From Anaeramoeba ignava BMAN (Eukaryota > Protista > Anaeramoebae), in assembly GCA_028826165.1 (NCBI GenBank), contig JAPDFW010000065.1, positions 186,001 through 250,000 on the forward strand: 64,000 nucleotides of DNA, in the 5' to 3' direction. Made by a program: the position numbers and the translations under genes. The notes beneath the pieces were generated by a model. The model had not been told where the DNA came from. It worked only from the letters and a program-made list of their open reading frames with translations, and did no database searches. Shown piece after piece: positions 1 through 64,000 of this stretch; position 1 is the stretch's first letter; each line of letters opens with the position of its first letter.

Positions 1-1417
1 CATGAGGAAGAAATGGAGAAGCAAAAGAAAAGCATGATTGAGAACAAAACACAAGCAGAATTGCTACAAAAAATAAATCTTGAGCAAGGAATGAAGTATA
101 CACAAGAACTAAGTCAACTCAGAAACGAAAAGAACAGTCTTTCAATCGATCTTGTTAAGGCTCTTGATCAGGTTGAGCGATTGCAGAATAAGATACGTGA
201 GGCAGAGTCTACTTTCCTCACTTTTAGAACCCAGGAATTGGACAAACAAAACGAACAAATTATGATTCTTAAAAAAAATACAAACTCATTATTTCAATAT
301 AATTCTAATTTGGAAAAGGAAAACAAAAAAATACACAACGAAATTACGAATTTGATTGAAAATGAGAAAATTTCCCAAGAAATTAAAAACAAAATCTTGC
401 GTATTTTGCATACAGAAGAACAAACAAATGAATCAATTGAATCAATTATAAATCTTGCAAATTTTGATTATCAAAAAGCTTCAAATCAACAAATTATTGA
501 AGAGAATGAAATGTTAAAATCCCATAATTCAAAACTTCAAGAAAGAATGGATTTAATTTCCCAACATTTGGATCAATTAGATGGATTTCAATCAGAAAAT
601 TTAATTCTTTCTCAATTAAAATCACAATTAGAACTCAAAAATCAAGAAAATAATCAACTTGTTATTCATCTTTCTGAATTTGAAAATAAAATTGATTTTC
701 TTGAGAATGAAAAGGATAATTTAAATCAAGAAATTTTTAAATTGAAACAACAAAAACAAAAACAAAAACAAAAACAAAATGAAATTGAAGAAGAAAATAA
801 AAAACAAAAACAAAATGAAGAAGAAAATAAAAAACAAAAACAAATTGAAGAAGAAAATAAAAAAATTGAAGAAGAAAATAAAAAAATTGAAGAAGAAAAA
901 CAAAAACAAATTGAAGAAGAAAAACAAAAACAAATTGAAGAAGAAAAACAAAAACAAATTGAAGAAGAAAATAAAAAAATTGAAGAAAATAAAAAAATTG
1001 AAGAAGAAAAGCAAAAACCTATTAATCAAGATCCTGATGAAGATTTTAAACAACAAATCATGAAAGATTTTGAAAAATCTAAAAAGGAAAAAGTATATGA
1101 TTTTTATATTGAACTTTTAAAGAATCCAAAAAAAAAATCCCGATTTTCAAGAAAAAGAAAATGGGAGAAAAAATTATTAACAATTCGTGATAATTCCTTT
1201 TGAAGTAAGAAATATAGATACAAGACAAATTGAAAGAACTTTTGGTTTTTCCTCTTTAACAGTTAAACCAGAAGTTTGTAATGATCGTAAATTTACTTTT
1301 ATTATTTCTATTCCTGCTGGTGATTTTCTTTTTTCTGCTTTAAATGATTTGGAAAAAAAAGAAATCAATCGATTAATTAAAGAAAGAAAAGCAAATAAAT
1401 CAAAAGGTTTAAAATGA
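1..1417 (+). CDS. Coiled-coil protein with C-terminal PH-like domain (5'-partial; 1-nt frameshift in T-run at ~1200)
   Basis: Frame is open from base 1. Heptad/EK-rich coiled coil and QKQIEEE repeats. Joining ORFs 13..1203 and 1187..1417 gives a PH-like segment (KRKWEKKLLTIRDNSF-EVRN...FTFIISIPAGDFLFSALNDLEKKEINRLI). Confidence 0.6.
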
Positions 1418-1505
1418 ATTTTTAATTTTTAATTTTTAATTTTAATTTCAAAAATAAATTCAAAAAAAAATTATTTTCATTTTTTTCTTTTTTTTTTTTT
1501 TTAAA

Positions 1506-4500
1506 ATGAAAAATAATTTAAAAAATTCTAAAAATAAAAAAAGAAAAATTGAAAATGATTCAATTATTCCTTCTGAAAATGATTCAGAATCTTCAGAAAT
1601 TGAAGATGAAACTGCAGATCTTTTAACAACTCAATTTCAAACAGATATTGCTAAAACATTACAATTAATTAGAGAAAAAAATCCTATAATTTATTCAGAA
1701 AAACCTAATTTTTTTCAAAAAAAATATAAAATTGAAGAAAATGTTAATCAAATTGATAAAAATAATGTTATTCAAGAAGAACAAAAGAAAAAAGTTCTTC
1801 AATCAATTCATTCAGAAGTTAAAAAGTTAGAGAATGATGATGATTTTTTTGTTATTAAAAAGAAATCAGAAGAAGAAAAAGAAAAAGATGATCAAGAATA
1901 TCAAAATTTTATATCAAATCAAAAAGAAAAGGTTTATATTTAAAATATAAATATAAATATAAATATAATTAGAAAATTAAATATAAATATAAATATAATT
2001 ATAAATATAATTATAAATATAAATATTAATCTAAATATAAATCTAAATATAAATATAAATATAAATATAAATATAAATATAAATATAAATATAAATATAA
2101 ATATAAATATAAATATTTAAAATATAAATATAAATATAAATATAAATATAAATATAAATATAAATATAAATATAAATATAAATATAAATATAAATATAAA
2201 TATAAATATAAATATAAATATAAATATAAATATAAATATAAATATAAATATAAATATAAATATAAATATAAATATAAATATAAATATAAATATAAAATAT
2301 AAATATAAATATAAATATAAATATAATTATAAATATAAATATAAATATAAATATAAATATAAATATAAATATAAATTATAAATATAAATAAATATAAATA
2401 TAAATATAAATATAAATATAAATATAAATATAAATATAAAATATAAATATAAATATAAATATAAATATAAATATAAACATAAATCATAAACATAAATATA
2501 AATATAAATATAAATATAAATCTAAATATAAATATAAATATAAATATAAATCTAAATATAAATATAAATATAAACATAAATATAAATATATAAAACAAAA
2601 TAAAACAAAAAAAATAAAATAAATATAAATATAAATATAAATATAAATATAAATATAAATATAAATATAAATATAAATATAAATATAAATATAAATATAA
2701 AATATAATTAAAATATAAATATAAATATAAATATAAATATAAATAAAAATAAAATAAATAAACATAAATAAATAAATATTATAAACATAAATAAATATAA
2801 ATATAAAATATTTAAAATAAATATAAATATAAATATAAATAAATATAAATATAAACATAAATATAAATATAAATATAAATATAAATATAAATATAAATAT
2901 AAATATAAAAAAAATATAAAATAAACAAATATAAAATAAATATAAAATAAAACATAAATATAAAATCTAAATATAAACATAAACATAAATAAATATAAAT
3001 ATAAATATAAATATAAACATAAAATAAATATAAAAATATAAAATATAAAATCAAATATAAAATAAATATAAAAAAAAAAATATAAATATAAATATAAATA
3101 TAATAAAAAAACATAAACATAAAAAATAAATATAAAATAAAAATAAACATAAACATAAATATAAATATATAAACATAAATAAATATAAAAATAAATATAA
3201 AATATAAACATAAACATAAATATAAAATAAACATAAAATAAACATAAATATATAAATATATAAACATATAAATATAATATAAATATAAATATAAATATAA
3301 ATATAAATATAAATATAAATATAAATATAAATATAAATAAATATAAATATAAAATATAAACATAAATATAAATATAAATATAAATATAAATAAAATATAA
3401 ATATAAATATAAATATAAATATAAATATAAAATAAATATAAATATAAATATAAATATAAATATAAAATATAAAATAAAATAAAAATAAACAAATATAAAA
3501 TAAAAATATAAATATAAATATAAATATAAATATAAATATAAATATAAATATAAATATAAAAACTAAATATAAATATAAAAATAAAATAAATATAAATATA
3601 AATAAAATAAAATATAAATATAAATATAAATATAAATATAAATATAAATATAAATATAAATATAAATCTAAATATAAATATAAATATAAATATAAATATA
3701 AATATAAATATAAATCTAAATATAAATATAAAAATAAATATAAATATAAATATAAATATAAATATAAATATAAATATAAATATAAATATAAATATAAATA
3801 TAAATATAAATATAAATCTAAATATAAATATAAATATAAATATAAATATAAATATAAATATAAATATAATTATAAATATAAATATAAATATAAATATAAA
3901 TATAAATATAAATATAAATATAAATATAAATCTATATCTAAATTCATTTATAAATTAAAATTTAAAAGGTAAAACAAGAAAAAGTTAGAAAAGAAACTTG
4001 GAAAAAATTTTTTGCAAAACAACCAAATGAAAGCAAAGAAGAACAATTTTTAAAAGATTATTTAGTTAATAAGCGATGGTTAGATGAATTCGAAGAAATA
4101 GAAGAAAACAACTTGGAAGATGAGAATTCATCTGAAAATGAAAGAGAAGATGATTATGAAAGAAGTTTTAATTTTAGATTTCAACATAAAAATTCTTCAA
4201 TTATTCAAAATTTTCCAAGAAATTTAGAATCTTCTAGAGAAAAGACAAACACTAGAAAAAAAGCAAGAGAAAGAAAAAAATTAAGAAAAATCCAAGAAAA
4301 ACAAGAAAGAGAAAAAAATATTCAAGATCAAAAACAAAAAATTCAAGAAAAAATTATGAAAAATTTAGAAGATCTTCAAAAACTTTCGGGAAAAAAAGAT
4401 TCTTTTACTTTTAAAGATTTTGATCCTGAATTAATAACATCAACAATTGCAGAACTTTTTGAAACTGTAGAAATAAAATTAAAATTAAAATTAAAATTTA

Positions 4501-5483
4501 AAATTAAAATTAAAATTAAAATTAAAATTAAAATTAAAATTAAAATTAAAATTAAAATTAAAATTAAAATTAAAATTAAAATTAAAATTAAAATTAAAAT
4601 TAAAATTAAAAAATTAAAATCAAAATTAAAATTAAAATCAAAATTAAAATTAAAATTAAAATTAAAATTAAAATTAAAATTAAAATTAAAATTAAAATTA
4701 AAATTAAAATTAAAATTAAAATTAAAATTAAAATTAAAATTAAAGGATGAAAATGATGATGAAAATGATGATGAAAAAGTTGATGAAAATGATGAAAAAT
4801 ATCAAAATCAACAAAAAATTATGAATTTAAGAAAAACTATTTTAAATGATATGGAAGAATATTCTAATTTAGAAGCAGAGGATGTTATTGATGATATTAA
4901 ATGTAGATTTCAATATCAAAAAGTTGATGCAGATTATTTTGGATTAACTCCTCAAGAAATTTTTGATTTTTCAACAGAAGAATTAAATGAAAGCATACCA
5001 AATCGTTATTTATCACCATATATTTCACCTGATGAATTGAAAGAAATGGAAAATAATCAAAAATCTAAATTAAATTTTAAAAAGAACAGAAATTTCAATC
5101 AGAATTCAAATCAAAATCAAAGATTTAATAGAAATCAAAATTCAAATCAAAATCAAAATCAAAGATTTAATAGAAATCAAAATCAAAATCAAAGATTTAA
5201 TAGAAATCAAAATTCAAATCAAAATAGAAATCAAAATAGAAATCAAAATAGAAATTTCAATCAAAATAGAAATTCAAATCAAAATAGAAATTTCAATCAA
5301 AGATTTAATTCAAATCAAAATAGAAATTCAAATCAAAGATTAAATAGAAATCAAAATAGAAATCAAAATAGAAATCAAAATAGAAATCAAAATAGAAATC
5401 AAAATAGAAATTCAAATAGAAATCAAAATAGAAATTCAAATCAAAATCAATCGAGAATGAATAGTTTCTTTTCACATAAATAA
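1506..5483 (+). CDS. KRI1: KRI1 family 40S ribosome biogenesis protein; exons 1506-1931, 3969-4466, 4746-5483
   Basis: GT-AG introns 1932-3968 and 4467-4745 restore the frame. KRI1 motifs [25 protein letters not shown] and C-terminal [19 protein letters not shown] are present. Confidence 0.85.
1932..3968 (+). repeat. (AAATAT)n microsatellite filling the 2037-nt intron 1 of KRI1
   Basis: Near-perfect AAATAT hexamers with degenerate AAACAT/AAAAT variants, bounded by GT (1932) and AAG (3968). Confidence 0.9.
4467..4745 (+). repeat. (AAAATT)n microsatellite intron 2 of KRI1 (279 nt, in-frame, stop-free)
   Basis: GTAG...TAAAG boundaries; translates as KIKI/KLKL in the ORF track. Confidence 0.8.
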
Positions 5484-5611
5484 TTAATAATTAATAATTA
5501 ATAATTAAAATTTTAAAAAAAAGAATAAAATAATCAAAAAGAAAAAATTTTTCAAACAAAAAAAATATTTTCATTTTTTTTCTTTTCAAAAAATTAAAAA
5601 TTAAAAAAAAA

Positions 5612-6714
5612 ATGAAAGATTATATAATTTTTCCCATTTTTATAGTTGGATTGTTAATAGGATCATTACTTTCATTAAATAATTCAAATATACTTGATAA
5701 ATGTCAAATGAATAGATATAAAAATATTGAAAAACATAATGAAATTATAGATTCAATGTTTATTCCAATTACTTCTTCTTTAATGTTGAAAATTTCTTTT
5801 GCTTTGGTTTTTTTTATTCATTTTCAACTTTATTTTTTCAACTTCCTTTTTCTGATTCTTTTTTGAATAATTTCCTTATTGTTGCTTATAATATTTTAAT
5901 TTCAAGTTTTTCTTTTGTTTGTTCAATTAACGCTCATTTTATTGTTGAACTTTTTAAAATGGTTTTTTCTGATTTAAATTGCAATATAAAATCCAACAGG
6001 TTATTTTAAAATTAAAATTAAAAATCAACAGGTTATTTTAAAATTCATTTATAAAATTAAATTCAAAATTAAAATTAAAATCAAAATTAAAATTAAAATT
6101 AAAAATAAAATCAAAATTTAAAATTAAATTAAAAAATTAAAATTAAAATTAAAATTAAAATTAAAATTAAAATTAAAATTAAAATTAAAATTAAAATTCA
6201 TTTTAAAATTAAATTTAATAGCATTTCAGGTCATTTTTCATATCATTCTTTCTGGATATTTTCATTACCATATTTAATCTTTTCATTTCAAAAATTTCAT
6301 CCATTTACAAATTTTCGATCCAAATTTTTAACAAAAACAAGTTTAATATTTTATATAATATTTTTGGCACATTCAATAATATCATTATCAAGAACATATT
6401 TTGGAGGATTTCATTCATTAAGACAAGTTATTTATGGTTTAATTAATGGAATAATTTGGCATTCTATTTTTGTTCTCCTTTTTAAACAAATTTCAACTCA
6501 AAAATCAAAAGCAACAAATTTAAAAAGAACTTTCAAAATTTTCATCATTTTGTTGATTTTAACTTTAATTTTATTTTCTTTTCTTGTTGTTTTCTCTCAA
6601 AAAGCTTTATCCATTTTAGATTTAATTGCTTTTGGAGTTGTTTTGTTTCTTATTTTCTTTTCTTTTTTTATATTAATGATTTTAGGAAAAAAGAATGAAA
6701 AGAAAGAAAATTAA
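5612..6714 (+). CDS. PAP2-superfamily multi-pass membrane phosphatase-like protein; intron 6000-6221, frameshift in T-run ~5810
   Basis: Splicing gives KSNSISGHFSYH (C2 SGH motif) and SRTYFGGFHSLRQVIYG (C3 SRxxxxxHxxxQ-like motif), with several hydrophobic helices. Confidence 0.65.
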
Positions 6715-6807
6715 AATTAAAATCAAAATTAAAATTAAAATTAAAATTAAAATTAAAATTAAAATTAAAATTCCAAAATCATTTTTTTCATTTTTTTCTT
6801 TTCAAAA

Positions 6808-8619
6808 ATGAATGATTGTTTATTTTTTGGTTTAAATAAAAATCCAAAACTTATCAAAAATAAACCAAAAAAAATAACAAAACCAATTCAATTTAAATTT
6901 GAAAATGAAAATGAAAATGAAAATGAAAATGAAAATGAAAAGCAAATTAAACAAATTTCTTCTTCCAATCATTCAACAATTTTCCTTTTTAAAAATGGAA
7001 AAGCAATAGAATATTTAAATGAAGAATATTCAAAACAAAATCCTGAAAAAATCCAAATTGAAGAAAATATTCAAAAAGTAACTGTTGGTGATGATAATGA
7101 AGCTATTTTAACAAAAGAAGGAAATGTATTTGCCAAAGGAGAAGATATTAATCCAGAAAATATAAAAGAATTTATCAATATTTCATCATTAATTGAAGAT
7201 ACAAATGATAGAATAATTGAAGATATTGTTGCTGGATGGAATTCAATTTATTTATTAACTTCAAATCAAAATGCTTATGGAATTGGTTCTAATTATGATG
7301 GTCAACTTGGTTTTGATTCTGAAACACTTAAAGAAACAGAAAACCAATTTTAATGATGAAAAATGTTTCTAAAATATTTTCAGGAAATTGTTCAACTTGT
7401 GTTTTTCTTTTAAATTCAAATCAAGAATTATTTGGATGTGGAGGAAATTTTTCAGGTAGACTTGGATTAGGAGAATCAATAAAAGAAGAAAGAATCCAAA
7501 AATTAACCAAAATCCAAAATATTCCAAAAGGTAAAATAATTGATATTAAATGTGGAAATTATCATTCAATAATGTTAATTGAAAATGAAAACGAAAATCC
7601 AAAAAGAAAACTTTATTCATGTGGTGATCATCAATATAATGGACTTGGCAAAAATGAAAAAACTTTTGAATTTACTGAAATCAAATCACCTTTATTTGAA
7701 AATGATGATAATATTCTTGATTTTTCTGTTACATATAAACATAATCTGATTTTAACAACAAAAGGGAAATTAATATCATTTGGAAATAATAATTGGGGAG
7801 AATTAGGAACCGGAGATACAAATGATCAATTAATTCCAATTCAAATTGAACTTCCTAAATTAAGATTTAATGAAAATATTTCTAATTATCATGTTCTTTG
7901 TGGTGCTTTTCATAAATCATTTCTTTATTATTCTCCTCCTTATTTTTCCAATCTTGAAGAAGATTTGATAAAACTATTTAAAAGAAAAGAATTTTGTGAT
8001 ATTTCATTTAAAACAGAAAATGGAGAAATAATTGAAGCTCATAAATTAATATTGAAATATAGATTAAATGAAAATCGAAAATGAAAATGAAAATCAAATT
8101 GAAAAACTTAAAGAAATTATTTCAAAAAAATCAATTAAAGAATCAAATCAAATATTTGAAATGATTTATTCAAACAGAATAATAAATCCAATATTATATT
8201 CTGAAATTAAAGAAATTATAAATTCAAATGAAAAAATTGAAGAAACAATGAAAAGAATTTATTTAAATGAAAATGAAAATGAAAATGAAAATGAAAAAGA
8301 TTTTATAATTGAAAGAAAAGAAAAACAATATAAATTTCCAAAATTAATATTAATAATGAGAAGTGAATTATATCGAGGAATGTTTTTATCTGTAACAAAT
8401 GATACTTCTAATAAAGTTACAGATTACAGTGAATTAAGTAATAAATCATTTCAAATATTTGAATATTGGATTTATTCAAATCAAATTAAAGATGAAATTC
8501 AAATTACACAAGAAATTATTGAAGAACTAGAAACTGGAATTGATTATTTTCAATTAAATCAAACAAATCCAAATTTATCTGATTTATTAATTAATAAATT
8601 TAATAATCAAAATCAATAA
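6808..8619 (+). CDS. RCC1-repeat beta-propeller + BTB/POZ domain protein, intronless (frameshifts ~7350 and ~8075)
   Basis: RCC1 repeats (GSNYDGQLG, GGNFSGRLGLG, GNNNWGELGTG), then BTB (FCDISFKTENGEIIEAHKLIL) and a second BTB-like half (FPKLILIMRSELYRGMF...FEYWIYS). Confidence 0.8.
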
Positions 8620-8634
8620 AGAAAATGAGAACAG

Positions 8635-9320
8635 ATTTAATTTAATATTTAATTTATAAATTAATTTGAAAATATAATTTAATATTTAATTTTATGTTTA
8701 AAATAATAATTTATTGTTTTAGATTTAAATATTTTATTATTTAAATATTTAACATATAAATATAAAAAATGAAAATAATTTTAATTTAATATTTAATAAG
8801 AAAATTAATTTAAAAAAATATAATTTAATATTTAATTCCATGTTTAAAATAATAATTTATTGTTTTAAATTTAAATATTTTATTATTTAAATATTTAACA
8901 TAAAAATATAAAAATAAGAATAGATTTAATTTAATATTTAATTTATAAATTAATTTAAAAATATAATTTAATATTTAATTTTATGTTTAAAATAATAATT
9001 TATTGTTTTAGATTTAAATATTTTTATTATTTAAATATTTAACATATAAATATAAAAATGAGAATAAGTTTAATTTAGTATTTAATTTGAAATTAATTTA
9101 AAATATAATTTAATATTTAATTTTATTATTAAAATAATAATTTATTGTTTTAGATTTATATATTTTATTATTTAAAAATTTAACATATAAATATAAAAAT
9201 AGGAATAAATTTAATTTAATATTTAATTTATAAATTAATTTAAAAATATAATTTAATATTTAATTTTATTATTAAAATAATAATTTAATGTTTTAGATTT
9301 AAATATTTTATTATTTAAAA
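8635..9320 (+). repeat. AT-rich tandem satellite, ~145-bp unit, ~4.7 copies
   Basis: The block TTATTGTTTTAGATTTAAATATTTTATTATTTAAATATTTAACATATAAATATAAAA recurs at ~8711, 8857, 9000, 9142 and (partly) 9286. Confidence 0.85.
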
Positions 9321-9699
9321 TATTTTGAAAATTGATTTTTGAAATTAAAATTTTATCTTTTTGAATTAAATTGAATTAATATTAATTTGGAAATTTGTTT
9401 TAAAATTTAAATTTATTAATAATTTTTAAATTCAAAAATTAAATTAAAAATTAAATTAAAATAATTTTCCTTTTTAATAATAAAAATTAATAAAAATAAT
9501 AATAATTTATTAATAAATTAATTTAAAATAATAAATTAAAAGAAAATTAAATTAATTATTAATTTAAATTTATTCTCATTTTTATATTTTTATTTATTTT
9601 CAAAATCCACTTTTTTTTCATTTTTTATTTAAATTTTTTTTTCATTTTTCCTTTTTAAAACAAAAAACAAAAAACAAAAAACAAAACACAAAAAACAAA

Positions 9700-11479
9700 A
9701 TGGATAATAATAATAATAATAACCAAATTCAAAATGCAAATCAAAATGAAAATCAAAATGAAAATGAAATGAAAAATTTAGAAAAAAAAGTAACAAAAAA
9801 TTTAATTAAAGATTATTCAAACCTTTTAAATGGAAATTCATTTAATGATTTTTCAATTTTTATTGAGAATAAATCAAATCCTTTCGAAATTAAAGTTCAT
9901 AAATCAATTTTATCTTCAAGATCTCCTTTTTTTAATGAATCATTAAGGCAAGAATCTCTTTCTATTTCTTTAAATCAATTTAATAAAAAAGAAATGGAAT
10001 CAATTTTGAGTTATATTTATTATGGAAATATTTCTTTTGAGAATCAAGAAAATCTTATTCAATTATTAGAAATTTCAATTTATTTTAAATTAAATTTATT
10101 GAAAAAGAAATTAAAAAAAAATTTTCAAATTCAATTAATTATTCAAATTTTTCCAATTTTTCCAAAATCGAAATTTAAATTCAAATGAAATTGAAATAAA
10201 ATGTTTTGAATTAATAAATCAAAAATTTTCCCAAATTCAAAATAATGAGAATTTATTCAATTTAACTAAAGAAGAAATTATCAAATTTATTCAATTTAAA
10301 CAAGAAAAAAAAGAAATTTTTCAATTTGATTTTTTTCAATTTTTAAATAATTGGATTAAAAAAAGAAATGAAAGATTAAAAGGAAAGAAAGAAAAAGAAA
10401 AAGAAAAGGGAATTGAAAAGAAAAGATTATTTCATTCTTTTTTTTCATTATTTGATAAAGATTCAATTTCAAAACAAGATTTTGATAAATTAAAACAATT
10501 TGATTTTTTTCCCAATTCTTTTTTAGTTGATATTCAAAACAAAGTTATTCAAGATAATCAAAAAGAAATTGAAGAGAAAGAGAAGGAAATTGAAGAGAAA
10601 TGGAAGAAAGAAGTTGAGAACAAAGAGAAAGAAAATCAACAAATGAAAATTGAAATTGAAGATAAATGGAAGAAAGAAATTGAAAACAAAGAGAAAGAAA
10701 ATCAACAAATGAAAATTGAAATTGAAGAGAAATTGAAGAAAGAAAAAAAAGAAATTGAAGAGAAATGGAAGAAAGAAGTTGAGAATAAAAACAAAGAAAT
10801 TGAAGAGAAATGGAAGAAAGAGAATGAAGATTTGAAAGAAGAGAATGAGAAAATGAAACCTGTTTTTGATGAATATGAAAAAGAATTTGAAGAAATCCAA
10901 AAGAAAATGGAACCAATCAAAAAGAATTTTCCTCAATTTTCAGAAACAAGAATTATTACAGAAGAAGAATATGTTAAGAAATTACAAGAATGGATAAATG
11001 ATAATGATTTTTTTTCTAAAATGAAAAAAGGATTTTCAGCAAAAAGAGATGGATTTAATTCTCAAAATTGGCATAAAGCAGTTGATGGGAAAGGAAAAAC
11101 ATTAGTTATTATCAAAACAAAACAAAATTTTATTTTTGGAGGTTTTACTCAAGTTGGATTTAATGGAGATACAGGATACATTAATGACTCAAATGCATTT
11201 ATTTTTTCATTAAGAAATGATAAAGGGGATAGAATACCTGCAAAATTTACTTGTAAAGAACCTCAATATTATGCGATTAATTCTTATTTAAATCATGGTC
11301 CAGATTTTGGTTATTATGATTTTCGTTTAGATTCTAATTTACAACCTGGTTATTCAAATTTTGGACGTAGTTATAATCTACCTAATGGAATTAAAGAAGG
11401 AACAGATGAAGCTAAAAGTTATTTAGCTGGTTCTCATAATTCATGGGTTGTTGATGAAGTTGAATCTTATTTCATTTAA
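9700..11479 (+). CDS. BTB/POZ + coiled-coil + TLDc domain protein, intronless (frameshift in A-run ~10120)
   Basis: BTB: FNDFSIFIENKSNPFEIKVHKSILSSRSPFF...ILSYIYYG. TLDc: FSAKRDGFNSQNWHKAVDGKGKTLVIIKT...FIFGGFT...FIFSL...GPDFG...VDEVE. Confidence 0.85.
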
Positions 11480-11944
11480 AAATTAATTAATAATAAGAAA
11501 ATCAAACTTTTTTTTTAATTTTTTTTTCAAAATTTAATTCAATTTTAATTTACTTTTGATCAAATTAATTTCTTTAAAATAATAAATAAGAAACAAATTT
11601 AATTTTAAATAATTTAATTTTAATTTAAAATATTTATTAAAAATTTAATTAATAAAAAATAATCCAAAAAAAAAAATAATAAATTTTAAAAATTGAATAT
11701 TTTTAATATAATAAATAAAAATAAAAATTGAAAATAGAAATTAATAATAATTAAATTTAAATTCATTAATTAAAATATTAAAATAAAAAAAATCAAATAA
11801 AATTTATTATTAATTAATATTTAAATATTAATAAATTATAATCAAAATCAAAAATAGAATAATTAGTAAATTATTTTTTTGAAAGTTTATCTTATTCAAT
11901 CATGTTAAATTCAATTTATTTAAAATTTTTAATTTTTAATTTTA

Positions 11945-12272
11945 TTTTTAATATATTTTATTATAATTAAAATTGGAATAATAAATAATTAAAAATATTA
12001 ATATAATAAATAAAAATATTATATTAAAATTAAAATAAAATAAATTTAAATTAAATTATTATTAAATATTATTAAAATTAAATATTTATCTTTATTAAAA
12101 TATTTATTCCACTTTTTAATATATTTTATTATAATTAAAATTGAAATAATAAATAATTAAAAATATTAATATAATAAATAAAAATATTAAATCAAATTAA
12201 AATAAAATAAATTTAAATTAAATTATTATTAAATATTATTAAAATTAAATATTTATCTTTATTAAAATATTT
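11945..12272 (+). repeat. Direct tandem duplication, ~165-bp AT-rich unit, 2 copies
   Basis: TTTTAATATATTTTATTATAATTAAAATTG(G/A)AATAATAAATAATTAAAAATATTAATATAATAAATAAAAATATTA... occurs at ~11946 and ~12114. Confidence 0.8.
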
Positions 12273-12284
12273 CAATTTTCTTCT

Positions 12285-12890
12285 CAATTTTATTAAATTA
12301 TTGGGAATAATTTTTATATTATTTTAAATAAAAGAAATATTAATAAAATATATAAAATATAATTAATTTTAAATTTAATTATTTAATATTCTTTATTCCA
12401 TTTTTGAAATAAATTAATGAAAAAATATTTTATTAATTTTATTTAAATTATTGAGAATAATTTTATATTATTTTAAATAAAGAAATATTAATTAAATATA
12501 TAAAATAGAATTAATTTTAAATTTAATTATTTAATATTCTTTATTCCATTTTGAAATAAATTAATTAAAATATTTTTATTAATTTTATTAAATTATTGGG
12601 AATAATTTTATATTATTTTAAATAAAGAAATATTAATAAAATATATAAAATATAATTAATTTTAAATTTAATTATTTAATATTCTTTATTCTATTTTTGA
12701 AATAAATTAATTGAAATATTTTATTAATTTTATTTAATTATTGGGAATAATTTTATATTATTTTAAATAAAGAAATATTAATAAAATATATAAAATATAA
12801 TTAATTTTAAATTAAATTATTTAATATTCTTTATTCCATTTTTGAAATAAATTAATGAAAAAAAGATTTTAAATTAATTTTATTAAATTA
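12285..12890 (+). repeat. Second AT-rich tandem satellite, ~147-bp unit, 4 copies
   Basis: TTG(G/A)GAATAA anchor at 12301, 12451, 12596 and 12741; ATTCTTTATTC(C/T)ATTTT recurs in each unit. Confidence 0.85.
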
Positions 12891-13105
12891 TCGAGGAATT
12901 TTTTATTGATACTTCTAATAAAGTTACAGATTATAGTGAATTAAGTAATAAATCATTTCAAATATTTGAATATTGGATTTATTCAAATCAAATTAAAGAT
13001 GAAATTCAAATTACACAAGAAATTATTAATGAAATTCAAATTGGAATTGATTATTTTCAATTAAATGAAACAAATCCAAATTTATTTGATTTATTAATTA
13101 ACAAA
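12889..13105 (+). pseudogene. Orphan 3' fragment of an RCC1-BTB gene (near-identical to 8370-8600)
   Basis: GATACTTCTAATAAAGTTACAGATTA(T/C)AGTGAATTAAGTAATAAATCATTTCAAATATTTGAATATTGG...CAAATCCAAATTTAT is shared with the 6808-8619 gene; no start or upstream exon. Confidence 0.8.
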
Positions 13106-13117
13106 TCCAAAAATTTT

Positions 13118-13173
13118 TTTTTCATTTTTTCATTTTTCATTTTTCATTTTTCATTTTTCATTTTTCATTTTTC
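13118..13173 (+). promoter_or_regulatory. Tandem (TTTTTCA)n Inr-like motif directly upstream of the Kelch ATG
   Basis: About eight TTTTTCA units end 2 nt before the ATG at 13176; the same TCATTT core precedes nearly all genes in the window. Confidence 0.5.
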
Positions 13174-13175
13174 AA

Positions 13176-15748
13176 ATGTTTCGACATGAATTAATTAAAT
13201 CAAATTTAAACCTTGAAAATTCTTGTAAATCTGGTTTTCAAACAATAAATCCAGAAGAAATTATTTCTTTTGGAGGATCAAGTGGTTGGGGTTATCATAA
13301 TAATTTATATGTTTTTAATGTAAAAACTTGTTTATGGAAATTGATTGAAACTTCTGGTGATCCTCCTAGTCCTCGTTCTGGTGTTTCTACTGATATTTAT
13401 AAAGAAAATTTTGTTTATTTTTTTGGTGGTTTTGATAGAAGAGTTTATTTTGGTTTGTTTTCTTTTTCTTATAAAATAATAATTATAAAATAATATTTAA
13501 TTACAAAATAATAATTAATTATAAAATAATATTTAATTATAAAATAATATTTAATTATAAAATAATATTTATAAATAAAATAATATTTATAAATAAAATA
13601 ATATTTAATTACAAAATAATATTTAATTACAAAATAATAATTAATTACAAAATAAATTTTAATTATTAAAATAATTAATTATAAAATTAATCAATTAAAA
13701 AATAATATTTAAATAAAATTTATTTAATTATAAAAATAATATTTAATTATAAAATAATATTTAATTATAAAATAATATTTATAAATAAAATAATATTTAA
13801 ATATAAAAATAAATTTAATTATAAAAATAATAATTAATTATAAAAATTAATTAATTATAAAATAAAATTATAAAAATAATATTTAATTATAAAATAATAT
13901 TTCAATTAATTATAAAATAATAATCAATTATAAAATAATATTTAATTATAAAATAATATTTAATTACAAAATATTAATTAATTATAAAATAATATTTAAT
14001 TATAAAATAATATTTAATTATGTTTATAAATAAAAAATATTTATAAATAAAATAATATTTAATTACAAAAAATAATATTTGATTACAAAATAATAATTAA
14101 TTACCTCATAAAATAATATTTAAATACAAAAAATTTTTATAAAATAAATTATAAAATAATATTTAATTATAAAAATAATAATTAATTATAAAATAATATT
14201 TAATTATAAAATAATATTTATAAACAAAATAATATTTATAAATAAAATAATATTTAATTATAAAATAATAATTAATTATAAAATAATAATTAATTATAAA
14301 ATAATATTTATAAACAAAATAATATTTATAAATAAAATAATATTTAATTATAAAATAATAATTAATTATAAAATAATAATTAATTATAAAATAATATTTA
14401 ATTATAAAATAATATTTATAAACAAAATAATATTTTATAAATAAAATAATATTTAATTATAAAATAATAATTAATTATAAAATAATAATTAATTATAAAA
14501 TAATAATTAATTATAAAATAATATTTAATTATAAAATAATATTTAATTACAAAAATAATATTTAATTATAAAATAATATTTAATTATAAAATAATAATTA
14601 ATTATAAAATAATAATTAATTATAAAATAATAATTAATTATAAAATAATATTTAATTATAAAATAATATTTAATTATAAAATAATATTTAATTATAAAAT
14701 AATATTTAATTATAAAATAATATTTAATTATAAAATAATATTTAATTATAAAATAATATTTATAAATAAAATAATATTTAATTATAAAATAATATTTATA
14801 AATAAAATAATATTTAATTATAAAATATTAATTAATTATAAAATAATATTTAATTATAAAATATTAATTAATTATAAAATAATATTTAATTATAAAATAA
14901 AATAATATTTAATTATAAAATAATATTTAATTATAAAATAATAATTAATTATAAAATAATATTTATAAATAAAATAATATTTAATTACAAAATAATATTT
15001 AATTACAAAATAATATTTATAAAAAGATGACTTTTTTAAATTGGATATAACAACATGGACATGGGAATCACTTCCACAAAAACCTCAAGGAAGACATTCA
15101 CATAGCGGGAACATACACGAAGATAATTATTACATATTTGGAGGAAGATTTGATCATGACGGAACAAGAGATAATATATTATGGAAATACTCAATCAAAC
15201 AAGAAAAATGGGAACAAGTTGAGCCATTAGGAAAAAAACCAATCAGTCGCTCATCTCACATAGGCATGATATTCCAAGACGCGCTTTATATTTACGGTGG
15301 TGCTGGTCCAATTAACGAAGCCTTGAGAGACCTTCATTTTTATTCAATTTTTGACAACACATGGAATGAAATTATAGTCCCTGAAGCAGAAATTCCTCCT
15401 CCCTTAATTGCATCCTCCGCAGTTAAATGCGGCTCTAGATTAATTCTTGTCGGTGGAAAAATTTTAGAAGACAAAAAAAGAACAGACTTGAACACAGTTT
15501 TCCAATATGATTTTATCCAAAACAATTGGTCTGAATTATCCCCTTGGTCAGATGAAACTCTCTTCCCAAAAAGAAGCTCTCATGTTTGTGCTCTCGCTGA
15601 TTATAAAATTGTTCTCTTTGGTGGAGAAGTTTTGAAAAATGAATTTTATTTTAAACATTTAAATGATGTTTGGATTCTTCATCTTATTCAAGATTTACCA
15701 AAAGATTTATTAGAGTTTAGTAAACAAAATTTACTCTTTGATATTTAA
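13176..15748 (+). CDS. Kelch-repeat (galactose-oxidase-type) beta-propeller protein; intron 13453-15026
   Basis: Six Kelch blades with GG motifs (FGGSSG, FFGGFD, IFGGRF, IYGGAG, LVGGKI, LFGGEV) and PxxRxxH. Splicing gives RVYF-DDFFKLDITTWTW. Confidence 0.85.
13453..15026 (+). repeat. Minisatellite intron, ~18-bp unit TAAAATAATATTTAATTA
   Basis: 1574-nt intron made almost entirely of degenerate TAAAATAATATTTAATTA / TAAAATAATAATTAATTA units. Confidence 0.85.
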
Positions 15749-15901
15749 GAAAAACTTTTTTATGGTTGAAACTTTTTTTTTAAATTAAGAATTTTTGATA
15801 TTTTTTTGGAAAATGTTTTTAGAAAAATTTAATCAAAATTCCATTTTTTATTTTTTAATTTTTAATTTTAATTTTTTCATTTTTTTTCTTTTCTTTTTTT
15901 T

Positions 15902-17012
15902 ATGACAGAAACTTATTCGATAGTTGTTTGTTTTAAATTTTTAAAATTTTATCATAATTTTGATGATTTTTTTTACTCAATTAAAAAAATTATATAAAAT
16001 TTTATTTGGTTTAGATTGCTGGAGATGGAGGAGTTGGAAAGTCTTCTATTACATTAAGATTTGTTAATAACGTAAAATCTTAAAAAAATTTTACAATTAA
16101 ATCTTTAATAAAAAAAAATTTAAAAAATGAAAAAAAATGAAAAAAAAAATTTTTTAGGTTTTTGTGGATAAATATAATCCAAGTTTAGGTAATATATTAA
16201 TTTTGAGAACTATAATATTTACAAATTTCACACTAAATGTTCTCTTTGAATTTTATACTCTTTATATTTCTATTTTACTTTTAGAAAATTCTTATCGAAA
16301 AACTTTGGAAGTTGACTCCAAAATATTCATGCTTGAGATCACTGATACAGCAGGACAAGGTTAGTTAATCAATAGATATTCTATTGCAAAAATTATAGAA
16401 AATTTCTAATAGAGAAAGAAAATAAAATAAATGATTATTCAAAATTATAACAAAATCGGAAAATTTTTTTGAAATCAATAAAAATGCTAATTTTTTTGTT
16501 TCTTTTTTTTTTCGATCATAAAAAAATCTTTTTTGGAAAACAGAGGAATTTAGAAGTATTCGTGATTTTCAATTGAATAAATCCGATGGGTTTATTCTTG
16601 TTTACAGTCTTTTTGAAAAATCAACGCTTGATGAAATTTCAAGTATTCGAGATAAAATCCTTTTACTTCAAAATCTTGAAAAAGATGATTTAAAAACAAA
16701 AAAAGTGCCAATTGTGATTGCAGGAAATAAAGTGGATCTTGAAAAGGATCAACAACGTGAAGTTTATGCAAAAGAAACAAAAGAACTTTCTAAATCATGG
16801 GGAATACCTTTCTATGAAACAAGGTTATTTCAATATTTATATTTTTTTATTAAAATAATTTTTTTTATTTAAATTTTTTTTAATTTAAATTTTTTAGTGC
16901 AAAAGAAAATATAAATATTGATATTTTATTTATTCAATGTGTTAGAAGAATAAGACAATATAAACAAAAACCTGTTCCTTCTCATTCAAAAAAGTTTTGT
17001 TTAATTCTTTAA
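15902..17012 (+). CDS. Ras-family small GTPase; introns 15926-16014, 16072-16157, 16189-16284, 16360-16543, 16824-16897
   Basis: Spliced product MTETYSIVIAGDGGVGKSSITLRFV...YNPSLENSY...DTAGQEEF...GNKVD...ETSAK...KKFCLIL* has all G1-G5 boxes and a CAAX box. Confidence 0.92.
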
Positions 17013-17179
17013 TTTCTTTGATTTTGTAAAAAAAATCCACTTTATTTTCACTTTTTTTTTTCACTTTTTTTTGCTTTTTTTTTTTCTAATTAATTTGCTA
17101 ATTCAATAAAAAAAATTCTCACAAAAAAAAATTTATTTTTGTTTTTTATTTTTTTATTTTTTGTTTTGTTTTTTGAGAA

Positions 17180-20100
17180 TTAATTAAAATTTGGATTAAA
17201 TTTTTGAGAAGCTTTTCGAAGATCATTTAATGCTGAAAACATAAGTCGATCTTTATGAGAAATTTCTTTTGAAAGTCTTCCAATTTCTTTTTGTTGAATT
17301 TTATTAAAATAATCTGAAATTGTATTGTTTTTGATTTTTCCTCTAAATTTACTTAAATCAATAGCATTTCCAGCATTTGGTTTTAATTGATTTGAATTTG
17401 AATTTGAATTTGATTGATTTAATTGATTTAATTGATTAATTCTTTCTTCTGAAATTTGTTGTAATTTTAATTGTAATTGTTTGTTAATTCGAATAAATTC
17501 ATTTAATTTATTAAGAATAAATTGATATTGATTTCCATCATTTTTTTGCATCATTTGAGATGCAATTTCTAGTTTTTGTTCTCCTAATTTTAATAATACG
17601 TTTGCTTCATCTTCTTTTTGTTTCATTTTCTCTTCATTTAATTGTATTTCTGTTTTTAAGTCTTCATTTTCTAAATTTAAATTTCGATATTTTTGTTGTT
17701 GTTGAAATAATTGTTCTCTATAAGTTGCACAATTATTTTTAAGTTGTTGATTTTCTTGAATGAATTTTTGTGTGTTTTTTGTTAGTGTTTCTTTTTCAAG
17801 TTCTAAATTATAAATTATGTTTTTGAGTCTTTCAATTTCTTGTTGAAGTTTTTCTATTTGGTTTACTAAATATTCATTTTCTTCTTCTTTTTCTTTTAAT
17901 TGATTTAATAAATATTCTTTTTCTTTTAATTGATTTACTAAATATTCATTTTCTTCTTCTTTTTCTTTTAATTGATTTAATAAATTTTCATTTTCTTGAT
18001 TAAATGGAAATGTTCTGTTATATTCATCTGATTCATTCTCAATGAAATTTTGATTGATTAAATATCTATTTCCAATAACTTGTGGAAATGCTTCTTTTTT
18101 ATGAATTTTTATTCTTGGATTTTGATTTTGAGAAGACAATATTTGTTCATTTCTGAATTGTTTGATTTCTGAATCAAGTTGAGTTGATTTAGTTAGAATT
18201 TCTTTTTCTTTTTGAATTGATTCATTCAATTTATTTTGTGTTTGATTTCTTAATTCTTCCATGAAATATAATTGTTTATCAATTTCTAGTTTTAATTCTT
18301 TATTTTGTTGTAATAGTTGAATCATTTTTTCAATATCATTTTCAAGATCTTTTTTCATTTCTTCAATTGAATCAATTAATTCTTGATCATCTTTATCATT
18401 CAAATCTTTTTGAAGATTATTCATGAGTCTGTTCTCTGAAGAAATTGAAAATGGATTTTTTCTTTTTGAGTGAGAAAATAAAACATTTCCTTCATTTTCA
18501 GTTTCTTTTCTCAAATCATCCATTTTTTGTAATAAATCCAAATTATCTTTGTTTTGATTGTTAAATTGTAATGGAGAATTTTGTGATGGAAAATTTAATT
18601 GGTTTTTGGCTTCTTTTAATTTGGAAGAAATATCTTTGAATTCTTCTTTCATTTCATTCAATTCTTCTTCAATTAGTTCTTTTTGGTTTAATAAATTGTG
18701 AATATTTCTTGCTTCTTGAGAAACAAATTCTAGTTGAATAAGTTCATTTTCTTTAAGAATAATTTTTCTTTCAAGTTCTTTAATTTGATCCAAAAGATTT
18801 TCCAATCCTTTTCCACATTTAAATGCTTCATTTTCTAAAAAGATTAATTTGCTTGATGTATCTTCAATTTGTTTTTGTTTTTCTTCCAACTCATTCTGTT
18901 TGATTTTTAAAGCCTTTTTCAATTTTTTAAATTGTCTTGATTTTTCAATAATTATTTGATTTAATTCCTCCAAATTATCTTGTTGTTGATTTCCTTGTTG
19001 ATTTTTGGGATAGTTATATTTCTCTTTTTGCTCTTTCTTAATTTGCTTCTGGATCTTCTTCAGTTGAGCTTCTTTATTCGCAAGTTTGTTTTGAAATGAT
19101 TGCAATTCTTGTTGATTAGCGAGAAAATTTTGTTTTAATTTTTCATAACTTTCTTTTTCCTTTTCAAGATTTTGCCATTCCATTTCAATTTGTTGGTAAT
19201 CCACAAGTTTTTGATTTAATTTTTGGATTTGGTTGTCTTTAAATAATAATTGTTGTTCCAAATAATTTTCTGTTTGATTAATTTCATTTTTCTTTTCGAA
19301 ATTTTTATTACTTTCTTGAGATTTCAACAAATCAATTTCTGATTGTTGTGAAATTATTTCATCTTTTAATACTTCAAGTAAAGATAATGGAGATGAATGA
19401 TCCAAATTTAATTGATTTTCAATAGATATTACTTTTTGGTTCAATTCCATTTTTTCTTGAATAAATTTTTTATTTTCCGTTTCTAATTGTAAATTTTTTG
19501 ATTGAAAGCTCATAAGTTGTTTTTGATTTGGATCTTGATCTTTTCCAGTTTTTTGTAAATTTGAAGTGTAATTATCGAGATCTTGTTTGATTCTCTTGTT
19601 TTCAGATTCCAAATCTTTGATTTTTTGTGTTAATTCCGAGGTTGCTTTTTCTTGTTGTTTCTGTTTGTTTTCTGGAAGAAGAAGGTATTTTGTTTCTGTA
19701 GTTGTTGATTTATCAATAAGAATTTTAGTTTCTTGTTGTTTTGAATCAACTAATTTTGATTGTTGAATCAATGATTCATTTTGGTTTTCAAGAATTCCTT
19801 GTTTTTCAATCAATTCTTGAATTTGTTTGTTTTTTTCGATAATAAGAGTATCTTTTTCTCTAATTACTCTGACCATTTCCATCATCTGTTGTTGAATTTG
19901 GTTTTGTTTTGATTTTTCTGAAGATTCTTTTTGTAATTTATCAGTTTGGTCTTGATTTTCCTTTTGAAGTTCAGATTGATTTGAATCAATTAAACTTCTT
20001 TGTTTTTTTGTTTCTGCTTCAGTTTGTTGTTTTTCCAATTGAGAAAATTGTTTTTCCTTTTGAAGAAGAATCATTGCCTCCTGGATATTTTGTTCTTGTT

Positions 20101-22752
20101 GTTGGACTTTATCCAATTCATTTTGTAAATGCTCAAGAATTAATTGTGGGTTTTGATTTCCAAGTTCTTCTAATTGCTTGGATTCCATAATATTTGAAAC
20201 AACTGGTTTTAATTTTTCTAAATCCATATCATTTAATTTAATATGTTGCTTTTTTTCTTTTACTTGATCTTTTGAATCGATCAAACTTGCTTTTTCTTGT
20301 TCTAATTTTTGGAAATTTGATTCCATTGATTTTAATTCCTTTTTGATTTTGATTTTTTCCAATTTGAGTTTAGCCATTTTTGTTTTTGAATCATCTTTTT
20401 GCAGTTCAGGATTTGTTTGTTCATCCAAATAATTTAAACGGTTTTTCTTTTCTTCAATTTGATCTTTTAATTTTGTTAAATCTTTTTCTAATTCTAAATT
20501 TTTTTGAGCTTGAGGATTTGAATCCATTTGTTTTTCAATGATTAAATTTTGGAATTCTTTGATTCCATTTTCTAATTCTTTTTTTTTGGAATTAAGAATT
20601 TGTTGTTGAGATTGAAGTTGTTGAATTTGATTTTGATTATTTTCAATAATTTCAAGTGGTTTATGTTCTTGAGGTTTTTTATAATTTAAATTTTCTGTTT
20701 GTTTTGGTTGATGAGTAAAAACTGTATTTGGACCCTAAATTTAAAAATCCAATTCAATTAAATTTAAAAAATCAATTTAAAAATTCAATTTAATAATTCG
20801 ATTTAAAAATTCAATTTAAAAATTCAATTTAATAATTTGATTTAATAATTTGATTTAATAATTCAATTTAAAAATCAATTTAAAAATTTGATTTAATAAT
20901 TCAAAATTTACATCAGATAATTGTTTCCATGTAAATTGTCCTCCAAATTCATTCCAATCACCTTGAAATGATTGATCAATTTTATAAAAAGCTAATTCTT
21001 GTTGAACTGAAAAAAGTAATTCTGTTGTTTGAGTTAATTCTTGTGTTTTTTTAGCCAAAAGTCTTGATTTAGTTTCATTTTGTTCTTTATATCTATCTCT
21101 TTGTTGAGAAGCTTCTTGATAATTTTGTTTTGTGGAATTTAATTCATTTTGTGTTTGTAATAAATTTTGTTCTAAACTTGCATTTTCTTTTTTTAATTTT
21201 AAAATTTCTGATTTTGCATTTTTAAGTTCTTCTTCCAAATTAGAAATTTCTTCTTGTTTGAATCTTTCATTTGCTTTTTTTCTTGCTTCTTCATTGATTT
21301 TTTCTCCATCTAATTCTTGTAAATTTGGTAAATGAAAGATGATAAAGTCTTTATAATGGTCTAATTTAAAAATAGGATTATCATTAAGTGAAATAGTTGA
21401 TAAATTTGGGAGATCTTTTAAGAGTAGAATATCTTTTAACTAATTTTATAAATGAATTTTAATTTCAAAATGATTTTAATTTTATAAATGAATTTTAATT
21501 TTATAATGAATTTTAATTTTAATTTTAAATGAATTTTATAAATGAATTTCAAAATGATTTTAATTTTATAAATGAATTTTAATTTTATAATGAATTTTAA
21601 TTTTATAATGAATTTTAATTTTATAAATGAATTTTAATTTCAAAATGAATTTTAATTTTATAAATGAATTTTAATTTCAATTTAATTTTAATTTTTAATT
21701 TTAATTTTAATTTTAATTTTAAATTTATAATGAATTTTAATTTTATAATGAATTTTAATTTGAATTTTAATTTCAAAATGAATTTTAATTTTATAAATGA
21801 ATTTTAATTTTATAAATAAATTTTAATTTTAAAATGAATTTAAATTTTATAAATGAATTTGGATTTTAATGAATTTAAATTTTTTAAAATTTTAATTTTA
21901 AAATTTTATAAATGAATTTTAAATATAATTTTGTAAAGTGATGTTAATTTTAAATTAAAATAAATGAATTTAAATTTTTAATGAATTTTAATTTCCTGAT
22001 AAATTTAATTTTTATAAATTTTTAAATGTTCAATATTTTTTCAATTTTAAAATTTGATTTTGATTTTTAAATCTAATAAATGAATTTTAATTTCAAAATG
22101 AATTTTAATTTCCAATTTCAAAATGAATTTTAATTTCAAATGATTTTAATTTTATAAATGAATTTATTTTAAATTTTTAAATGATCTAATTTTTCAATAA
22201 ACTATTTTTTAAATGAAAAAAATATTTTAATAAAAATTCTTGAATTCTTTTTGAATTTTTTTTGAATTTGCCCTTCTTTTCCCGATTTAAATGAAGATTT
22301 AATTTTAAAATGTTTAATAAATTTTGTTCTTTCGTTTTCTTTGATTAAATCTTCAATTTTTAATATAACAATTTTTGAAAATGAAGAAATTTTTAAAACA
22401 TTTTTCAATAAACTATTTTTAAATGAAAAAAAATAAAAATTTTTTGTTCATTTTTTTTGGTTCATTTTTTTTTTGGAAATTAAATAAAAAATAAATTAAA
22501 TAATTACGGAATTTTATTTTGTATTGTTGATTTTGGTTTTGGTTTTGTTTGTGATTTTGATTTGTTTTGATTTTGAATTGGATTTTTTTTAACTAATTTC
22601 TTGGATCTTTGACCTGTTGTTTTTGATTGTTTTTTATCAATATTTTGTTGTTGTTTATTATTAGGTGTGTTTGATTTATTTGTTTGAGAAAGATCCTTAA
22701 TAGATTTTCTTGGTTTTCTTAAAATTTTCTGGTTATTTTTTTGACTTGACAT
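17180..22752 (-). CDS. CNTRL: Centriolin/CEP110-like LRR + long coiled-coil protein; exon 1 22752-22508, LRR exons ~22430-21960 corrupted, exon 21439-20912, intron 20911-20735, last exon 20734-17180
   Basis: LRR C-cap LKDLPNLSTISLNDNPIFKLDHYKDFIIFHLPNLQELDGEKINEEARKKANERFKQEEISNLEEEL matches, from recollection, the centriolin pattern HYxxFxIFHLxxLxxLxG...RF..EE..LE. It is followed by >1100 aa of coiled coil. Confidence 0.6.
21440..21950 (-). repeat. Intronic (AAAATT)n / AAAATTCATTTAT repeat on the sense strand
   Basis: The plus strand shows ATTTTAATTTTATAAATGA units, the reverse complement of the intronic repeat in plus-strand genes. Confidence 0.75.
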
Positions 22753-22844
22753 TTTTGTTGTTTTTTTTTTTAAAAAGAAAAAATAAAAAAAAGAAAAAAA
22801 ATGAATAAAAATTTTTTTTTCATTTTTTTTTTAATTTTTAAAAA
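22753..22844. promoter_or_regulatory. 92-bp bidirectional promoter with back-to-back TCATTT motifs
   Basis: Divergent ATGs at 22752 (-) and 22845 (+); AAAATGAA (minus-strand TTCATTTT) ~22798-22805 and TTTCATTTT ~22818-22826. Confidence 0.5.
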
Positions 22845-24842
22845 ATGAATTTTCTTTCTTCTTTAAAAAGTAAAAAAACTTGGATTTGTGTTGCTGTTAC
22901 TGGAATTATTGGTGGAATTTTTTATTATTATAATCATAAACCCAATGAAATTGCACAAAAATGGATGAAATTAGAAAAAAATACAAAAATCAAAAAGGAA
23001 ATAAAAACTTATATTGAAAATAAAAATTGGGAAAAATTAGATGAACTTTTTAGAATAGAAATGCCACTTTTTGGAGGAGAAATGATTGAAAATATATCAA
23101 CTGGTTATGTCAAAATGAATGAAATCACAATTTCCTTAATTGGACAAGCTTTATGCAGATTTTCACAAAGAAAATTCCAAGAAAAAATTGAACAAAAAGG
23201 AATTGTTATTGGTTTTGATTTGAGGAAAAAATCTTATAAATTTGCTGTCAAAATTGCAAATATTTTTATGTCTCAAAATATTCCTGTTTTTCTATTTGAA
23301 AGACCTATTCCAACACCATATCTTTCATTTTCAATTACTTTTCTTGATGTTCTTTGTGGCGTTATGATTACTGGTTGTTCAAAAGAACCAAATTCAAATG
23401 GAATTCGAATTTTTTGGAAAAATTCTTCTTTATTATCAAATTTATCTAATGAAAATATTTTGAAACGTGTTAAGAATAATAATGATATTCTTTGGAATGT
23501 TCCTAATCAAATTTCTAATGCAACTTTATGCAAACCTGTTTTGGATTTCAGGAAAAAATATACAGAAGAAATGATGAAGAATTTTCATATTTTTATGGAT
23601 GAATCATTTGAAGATCTTCAAAATCGGATTGAAAATGAAAATCAATTTATAATTGAAAATGAATTAGAAAATAATGAAAATCAATTTATAATTGAAAATG
23701 AAAATGAAAATGAAAATGAAAATGAAAATGTTCAAATGTTTAAAATTCAAGAATCCATTTTCCATCCTTCAGAAAAAATCATTTTTACTGCTTTGCACGG
23801 TATCTCATATCAAGAAGTTATCAATTTATTCCAAGCTTTGAAAATAGAAAAACCTCTTATTGTTGAATCTCAATGCAAACCAGATAAAAAATTTCCTGAA
23901 ATTCCAAATCCAAATTTAGAATTGGGATACCCTGTTTTCCAAAAAGCAATTAGTATGGAAAATGAAACAGGCGCAACACTAATCCTTGCTGTTGATCCTG
24001 ATGGAGATCGATTTGCAGCAGCACAGAAGATTCGTTCAAATTGGTATTTTTTCCAACCTCATGAAATTGCACTCATTTTTAGTTGGTGGATTTATTCAAA
24101 TTTTCGAAAAAAATATCCTGAAATTTTCCCATCAAAAATGGTTATGATTTCAACAATAACTTCTGCGAGCATTCTCAAAGAAATGGCGAGAGTTGAAGGA
24201 TTCAAATATTATGAAACACTTCCAGGTTTCCATTCAATTGGCAGGAAAGCATCTAAATTGAAGAAAAAATTGGAAGCTGTTTGGATCTTATTTGGATTTG
24301 ATAACAATTTTTCATTCATGTTGAACTCATCTTTTCTGTATCCTGATGGGATTGCTTCATGCGCTTTATTTGCTTTAATTTCCAAAAGACTTGCTTTGCA
24401 GAAAAAAAGTGTTTTCCAAAAATTAAAAGAATTGGAAAGAAAATATGGGCATTTTTACTATTTAAAAAGTTATTTTGAAGTAAAAAATGAAGAAGATGTC
24501 AAAGAAATATTTGATTTTGTTAGAAATAATGGTGATTATTTTTCTAAAGTTGATCATTTGGTTGTTAAATCTGTTCGAGATGTTGCTAAAAATTATGACA
24601 ATTCAGTCCATTCTCATCAACACAATTTTTCTGATTTTGATTCAAAGTTTGAAATGATTTCTTATTATTTTACAAACGATTTAACTATCCATATTTTGAA
24701 TAATGGACACAATTTGAAAATTGAATATTTTATTGAATGGAAAAGTGTTTCATCCAAAAAACATTTTGAAAATCTTGTTCAAATTTTAATTAAAGAATTA
24801 TTAGAACCAAAATTGAATCCAAAAGAAAATGACAAAAAATAA
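22845..24842 (+). CDS. Phosphoglucomutase/phosphopentomutase (PGM2-type alpha-D-phosphohexomutase) homolog with N-terminal membrane anchor and degenerate active site
   Basis: GIVIGFDLR, PTPYLSF, FTALHG, QCKPDKKFP..PNP, metal loop DPDGDR, YETLPGF. The catalytic TASHNP loop reads TGCSKEP. Hydrophobic N-terminal segment WICVAVTGIIGGIFYYY. Confidence 0.8.
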   Translation: MNFLSSLKSKKTWICVAVTGIIGGIFYYYNHKPNEIAQKWMKLEKNTKIKKEIKTYIENKNWEKLDELFRIEMPLFGGEMIENISTGYVKMNEITISLIGQALCRFSQRKFQEKIEQKGIVIGFDLRKKSYKFAVKIANIFMSQNIPVFLFERPIPTPYLSFSITFLDVLCGVMITGCSKEPNSNGIRIFWKNSSLLSNLSNENILKRVKNNNDILWNVPNQISNATLCKPVLDFRKKYTEEMMKNFHIFMDESFEDLQNRIENENQFIIENELENNENQFIIENENENENENENVQMFKIQESIFHPSEKIIFTALHGISYQEVINLFQALKIEKPLIVESQCKPDKKFPEIPNPNLELGYPVFQKAISMENETGATLILAVDPDGDRFAAAQKIRSNWYFFQPHEIALIFSWWIYSNFRKKYPEIFPSKMVMISTITSASILKEMARVEGFKYYETLPGFHSIGRKASKLKKKLEAVWILFGFDNNFSFMLNSSFLYPDGIASCALFALISKRLALQKKSVFQKLKELERKYGHFYYLKSYFEVKNEEDVKEIFDFVRNNGDYFSKVDHLVVKSVRDVAKNYDNSVHSHQHNFSDFDSKFEMISYYFTNDLTIHILNNGHNLKIEYFIEWKSVSSKKHFENLVQILIKELLEPKLNPKENDKK

Positions 24843-24907
24843 ACAAAACAAAAATAAACAAAACAAAAATAATAAACAAAACAATTTTTTTTCCAATTTT
24901 TGATTTT

Positions 24908-27899
24908 TTATCTGAAAAGATCTTCTTCTTCAAGAAGTGCGTTTAATTCGGAAATTTTTTTATCTGGTTTTCGATTTTTTAATTTAACAAAAATCAAAGG
25001 TTTTGATTCAGCTTCAGCAATAGTATTATCATTTTTAGAAAAGTCCAAATGAAGACAAATAATAAATATCAAAGTTGGAATGATATCAAAAATAAGAGAC
25101 CAAATGCAATAAAAAATGGAAAATCTTTGTATTGAAGCTTCAAACCAATTTGCCATTGATTTAATAAAGATATTTAATAGATCAAAAACGGCTCCAATAA
25201 GAAACACACAAAAATCAAGTAAAATGAGTGCCATTAACATATTTATTCGTTTTTTACCGAGGGTTTTATATCCCATGCTTCCTAAACTTTTAATCACTTT
25301 AGGTCCAATAAATGTGAATATTAATAATAGAAAAAAAAGTGATACAAAAAATATCATCATGTGATAATATTCTGGTGGTGTTTTTGGAATAAGAATCACT
25401 GAAAGTATGCATAATAATCCTCCTAATATTGTGAAAGATGTAAAAACGATATCAATTTTTTTTGTTTGAGCGTCTGATTGAATTGCTAATTGAGTAACAG
25501 AAAGAAGGAACCACATTAAGAATAGGAATCTTTTAAAATAAATTTTAAATAAATTATAAATAAATTTTAAATAAATTTTAAATAAATTTTAAATAAATTA
25601 TAAATAAATTTTAAATAAATTATAAATAAATTTTAAATAAATTATAAATAAATTTTATAAATAAATTATAAATAAATTATAAATAAATTATATAAATAAA
25701 TTTTATAAATAAATTATAAATAAATTATAAATAAATTTTATAAATAAATTTTAGTAAATAAATTATAAATAAATTTTATAAATAAATTATAAATAAATTT
25801 TATAAATAAATTTTAAATAAATTTTATAAATAAATTATAAATAAATTTTATAAATAAATTTAATAAAAATTATAAATAAAATTATATAAATAAATTATAT
25901 AAATAAATTATAAATAAATTATAAATAAATTATATAAATAAATTATAAATAAATTATAAATAAATTATAAAATAAATTATAAATAAATTATATAAATAAA
26001 TTTTAAATAAATTTTTATAAATAAATTATAAATAAATTATAAATAAATTATAAATAAATTATAAATAAATTATAAATAAATTATATAAATAAATTATATA
26101 AATAAATTATATAAATAAATTATATAAATAAATTATATAAATAAATTTTATAAATAAATTATAAATAAATTTTAAATAAATTATATAAATAAATTATATA
26201 AATAAATTTTATAAATAAATTTTATAAATAAATTATAAATAAATTTGTAAATAAATTATAAATAAATATTATAAATTATAAATAAATTATAAATAAATTT
26301 TTATAAATTATATAAATAAATTATAAATAAATTATAAATAAATTATAAATAAATTATAAATAAATTTTTATAAATAAATTATATAAATAAATTATAAATA
26401 AATTTTATAAATAAATTATATAAAATAAATTATAAATAAATTTTATAAATAAATTATATAAATAAATTATAAATAAATTTTAAATAAATATTATAAATAA
26501 ATTATAAATAAATTATAAATAAATTATAAATAAATTATAAATAAATTATAAATAAATTATAAATAAATTATAAATAAAATATAAATAAATTTTATAAATA
26601 AATTTAATAAATAAATTATAAATAAATTAATTATAAATAAATTATATAAATAAGTTTCATAAATAAATTATAAATAAATTTCATAAATAAATTATAAATA
26701 AATTTTATAAATAAATATTATAAATAAATTTTAAATAAATTATAAAATAAATTATAAATAAATTATAAATAAATTATAAATAAATTATAAATAAATTAAA
26801 TAAATTATAAATAAATTATAAATAAATTTTAAATAAAATATTATAAATAAATATTATAAATAAATTATAAATAAATTATAAATAAATTATAAATAAATTA
26901 TAAATAAATTAAATAAATTATAAATAAATTATAAATAAATTTTATAAATAAATATTTTAAATAAATTATAAATAAATTATATAAATAAATTATAAATAAA
27001 TTATATAAATAAATTATATAAATAAATTATAAATAAATTATAAATAAATTTTAAATAAATTATAAATAAATTATAAATAAATTATAAATAAATTTCATAA
27101 ATAAATTTCATAAATAAATTTTATAAATAAATTCTAATTTGAATTCACATTAAAAATTGAAGAAAAGCTGGTAAAGAGAAAGCAAAAAAAAATTGTGCTC
27201 GTAAATCATTTATTTGAATTCCTATTAAATTATTTAATCCTCTTTCAAGCATTAACCAAAAAGCAAGAAATAATATTCCTATTCTAAAAACAGCAGCTCT
27301 TTTAACAATTCTAAACCATCTAAATAAAAAATAATTATTTATTAAATTAAATATTAGAAATATAATTAAAATTAGAATTAGAATTAGAATTAAAATTATA
27401 AAAATTAAAGAATTAGAATTTATAATTAATTAGAAATAGAAATAGAATTAAAATTAAAATTAGAATTAGAATTAATTAAAATTAAAATTATATAATTAGA
27501 ATTAGAATTAAAAACAGAATTAGAATTAAGAATTCTAAACCATCTAAATTAAAAATAATTATTTATTAAATTAGAAATAGAATTATAATTAAAATTAAAA
27601 TTAGAATTATAATTAGAATTAGAAATAGAATTAGATTTAAAATTAAAATTAAAATTAGAATTAGAATTAGAATTAGAATTATAATTATAATTAGAATTAA
27701 AATTAAAATTAAAATTAGAATTAGAATTAGAATTAGAATTAGAATTAGAAATGAATTACCGATAATATCTTAAATTTCTAAAAAGTTCAATTAAAGAAAA
27801 AATTGAAACCAAAAAAAAAATAATTGAAATTATATAAAGACTTGCAAAACCAGTTTTTATTGCAGAAAAATCTTTTAATTGATTTGTTTGTTGAGACAT
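24908..27899 (-). CDS. GPR137 / THH1-TOM1-TOM3-like 7TM membrane protein (~310 aa); exons 27899-27760, 27319-27149, 25529-24908
   Basis: Spliced length is 933 nt, in frame (MSQQTNQLKD...). Seven hydrophobic helices, TM3 LPAFLQF and TM7 FDIIP motifs, C-terminal ExxxL[LI] motifs. Confidence 0.65.
25530..27148 (-). repeat. Intron filled with ~11-13-bp minisatellite (plus strand TAAATAAATTA)
   Basis: 1619-nt intron of TAAATAAATTA / TAAATAAATTTTA units between an AAG acceptor and a GTG donor. Confidence 0.85.
27320..27759 (-). repeat. Intron of (TTCTAA)n/(TTTTAA)n hexamers (plus strand TTAGAA/TTAAAA)
   Basis: Plus-strand TTAGAA arrays at 27371-27750 between splice sites. Confidence 0.75.
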
Positions 27900-28033
27900 T
27901 TATAAAAGAAAAAATAAAAAATAAAAGGAAAAAATGAAAAAATTTTTGACTAAAAAAAAAAAACAAAAATTTTAATTGGTTTTTGTTTTTCAAAAATTAA
28001 AATTTGTTTTATTTTATATTAAGTCAATAATTT

Positions 28034-28103
28034 AAATCTAGCCATATTTTTGACACTGAACAAAAATGAATTTATTAATAGAACAGTAACGCGTTATGGC
28101 AAT
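28034..28103 (-). ncRNA. Candidate single-hairpin H/ACA (AGA-box) pseudouridylation guide RNA
   Basis: Minus strand: GCCATA-ACGCGT-TACTG-loop-CAGTG-TCAAAAA-TATGGC-T-AGA-TTT, i.e. lower stem, internal pocket, upper stem, with AGA 14 nt from the pocket top. It is a GC-richer island in intergenic DNA, with TTTCATTT just upstream. Confidence 0.3.
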
Positions 28104-28559
28104 AAAAAAATGAAATTTAATTTTTTATTTTTATTTTTTCATTTTTTATTCATTTTTTATAATAATTAATCATTTTTATTTTTTATCTTGATTAAAAGTA
28201 TTTTAATTAAATTTCTAACAGAAAAAGTTAAATTAAATTTTTATTAAATAATTTTTTCTTGGTTATTTTTATATTTTTTAATTGGAAAAAATTGAAAAAA
28301 GTTTATCAAAAGAAAAAGAAGAAAAAAGCAAAAAAAAAATTTTTCTTTTTTTAATTTTCATTTTTATTCTATTAATATTTCTTTTACTTTTACTTTTACT
28401 TTTACTTTTACTTTTACTTTTTCTTTTTATTTTTCTTTTTGAATTACGTGTAATTAAAATTAAACTCTTTTTTCTTTTTTTGTTTTTAAAGAATTATTTT
28501 TAAAAATTAGTTTTGTATTAATAACCACAAATATATTAATTCAAAATTAATTGATTAAT

Positions 28560-29233
28560 TCAAAATTTAATACATAATTAAAATTAAAATTAAAATTCAT
28601 TTAAAATTCATTTATAAAATTAAAATTAAAATTAAAATTAAAATTAAAATTAAAATCAAAATTAATTAAAATTAAAATTCATTTATAAAATTAAAATTAA
28701 AATTAAAATTCATTTAAAATTTAAAATTAAAATTAAAATTCATTTATAAAATTAAAATTAAAATTAAAATTAAAATTAAAATTCATTTATAAAATTAAAA
28801 TTAAAATTCATTTATAAAATTAAAATTAAAATTCATTTATAAAATTAAAATTCAAATTAAAATTAAAATTAAAATTAAAATTTAAAATCAATTATAAAAT
28901 TAAAATTAAAATTAAAATCAAAATTAAAATTAAAATTAAAATTAAAATTAAAATTAAATTTAAATTTAAAATTAAAATCAAAATTCATTTATAAATTAAA
29001 ATTAAAATTAAAATTCATTTATAAAATTAAAATTAAAATTAAAATTAAAATTAAAATTAAAATTAAAATTAAAATTAAAATTAAAAATTAAAATTAAAAT
29101 TAAAATTAAAATTCATTTATAAAATTAAAATTAAAATTAAAATTAAAATTCATTTAAAATTAAAATTCATTTATAAAATTCATTTATAAATTAAAATTAA
29201 AATTAATATTAAAAATAAAATCAAAATTAATAG
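28560..29233 (+). repeat. (AAAATT)n / AAAATTCATTTAT array, probably a 5'-UTR intron of the SPFH gene
   Basis: Same repeat as coding-region introns; ends in TAG at 29233, two bases before the ATG at 29236. Confidence 0.6.
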
Positions 29234-29235
29234 TA

Positions 29236-32070
29236 ATGGCTTCTGATTTTGCAGTAGCATTTGGAGCGACAATTGGGGGTTTAGTAGGAATTTTTCTAAT
29301 CTGGTTCATAATACAATGTTGTCGAAACTGCATTGTAGTATCACAAAACGAGCGAGTAATAATTGAGAGTTTTGGGAAATACAAAAAAACACTAATGCCA
29401 GGATTGCATGTTCTTATGCCAATACGAGATCGTGCGCGGTACATAGTATGGAGAACAACAGATTCAACTGTGAATAACCTACATCAAGAACGCGTCAATA
29501 TTCATCAAGCTTGGAAAAAAAGAATCGATTTGAGAGAATCTATTTTTAATTTTCCTCTTCAAACTATTATTACTAGAGATAACGTCAAATTGCAAGTTGA
29601 TGCTATGGTTTTATACCAACTTATTGATCCCGTTAGAGTCACTTATGAAGTCGTCGATTTGTCTTATGCTGTTTCTAATTTGGTTCATACTACTTTGAGA
29701 TCTGTTATTGGTGGAATGGTATTTAAAATTAAAATTCATTTAAAATTCATTTATAAAATTAAAATTCATTTATTAAAATTAAAATTAAAATTCATTTATA
29801 AAATTAAAATTAAAATTAAAATTAAAATTAAAATTAAAATTAAAATAAAAATTAAATTAAAAATTAAAATTAAAATTAAAATTAAAATTAAAATTAAAAT
29901 TAAAATTAAAATTAAAATTAAAATTAAAATTAAAATTAAAATTAAAATTAAAATTAAAATTAAAATTAAAATTAAAATTAAAATTAAAATTAAAATTAAA
30001 ATTAAAATTAAAATTAAAATTAAAATTAAAATTAAAATTAAAATTAAAATTAAAATTAAAATTAAAATTTAAAATTATATTTATAAATCAAGGGATTGGA
30101 TGATACACTTGCTTCAAGAGAAGAAATTAATAATTTAATTCAACAAAAAGTCTCACATGTTTGTTTAAATTGGGGACTTCAATTAAATCGAGTAGAAATT
30201 TTAGAAATTATTCCTACAAACACAGTTCAACGTGCAATGGATTCACAAATTTCAGCTGAGAGAGTTAGAAGAGCAACAATTATTACAGCTGATGGTGCTC
30301 GTGAAAGTCAAAAAACAAAAGGTATTCAAATTAAAATTAAAATTAAAATCAAAATTTATAATTAAAATTAATATTAAAATTAATATTAAAATTAAAATTA
30401 AAATTAAAATTAAAATTAAAAATAAAATCAAAATTCATTTATAAAATAAAATTAAAATTAAAATTAAAATTTAAAATTAAAATTAAAATTAAAATTAAAA
30501 TTAATATTTAAAATTAAAATTAAAATTAAAATTAAAATAATTTAGCTGAAGGAGAAACTCAAAAAATGATCGCTTTATCAAAAGGTTATCAACAAGTTAG
30601 AATTCTTCAAGCAAAAGGAGAAGCTGATTCAAAAATTTTAATAGCAGAAGCAGAAGCTCAATCACTAAGAATAATTTCAGAGGCACTTTCAGTAAAAATT
30701 GAAAATTGATTTAAAATTGATTTAAAATTGATTTAAAATTGATTTAAAATTGATATAAAATTGATTTAAAATTGATTTAAAATTGATATAAAATTAATAT
30801 AAATTTGATTTAAAATTGATTTAAATTTGATTTAAAATTGATATAAAATTTGATATAAAATTGATTTAAATTTGATTAAAAATTGATATAAAATTGATAT
30901 AAAATTAATATAAAATTGATTTAAAATTGATATAAATTTGATATAAAATTGATTGAAAATTGATTTAAATTTGATTTAAAATTGATTTAAAATTGATTTA
31001 AAATTGATTTAAAATTGATTTAAAATTGATTTAAAATTGATTTAAAATTGATTTAAAATTGATTTAATATTGATTTAAAATTGATTTAAAATTGATTTAA
31101 ATTTGATTTAAAATTGATTTAAAATTGATTTAAATTTGATTTAAAATTGATTTAAAATTGATTTAAATTTGATTTAAAATTGATTTAAATTTGATTTAAA
31201 ATTGATTTAAATTTGATTTAAATTTGATTTAAAATTGATTTAAATTTGATTTAAAATTGATTTAAAATTGATTTAAATTTGATTTAAAATTGATTTAAAT
31301 TTGATTTAAAATTGATTTAAATTTGATTTAAAATTGATTTAAAATTGATTTAAAATTGATTTAAAATTAATTTAAAATTGATTTAAAATTGATATAAAAT
31401 TAATATAAAATTGATTTAAATTTGATTTAAAATTGATATAAAATTGATTTAAATTTAATATAAAATTGATTTAAATTTGATTTAAAATTGATTTAAAATT
31501 GATTTAAAATTGATTTAAAATTGATTTAAAATTGATATAAAATTGATTTAAATTTGATTTAAAATTAATTTAAAATTGATTTAAAATTGATATAAAATTA
31601 ATATAAAATTGATTTAAAATTGATTTAAAATTGATTTAAAATTGATATAAAATTAATATAAAATTGATATAAAATTAATTTAAAATTGATTTAAAATTAA
31701 TTTAAAATTGATATAAAATTAATTTAAAATTGATATAAAATTAATTTAAATTTGATATAAATTTGATATAAAATTGATTTAAAATTGATATAAAATTGAT
31801 ATAAAATTGATTTAAAATTGATTTAAAATTGATTTAAAATTGATTTAAAATTGATGTAAATTTGATTTAATATTGATTTAAAATTGATTTAAAATTAATA
31901 TAAAATTTATTTAGGATTTTGGTTATGATTCTACTCAATATATGATTGCAATTAAATACATCGAAACTTTAACAAGATTAGCCACATCTTCTTCAAGAAC
32001 TATTTTTTATCTTCCTTTGGATGTTAATTTGGTTGGTGCTTTAAGAGAAATTCTTGATACAAAGAAATAA
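29236..32070 (+). CDS. SPFH/band-7 stomatin-like (QmcA/paraslipin-type) protein; introns 29719-30092, 30322-30545, 30692-31914
   Basis: N-terminal TM, IVVSQNERVIIESFGKY...PGLH...IDLRE...QTIITRDNV...TTLRSVIGGMGLDDTLASREEIN...WGLQLNRVEI...AERVRRA, and C-terminal QYMIAIKYIETL...YLP. Confidence 0.9.
30692..31914 (+). repeat. Intronic 11-bp minisatellite (TTAAAATTGAT)n, ~110 units
   Basis: 1223-nt intron of TTAAAATTGAT with ATAAAATTGAT/TTAAATTTGAT variants. Confidence 0.9.
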
Positions 32071-32296
32071 GTTTGGAAATTTTTTCTTTTCTTTTCTTTT
32101 CTTTTCTTTTCTTTTCTTTTTCTTTTTTTTTCTTTTAAATTCAAAATCGGAAAAAAATTTTTTTTATATTGTTTGCTTTCTTTGAATTTCTCTTCTCAAA
32201 ATTATTATTTTCAATTTCCAAAAATAATCAAAAACAATTAAAAAAAAAATAACAAAAAAACTTTTATTATTTTTAAAAAGAAAAATTATAATAATT

Positions 32297-35200
32297 TTAA
32301 AAACGAAATTGAATAGAATTTTCATTTTCAATCAAAATTGCAATTATTCTAATTTTTTCTAATGTTATTTGAATTTTTGATTTAAATTGAATTCTTTTTA
32401 AAATTTTTTGAGATAATTTTTTAGAATCAAAATCTAAAGCAAAAAAACGAAAATCTTCAACTTTTGAATGATTTTTTTCTGATTGAATATAATAACATTT
32501 ACAAATCCACAAATTCAATTTGGAATCATCTTTTTCTTTTTCAATATAACTTAAGTCCAAAGGTTTTTGGTTTGAAAAAGATAATTCAATTTGATTTTGT
32601 AAGTTTTTTTGTTGTTGATATTGAAAATTTTTGACTTTTTCAAATAAATCAATAAATGGTGGTTTTCTTAATGAATTTTTTGGAAATTTTGAATAAATTA
32701 AATGTATTTTTTTTTGCATCATTTCACAAGTTGATAAACTAAGTTCTTTATGCCAATTTTCAATATCAGTTCGACTTTCCATACTGAATAAAAAAGATCC
32801 TTTTGAACTGATAATTTCAAAACAAAATCGAACTGATGTTCCCATTTTCATTGCGAAAATATTTTGGATAAATAATGTTTGTGTTGGTATTTCTTGTTCT
32901 GCTATAAAGGTTTTATCTTTCTTGATTCGGCAAATTATTAAATAATCCGTGAATAAAAATAGGTATTTTTGAGATGATGATTGAAATATTTTCATTTTGA
33001 GTTGATATGGATCTTCTTTTTGAGATAAAATATTATTTAAAGATGTGATTGCTTGATCTTGTAATTTTTCTTGATTTTCATTTTCATTTATTTTTTCTTG
33101 ATTTTCATTTTCATTTTTAATTTGATTTTCATTTTTAATTTGATTTTCATTTTCAATTTTATTTTCATTTTGATTTTCATTTTGATTTTTATTTTCATTT
33201 TGATTTTCATTTTCATTTTCATTTTTATTTTTAATTTCATTTTGATTTTGATTTTGATTCTTTTCTTTAATTTCATTATTTAATTTCCCTCTTTTAAGAT
33301 TTATTGCAGATTTGGATTTTCTTAAACGATGTTCATTTTGATTTTGATTTTGATTTTGATTTTGATTTTGATTTTTCTTTTTTCTATTTCTTCTTCTTGA
33401 AAATATTGAACTTCTTGATTTTTTTTTAATTGGTTCAATAATTTCCTTATTTTTTATTGAAAATCTAATTGCTTCAGGTGTAAGTGTTCTTTTAAACTTC
33501 AAATTTTTTGAGAGATCATTTGTAATTTCAATTCCAAATTGTTTGGAAGAAATTTTTTGATTTTCATTTTGATTTTGATTTTGATTTTGATTTTGATTTT
33601 GATTTTGATTTTGATTTTGATTTTGATTTTCATTTTCATTTTGATTTTGATTTTGATTTTGATTTTTAATTTCATTTTTTTGATTTTCATTTTTAATTTC
33701 ATTTTGATTTTGATTTTGATTTTGATTTCTAATTTCATTTTCATTTTGATTTTCATTTTTAATTTCATTTTTTAATTTGGGTTTTGGAATTTCCTTTAAT
33801 CTTGTTAATTTCGAATTTTGATTCACTTCAGGCTCAGTTAAATCAATATTCCTTTTAGTATTAGGAATAAAAACAGAACGTGATGGTGGAATAATACTTC
33901 TAGGTTTAATTTCCTTCTCAGTTTCTCTTCTAACTTTTGGACTCAATTTAGAAATCAAATTCAATTTATTCTTTTTTTCTTCTTGTTGAAAAGCAAATAA
34001 ATGACTATAAACATATAATTTTCCTTCCAATTTATATTTTCTTGAGGGATTTGACTCCAAAGTTAGTTGAATTCCTTTGAGTCTTTTTTGAATATCCTCA
34101 AATTTAATCTGTTCTTCTTGCTGTCTTTTTGATTCATTAACTTCTTCTGCAATTTTTTTAAATTTTTGGAAGGCTAAAGAAACCTTTTCATAATCGGGAT
34201 GCTCTTTAGGTGTTCTTTTAACAACTTCTTCTAATAATAAAGGATACTGAGTTATTCTTTGAACTGGTTTGATTAAAATTGAATGGAGATCCAATCGATG
34301 AAATTTTGGATCATCTTCAATTTTCTTTACAATCGTTGCAAATGAATTATTTTTCATGCATTTTGTGATTGCCTTTCTTGAAATATTGAAGTTGTTGTTG
34401 TATTGAATGTAAATTTTTAAATTTGAAACAAATCCAAGCAAAACTTCTCCAATTCCTGATTCGGAATTCCAATTTTTTCTCATATGCTCCAAATTGAAAA
34501 GTATTTTCATATTCAAATTGCGGATTTCGTTGATATTTGAAAAAATCATCTCAATCTCTTCTTTTTTGAGTATCATGTTTTTTTTAAGTGGCGAGATGAC
34601 ATATTCCACAAGCATATTCAGGTCATTCACATAATTTTCTTCCGTTTCAGTAATTTCTAAAATGGAAGAAGCTCTTTTAAATTCCTCATTGAGCAAATTG
34701 AAGCAATCCAAAAAATTATTATTTTTAGCCATCATATGCGGACGCTTTGTTTCATCTGGGTAGTTGATTAAATCCGCGCCTGTTTTCAACAGAATTTTGC
34801 AAATCTCAACATTTCCAGAAAGTGCTGCTGCTTGAATCGCAGTGTTTCCTGAGCTGTCAATGATATTTATATTTGGCTTTGGATTGTGTTCAAGAATAAA
34901 CTTTGCCAAATCAACATTTCCTTTCAAAATGGCATTATTCAAAGGGGTATTTCCTTGAGAATCCTTGAAATCAATAGGAAATCCCAAATTGAGAGATTGT
35001 TGGAACAACTCTTGATTTCCTTCAATAATTGATTTGGTTAACGGACAAAACGCATCGTGTTTCACTAGCAATTCTGCAATTTCAAAGTGCTTTTTCTCAA
35101 TTGCAATAATTAAAGGCGTTTTTCCGTTTATATCTTTTGGATCAACTTCTGCTTTGTAATTGATTAATATTTCGGCAGATTCATAAGATCCTTTTTCACA

Positions 35201-37539
35201 AGCCAAATGCAAAGGGGTTCGATTGAGTTTGTCCCTTGGATTCGGCTTTGCATCCTTAACAAGAAGAAACTTGACTAATTCATGATGGCCATTCATTGCA
35301 CTGAGATGCAACGGGGTTTGTTTTTCATTATTTATTGCCTCTTTATTTCCTTTCCATTTCTCAATCAAGGCTAAAAATTTGAATTTTCCTTCCAAAGCTG
35401 CAAGATGAATGGGTTGGTTCCCAAACTTGTCTTTTAAATTGATTTTTGCTCCATGTTTATAAAGCATCTGGAAACAATCCAATTTTTGATTATATTTAAC
35501 CGCCAAATGAATTGGCGACAGCTTTCCTGTTGTTGATCTTAATCGTATTTTTTTCTTCAATATCATTTCAAGAATTGCGCTGTTTTCTGATTTGATTGTA
35601 TAATGAAGTACTGATTCCCGATTGTTGTCCATCAAGTTAATTTTGTCCTCCTTTGAAAGCAAAAGAGAAACCAATCGGATATCATTCAATTTAATTGCAT
35701 ACATTAAAGGTGTTCTTCCCAGATGATCTTGATGACTGAATTGCATCTGTTTAGCCAAATCAGATGATAAAAGTGAATCAATAAATTCCATTTGGCATCT
35801 TTCCACTGCTGAATGAAGTGGAGTTTTTGATTCCAAATTGACAACATTTGGATTTCCTTGAAAATTGCATAAAAGTTGAAATAATTCAAAATTTCCTTCT
35901 TGAGCCGCAAGATGAAGTGCGGAAATTCCTTGCAAATTTGGAGCGTTGGGATCTGCTCCAAGTTCCAAGAAAAATTTAGTGATTTCTGGTTGATTAAAAA
36001 GTATTGATAAATGCAATGCGTGATTTCCTTGAAAATCTCCAAGATTTTTATCTGATCCTTTTGATAATAAAAATTGTACTATTTCTACATTTCCTATTTG
36101 AATTGCTATGTGAAGTGGTGTTTCGTTTTTTGAATTTAAACAATCGATATTTGCATCTGATGAAATTAAGAAATCTATCATTTGTTTATTTTCTGAAATG
36201 ACAGCTAGATGAAGAGGTCTATTTCCATCAGCATCAAGAGCTAATTTTATAAATTTAATTTTAATTTTATCCGATTTTGATTTAATTAATTATCAAATAA
36301 CTCACCATTAATATCAATATTCTTTTGCAATAATTTTTGAACTTCTTGAATATTTCCATCTTTAACAAAATCATGTATTTCACTTCTAACACCTTCTTGA
36401 TTCAACAAAGCAATAATTTCTGTTTTATTATTAACTTGAGCAAGTGATAAAGGAGTAACACCATTTGAATCTTGTAAATTACAATCAATTCCTTCTTTAA
36501 TTAAAAACTCAGCAAGTTGAACATGACCTTTTTCTGAAACATAATGAATAACATTTCTTTTTTCTTTTGAAAGTAAATGTAAATTAACTTGATTTCTAAT
36601 AAATATTTTTAAAACATTCATATTCCCCATTCTTGTTGCTAAATGAATAGGTAATAATCCTTCTTTGTTTGTTGTGAATGATATTTCATGATTTGTTTTT
36701 TGGATTAGTTTTTCAATTGATTCAAGACTGCTAGATAAAACTCCAATATGTATTGGTAATAATCCTTGTTTGTTTGCTTTTCCACTTAAATCATAATATT
36801 TTTTGATTAATATTTCAACTATTTGTGGTGAATTTGATTGTACAGCCCAATGTAAACAATTCCTTTTTTAATAAAAATGAATTTTATAATTTTATAAATG
36901 AATTTTAATTTTAATTTTGATTTTAATTTTAATTTTAATTTTAATTTTAATTTTAATTTTAATTTTAATTTTGATTTTGTAAATGAATTTTAATTTTAAT
37001 TTTAATTTTGATTTTAAATTTTTAAATTTTAATTTTAATTTTAATTTTAATTTTAATTTTAATTTTAATTTTAATTTTAATTTAAATTTAATTTTAATTT
37101 TAATCTTAATTTTAATTTTAATTTTAATTTTAATTTTGATTTAAATTTTATAAATGAATTTTAATTTGAATTCCTAATACCATCCTTCTTTATCAGTTTC
37201 ATAAGGATTTGGAAATTGTTCTAATAAATATTCAACTATTTGAATATTCTTCAATTCACAAGCAATAATTAAAGGTGTTTTTCCTGTTTCTAATTCTTTT
37301 GCATTTATTTTAATTTGATTTTGAACTAATAATTTGCAAATTTCTAACTGATTCGATTTTATTGCAACATGCAAACCTGTTTCATTATTTTTGTTTGTTT
37401 TATTTATATCAAAATTTTCTTCTTCTTCAAATAGATTTTGTAATTTTTCAACTTCTCCTTTTTTGATTAATTCAAAATATAATTCATATTTTCCATTTGG
37501 TTCGTTATTTAGAAAGAAATTCACTAAATCTGTTGACAT
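32297..37539 (-). CDS. Ankyrin-repeat + RhoGEF (DH) + split PH domain protein; introns 37180-36863 and 36305-36241
   Basis: ~20 ankyrin repeats (TPLHxA). DH domain (EITETEENYVNDL...IFSNI...[29 protein letters not shown]). PH strands KYKLEGKL and KYLFLFTDYLIIC...WHKEL. Splices give GWNCLHWA and INALDADGNRPLHLA. Confidence 0.9.
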
Positions 37540-37794
37540 TTATTTATTTATTTATTTATTTAAAATTTTGTTTTGGTTTTTTTTCTCTTCTTTTTTTGGT
37601 AAATAATAAAAAAGTAATTTAAATAAAAAATAAAAAGAAAAAAAAAAGAAAAAAATGATTTTTTAAATTAAATTCAAAAATTTTTTTTTTCTTTTTAAAA
37701 TTAATTAAAAAAGTCGGAAATGATCAAAAAGAAATTCAATTTAAAATTTAAGTCAAAATTCGTTCTCCTTTTTTCTTTTCCAATTTCTTCAAAT

Positions 37795-38251
37795 TGATTT
37801 TAAGATTGATTTTAAGATTGATTTTAAGATTGATTTTAAGATTAATTTTAAGATTGATTTTAAGATTAATTTAAAATTGATTTTAAATTTTAAAATTATA
37901 TTTAAGATAATTTTTAATTTGATTAATTTTAATTTTAAATTGGTAATTTTAATTAAATTAATTGATTATTAATTGAATTAATTGATTGGTGGTGGTAATT
38001 GGATTTGATTGGATTATTAATTGATTGATTGGTAATGGTGGTAATTAATTGATTGATTAATTGGATTGATTGATTGACCATTTGAATTATTTGATTGATT
38101 GGTAATTGGTGGTGTATTGATTGATTGATTGGTAATTTGACACATTGTATTGGTAATTAATTGATTAATTGATTGATGGTAACAATTGTAATTGGTAGTG
38201 GATTGATTGGTAATTGTAATTGGTTAATTGATTGGTAATTTGATTGGATTG

Positions 38252-38313
<62 letters not shown>

Positions 38314-38345
38314 TGATTGATTGATTGATTATTGATTGATTGATT
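37795..38345. repeat. Low-complexity (GATTTTAAGATT)n then degenerate (GATT)n microsatellite
   Basis: Perfect GATT array ~38250-38340, preceded by a noisy GATT/GGTAATT mixture. Confidence 0.7.
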
Positions 38346-39300
38346 TAAAAATATTAAAATCTAAAACATTAAATTATTATTTTAAACATAAAATTAAAAT
38401 TAAATTATATTTTTAAATTAATTTAAAATAATTAAATATTAATTTAAATCTATTCTTATTTTTTTTATATTTTAAATATTTAAATAATAAAATATTTAAA
38501 TCTAAAACAATAAATTAAATTATTTTTGGTGGTATAAATAAAAATAAATATTAAATTATTAAAAACTATTTTATTTTTAAATTAATTTAAATTAATATTA
38601 AAATATTTAAATTTAAAAACAATGTATAAAATTTTATTAATAAAAATAAATATTAAATTATATTTTTAAATTAATTTATTAATTAAATATTAAATTAAAT
38701 CTATTCTTATTTTTATATTTTTATGTTAAATATTTAAATAATAAAATATTTAAATTCAAAAACAATAAATTATTATTTTAAATAATAAAATTAAATATTA
38801 AATTATATTTTTAAAACAAATTTCCAAATTAAATATTAAATTAAATCTATTCTTATTTTTTATATTTATATGTTAAATATTGAAATAAGAAAAATATTTA
38901 AATTCAACCAATAAATTATTAATTGAATAATAGAATTAAATATTAAATTATATTTTTAAATTAATTTGTTAATTAAATATTAAATTAAATCTATTCTCAT
39001 TTTTATATTTATATGTTAAATATTTAAATAAGAAAATATTTAAATCTAAAACAATAAATTATTATTTGAATAATAAAATTAAATATTAAATTATATTTTT
39101 AAATTAATTTATAAATTAAATATTAAATTAAATCTATTTTCATTTTTTATATTTATATGTTAAATATTTAAATAAGAAAATATTTAAATCTAAAACAATA
39201 AATTATTAATTGAATAATAAAATTAAATATTAAATTATATTTTTAAATTAATTTATAAATTAAATATTAAATTAAATCTATTCTTATTTTTTATATTTAA
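38346..39300 (-). repeat. Inverted copy of the ~145-bp satellite at 8635-9320, ~6 copies (left ones degenerate)
   Basis: AAATATTTAAATCTAAAACAATAAATTATT and ATTAAATTAAATCTATTCT...TATATTTATATGTTAAATAT are reverse complements of the 8635-9320 unit. Confidence 0.85.
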
Positions 39301-39526
39301 TTAAAATTAAAAAAAAAAGAAAGTGGAATCAATTTTTTTAAAAGAAATTTAATTCAAAATTATTTAAAGAATTGAAGAATTGAAGAATTAATGAAAAGGT
39401 GAAAAGAAATTAAAAGGCATTTTCCAGTTGTTTTTTTTTAATTATTTTAAAAAATAAGAAAAAAAAATTTTTTTTTTCTTTTTCATTTTTTCATTTTTTT
39501 AATTTAGATAATAATAAAAAATAAAA

Positions 39527-42500
39527 ATGGAAAAAATAACAAAAGAACAAGTATTAGCAAATACAATCGAAAGATGCAAAAAACAGAATATAATTATCCC
39601 AACTTATGAACAAATGGCTCATCCAGAAAAAATACCAAGTAAAATAAAATCAAATCAAATCAAAAAATACAAAAAAAAATTTTTTTAATTTTTTTAATTT
39701 TTTTTATAGAGGAAATTATTGATGAACTTTCTAATGTTGGATTATGGGATATTAATTCAAGAAATTTATTTCGTTTAAGTAATTAAAATTTAAAATTGAA
39801 AATTAATATTTAAATTCAAAATTAAAATTAAAATTAAAATTAAAACTATAATTGAAAATTAAAATCAAAATTAAAATTAAAATTCATTTATAAAATTTAA
39901 ATTAAAATTAAAATTAATATTAAAATTAAAATTAAAATTAAAATTAAAATTAAAATTAAAATTATAATTAAAATTAAAATTAAAATTAAAATTAAAATTA
40001 AAATTAAAATTAAAATTAAAATTCAAATTAAAATTAAAATTAAAATTAAAATTAAAATTAAAATTAAAATTAAAATTAAAATTAAAATTCTTTTTCTTTT
40101 TTTAAAGCTTGGAAAAATGAACCTAAAGAATTTGGAGGAAAATTTGGTCCTGTTAATAGAATTGAACTTCCAAGTATTTTTACTGGTGTTAAATCAAGAA
40201 TTTTTATTTTAATTGGAAAATTTTTCCCAACTGGAAGTCATAAAGTTGTAAGTAAAAACAATTTTTTAATTTAAAATTTAAAATTTAAAACGAAAAATAT
40301 AATTAATTTGAAATTTTAATTAATAAAGGGAGCAACATTTGGACCTTTAGTTGAAAAACTAACAAGAGGAGAATTTGATCCCACAACTCAAAAAGGTAAT
40401 TTTAAATTAAAATTAAAATTCAAAATTAAAATTAAATTAAAATTAAAATTAAAATTAAAATTAAAATTAAAATTAAAATTAAAATTAAAATTAAAATTAA
40501 AATTAAAATTAAAATTAAAATTAAAATTTAAAATTAAAATTAAAATTAAAATTAAAATTAAAATTAAAATTAAAATTAAAATTTAAAATTAAAATTAAAA
40601 TTAAAATTAAAATTAAAATTAAAATTAAAATTAAAATTAAAATTAAAATTCATTTAAAATTAAAATTAAAATCAAAAATCCAAAATTAAATTTAAAATTA
40701 AAGGAGCTTATGAATTAAAATTAAAATTACTTGTCCAGCAATTAAAATTAAAATTGAAAATTCTAAAGAAAAATTAAAATGGTTAAAAAAAGTTAAAATG
40801 AAGTATATCCAACAATTAAAACAGAAAGTAATGTTAAAGAAGAATTTGATAAAACAAAAGAACTTAAAGAAACCTATGGTGATCAAATTGTTGTTTTGAA
40901 TCAATTTGCTGAATTTGGTAAATTATTATTTCTTTTTAGGAAGTGAAATTAAAATTAAAATTAAAATTAAAATTAAAATCAAAATTAAAATCAAAATTAA
41001 AATTAAAATTCATTTATAAAATTAAAATTAAAATTCATTTATAAAATTAAAATTAAAATTAAAATTAAAATTGAAATTAAAATTCATTTATAAAATCAAA
41101 ATTAAAATTAAAATTAAAATTAAAATTAAAATTAAAATTAAAATTAAAATTAAAATTAAAATTAAAATTAAAATTAAAATTAAAATTAAAATTAAAATTA
41201 AAATTAAAATTTAAAATTAAAATTAAAATTTAAAATTAAAATTCTAAAGAAAATTTAAAATTAAATTAAAATTAATATATAAAAATTAAAATTAAAATTA
41301 AAATTAAAATATTTGATAAAACAAAAGAACTTAAAAAAACTAAAATTGAAAATTGTTGTTTTTTAAAAATTAAAATTTGGTAAAATTAAATTTCAAAATT
41401 AAAAATTAAATTTAAAATTAAAATTAAAATTAAAATTAAAATCAAAATTAAAATTCATTTATAAAATTCATTTATAAAATTAAAATTAAAATTAAAAATT
41501 AAAATTAAAATTAAAATCAAAATTAAAATCAAAATTAAAATTAAAAATTAAAATTTAAATTAAATTTAAAATTAAAACTAAAATTAAAATTTAAATTCAT
41601 TTATAAAATTAAAACTAAAATTCATTTAAAAAATTAAAAATTAAAAATTATTTAGGAAATCCATTATGGCATTATTATGTAACAGGAGGAGCAATTGAAG
41701 AAGTATACAACGAAGAGAAAAAAGAAGGACAAAGATTAAGTGGATTATTTTTAACACAAGGATCTGGAGGAACATTAGGATCATCAATGTATTTACATCA
41801 AAAGTATCCCTTAATGAAAACCGGAGCAGGAGAAGCAGTTGAATGTCCAACATTGCTTCAAAACGGGTTTGGAGAGCATCAAATTGAGGGAATTGGGGAC
41901 AAACATGTTCCTTGGATTTTGAATATTAAGGATCTTGATGCTGTTGTTGGAATTCAAGATGATCAATGCATGAGACTCTTCCGTTTGTTTAATGAACCCG
42001 CTGGTCATAAAATTCTTCTTAAAAATGGAATTCCTAAAGATTTTGTTGATAATCTTCATTTATTTGGTATCTCTTCAATTGCTAATATTATTGGTGCTAT
42101 ACAAATGGCTAAATATTATGAAATGAATCAGAATGATATTTTGTTTACTGTTGCTACTGATTCTGCTCAAATGTATACTGTATGTGTTGGATATTAAGAA
42201 AACTTTAAAATTCATTTATAAAATTTAAATTAAAAATTCAATCATAAAATTCATTTATAAAATTAAAATTTTAAAAATTAAAAAATTCATTTAAAATTCA
42301 AAATCATTTATAAAAAATTTTAAAAATTAAAAATTAAAAATTTTAAAAATTTATAAAATTAAAATCAAAATTAAAATTAAAATTAAAATTAAAATTAAAA
42401 TTAAAATTAAAATTAAAATTAAAATTAAAATTAAAATTAAAATTAAAATTAAAATTAAAATTTTAAAAATTAAAATTAAAATTAAAATTCATTTATAAAA

Positions 42501-42848
42501 TTAAAATTAAAATTAAAAATAAAATAGTCAAGATTAAAGGAAATGACTGAAAAATTTGGAGAATACACTGAAACTCAAGCAATGATTGATTTTGAAGCAG
42601 TTCTTAAATCAATATCACCATTACATTTCAGAGAATTGACTTATTATGAAAAGAAAAGAATGCACAACTTGAAATATTTCACTTGGATTGAACAACAAGG
42701 AAAAACATCTGAAGAACTTAATAAACAATGGTATGATGACAACTATTGGTTAGATAGAATGAATCAATACAAACAATGGGATGAACAAATTAATCAATTT
42801 AATGAAAGAACTGGTCTTTTAAAAGATTTACTTGAAAAGAAAAAATAG
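39527..42848 (+). CDS. PLP-dependent enzyme (fold type II, cysteine synthase/TrpB-like), anaerobic-bacterial type; at least 6 introns (39639-39709, 39779-40107, 40248-40328, 40396-~40690, 40918-41655, 42180-42527)
   Basis: Spliced product ...IIIPTYEQMAHPEKIP...VGLWDINSRNLFRLTWKNEP...FPTGSHKVGA (PLP lysine)...ESNVKE...NQFAEFGNPLWHY...GSGGTLG...HQIEGIGDKHVPW...GISSIAN...TDSAQMY...HNLKYFTWIEQQGK. Exon 5 is partly corrupted. Confidence 0.85.
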
Positions 42849-43025
42849 ATTCTTTTTCTTTTTCTTTTTCAACAAATTTAATTCTTTCTTTTTTCTTTTC
42901 AATTTCAATTTCAATTTCAATTTCAATTCCAAATTCAAATTTTCTTTTTAATTTCCAAATCAAGAAAAGAAATAAATCATTTTTTTCATTTTTCATTTTT
43001 TTTCATTTTTTATAAATAAAATAAA

Positions 43026-44607
43026 ATGCAAAATCAAATTGAAATTGAAGAAAAAGAAATTGAAAAAGAAATTGAAGAAGAAAAATTAAAATGTGCAAAT
43101 TATCAATTAATTGGAAAAGAAAGTTTTATTCCAATTAATCAAAATGATTTTCAAAAATTAAAAAAATCTGAATTAATTTCAACTCCATTTAAAACAAAAA
43201 AACCATCAAATGAAATTAATTTAATATTTGAAATGTTATTTGATGAAAGTAAATAAATAAATTCATTTTCTAAAATTTTAAAATTAATTTAATAAATAAA
43301 ATAAAATAAAAAAAGTTTTATTAATAATATTAAGTTATTTATCACCTGGTGAAATTATTATATTTTCATTAACTTGTAAACAAGCTCAAATAATTTGTTC
43401 TGATTATTTTCTTTGGAAACAAATTGCAATTAAATTTCAAGATTATTTTAAATGGAATTCTTTTAGATATGATTATTACAATAATTATTACTACAATTAT
43501 CCAAATATTGATTTAAAAGCAATTCAATTTAAAATTCAAGAAAAAAATCAAAATAATCCAAATCAAAAACAAATTAAAGAACTTTCCAAAACAAATGAAA
43601 AAATCAAAAATTATTTTGATAATTCAAATTCATCAACAATCCAAACTGGAACTTATAATTATCAATCAAATTTCATTTCAATCAAAAGTGAAAGATTAAT
43701 TTATATCCAAAATCTTCAAAATCCAAAACAAAAAATTGAAAAAAAAGCTAAAATGATTTATAAAGAATTGAAAAAAGCAAAAAAAGAATTTATTCAATAT
43801 CAAAAACAACAAAATAGAATTAATTACAATTACAATCCAAATTACTCTTATTATCTTTATGGTTCAAGAAAATATTTCCTAAATAGCATTATTTTAGGAA
43901 TGAATGGAATTATTTTGATTTCAACATTAATTATATTAAATTATTTTATTGATTCAAAAAAATCAATATCAATTCCAAAATTATTTCTTTTATCAGAAAT
44001 TGATTTAATAATTACAATAATTTGGATAATTTATTCAAAATCAACTTTTTATACAACTCAAGATTATTTCAATTTTTTAAGTATAATAATTTCAGGATTT
44101 ATATTATTGATATTAATAAGTCTAAAAACAACAATAATATTCAATTTTATTCCATGGTTAATTGTTTTACTTCCTTTGATTATTTTATTCATTCATTTAA
44201 TTTCTCAATTAAATGAAGCGATAAAAAGATATCCTTATGATAAACTCCTTTATTCATCATTTATTTCATCTTTCATTTATTTAATAATTGTTCTTTTATT
44301 TACTGGATTAAAAATTGATGGATTTATTGAAATTAAATATTTAAAATTAATTTACTTATTGATTATTTTTGGAATTTATATTATTTATCATATCAAAAAT
44401 GATATTCAAAATAATGGTGCACTTATGATTTTTTTGATTTTCTTTGTTATTATTTCAATTATTATTTTGATTTTATTTCTTTATGGAGATGGAATTATCA
44501 AAAAACTTTGGATTTCTTTAATTCCAATTTATATTATTTTGACTTTTCTTTATTTTTTCTCTTTTGTTATTTTCTTTTATTCAGGATTTAAATTTATTTT
44601 CAATTAA
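43026..44607 (+). CDS. F-box + ~8-TM (TMEM185-like) protein, copy 1 (intact, 504 aa; intron 43249-43315)
   Basis: Splicing gives FEMLFDEILLIILSYLSPGEIIIFSLTCKQAQIICSDYFLWKQI (F-box). C-terminal helical hairpins with ISLK..FIPWLIVLLP, GLKIDGFI and YGDGIIKKLWISLIP. Confidence 0.8.
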
Positions 44608-44664
44608 AAAATCATTTTTCATTTTTCATTTTTTTCATTTTTCATTTTTTATAAATTAAATAAA

Positions 44665-46267
44665 ATGCAAAATCAAATTGAAATTGAAGAAAAAGAAATT
44701 GAAAAAGAAATTGAAGAAGAAAAATTAAAAAGTGTAAATTATCACTTAATTGGAAAAGAAAGTTTTATTCCAATTAATAAAAAAGATTTTCAAAAATTAA
44801 AAAAATCAGAATTAATTTCAACTCCATTTAAAACAAAAAAACCATCAAATGAAATTAATTTAATATTTGAAATGTTATTTGATGAAAGTAAATAAATAAA
44901 TTCATTTTCTAAAATTATAAAATTAATTTAATAAATTAATAAATAAAATAAAAAAAGTTTTATTAATAATATTAAGTTATTTATCACCTGGTGAAATTAT
45001 TATATTTTCATTAACTTGTAAACAAGCTCAAACAATTTGTTCTGATTATTTACTTTGGAAACAAATTGCAATTAAATTTCAAGATTATTTTAAATGGAAT
45101 TCTATTAGATATGATTATTACAATAATTATTATTATAATTATCCAAATATTGATTTAAAAGCAATTCAATTTAAAATTCAAGAAAAAAATCAAAATAATC
45201 CAAATCAAAAACAAATTGAAGAACTTTCTAAAACAAATGAAAAAATCAAAAATTATTTTGATAATTCAAATTCATCAACAATCCAAACTGGAACTTATAA
45301 TTATAAACAAAATTTCATTTCAATCAAAAGTGAAAGATTAATTTATATTCAAAATCTTAAAAATCCAAAACAAAAAATTGAAAAAAAAGCTAAAATGATT
45401 TATAAAGAAATGAAAAAAGCAAAAAAAGGATTTATTCAATATCAAAAACAACAAAATAGAATTAATTACAATTATAATTATAATTATAATTACAATCCCA
45501 ATTACAATTATTATACATATGGTTCAAGAAAATATCTATTAAATGAAGTGATAATTACAATGAATGGAATTATTTTGATTTCAACATTAATTATATTAAA
45601 TTATTTTATTGATTCAAAAAAACCAATATCAATTCCAAAATTATTTCTTTTATCAGAAATTGATTTAATAATTACAATATTTTGGGTTATTTATTCAAAA
45701 TCTAATTTTTATTCACTTCAAGAATATTTCAATTTTTTAAGTATAATAATTTCAGGATTTATATTATTGATATTAATAAGTCTAAAAACAACAATAATAT
45801 TCAATTTTATTCCATGGTTAATTGTTTTACTTCCTTCAATTATTCTATTTATTCATTTCATTTCTCAACTAAATCAACAGATAAAAATATATCCTTATGA
45901 AAAACTTCTTTATTCATCATTTATTTCATCTTTAATTTATTTAATAATTGTTCTTTTATTTACTGGATTAAAAATTGATGGATTTATTGAAATTAAATAT
46001 TTAAAATTGATTTATTTATTGATTATTTTTGAAATTTATATTCTTTATTCTATCAAAAAAGAGCTTCGAAATTTTTGTGATTTTATTGGTTTCTTGATTT
46101 TCTTTGTTTCTGTTTCAATTAGTTTTTTGATTTTATTTCTTTATGGAGATGGAATTATCAAAAAACTTTGGATTTCTTTAATTCCATTTTATATTATTTT
46201 GGCTTATCTTTATTTTTTCTCTTTTATTATCTTTTTTACATCAGGATTTAAATTTATTTTCAATTAA
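44665..46267 (+). CDS. F-box + TM protein, copy 2 (intact; intron 44888-44957)
   Basis: Same two-exon structure; spliced length 1533 nt, in frame. Confidence 0.8.
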
Positions 46268-46319
46268 AAAAAATCATTTTTCATTTTTCATTTTTTTTCA
46301 TTTTTATAAATAAAATAAA

Positions 46320-47872
46320 ATGCAAAATCAAATTGAAATTGAAGAAAAAGAAATTGAAAAAGAAATTGAAGAAGAAAAATTAAAATGTGCAGATTATCAA
46401 TTAATTGGAAAAGAAAGCTTTATTCCAATTAATAAAAACGATTTTCAAAAATTAAAAAAATCAGAATTAATTTCAACTCCATTTAAAACAAAAAAACCAT
46501 CAAATGAAATTAATTTAATATTTGAAATGTTATTTGATGAAAGTAAATAAATAAATTCATTTTCTATTTAAATTATAAAATTAATAAATAAAATAAAATA
46601 AAAAGTTTTATTAATAATATTAAGTTATTTATCACCTGGTGAAATTATTTTATTTTCATTAACTTGTAAACAAGCTCAAATGATTTGTTCTGATTATTTT
46701 CTTTGGAAACAAATTGCAATTAAATTTCAAGATCATTTTAAATGGAATTCTATTAGATATGATTATTACAATAATTATTACTACAATTATCCAAATATTG
46801 ATTTAAAAGCAATTCAATTTAAAATTCAAGAAAAAAATCAAAATAATCCAAATCAAAAACAAATTGAAGAACTTTCTAAAACAAATGAAAAAATCAAAAA
46901 TTATTTTGATAATTCAAATTCAACAACAATCCAAACTGGAACTTATAATTATAAACAAAATTTCATTTCAATCAAAAGTGAAAGATTAATTTATATTCAA
47001 AATCTTAAAAATCCAAAACAAAAAATTGAAAACAAAGCTAAAATGATTTATAAAGAAATGAAAAAAGCAAAAAAAGGATTTATTCAATATCAAAAACAAC
47101 AAAATAGAATTAATTACAATTACAATCCAAATTACAATCATCCATATTCAAATTATCTATTAAATGATATTATCGTTTCAATGAATGGAATTATTTTAAT
47201 TTCAACATTAATTATATTAAATTATTTTATTGATTCAAAAAAATCAATATCAATTCCAAAATTATTTCTTTTATCAGAATTTGATTTAATTATTATAATA
47301 ATTTGGATAATTTATTCAAAATCTAATTTTTATACAACTCAAGAATATTTCAATTTTTTAAGTATAATAATTTCAGGATTTATATTATTGATATTAATAA
47401 GTCTAAAAACAACAATAATATTCAATTTTATTCCATGGTTAATTGTTTTACTTCCTCCAATTATTGTGTTAATTTCTTTCATTTCTCAATTAAATCAAGA
47501 AATTCGAAAATATCCTTATAATAAAAGCTTTTTTATTTTTTTATCTTCGGTTTTTGGATATTTAATAATTACTCTTTTCTTTATTGGATTAAAACTTGAT
47601 GAATTTATTGAAATCAAATATTCAAAATTAATTTATTTATTGATTATTTTTCAAATTTATATTCTTTTTATTTTAATGAAAAAAAATTCAAACCCGTGAT
47701 TTTATTTTCTATTATTTTGATTATTTTTGATTTTTATTCCTTTATGGAGATGGAATTATCAAAAACTTTGGATTTCTTTTAATTCCAATTTATATTATTT
47801 TTATTTTTTCTTTTTATTTTTCATTTGTTATCAATTTTTTTTACATCAGGATTTAAATTTTTGAGAAATTAA
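46320..47872 (+). CDS. F-box + TM protein, copy 3 (frameshifted near 3' end ~47690)
   Basis: Same structure; ORF ends at 47699 but homologous sequence continues to ~47872. Confidence 0.7.
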
Positions 47873-47935
47873 ATAAAAAATCATTTTTCATTTTTCATTT
47901 TTTTCTTTTTTTTCATTTTTTATAAATAAAATAAA

Positions 47936-49528
47936 ATGCAAAATCAAATTGAAATTAAAGAAAAAGAAATTGAAAAAGAAATTGAAGAAGAAAAATTAAA
48001 ATGTGCAAATTATCAATTAATTGGAAAAGAAAGCTTTATTCCAATTAATCAAAAAGATTTTCAAAAATTAAAAAAATCTGAATTAATTTCAACTCCATTT
48101 AAAACAAAAAAACTAACAAATGAAATTAATTTAATATTTGAAATGTTATTTGATGAAAGTAAATAAATAAATTCATTTTTAAATTTTAAAATTATAAAAT
48201 TAATTTAATAAAATAAATAAAAAGTTTTATTAATAATATTAAGTTATTTATCACCTGGTGAAATTATTTTATTTTCATTAACTTGTAAACAAGCTGAATA
48301 TATTTGTTCTGATTATTTTCTTTGGAAACAAATTGCAATTAAATTTCAAGATTATTTTAAATGGAATTTTGTTTTTTATGATTATTACGATGATTACTAC
48401 TATTATAATTATTATGATAATCCAAATATTCAATTAAAAGCAAATCAATTTAAAATTCAAGAAAAAAATCAAAATAATCCAAATCAAAAACAAATTAAAG
48501 AACTTTCTAAAACAAATAAAAAAATCAAAAATTATTTTGATAATTCAAATTCAACAACAATCCAAACAGGACTTTATGATTACAAAGCAAATTTCATTTC
48601 AATCAAAAGTGAAAGATTAATTTATATTCAAAATCTTCAAAATCCAAAACAAAAAATTGAAAAAAAAGCTAAAATGATTTATAAAGAAATAAAAAAAGCA
48701 AAAAAAGAAATTATTAAATATGAAAATCATCAAAAAAAATATCAAGTGAATTCTTTGAATTTTTCATATAATTCAAGAAAATATTTCTTAAATGATATTA
48801 TTGTCTCAATACTTGGAATTATCTTACTTTCAACATTTTTTATATTAAATTATTATATTGATTCAAAAAAATCAATATCAATTCCAAAATTATTTCTTTT
48901 ATCAGAAATTGATTTAATTATTACAATAATTTGGATAATTTATTTAAAACCAACTTTTTATACGCTTCAAGAATATTTCAATTTATTATATTTAACAATT
49001 TCTGGATTAATATTATTGATATTAATAAGTTTGAAAACAATATTCAATTTTATTCCATGGTTAATTGTTTTACTTCCTCCAATTATTTTATTTATTTATT
49101 TTCTTCCTCAACTAAATCAACAGATAAAAAGATATCCTTATGATTACAATATTTTGATCACATTAATTTCATCTTTAATTTATTTAATAATTGTTCTTTT
49201 CTTTATTGGATTTAAACTTGATGGATTTATTGAAATCAAATATTCAAAATTAACTTATTTATTGATTATTATTGAAATTGCTGTTATTTATGATATCAAA
49301 AAAGAAATATTAAATTGGAAAAAATTATTGGGAATTATTATTCTTTTTTTGATTTTTTTGATTATTTTTTTGATGATATTTCTTTATGCAGATGGAATTA
49401 TCAAAAAACTTTGGTTTTCTTTGCTTATAGCTTATCCTCTTTTGGTTTTTTTTGAACTTTTGTTTATTGTTATTTTCTTTACTTCAGGATTTAAATTAAT
49501 TCAGAAAATAATTAAAAATGAAAATTAA
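47936..49528 (+). CDS. F-box + TM protein, copy 4 (intact; intron 48159-48224)
   Basis: Spliced length 1527 nt, in frame. Confidence 0.8.
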
Positions 49529-49573
49529 AAATTCATTTTTTTCATTTTTTTCATTTTTTATAAATAAAATAAA

Positions 49574-51127
49574 ATGCAAAATCAAATTGAAATTGAAGAA
49601 AAAGAAATTGAAAAAGAAATTGAAGAAGAAAAATTAAAATGTGCAAATTATCAAATAATTAGAAAAGAAAGTTATATTCCAATTTATCAAAAAGATTTTC
49701 AAAAATTAAAAAAATCTGAATTAATTAAAACTTCATTTAAAACAAAAAAACCAACAAATGAAATTAATTTAATATTTGAAATGTTATTTGATGAAAGTAA
49801 ATAAATAAATTCATTTTCTATTTAAATTATAAAATTAATTTTAATAAATTAAAAATAAAATAAAGTTTTATTAATAATATTAAGTTATTTATCACCTGGT
49901 GAAATTATTATATTTTCATTAACTTGTAAACAAGCTGAATATATTTGTTCTGATTATTTTCTTTGGAAACAAATTGCAATTAAATTTCAAGATTATTTTA
50001 AATGGGATTCTGTTTATTATTATTCTTATTATAATTATCCAAATATTGAATTAAAAGCAATTCAATTTAAAATTCAAGAAAAAAATCAAAATAATCCAAA
50101 ACAAAAACAAATTAAAGAACTTTCTAAAACAAATGAAAAAATCAAAAATTATTTTGATAATTCAAATTCAACAATAATAAAAACAGGAACTTATAATTAT
50201 AAACCAAATTTCATTTCAATCAAAAGTGAAAGATTAATTTATATTCAAAATCTTCAAAATCCAAAACAAGAAATTGAAAAAAAAGCTAAAATGATTTTTA
50301 AAAAATTGAAAAAAGCAAAAGAAGAATTTAATTATTCAAAAACAATCAACTTATATAAATATGATTCAAGAAAATATTTCTTAAATGATGTTATTTATAC
50401 AATGAATCGGATTATTTTAATTTCAACATTAATTATATTAAATTATTATATTGATTCAAAAAAATCAATATCAATTCCAAAATTATTTCTTTTATCAGAA
50501 TTTGATTTAATTATTACAATAATTTGGGTTATTTATTCAAAACATAATTTTTCTTACAAAGAAGATTATTCCTTGTTTCTAAGAATTTTAATTACAGGAC
50601 TTACATTATTGATATTAATAAGTTTGAGAACACTATTCAATTTTATTCCATGGTTAATTGTTTTACTTCCTCCAATTATTTTCTTGATTTCTTTAATTCC
50701 TGATATTTTTGAAGAAATTGAAAAATATTATCATGAAAAAAACTTCATGATAATTTTCTTTACTCATACAGTATTTTTGATGATTGTTATTTTATTTATT
50801 GGATTGAAATTTGATGGATTTATTGAAATCAAATATTCAAAATTGTTGTACTTAATGATAATTGATATAATTTTAGTTTTAATTAGGAACATTAAAGAAT
50901 TTTTTCCTTTTAGTGATTATTTTTATGATAATTTTGGTGAATTTATTGGTTTTTTCTTGATATCATTTTATCCTCTTTTGATCTTATCATTATTATTTCT
51001 TTATGGAGATGGAATTATCAAAAAACTTTGGATTTCTTTAATTCCAACTTATATTTTTTTATTAAGTGTTTTGATTTTCTCTTTTATTAATTTTTTCAAA
51101 TCAGGATTTAAATTAATTTTTAAATAA
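49574..51127 (+). CDS. F-box + TM protein, copy 5 (intact; intron 49797-49865)
   Basis: Spliced length 1485 nt, in frame. Confidence 0.8.
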
Positions 51128-51202
51128 AAATTTTTTTTCATTTTTTTCTTTTCTTTTCTTTTTTTTTCTTTTATCTTTTTTTAAAAAAAAAAAGTTCTTA
51201 AA

Positions 51203-52800
51203 ATGAAAAATCATTTTGAAATTAATGAAGATGAAATTAAACAAATTGAATTTAAAGATAAAATTGAAAAAGAAATTAAAGAAGAACAATTAAAAAGTGC
51301 AAATTATCAATTATTTGGGAAAGAAAGTTATGTTCCAATTAAATATGAACATTTAGAAAGATTAAAAAAATCTGAATTAATTTCAACTCCAATTAAAACA
51401 AGAAAACCATCAAATGAAATTAATTTAATATTTGAAATGTTATTTGATGAAAGTAAATAAATAAATTCATTTTTTAAATTTAAAATTATAAAATTAATTT
51501 TAATAAATAAAATAAAAAGTTTTATTAATAATATTAAGTTATTTATCACCTGGTGAAATTATTATGTTTTCATTAACTTGTAAACAAGCTCAAATAATTT
51601 GTTCTGATAATTTTCTTTGGAAACAAATTGCAATTAAATTTTCAAGATTATTTTAAATGGAATTTTGTTTTTTTTCATTTAAGACAAACATTTAGTGTTG
51701 ATATTTCAACTTTTTCAACTTTTGAATTAAACGGTGTTCAATTTAAAATTCAAGAAAAAAATCAAAATAATCCAAAACAAAAACAAATTGAAGAACTTTC
51801 CAAAACAAATAAAAAAATCAAAAATTATTTTGATAATTCAAATTCAACAACAATCAAAACAGGAAATTATATTTATCAAGCAAATCCCATTTCAATCAAA
51901 AGTGAAAGAATAATTTATATTCAAAATCTTAAAAATCCAAAACAAAAAATTGAAAAAAAAGCTAAAATGATTTATAAAGAATATAAAGATATAAAAGAAA
52001 AAATTAGAGTCTCACAAAAATATGAAACTTATCCACCAAAAACCCAAAAAAGATATTTAATAGGAGAATTGATTTTCTTATCGAATTTCTTGATTTTTGT
52101 GATATCGTTTGTGATTTTGAATTATTATATTGATTCAAAAAAAGAAATACCAATTTTCAAATTATTTCTTTTGGAAGAAATTAGTTTAATTTTTGGAATA
52201 TTTGCGATTATTGATGGAAAATCAACTTTTTTTTCATCTCAAGAATATTTCAATTTCATAAGATTTGAAATTTATCTATTGATATCAATGATATTAATAA
52301 GCTTGAAAATAACAGGAAAAATTGGTTTTATTCCTTGGGTTATTGTTTTACTTTTTCCAGTTCTTTTATTAATCTCTTACTATTCTCAAGTTTTGGATTT
52401 TTCAAAGAAGAAAATTCATGAAAAAACCATTTTCATTTCAGCATCTTTTAGGTTTGATTTACATTATAATTATCATTTTATTTACTGGATTGAAACTTGA
52501 TGGATTGATCCCAATCAAATATTTTAATTTGAATTACTTCTTGATTTTTCTTTTTATTCACTTGATTGCAAACAAAAATGAATTTTTGACTAAAGATGAT
52601 TTTGGAGGCGTAACTTTTTATTATTTCCTTTTTGGATTGATTTTCATGTTGTTATTTTTTTACGCAGATGGAAGCATTAAAACTTTATGGAGAGCTTTAA
52701 TTCCCTTTATTTAATTCTCTTTTTATTTTTTATTATAGCATTTATTGCTTTTATTCGTTCTTCATTTAAATTGATTAAGAAAATAATTACAAATCAATAA
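51203..52800 (+). CDS. F-box + TM protein, copy 6 (most divergent; several 1-nt frameshifts)
   Basis: Longer N-terminus (MKNHFEINEDEIK...), same intron and F-box, divergent TM domain; frameshifts ~51640, ~52450 and ~52710. Confidence 0.7.
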
Positions 52801-52857
52801 ATTCCAAAAAAAAATTCATTTTTCATTTTTTTTCATTTTTTTTTAAATTAAAATAAA

Positions 52858-54476
52858 ATGCAAAATCAAATTGAAATTGAAGAAAAAGAAATTGAAAAAG
52901 AAATTAAAGAAGAAAAATTAAAAAGTGAAAATTATAGAATAATTAGAAATCAAAGCTTTATTCCAATTTATAAAAAAGATTTAGAAAAATTAAAAAAATC
53001 TGAATTTAATTATTGAAACTCCATTTAAAACAAAAAAACCATCAAATGAAATTAATTTAATATTTGAAATGTTATTTGATGAAAGTAAATAAATTCATTT
53101 TAAATTTAAAATTATAAAATTAATTAAATAAAATAAAATAAAAAGTTTTATTAATAATATTAAGTTATTTATCACCTGGTGAAATTATTATGTTTTCTTT
53201 GACTTGTAAACAAGCTCAATATATTTGTTCTGATTATTTACTTTGGAAACAAATTGCAATTAAATTTCAAGATTATTTTAAATGGAATTCTTTTTATTTT
53301 GATTATTATTCTTCAACTATTAAATTAAAAGCAATTCAATTTAAAATTCAAAAAAAAAATCAAAATAATCCAAAACAAAAACAAATTAAAGAACTTTCTA
53401 AAACAAATGAAAAAATCAAAAATTATTTTGATAATTCAAATTCAACAATAATCCAAATTGGACCTTATTCTTATGATTATAAAGCAAATTTCATTTCAAT
53501 TAAAAGTGAAAGAATAATTTATATTCAAAATATTAAAAATCCAAAACAAGAAATTGAAAAAAAAGGGAAAATGATTTTTGAACGTTTTAGAAAAGCAAAA
53601 CAAAGAAAAATTGCCAAAGAAAGATATCAAAAAAAATATTACAATCCAAATTATGATATAAAGACTTTTGGCACTGGAAGACGTTGTTTTTTTGGATCAA
53701 GAATTGATTTTTTAACTCAATTTGTTTATACAATGAATGGAATGATTTTATCTACAACACTTATTATATTGAATATTTACATTGATTCAAAAAAAGAAAT
53801 ACCAATTTTCAAATTATTTCTTTTGGGGGAAATTAGTTTAATTTTTGGAATATTTTGGGTTTTGCATTCAAAATCAAGTTTCTATTCACTTCAAGATTAT
53901 TACAATTTATTAAGAAGTGGTATTACTGGATTGATATTTATGATAATAATAAGTTTGAAAACAACAAAGACATTCAGTTTTATTCCATGGTTAATTATCT
54001 TACTTCCTCCAATTATTTTGTTAAGTTCTTTCCTTTATCAATTTATTGAATTCACAAAACAATATCCATTACGAAGAGATTACTTCATTTTATTAAGTTT
54101 TATGAATGCTTATTTGATCACTGCTCTTTTATTTACTGGATTCAAACTTGATGGATTTATCCAAATCAAATATTCAAAATTGATTTATTTATTCTTTCTT
54201 TTTATTATAGCCTTCTTTGCTAAATTCACAAAACAGATTTTTACTCAAGATTTTTATTTTATTTCTTTTTTCTTTATTGGTTTTTTCATCATTATTTTAT
54301 CAATTCTATTTTTCTATGGAGATGGTCTTGTAGATAGACTATATTTTGCTTTAGTTCCAATTTATACAATTTTATTTATTCCCTATTTAAATTTAGTTTT
54401 GATGGGAATTTTTTTGATTATTTCTTCAGGATTTGAATTTTTTAAATTAATTTTCAAATTTAATAATGAAAATTAA
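52858..54476 (+). CDS. F-box + TM protein, copy 7 (frameshift in exon 1 ~53005)
   Basis: ATG at 52858; exon 2 open through 54476 (428-aa ORF). Confidence 0.72.
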
Positions 54477-54511
54477 AAATTCATTTTTTTTCATAAATAA
54501 AATAAAATAAA

Positions 54512-56070
54512 ATGCAAAATCAAATTGAAATTAAAGAAAAAGAAATTGAAAAAGAAATTGAAGAAGAAAAATTAAAATGTGCAAATTATAAATTAATTGG
54601 AAAAGAAAGTTATATTCCAATTAATCAAAAAGATTTTCAAAAATTAAAAAAATCTGAATTAATTTCAACTCCATTTAAAACAAAAAAACCATTAAATGAA
54701 ATTAATTTAATATTTGAAATGTTATTTAATGAAAGTAAATAAATAAATTCATTTTTTATTTAAATTTAAATTATAATTTTAATAAATAAAATAAAAAAAG
54801 TTTTATTAATAATATTAAGTTATTTATCACCTGGTGAAATTATTATATTTTCATTAACTTGTAAACAAGCTCAAATGATTTGTTCTGATTATTTACTTTG
54901 GAAACAAATTGCAATTAAATTTCAAGATTATTTTAAATGGGATTCTTTTTTTTACGATTATAATTATTATAATTATCCAAATATTGAATTAAAAGCAATT
55001 CAATTTAAAATTCAAGAAAAAAATCAAAATAATCCAAATCAAAAACAAATTAAAGAACTTTCCAAAACAAATGAAAAAATCAAAAATTATTTTGATAATT
55101 CAAATTCAACAACACAAATGGGAATTTATAATTATAAACAAAATTTCATTTCAATTAAAAGTGAAAGATTAATTTATATTCAAAATCTCCAAAATCCAAA
55201 ACAAAAAATTGAAAAAAAAGCTAAAATGATTTATAAAGAAATGAAAAAGCAAAACAACAATATATTTATTCTCAAAAAAGTAAAATCAATCACAATTATT
55301 CTCACTATCAATATGGTTCAAGAAAATATTTATTAAATGAAATTATCTTAGGAATGAATGGAATTGTTTTGATTTCAACATTAATTATATTAAATATTTA
55401 TATTGATTTAAAAAAATCAATATCAATTCCAAAATTATTTCTTTTATCAGAACTTGATTTAATAATTACAATATTTTGGATAATTTATTCAAAATTGAAT
55501 TTTTATTCATTTCAAGAATATTATCTTTTATTAAATTTAATAATTACTGGATTAATATTAATGATATTAATAAGTTTGAAAACAATATTCATATTCAATT
55601 TTATTCCATGGTTAATTATTTTAATTCCTCCAATTATTTTCTTAATATATCTCATTTCTTACATTTATCAACTTATTCAACAGATAGCAGGATATTCAAA
55701 AGACGAGATAGTTTATTTAATGTTTATTTTAGGTTTAATTTATTTAATAATTGTTCTTTTATTTACTGGATTGAAACTTGATGAATTTATTGAAATTAAA
55801 TATTCAAAATTGATTTATTTATTGATTATTTTTGAAATTTATATTCTTTATCATATGAAAAAAGAAATTGGAACTTTTTGTCAATTTATTGGAATGTTGC
55901 TTTTTTTTGTTGTTATTTTGATTATTTTATTGAGGATATTTCTTTATGGAGATGGAATTATCCAAAAACTTTTTCGTGCTTTATTTTTGATTTATACCAT
56001 TTTATTTATTCCTTTTTTGTTATCTTTTGCTATTTTCTTTTCATCAGGATTTAAATTGATTTTCAATTAA
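54512..56070 (+). CDS. F-box + TM protein, copy 8 (frameshift in A-run ~55245)
   Basis: ORFs 54512, 54875 and 55354 join into one gene. Confidence 0.72.
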
Positions 56071-56171
56071 AAATGATGATCAAGATGATGGTTATTATGT
56101 TTATTAAAAAATGTAATGCAAAAAAAAATAATTTTTCATTTCATTTTTTTTCATAAATAAAATAAAATAAA

Positions 56172-57726
56172 ATGCAAAATCAAATTGAAATTGAAGAAAA
56201 AGAAATTGAAAAAGAAATTGAAGAAGAAAAATTAAAATGTGCAAATTATAAATTAATCAGGAAAGAAAGCTTTATTCCAATTAATCAAAAAGATTTTCAA
56301 AAATTAAAAAAATCTGAATTAATTTCAACTCCATTTAAAACAAAAAAACCAACAAATGAAATTAATTTAATATTTGAAATGTTATTTAATGAAAGTAAAT
56401 AAATAAATTCATTTTTTATTTAAAATTTAAAATTAATTTAATAAAATAAATAAAAAAAGTTTTATTAATAATATTAAGTTATTTATCACCTGGTGAAATT
56501 ATTATATTTTCATTAACTTGTAAACAAGCTCAAATAATTTGTTCTGATTATTTACTTTGGAAACAAATTGCAATTAAATTTCAAGATTATTTTAAATGGA
56601 ATTCTGTTTTTTTTGATTATTCTTATTATAATTATCCAAATATTGAATTAAAAGCAATTCAATTCAAAATTCAAGAAAAAAATCGAAATAATCCAAATCA
56701 AAAACAAATTAAAGAACTTTCTAAAACAAATGAAAAAACCAAAAATTATTTTGATAATTCAAAACAACAACAATCAAAACAGGAACTTATAATTATCAAC
56801 CAAATTTCATTTCAATCAAAAGTGAAAGATTAATTTATATTCAAAATCTTCAAAATCCAAAACAAAAAATTGAAAAAAAAGCTAAAATGATTTATAAAGA
56901 AATGAAAAAAGCAAAAAAAGGATTTATTCGATATCAAAAACAACAAAATCTCAATTACAATTATTCTCACTATCAATATGATTCAAAAAAATATTTATTA
57001 AATGAAGTTATCTTAGGAATGAATGGAATTATTTTGATTTCAACATTAATTATATTAAATATTTATATTGATTCAAAAAAATCAATATCAATTCCAAAAT
57101 TATTTCTTTTATCAGAACTTGATTTAATAATTACAATATTTTGGATAATTTATTCAAAATTCACTTTTTATTCATTTCAAGATTATCATAATTATTTAGA
57201 TATAGCAATTACTGGATTTATATTTATGATATTAATAAGTTTGAAAACTTTATTCAATTTTATTCCATGGTTAATTATTTTAATTCCTCCAATTATTTTA
57301 TTCATTTCTTTAATTCCTCAAATTATGGAACAAATGAAAAGATATTCTGATGATAAACCAATTTTTTCATCATTCATTTCAGGTTTAATTTATTTAATAA
57401 TTATTCTTTTCTTTATTGGATTAAAACTTGATGGATTTATTCAAATCAAATATTCAAAATTAATTTATTTATTGATTATTTTTGAAATTTATATTCTTTA
57501 TTCTAAAAAAAATGAGTTTCAAAATCAAGATGATTTTATCGGTTCTTTGATTTTATTTGTTTCTGTTTCGATTATTATTTTGATTTTATTTCTTTATGGA
57601 GATGGAATTATCAAAAAACTTTGGATTTCTTTAATTCCAATTTATATTATTTTGACTTTGATTTTTTTTTTTTTTCTTTTATTATTTTCTTTTTCTTTCA
57701 TTTAATTTAATTTTATTTTCAATTAA
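56172..57726 (+). CDS. F-box + TM protein, copy 9 (frameshifts ~56765 and at 3' end)
   Basis: Same two-exon structure. Confidence 0.7.
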
Positions 57727-57780
57727 AAATCATTTTAAAATTTTTCATTTTTCATTTTTCATTTTTTTAAATAAAATAAA

Positions 57781-59320
57781 ATGCAAAATCAAATTGAAAT
57801 TGAAGAAAAAGAAATTGAAAAAGAAATTGAAGAAGAAAAATTAAAATGTGCAAATTATAAATTAATTGGAAAAGAAAGCTTTATTCCAATTAATCAAAAA
57901 GATTTTCAAAAATTAAAAAAATCAGAATTAATTTCAACTCCATTTAAAACAAGAAAACCATCAAATGAAATTAATTTAATATTTGAAATGTTATTTGATG
58001 AAAGTAAATAAATAAATTCATTTTATATTTAAATTTAAAATTAATTTAATAAATAAAATAAAAAGTTTTATTAATAATATTAAGTTATTTATCACCTGGT
58101 GAAATTATTTTATTCTCATTAACTTGTAAACAAGCTCAAATGATTTGTTCTGATTATTTTCTTTGGAAACAAATTGCAATTAAATTTCAAGATTATTTTA
58201 AATGGGATTTTGTTTTTTTTGATTATTATTACTATAACTATCCAAATATTGAATTAAAAGGAATTCAATTCAAAATTCAAGAAAAAAATCAAAATAATCC
58301 AAATCAAAAACAAATTGAAGAACTTTCCAAAACAAATGAAAAAATCAAAAATTATTTTAATAATTCAAAAACAACAACAATCAAAACAGGAACTTATCAT
58401 TATCAACCAAATTTCATTTCAATCAAAAGTGAAAGAATAATTTATATTCAAAATCTTCAAAATCCAAAACAAAAAATTGAAAACAAAGCTAAAATGATTT
58501 ATAAAGAATTGAAAAAAGCAAAACAAAAATACATGAGAACACAAAAAAATGATCAATCCAATCTTTTATCCAATAAATACGCTCATGGCTCAACAAAATA
58601 TTTGATATCTGAAGTGATTTTAGTAATGAATGTGGTTATTTTGATTACAACATTAATTATATTAAATATTTATATTGATTCAAAAAAATCAATATCAATT
58701 CCAAAATTATTTCTTTTATCAAAAATTGATTTAATAATTACAATAATTTGGATAATTTATTCAAAATCAACTTTTAGTTCTGAAAAGAAATATTACAATT
58801 TATTACTTATTCCAGTTTCTTTATTTATATTTATGATATTAATAAGCTTGAAAACAAGATTCAATTTTATTCCATGGTTAATTGTTTTACTTCCTTTGAT
58901 TGTTTTATTCATTTCTTTAATTTCTCAATTAAATCGTGCTTTAAAAAATTATTCAATGAGTAGGCCATTACAAATGTTTTTAATTTATATTTTTGGATAT
59001 TTTGTAATTGTTCTTTTCTTTATTGGATTGAAACTTGATGGATTTATTCAAATCAAATATTCAAAATTGATTTATTTATTTATTTTTGATTTAATAATTT
59101 TCTTTATCAATTCTTCAAAAGAATTCTCTTTTTATGAAAATTTAAGAATGTTTTTAGTTGTAAGTTTTGTTTTGATTCTTCAATTATTAATGTTATTTCT
59201 TTATGGAGATGGAATTATCAAAAACTTGGAAGTGGATTTGTTTATTTTGTATTTATAATTCTATTTTTCCATTATTTTTTATTTCGATTTTTGTTTATTT
59301 TCAGGATTTGATTTTAATTA
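57781..59320 (+). CDS. F-box + TM protein, copy 10 (frameshift near 3' end ~59225)
   Basis: Intron 58004-58065; open through most of the TM domain. Confidence 0.72.
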
Positions 59321-59382
59321 AAAATTAGAAGTAAAAATTAAATTTTTTTTTTCATTTTTTTCATTTTTATAAATTAAATAAA

Positions 59383-60798
59383 ATGCAAAATCAAATTGAA
59401 ATTAATGAAAAAGAAATTGAAAAAGAAATTGAAGAAGAAAAATTAAAATGTGCAAATTATAAATTAATTGGGAACGAAAGTTATATTCCAATTAATCAAA
59501 AAGATTTTCAAAAATTAAAAAAATCAAATTTAATTTCAACTCCAATTAAAACAAGAAAACCAACAAATGAAATTAATTTAATATTTGAAATGTTATTTGA
59601 TGAAAGTAAATATAAAATTTTACTATCAATTTTAAATTGAAATTAATTTAAAAAATTTATAAAAAGTTTTATTAATAATATTAAGTTATTTATCACCTGG
59701 AGAAATTATTTTATTTTCTTTAACTTGTAAACAAGCTCAATATATTTGTTCTGATTATCTTCTTTGGAAACAAATTGCAATTAAATTTCAAGATTATTTT
59801 AAATGGAATTCTGTTTTTTTTGATTATTCTTATTATAATTACTCAAATATTGAATTAAAAGGAATTCAATTTAAAATTCAAGAAAAAAATCAAAATGATC
59901 CAAAACAAAAACAAATTAAAGAACTTTCTAAAACAAATGAAAAAATCAAAAATTATTTTGATAATTCAAAACAATTAAAACAGGAACTTATTCTTATCAA
60001 CAAAATTTCATTTCAATCAAAAGTGAAAGAATAATTTATATTCAAAATCTTAAAAATCCAAAACAAGAAATTGAAAAAAGGAAAATGATTTTAAAGAAAT
60101 GAAAAGCAAAAAGAAATTAAATGAAAAACAAAAAACAAAAACAATTCTTATCAATGAATGGAATTATTTTGATTACAACATTAATTATATTGAATTATTT
60201 ATATTGATTTAAAAAAATCAATATCAATTCCAAAATTATTTCTTTTATCAGAAATTGATTTAATAATTACAATATTTTGGATAATTTATTCAAAATTAAC
60301 TTTTTATTCATTTCAAATATATTTCAATTTGATTACTGGATTGATATTTATGATAATGATAAGTTTGAAAACTTTATTCAATTTTATTCCTTGGTTAATT
60401 GTTTTACTTCCTTTAATTATTTTATTCATTTATTTCATTTATCAAATTAATTTTTTTTCACCATTTATTTCATCTTTTTAATTTTTTAATATTTGTTCTT
60501 TTATTTACTGGATTGAAACTTGATGGATTGATTCAAATCAAATATTCAAAATTGATTTATTTATTGATTATTTTTGAAATTTATATTCTTTATTCTAACA
60601 AAAATGATATTCAAATTTTTGGTGATTTTATTGGTTCTTTGATTTTCTTGGTTATTATTTTAATTATTATTTTGATTTTATTTCTTTATGGAGATGGAAT
60701 TATCAAAAAACTTTGGATTTCTTTTGATTCCAATTTATATTATTTTATTTATTCCTTATTTTTTTTTTCTCATTTCAGGATTTAAATTTATTCAATAA
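59383..60798 (+). pseudogene. F-box + TM protein, copy 11 (internal deletions and multiple frameshifts; pseudogene or collapsed consensus)
   Basis: About 150-200 nt shorter than the others; variable segments deleted at ~60120-60150, ~60320 and ~60450. Confidence 0.55.
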
Positions 60799-60845
60799 AA
60801 AATTAAAATTTTTCATTTTTCATTTTTCATTTTTTATGTTTAAAA

Positions 60846-62333
60846 ATGCAAAATCAAATTGAAATTGAAGAAAAAGAAATTGAAAAAGAAATTGAAGAAG
60901 AAAAATTAAAATGTGCAAATTATAAAATAATTAGAAATGAAAGTTATATTCCAATTAACAAAAAGATTTAGAAAAATTGAAAAAATCAAATTTAATTTTC
61001 AACACCATTTAAAACAAAAAAACCATCAAATGAAATTAATTTAATATTTGAAATGTTATTTGATGAAAGTAAATATAAAATTTTATTTTTCAATTTTAAA
61101 TTGAAATTAATTTAAAAAATTTATAAATAGTTTTATTAATAATATTAAGTTATTTATCACCTGGAGAAATTATTTTATTTTCTTTAACTTGTAAACAAGC
61201 TCGAATATATTTGTTCTGATTATCTTCTTTGGAAACAAATTGCAATTAAATTTCAAGATTATTTTAGATGGAATTCTGTTTTTGATTATTATTCTTATCA
61301 TAATTATCCAAATATTGATTTAAAAGGAATTCAATTTAAAATTCAAGAAAAAAATCAAAATAATCCAAAACAAAAACAAATTAAAGAACTTTCTAAAACA
61401 AATGAAAAAATCAAAAATTATTTTGATAATTCAAATTCAACAACAATTAAAACAGGAACTTATAATTATCAACCAAATTTCATTTCAATCAAAAGTGAAA
61501 GAATAATTTATATTGAAAATCTTGAAAATCCAAAACAAGAAATTGAAAAAAAAGGGAAAATGATTTTTAAAGAATTAAAAAAGCAAAAGAAAAATTTATT
61601 TATATCAAAAAAAAGAATCAAAATCCCAATTACAATGGAATTATTTTGATTACAACATTAATTATATTTAATTATTATATTGATTCAAAAAAATCAATAT
61701 CAATTCCCAAATTATTTCTTTTATCAGAAATTGATTTAATAATTACAATATTTTGGATTATTTATTCAAAATTAACTTTTTATTCCTTTCAAGATTATTC
61801 TATCTTTTTAAGTTTAACAATTAATGGATTGATATTTATAATAATGATAAGCTTGAAAACATGATTCAATTTTATTCCTTGGTTAATTATTTTACTTCCT
61901 CCAATTATTTTATTCATTTATTTCATTTATCAATTTATCAAACAAATGAAAAAAAATATTTTATGATAAAATCATTTTTTCATCATTTATTTCAGGTTTA
62001 ATTTACTTAATGATTGTTCTTTTCTTTATTGGATTGAAACTTGATGGGTTTATTCAAATCAAATATTCAAAATTAATTTATTTATTGATTATTTTTGAAA
62101 TTTATATTCTTTATCATATTTGGAAAGAAATTCGAATTTTTGTTGATTTTATTGTTTTTTTGGTTTTATTGGTTATTATTTTAATTGTTTTTTTGATTTT
62201 ATTTCTTTATGGAGATGGAATTATCAAAAAACTTTGGATTTCTTTAATTCCAATTTATATTCTTTTAGCTTATCCATTATTTTTCTCATTTGCTATTTTC
62301 TTTTCATCAGGATTTAAATTTATTTTCAATTAA
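60846..62333 (+). pseudogene. F-box + TM protein, copy 12 (multiple frameshifts)
   Basis: ATG at 60846; homologous throughout but broken into several short ORFs. Confidence 0.55.
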
Positions 62334-62383
62334 AAAATCATTTTTCATTTTTCATTTTTCATTTTATATTTTTTAATTTTTTT

Positions 62384-63974
62384 TTGCAAAATCAAATTGA
62401 AATTAAAATGAAAAATCAAAATTGAAAAAGAAATTGAAAAAGAAATTGAAGAAGAAAAATTAAAATGTGCAAATTATAAATTAATTGGAAATGAAAGTTA
62501 TATTCCAATTAATCAAAAAGATTTTCAAAAATTAAAAAAATCAAATTTAATTGAAACACCATTTAAAACAAAAAAACCATCAAATGAAATTAATTTAATA
62601 TTTGAAATGTTATTTGATGAAAGTAAATAAATAAATTCATTTTATATTAAAAATTTAAAATAAAATTAATTTAAAAAATAAAATAAAAAGTTTTATTAAT
62701 AATATTAAGTTATTTATCACCTGGTGAAATTATTTTATTTTCTTTAACTTGTAAACAAGCTCAAATGATTTGTTCTGATTATTTTCTTTGGAAACAAATT
62801 GCAATTAAATTTCAAGATTATTTTAGTTGGAATTCTGTTTTTTGATTATTATTATAATTATCCAAATATTGAATTAAAAGCAATTCAATTTAAAATTCAA
62901 GAAAAAAATCAAAATGATCCAAAACAAAAACAAATTAAAGAACTTTCTAAAACAAATGAAAAAATCAAAAATTATTTTGATAATTCAAATTCAACAACAA
63001 TCAAAACAGGAACTTATAATTATCAACCAAATTTCATTTCAATCAAAAGTGAAAGAATAATTTATATTCAAAATCTCCAAAATCCAAAACAAGAAATTGA
63101 AAACAAAGGAAAATGATTTATAAAGAAATGAAAAAAGTAAAAGAAGAATTTACTTATTCACAAAAAAGAATTAATTATGATTGGGGATCAAAAAGATATT
63201 TATTAACGCAATTCATTGCTACAATGAATGGAATTATTTTAATTTCAACATTAATTATATTAAATATTTATATTGATTCAAAAAAATCAATATCAATTCC
63301 AAAATTATTTCTTTTATCAGAACTTGATTTAATAATTACAATATTTTGGATTATTTATTCAAAATTCACCTTTTATTCATTTCAAGAATATTTACATACT
63401 TTTAAAAATTACAATTACTGGATTAACATTATTAATATTAATAAGTTTAAAAACAATGAAGATATTTAATTTTATTCCATGGTTAATTATTTTACTTCCT
63501 CCAATTATTTTATTAATTTCTTTAATTTATCAACTTCTCAAAGAACTAAAAAGGGTTTTTTATGATAGAATTGTTTTCATTGTTTTTATTTTATCTTTAA
63601 TTTATTTAATAATTACTTTTTTCTTTATTGGATTAAAACTTGATGGATTTATTCAAATCAAATATTCAAAATTGATTTATTTATTGATTATTTTTGAAAT
63701 TTATATTCTTTATCATATTTGGAAAGAAATTCGAACTTTTGGAGAATTTTTCGCATTTATAATAGTTTCTTTGGTTATTTTCATTATTTTATTAATGCTA
63801 TTTCTTTATGGAGATGGAATTATCAAAAAGCTTAGAATTGCTTTAATTCCAACTTATCTTCTTTTATCGATTCCTTATTTTTTCTCATTTATTTTTTTCT
63901 TTTATTCAGGATTTAAATTGATTTTGAAAATAATTAAAAATGATGATCAAGATGATGGTTATTATGATTATTAA
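62384..63974 (+). CDS. F-box + TM protein, copy 13 (start region and several runs frameshifted)
   Basis: TTGCAAAATCAAATTGAA in place of ATGCAAAAT...; same intron and F-box; ends KNDDQDDGYYDY*. Confidence 0.6.
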
Positions 63975-64000
63975 AAAATGTAATGCAAAAAAAAATAATT

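What the first reader, a model, noticed from the sequence alone, without database searches (positions are those of the whole stretch)
43026..64000. Tandem array of 13 F-box + multi-pass membrane proteins: candidate family of membrane-embedded SCF ubiquitin-ligase adaptors
Seen: 13 head-to-tail ~1.6-kb units fill the last 21 kb and may continue past the window. The ORF track shows only a 76-aa ORF plus a TM ORF per unit. A conserved phase-1 GT-AG intron (e.g. 43249-43315) joins them and reveals an F-box split by the intron: LFDE|ILLIILSYLSPGEIIIFSLTCKQAQIICSDYFLWK. The C-terminal ~250 aa form four helical hairpins with turn motifs (IDSKKSISIPK, ISLK..FIPWL, GLKLDGFI.IKY, YGDGIIKKLW) resembling TMEM185/TMEM60/TMEM203 repeats. 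Known: F-boxes bind Skp1 to recruit substrates to Cul1 ligases and are usually fused to soluble domains (WD40, LRR, Kelch). Inference: an integral-membrane F-box family, amplified in tandem, that tethers SCF to an organelle, phagosome or symbiont-containing membrane to ubiquitinate membrane or foreign proteins.
Basis: partly seen in the sequence, partly recalled or inferred. Interest (0 to 1): 0.9.

Follow-up and report, generated by a model that had tools for sequence, protein, structure and literature searches.

The report
Membrane-embedded F-box gene array in amoeba
An anaerobic amoeba (Anaeramoeba ignava) carries a run of 15 genes, part of a family of about 60, that join the F-box (the part that plugs into SCF protein-destruction machines) to an eight-helix membrane domain; several other protist lineages have the same pairing, for which I found no published description.

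Summary
This is Anaeramoeba ignava. Thirteen units lie in the window and two beyond it. Exon 2 alone passes Pfam's F-box cut-offs, and the phase-1 intron is shared across the family and with A. flamelloides. The membrane domain is a diverged Tmemb_185A: array copies miss Pfam, but paralogs pass and the family profile matches at 99%.

Corrections:
- Only 4 of the 13 copies (plus unit 15) are unbroken in this nanopore assembly.
- The array is one part of a family of about 60 loci, 57 of the genome's 124 F-box matches.
- The fusion is not unique: it occurs in Dictyostelium, Mastigamoeba, Thecamonas (both orders) and Gefionella.
- All 15 copies replace the Cul1-contacting F-box proline with Phe; nearly all paralogs keep it.
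- Divergence concentrates on the predicted cytosolic half of the membrane domain.

Tmemb_185A is also fused to RING and J-domains, and human TMEM185A/B bind CHIP. Best reading: membrane-embedded SCF substrate receptors (0.55). Skp1 binding, expression, location and any symbiont role are untested. The scan noted this family before elsewhere in this genome.

The parts
43026..44607 (+). Unit 1, intact: exon 1 43026-43248, intron 43249-43315, exon 2 43316-44607 (504 aa in NCBI's model)
43249..43315 (+). Phase-1 GT-AG intron that splits the F-box after its L-F-D-E motif; same position in all units, in dispersed paralogs and in A. flamelloides
43231..43431 (+). F-box of unit 1 across the intron; conserved Pro replaced by Phe (codon TTT) in all 15 units
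44665..46267 (+). Unit 2, intact; intron 44888-44957
46320..47880 (+). Unit 3; intron 46543-46605; frame open to 47699, broken near 47690-47840; end approximate
47936..49528 (+). Unit 4, intact; intron 48159-48224
49574..51127 (+). Unit 5, intact; intron 49797-49865; exon 2 used for the structure models
50366..51121 (+). Eight-helix (four-hairpin) Tmemb_185A-like membrane domain of unit 5, exon-2 residues 167-418
51203..52800 (+). Unit 6, divergent; intron 51453-51519; three single-base frameshifts near 51640, 52440, 52707; end approximate
52858..54476 (+). Unit 7; intron 53085-53145; exon 2 fully open (442 aa), exon 1 has a +1 base near 53005
54512..56070 (+). Unit 8; intron 54735-54800; one -1 frameshift in an A run near 55245
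56172..57705 (+). Unit 9; intron 56395-56459; -1 frameshift near 56763
57781..59320 (+). Unit 10; intron 58004-58065; open to 59258, -1 in an A run near 59220; end approximate
59383..60800 (+). Unit 11; intron 59606-59666; six frameshifts and a stalk region about 70 nt shorter
60846..62333 (+). Unit 12; intron 61069-61130; three frameshifts in exon 2, an in-frame TGA near 61864, shortened stalk region
62385..63974 (+). Unit 13; start garbled, intron 62623-62690; three frameshifts. Units 14 (broken) and 15 (intact) follow beyond the window

Best explanation
Each unit encodes an integral membrane F-box protein: a short N-terminal segment, an F-box, a linker and a long basic stalk helix in the cytosol, followed by an eight-helix Tmemb_185A-type domain. 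The family most likely works as membrane-embedded substrate receptors for SCF. The F-box binds the single detected Skp1 and so Cul1-Rbx1; the membrane domain fixes the complex in an endomembrane and picks membrane-protein substrates on its cytosolic half; these are ubiquitinated for removal. The array is a recent tandem expansion of one diverged subfamily in which the F-box, linker and far-side turns stay nearly uniform while the stalk end and cytosol-side half of the membrane domain differ strongly between copies, as expected of a receptor set with different specificities. Shown here: gene structure, domains, predicted fold, family size, phylogenetic spread, pattern of divergence. Inferred: topology, Skp1 and Cul1 binding, substrate recognition by the membrane domain, compartment.
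For: F-box above Pfam cut-offs from exon 2 alone; the modelled F-box superposes on Fbw7's in Skp1 complexes at 1.3 A over 40 residues, though with weak E-values. F-box and Tmemb_185A both above cut-off in one exon in five paralogs; family profile against TMEM185-type proteins 99.3%, 235 columns. Skp1 and Cul1-like genes are present. The same fusion occurs in Amoebozoa, Apusozoa (once in reverse order) and Malawimonada, and more weakly in Paratrimastix and Lapot. Among 97 more distant hits, 91 carry Tmemb_185A, 32 a J-domain and 12 an F-box-like domain. Plant PPRT1 is Tmemb_185A + RING (PMC6358930), and human TMEM185A/B co-precipitate with the ligase CHIP (10.1101/2023.07.17.549407). Tree length per codon among copies: F-box + linker 0.86, far half 2.0, near half 6.7; omega for exon 2 is 0.55-0.67.
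Against: All 15 copies have Phe for the F-box proline; Pro-to-Ala in Skp2 and Fbxo4 markedly reduced Cul1 binding (PMC3237615). Ten of 15 copies are broken in the assembly. No transcript-derived record of an array copy was found, and no reads could be laid. Omega in the membrane domain is 0.74-0.82, so constraint is weak. Synonymous sites also diverge more in the variable half, so positive selection is not shown. The positive-inside test on internal loops was inconclusive. No complex with Skp1 was modelled.
Confidence: 0.55

Rival explanations
1. The family at large are SCF receptors, but this Pro-less array binds Skp1 with little or no Cul1. It acts as a cullin-free Skp1 complex in membrane traffic (as yeast Rcy1 does, from my own knowledge), or as a decoy or self-stabilised variant that binds substrates or Skp1 without ubiquitinating.
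For: Phe is fixed for the conserved Pro in 15 of 15 copies while nearly all of about 45 other homologs keep Pro; the Pro contacts Cul1 and its loss cuts Cul1 binding (PMC3237615). The array sits on a very long stem (3.55 changes per column) and has also lost family motifs of hairpins 1 and 3.
Against: The rest of the F-box is the most conserved part of the array (94% identity) and passes Pfam cut-offs. The Dictyostelium F-box list of PMC9485057 includes Pro-less sequences, among them the Skp1-associated JcdI, so loss of Pro does not exclude Skp1 binding; the effect of Phe on Cul1 is untested.
Confidence: 0.22
2. The array is a birth-and-death cluster that is mostly decaying; only a few copies, or none, do useful work, and the variable patches reflect relaxed constraint plus uneven gene conversion.
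For: 10 of 15 copies carry frameshifts; U11 and U12 lack about 70 nt of the stalk region; U12 has an in-frame stop. Omega is near 0.8 in the membrane domain. No transcript record was found.
Against: About 30 frameshifts against 1-2 stops, many of them single bases in A or T runs, in an assembly built from nanopore reads (10.1101/2023.03.03.530753) where repeats polish badly. Second-codon-position divergence in the near half (0.29) exceeds intron divergence (0.09), which uniform decay does not give. Copies only 58-70% identical keep full open frames.
Confidence: 0.13
3. The membrane domain has its own job (ion or lipid handling, as reported for TMEM203 in calcium homeostasis), and the F-box only controls the protein's own turnover or placement.
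For: TMEM203, a Tmemb_185A protein, was described as a regulator of intracellular calcium (cited in PMC4815072); many homologs have no extra domain.
Against: No convincing channel or transporter fold match; members are only about 20-25% identical with no conserved polar core, only turn motifs; a family of about 60 with one variable face fits binding diversity better.
Confidence: 0.1

Closest known systems
SCF substrate receptors (FBXW, FBXL, FBXO)
   Same: N-terminal F-box, linker, C-terminal variable domain; tandem lineage-specific expansion as in plants and nematodes (own knowledge)
   Different: The C-terminal domain is an eight-helix integral membrane bundle, not WD40, LRR or Kelch; array copies lack the Cul1-contacting proline
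Tmemb_185A family (PF10269: human TMEM185A/B, TMEM60, TMEM203)
   Same: Repeated helix-turn-helix hairpins with the L-K-L-D...W..VF.P turn; all four hairpins align; TMEM185A/B bind the U-box ligase CHIP
   Different: The human proteins have no F-box; array copies are too diverged to hit Pfam directly and have lost some turn residues
Arabidopsis PPRT1 (At1g68820; Tmemb_185A + RING; PMC6358930)
   Same: Same membrane domain fused to a ubiquitin-ligase module
   Different: RING at the C-terminus (a stand-alone E3) rather than an N-terminal F-box (adaptor for a cullin ligase); small family
Uncharacterised protist F-box + Tmemb_185A proteins (Dictyostelium purpureum EGC31634, Mastigamoeba balamuthi m51a1_g7738, Thecamonas AMSG_06972 and AMSG_09632, Gefionella, Paratrimastix PAPYR_3107)
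   Same: Same two-domain architecture, with a basic stalk helix between the domains
   Different: One or two found per species in my sample, F-box proline kept, intron position differs in Dictyostelium and is absent in Thecamonas; one Thecamonas gene has the domains reversed
Lipid-anchored F-box proteins (FBXL2, FBXL20, FBXO10, yeast Rcy1, Legionella AnkB) and membrane adaptors of ligases (Vpu, TMEM127); own knowledge, not tested
   Same: Bring a ubiquitin ligase or Skp1 to a membrane
   Different: They use prenylation or a separate polypeptide; none has the F-box and a multi-pass domain in one chain

Membership tests
F-box proteins (SCF receptors) | F-box domain above curated threshold | tested here: met
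   PF12937 24.8-26.9 bits (cut-off 24.3) and PF00646 22-25.4 (20.5) from exon 2 alone, 6 of 6 copies
F-box proteins (SCF receptors) | Three-helix F-box fold | tested here: met
   pLDDT 95-97 over residues 1-40; 1.3 A over 40 residues to Fbw7, Foldseek prob 0.99-1.0 but E 1.2-1.9
F-box proteins (SCF receptors) | Conserved proline at the start of helix 1 (Cul1 contact) | tested here: not met
   Phe in 15 of 15 array copies; Pro in nearly all paralogs
F-box proteins (SCF receptors) | Binds Skp1 and assembles with Cul1 | not testable with these tools
   Partners are encoded; no multimer prediction or binding data
F-box proteins (SCF receptors) | Recruits a substrate for ubiquitination | not testable with these tools
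   No substrate known
Tmemb_185A (PF10269) | Direct Pfam match of array copies | tested here: not met
   No hit even at E 10; array-only profile against TMEM185-type profile gave probability 30%
Tmemb_185A (PF10269) | Homology through paralogs and family profile | tested here: met
   Paralogs score up to 45.8 bits, cut-off 23.1; family profile 99.3%; ten of ten best Atlas hits with a family are Tmemb_185A, at low score 0.75
Tmemb_185A (PF10269) | Repeated membrane hairpins | tested here: met
   Eight long helices in both models; seven hydropathy peaks in U5, helix 1 being more polar
Expressed spliced genes | Intron removed in RNA | not testable with these tools
Diversifying receptor arrays | Positive selection on the binding face | tested here: inconclusive
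   Near half diverges about three times faster than far half, but omega is below 1 in every partition and synonymous sites diverge too; no site model run

The most novel reading that the evidence does not exclude
The Tmemb_185A fold is an ancient membrane-embedded substrate-selection module that is coupled again and again to protein quality control (F-box, RING, J-domain, CHIP). F-box fusions of it form an undescribed class of integral-membrane cullin-ligase receptors in protists, and Anaeramoeba has expanded them into a variable receptor repertoire, near half of its F-box genes, that polices phagosome or symbiosome membranes.
Probability: 0.15. Interest if true: 0.85.

Novelty: new variant of a known kind. 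Interest (0 to 1): 0.6.

Why it matters
F-box receptors known to me reach membranes by lipid anchors or partner proteins; an F-box in one chain with a multi-pass domain would give SCF direct access to membrane substrates, a job usually done by RING ligases. My paper searches found no description of this class (open-access library only). The repeated pairing of Tmemb_185A with F-box, RING, J-domain and CHIP also gives a testable function for the human orphans TMEM185A/B, TMEM60 and TMEM203, and a counterpart exists in a Dictyostelium species, a genus with genetics and a Skp1 interactome.

Tried and rejected
No places were named as human-like; later database searches still used units 5, 7, 10 and 15 instead of 43000-49000 (rows from that stretch remained in local scripts and in one profile comparison). 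One Pfam scan used NCBI's full-length records by id; no conclusion depends on it. Exon 1 has no Pfam match and no word-index homologue. Fold searches gave no significant solved relative of the membrane domain (best Z 9.3, heme A synthase, 207 aligned, rmsd 4.3; within background for helical bundles). The tree of membrane domains is unresolved at depth, so one versus several origins of the fusion is open. Nei-Gojobori dN/dS near 1 was set aside as biased by 17% G+C; codon models gave lower values. Rejected: chance ORFs or non-coding repeat (domains, fold, homologs); 'unique to Anaeramoeba'; GPCR-like fold (TM-scores at most 0.34). Schmidt 2009 could not be read; it is cited through PMC3237615.
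Full report
Source and observation. The exon-2 protein of unit 1 is identical to an Anaeramoeba ignava record named 'f-box only protein'; the window is bases 186001-250000 of a 527-kb contig. Thirteen units start between 43026 and about 62385, and two more follow the window end; the next gene is Vps33-like by my reading of its translation. Every unit has a GT-AG intron at one phase-1 position; the 13 in the window are 61-70 nt long, with lengths in all three frames, while exon 1 is 223 nt in 10 of 13 units. The same intron, directly after the L-P-x-E motif, is present in dispersed paralogs at about 55-640 nt and in A. flamelloides at 3768 nt. NCBI's models use this splice. RNA reads could not be obtained, so splicing is inferred, strongly, not shown. 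I searched exon by exon and left out any joined model of my own.

Domains. Exon 2 alone passes the curated cut-offs for F-box-like and F-box in all six copies tested. AlphaFold on exon 2 of unit 5 (84-row alignment, pLDDT 88) gives three F-box helices, a small linker with short strands, a 33-residue stalk helix and eight long helices in four hairpins; the membrane part folded alone agrees (pLDDT 89.5). Array copies do not hit Tmemb_185A directly. The link is made through paralogs, five of which carry both domains above cut-off in one exon, and through the family profile, which aligns with TMEM185-type proteins over 235 columns at 99.3%. No solved structure matches the membrane domain.

State of the copies. 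Units 1, 2, 4, 5 and 15 are fully open; unit 7 has an open exon 2 and one extra base in exon 1; the others have one to six frameshifts. About 30 frameshifts stand against one or two stops, and many are single bases in A or T runs. The assembly came from nanopore reads polished with short reads (10.1101/2023.03.03.530753). I put about 60% on most breaks being assembly errors; units 11 and 12, with about 70 nt missing in the stalk region, may be real pseudogenes.

Family size. A profile search of the genome gives about 60-65 loci on some 25 contigs by my count of coordinates, including other tandem runs of about 9, 7 and 3. Of 124 F-box-like matches in the genome, 57 coincide with these loci; the other 67 were not classified. 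The genome gave one Skp1 match and several cullins, of which the one tested is closest to Cul1.

Spread. A profile search of 1.84 billion representatives returned, after the Anaeramoeba members, F-box + Tmemb_185A proteins from Mastigamoeba, Thecamonas, Gefionella and four unnamed assemblies with both domains above cut-off. Dictyostelium purpureum has it too; its annotation starts inside the F-box, and the upstream frame holds the missing L-P-D-E part. Paratrimastix falls just under the F-box cut-off, and Lapot has the F-box but matches the membrane domain only with my local profile. A second Thecamonas gene has the domains reversed. None of the F-box fusions I could name came from animals, fungi or plants, but only the best 150 hits were seen. 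The amoebozoan proteins form a supported group; deeper branches are unresolved, and the array sits on a long stem among Anaeramoeba members.

Context of the membrane domain. Among 97 more distant hits, 91 carry Tmemb_185A, 32 a J-domain and 12 an F-box-like domain; the query favours such hits, so these are not family-wide proportions. [quoted passage not shown] Four kinds of coupling to ubiquitin or chaperone machinery suggest, by inference, that the domain is a membrane platform for protein quality control.

What is special about this array. All 15 copies read L-F-D-E or L-F-N-E where nearly all other homologs read L-P-x-E. That proline contacts Cul1, and mutating it in Skp2 or Fbxo4 markedly reduced Cul1 binding (PMC3237615). 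Pro-less F-boxes can still associate with Skp1 (JcdI in PMC9485057). Among eight copies, amino-acid identity is 94% in the F-box, 85% in the four turns on the far side and 39% in the loops on the F-box side. Tree length per codon is 0.86 for F-box + linker, 2.0 for the far half and 6.7 for the near half. Second-position divergence in the near half (0.29) exceeds that of the intron (0.09), but fourfold sites there also diverge more (0.21 against 0.03), nearest neighbours change along the gene, and omega is 0.55-0.67 over exon 2 and below 1 in each part. This fits patchy gene conversion around old variable segments; positive selection is not shown. Calling the near half cytosolic rests on the N-terminal F-box, the absence of an N-terminal hydrophobic segment and a basic stalk (7.7 K+R in 24 residues); the internal loops gave no clear charge bias.

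Mechanism. Most likely (0.55) these are membrane-embedded SCF substrate receptors with variable specificity. For this array a cullin-poor Skp1 complex or decoy is a serious rival (0.22); a mostly decaying cluster (0.13) and an independent membrane function with a self-regulating F-box (0.10) are less likely. A role at the symbiosome is possible, since phagosome-maturation trafficking families are expanded in this genus, but nothing here tests it.

Novelty. Paper searches found no account of F-box + Tmemb_185A proteins or of integral-membrane F-box proteins; the Dictyostelium F-box survey names no membrane domain, and I saw no counterpart in the part of its list that I read. The library is open-access only. 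The proteins are in public databases under automatic names. I rate it a new variant of a known kind, interest 0.6. Earlier first-stage notes of this scan saw the same family at other places in this genome; they are not independent evidence.

Noticed in passing
P0049, P0069 and others: J-domain + Tmemb_185A fusions are common among distant hits (32 of 97), including the fungus Linnemannia; a parallel chaperone-recruiting version of the same membrane domain.
   Followed up: partly
P0048, Thecamonas AMSG_09632: Tmemb_185A first, F-box second: reversed order, suggesting a separate fusion or a rearrangement.
   Followed up: partly
window 40700-42848 (+): Multi-exon gene just upstream of the array with a weak cysteine-synthase (cysK) match, E 1.6e-10, interrupted by long introns of simple AT-rich repeats; possibly of bacterial origin, untested.
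   Followed up: partly
L041, about window coordinate 67400 onward: The gene that follows unit 15 reads as Vps33 (Sec1 family) by my recognition of its translation; not searched.
   Followed up: no
G000 C98:219-228 kb and C76:25-32 kb, 126-133 kb: Further tandem runs of F-box genes with 400-540 aa frames and probably the same intron position; some may be a second membrane-type subfamily (P0051, P0092, P0100). Not fetched.
   Followed up: no
window 32297-37539 (-): Large ankyrin-repeat + RhoGEF + PH gene.
   Followed up: partly
window 22845-24842 (+): Phosphoglucomutase-family protein with an N-terminal hydrophobic segment; another note of the scan remarks on its catalytic site, which I did not check.
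   Followed up: no
window 6808-11479 (+): RCC1-BTB-like and BTB-TLDc-like genes by eye, typical of the expanded ligase-adaptor families in this genome; not searched.
   Followed up: no
G000 C57:231-240 kb: Two adjacent Cul1-like genes, apparently a tandem duplicate.
   Followed up: partly
L070 (Dictyostelium purpureum EGC31634): The public model starts inside the F-box; the open frame upstream holds the missing start of the domain.
   Followed up: yes
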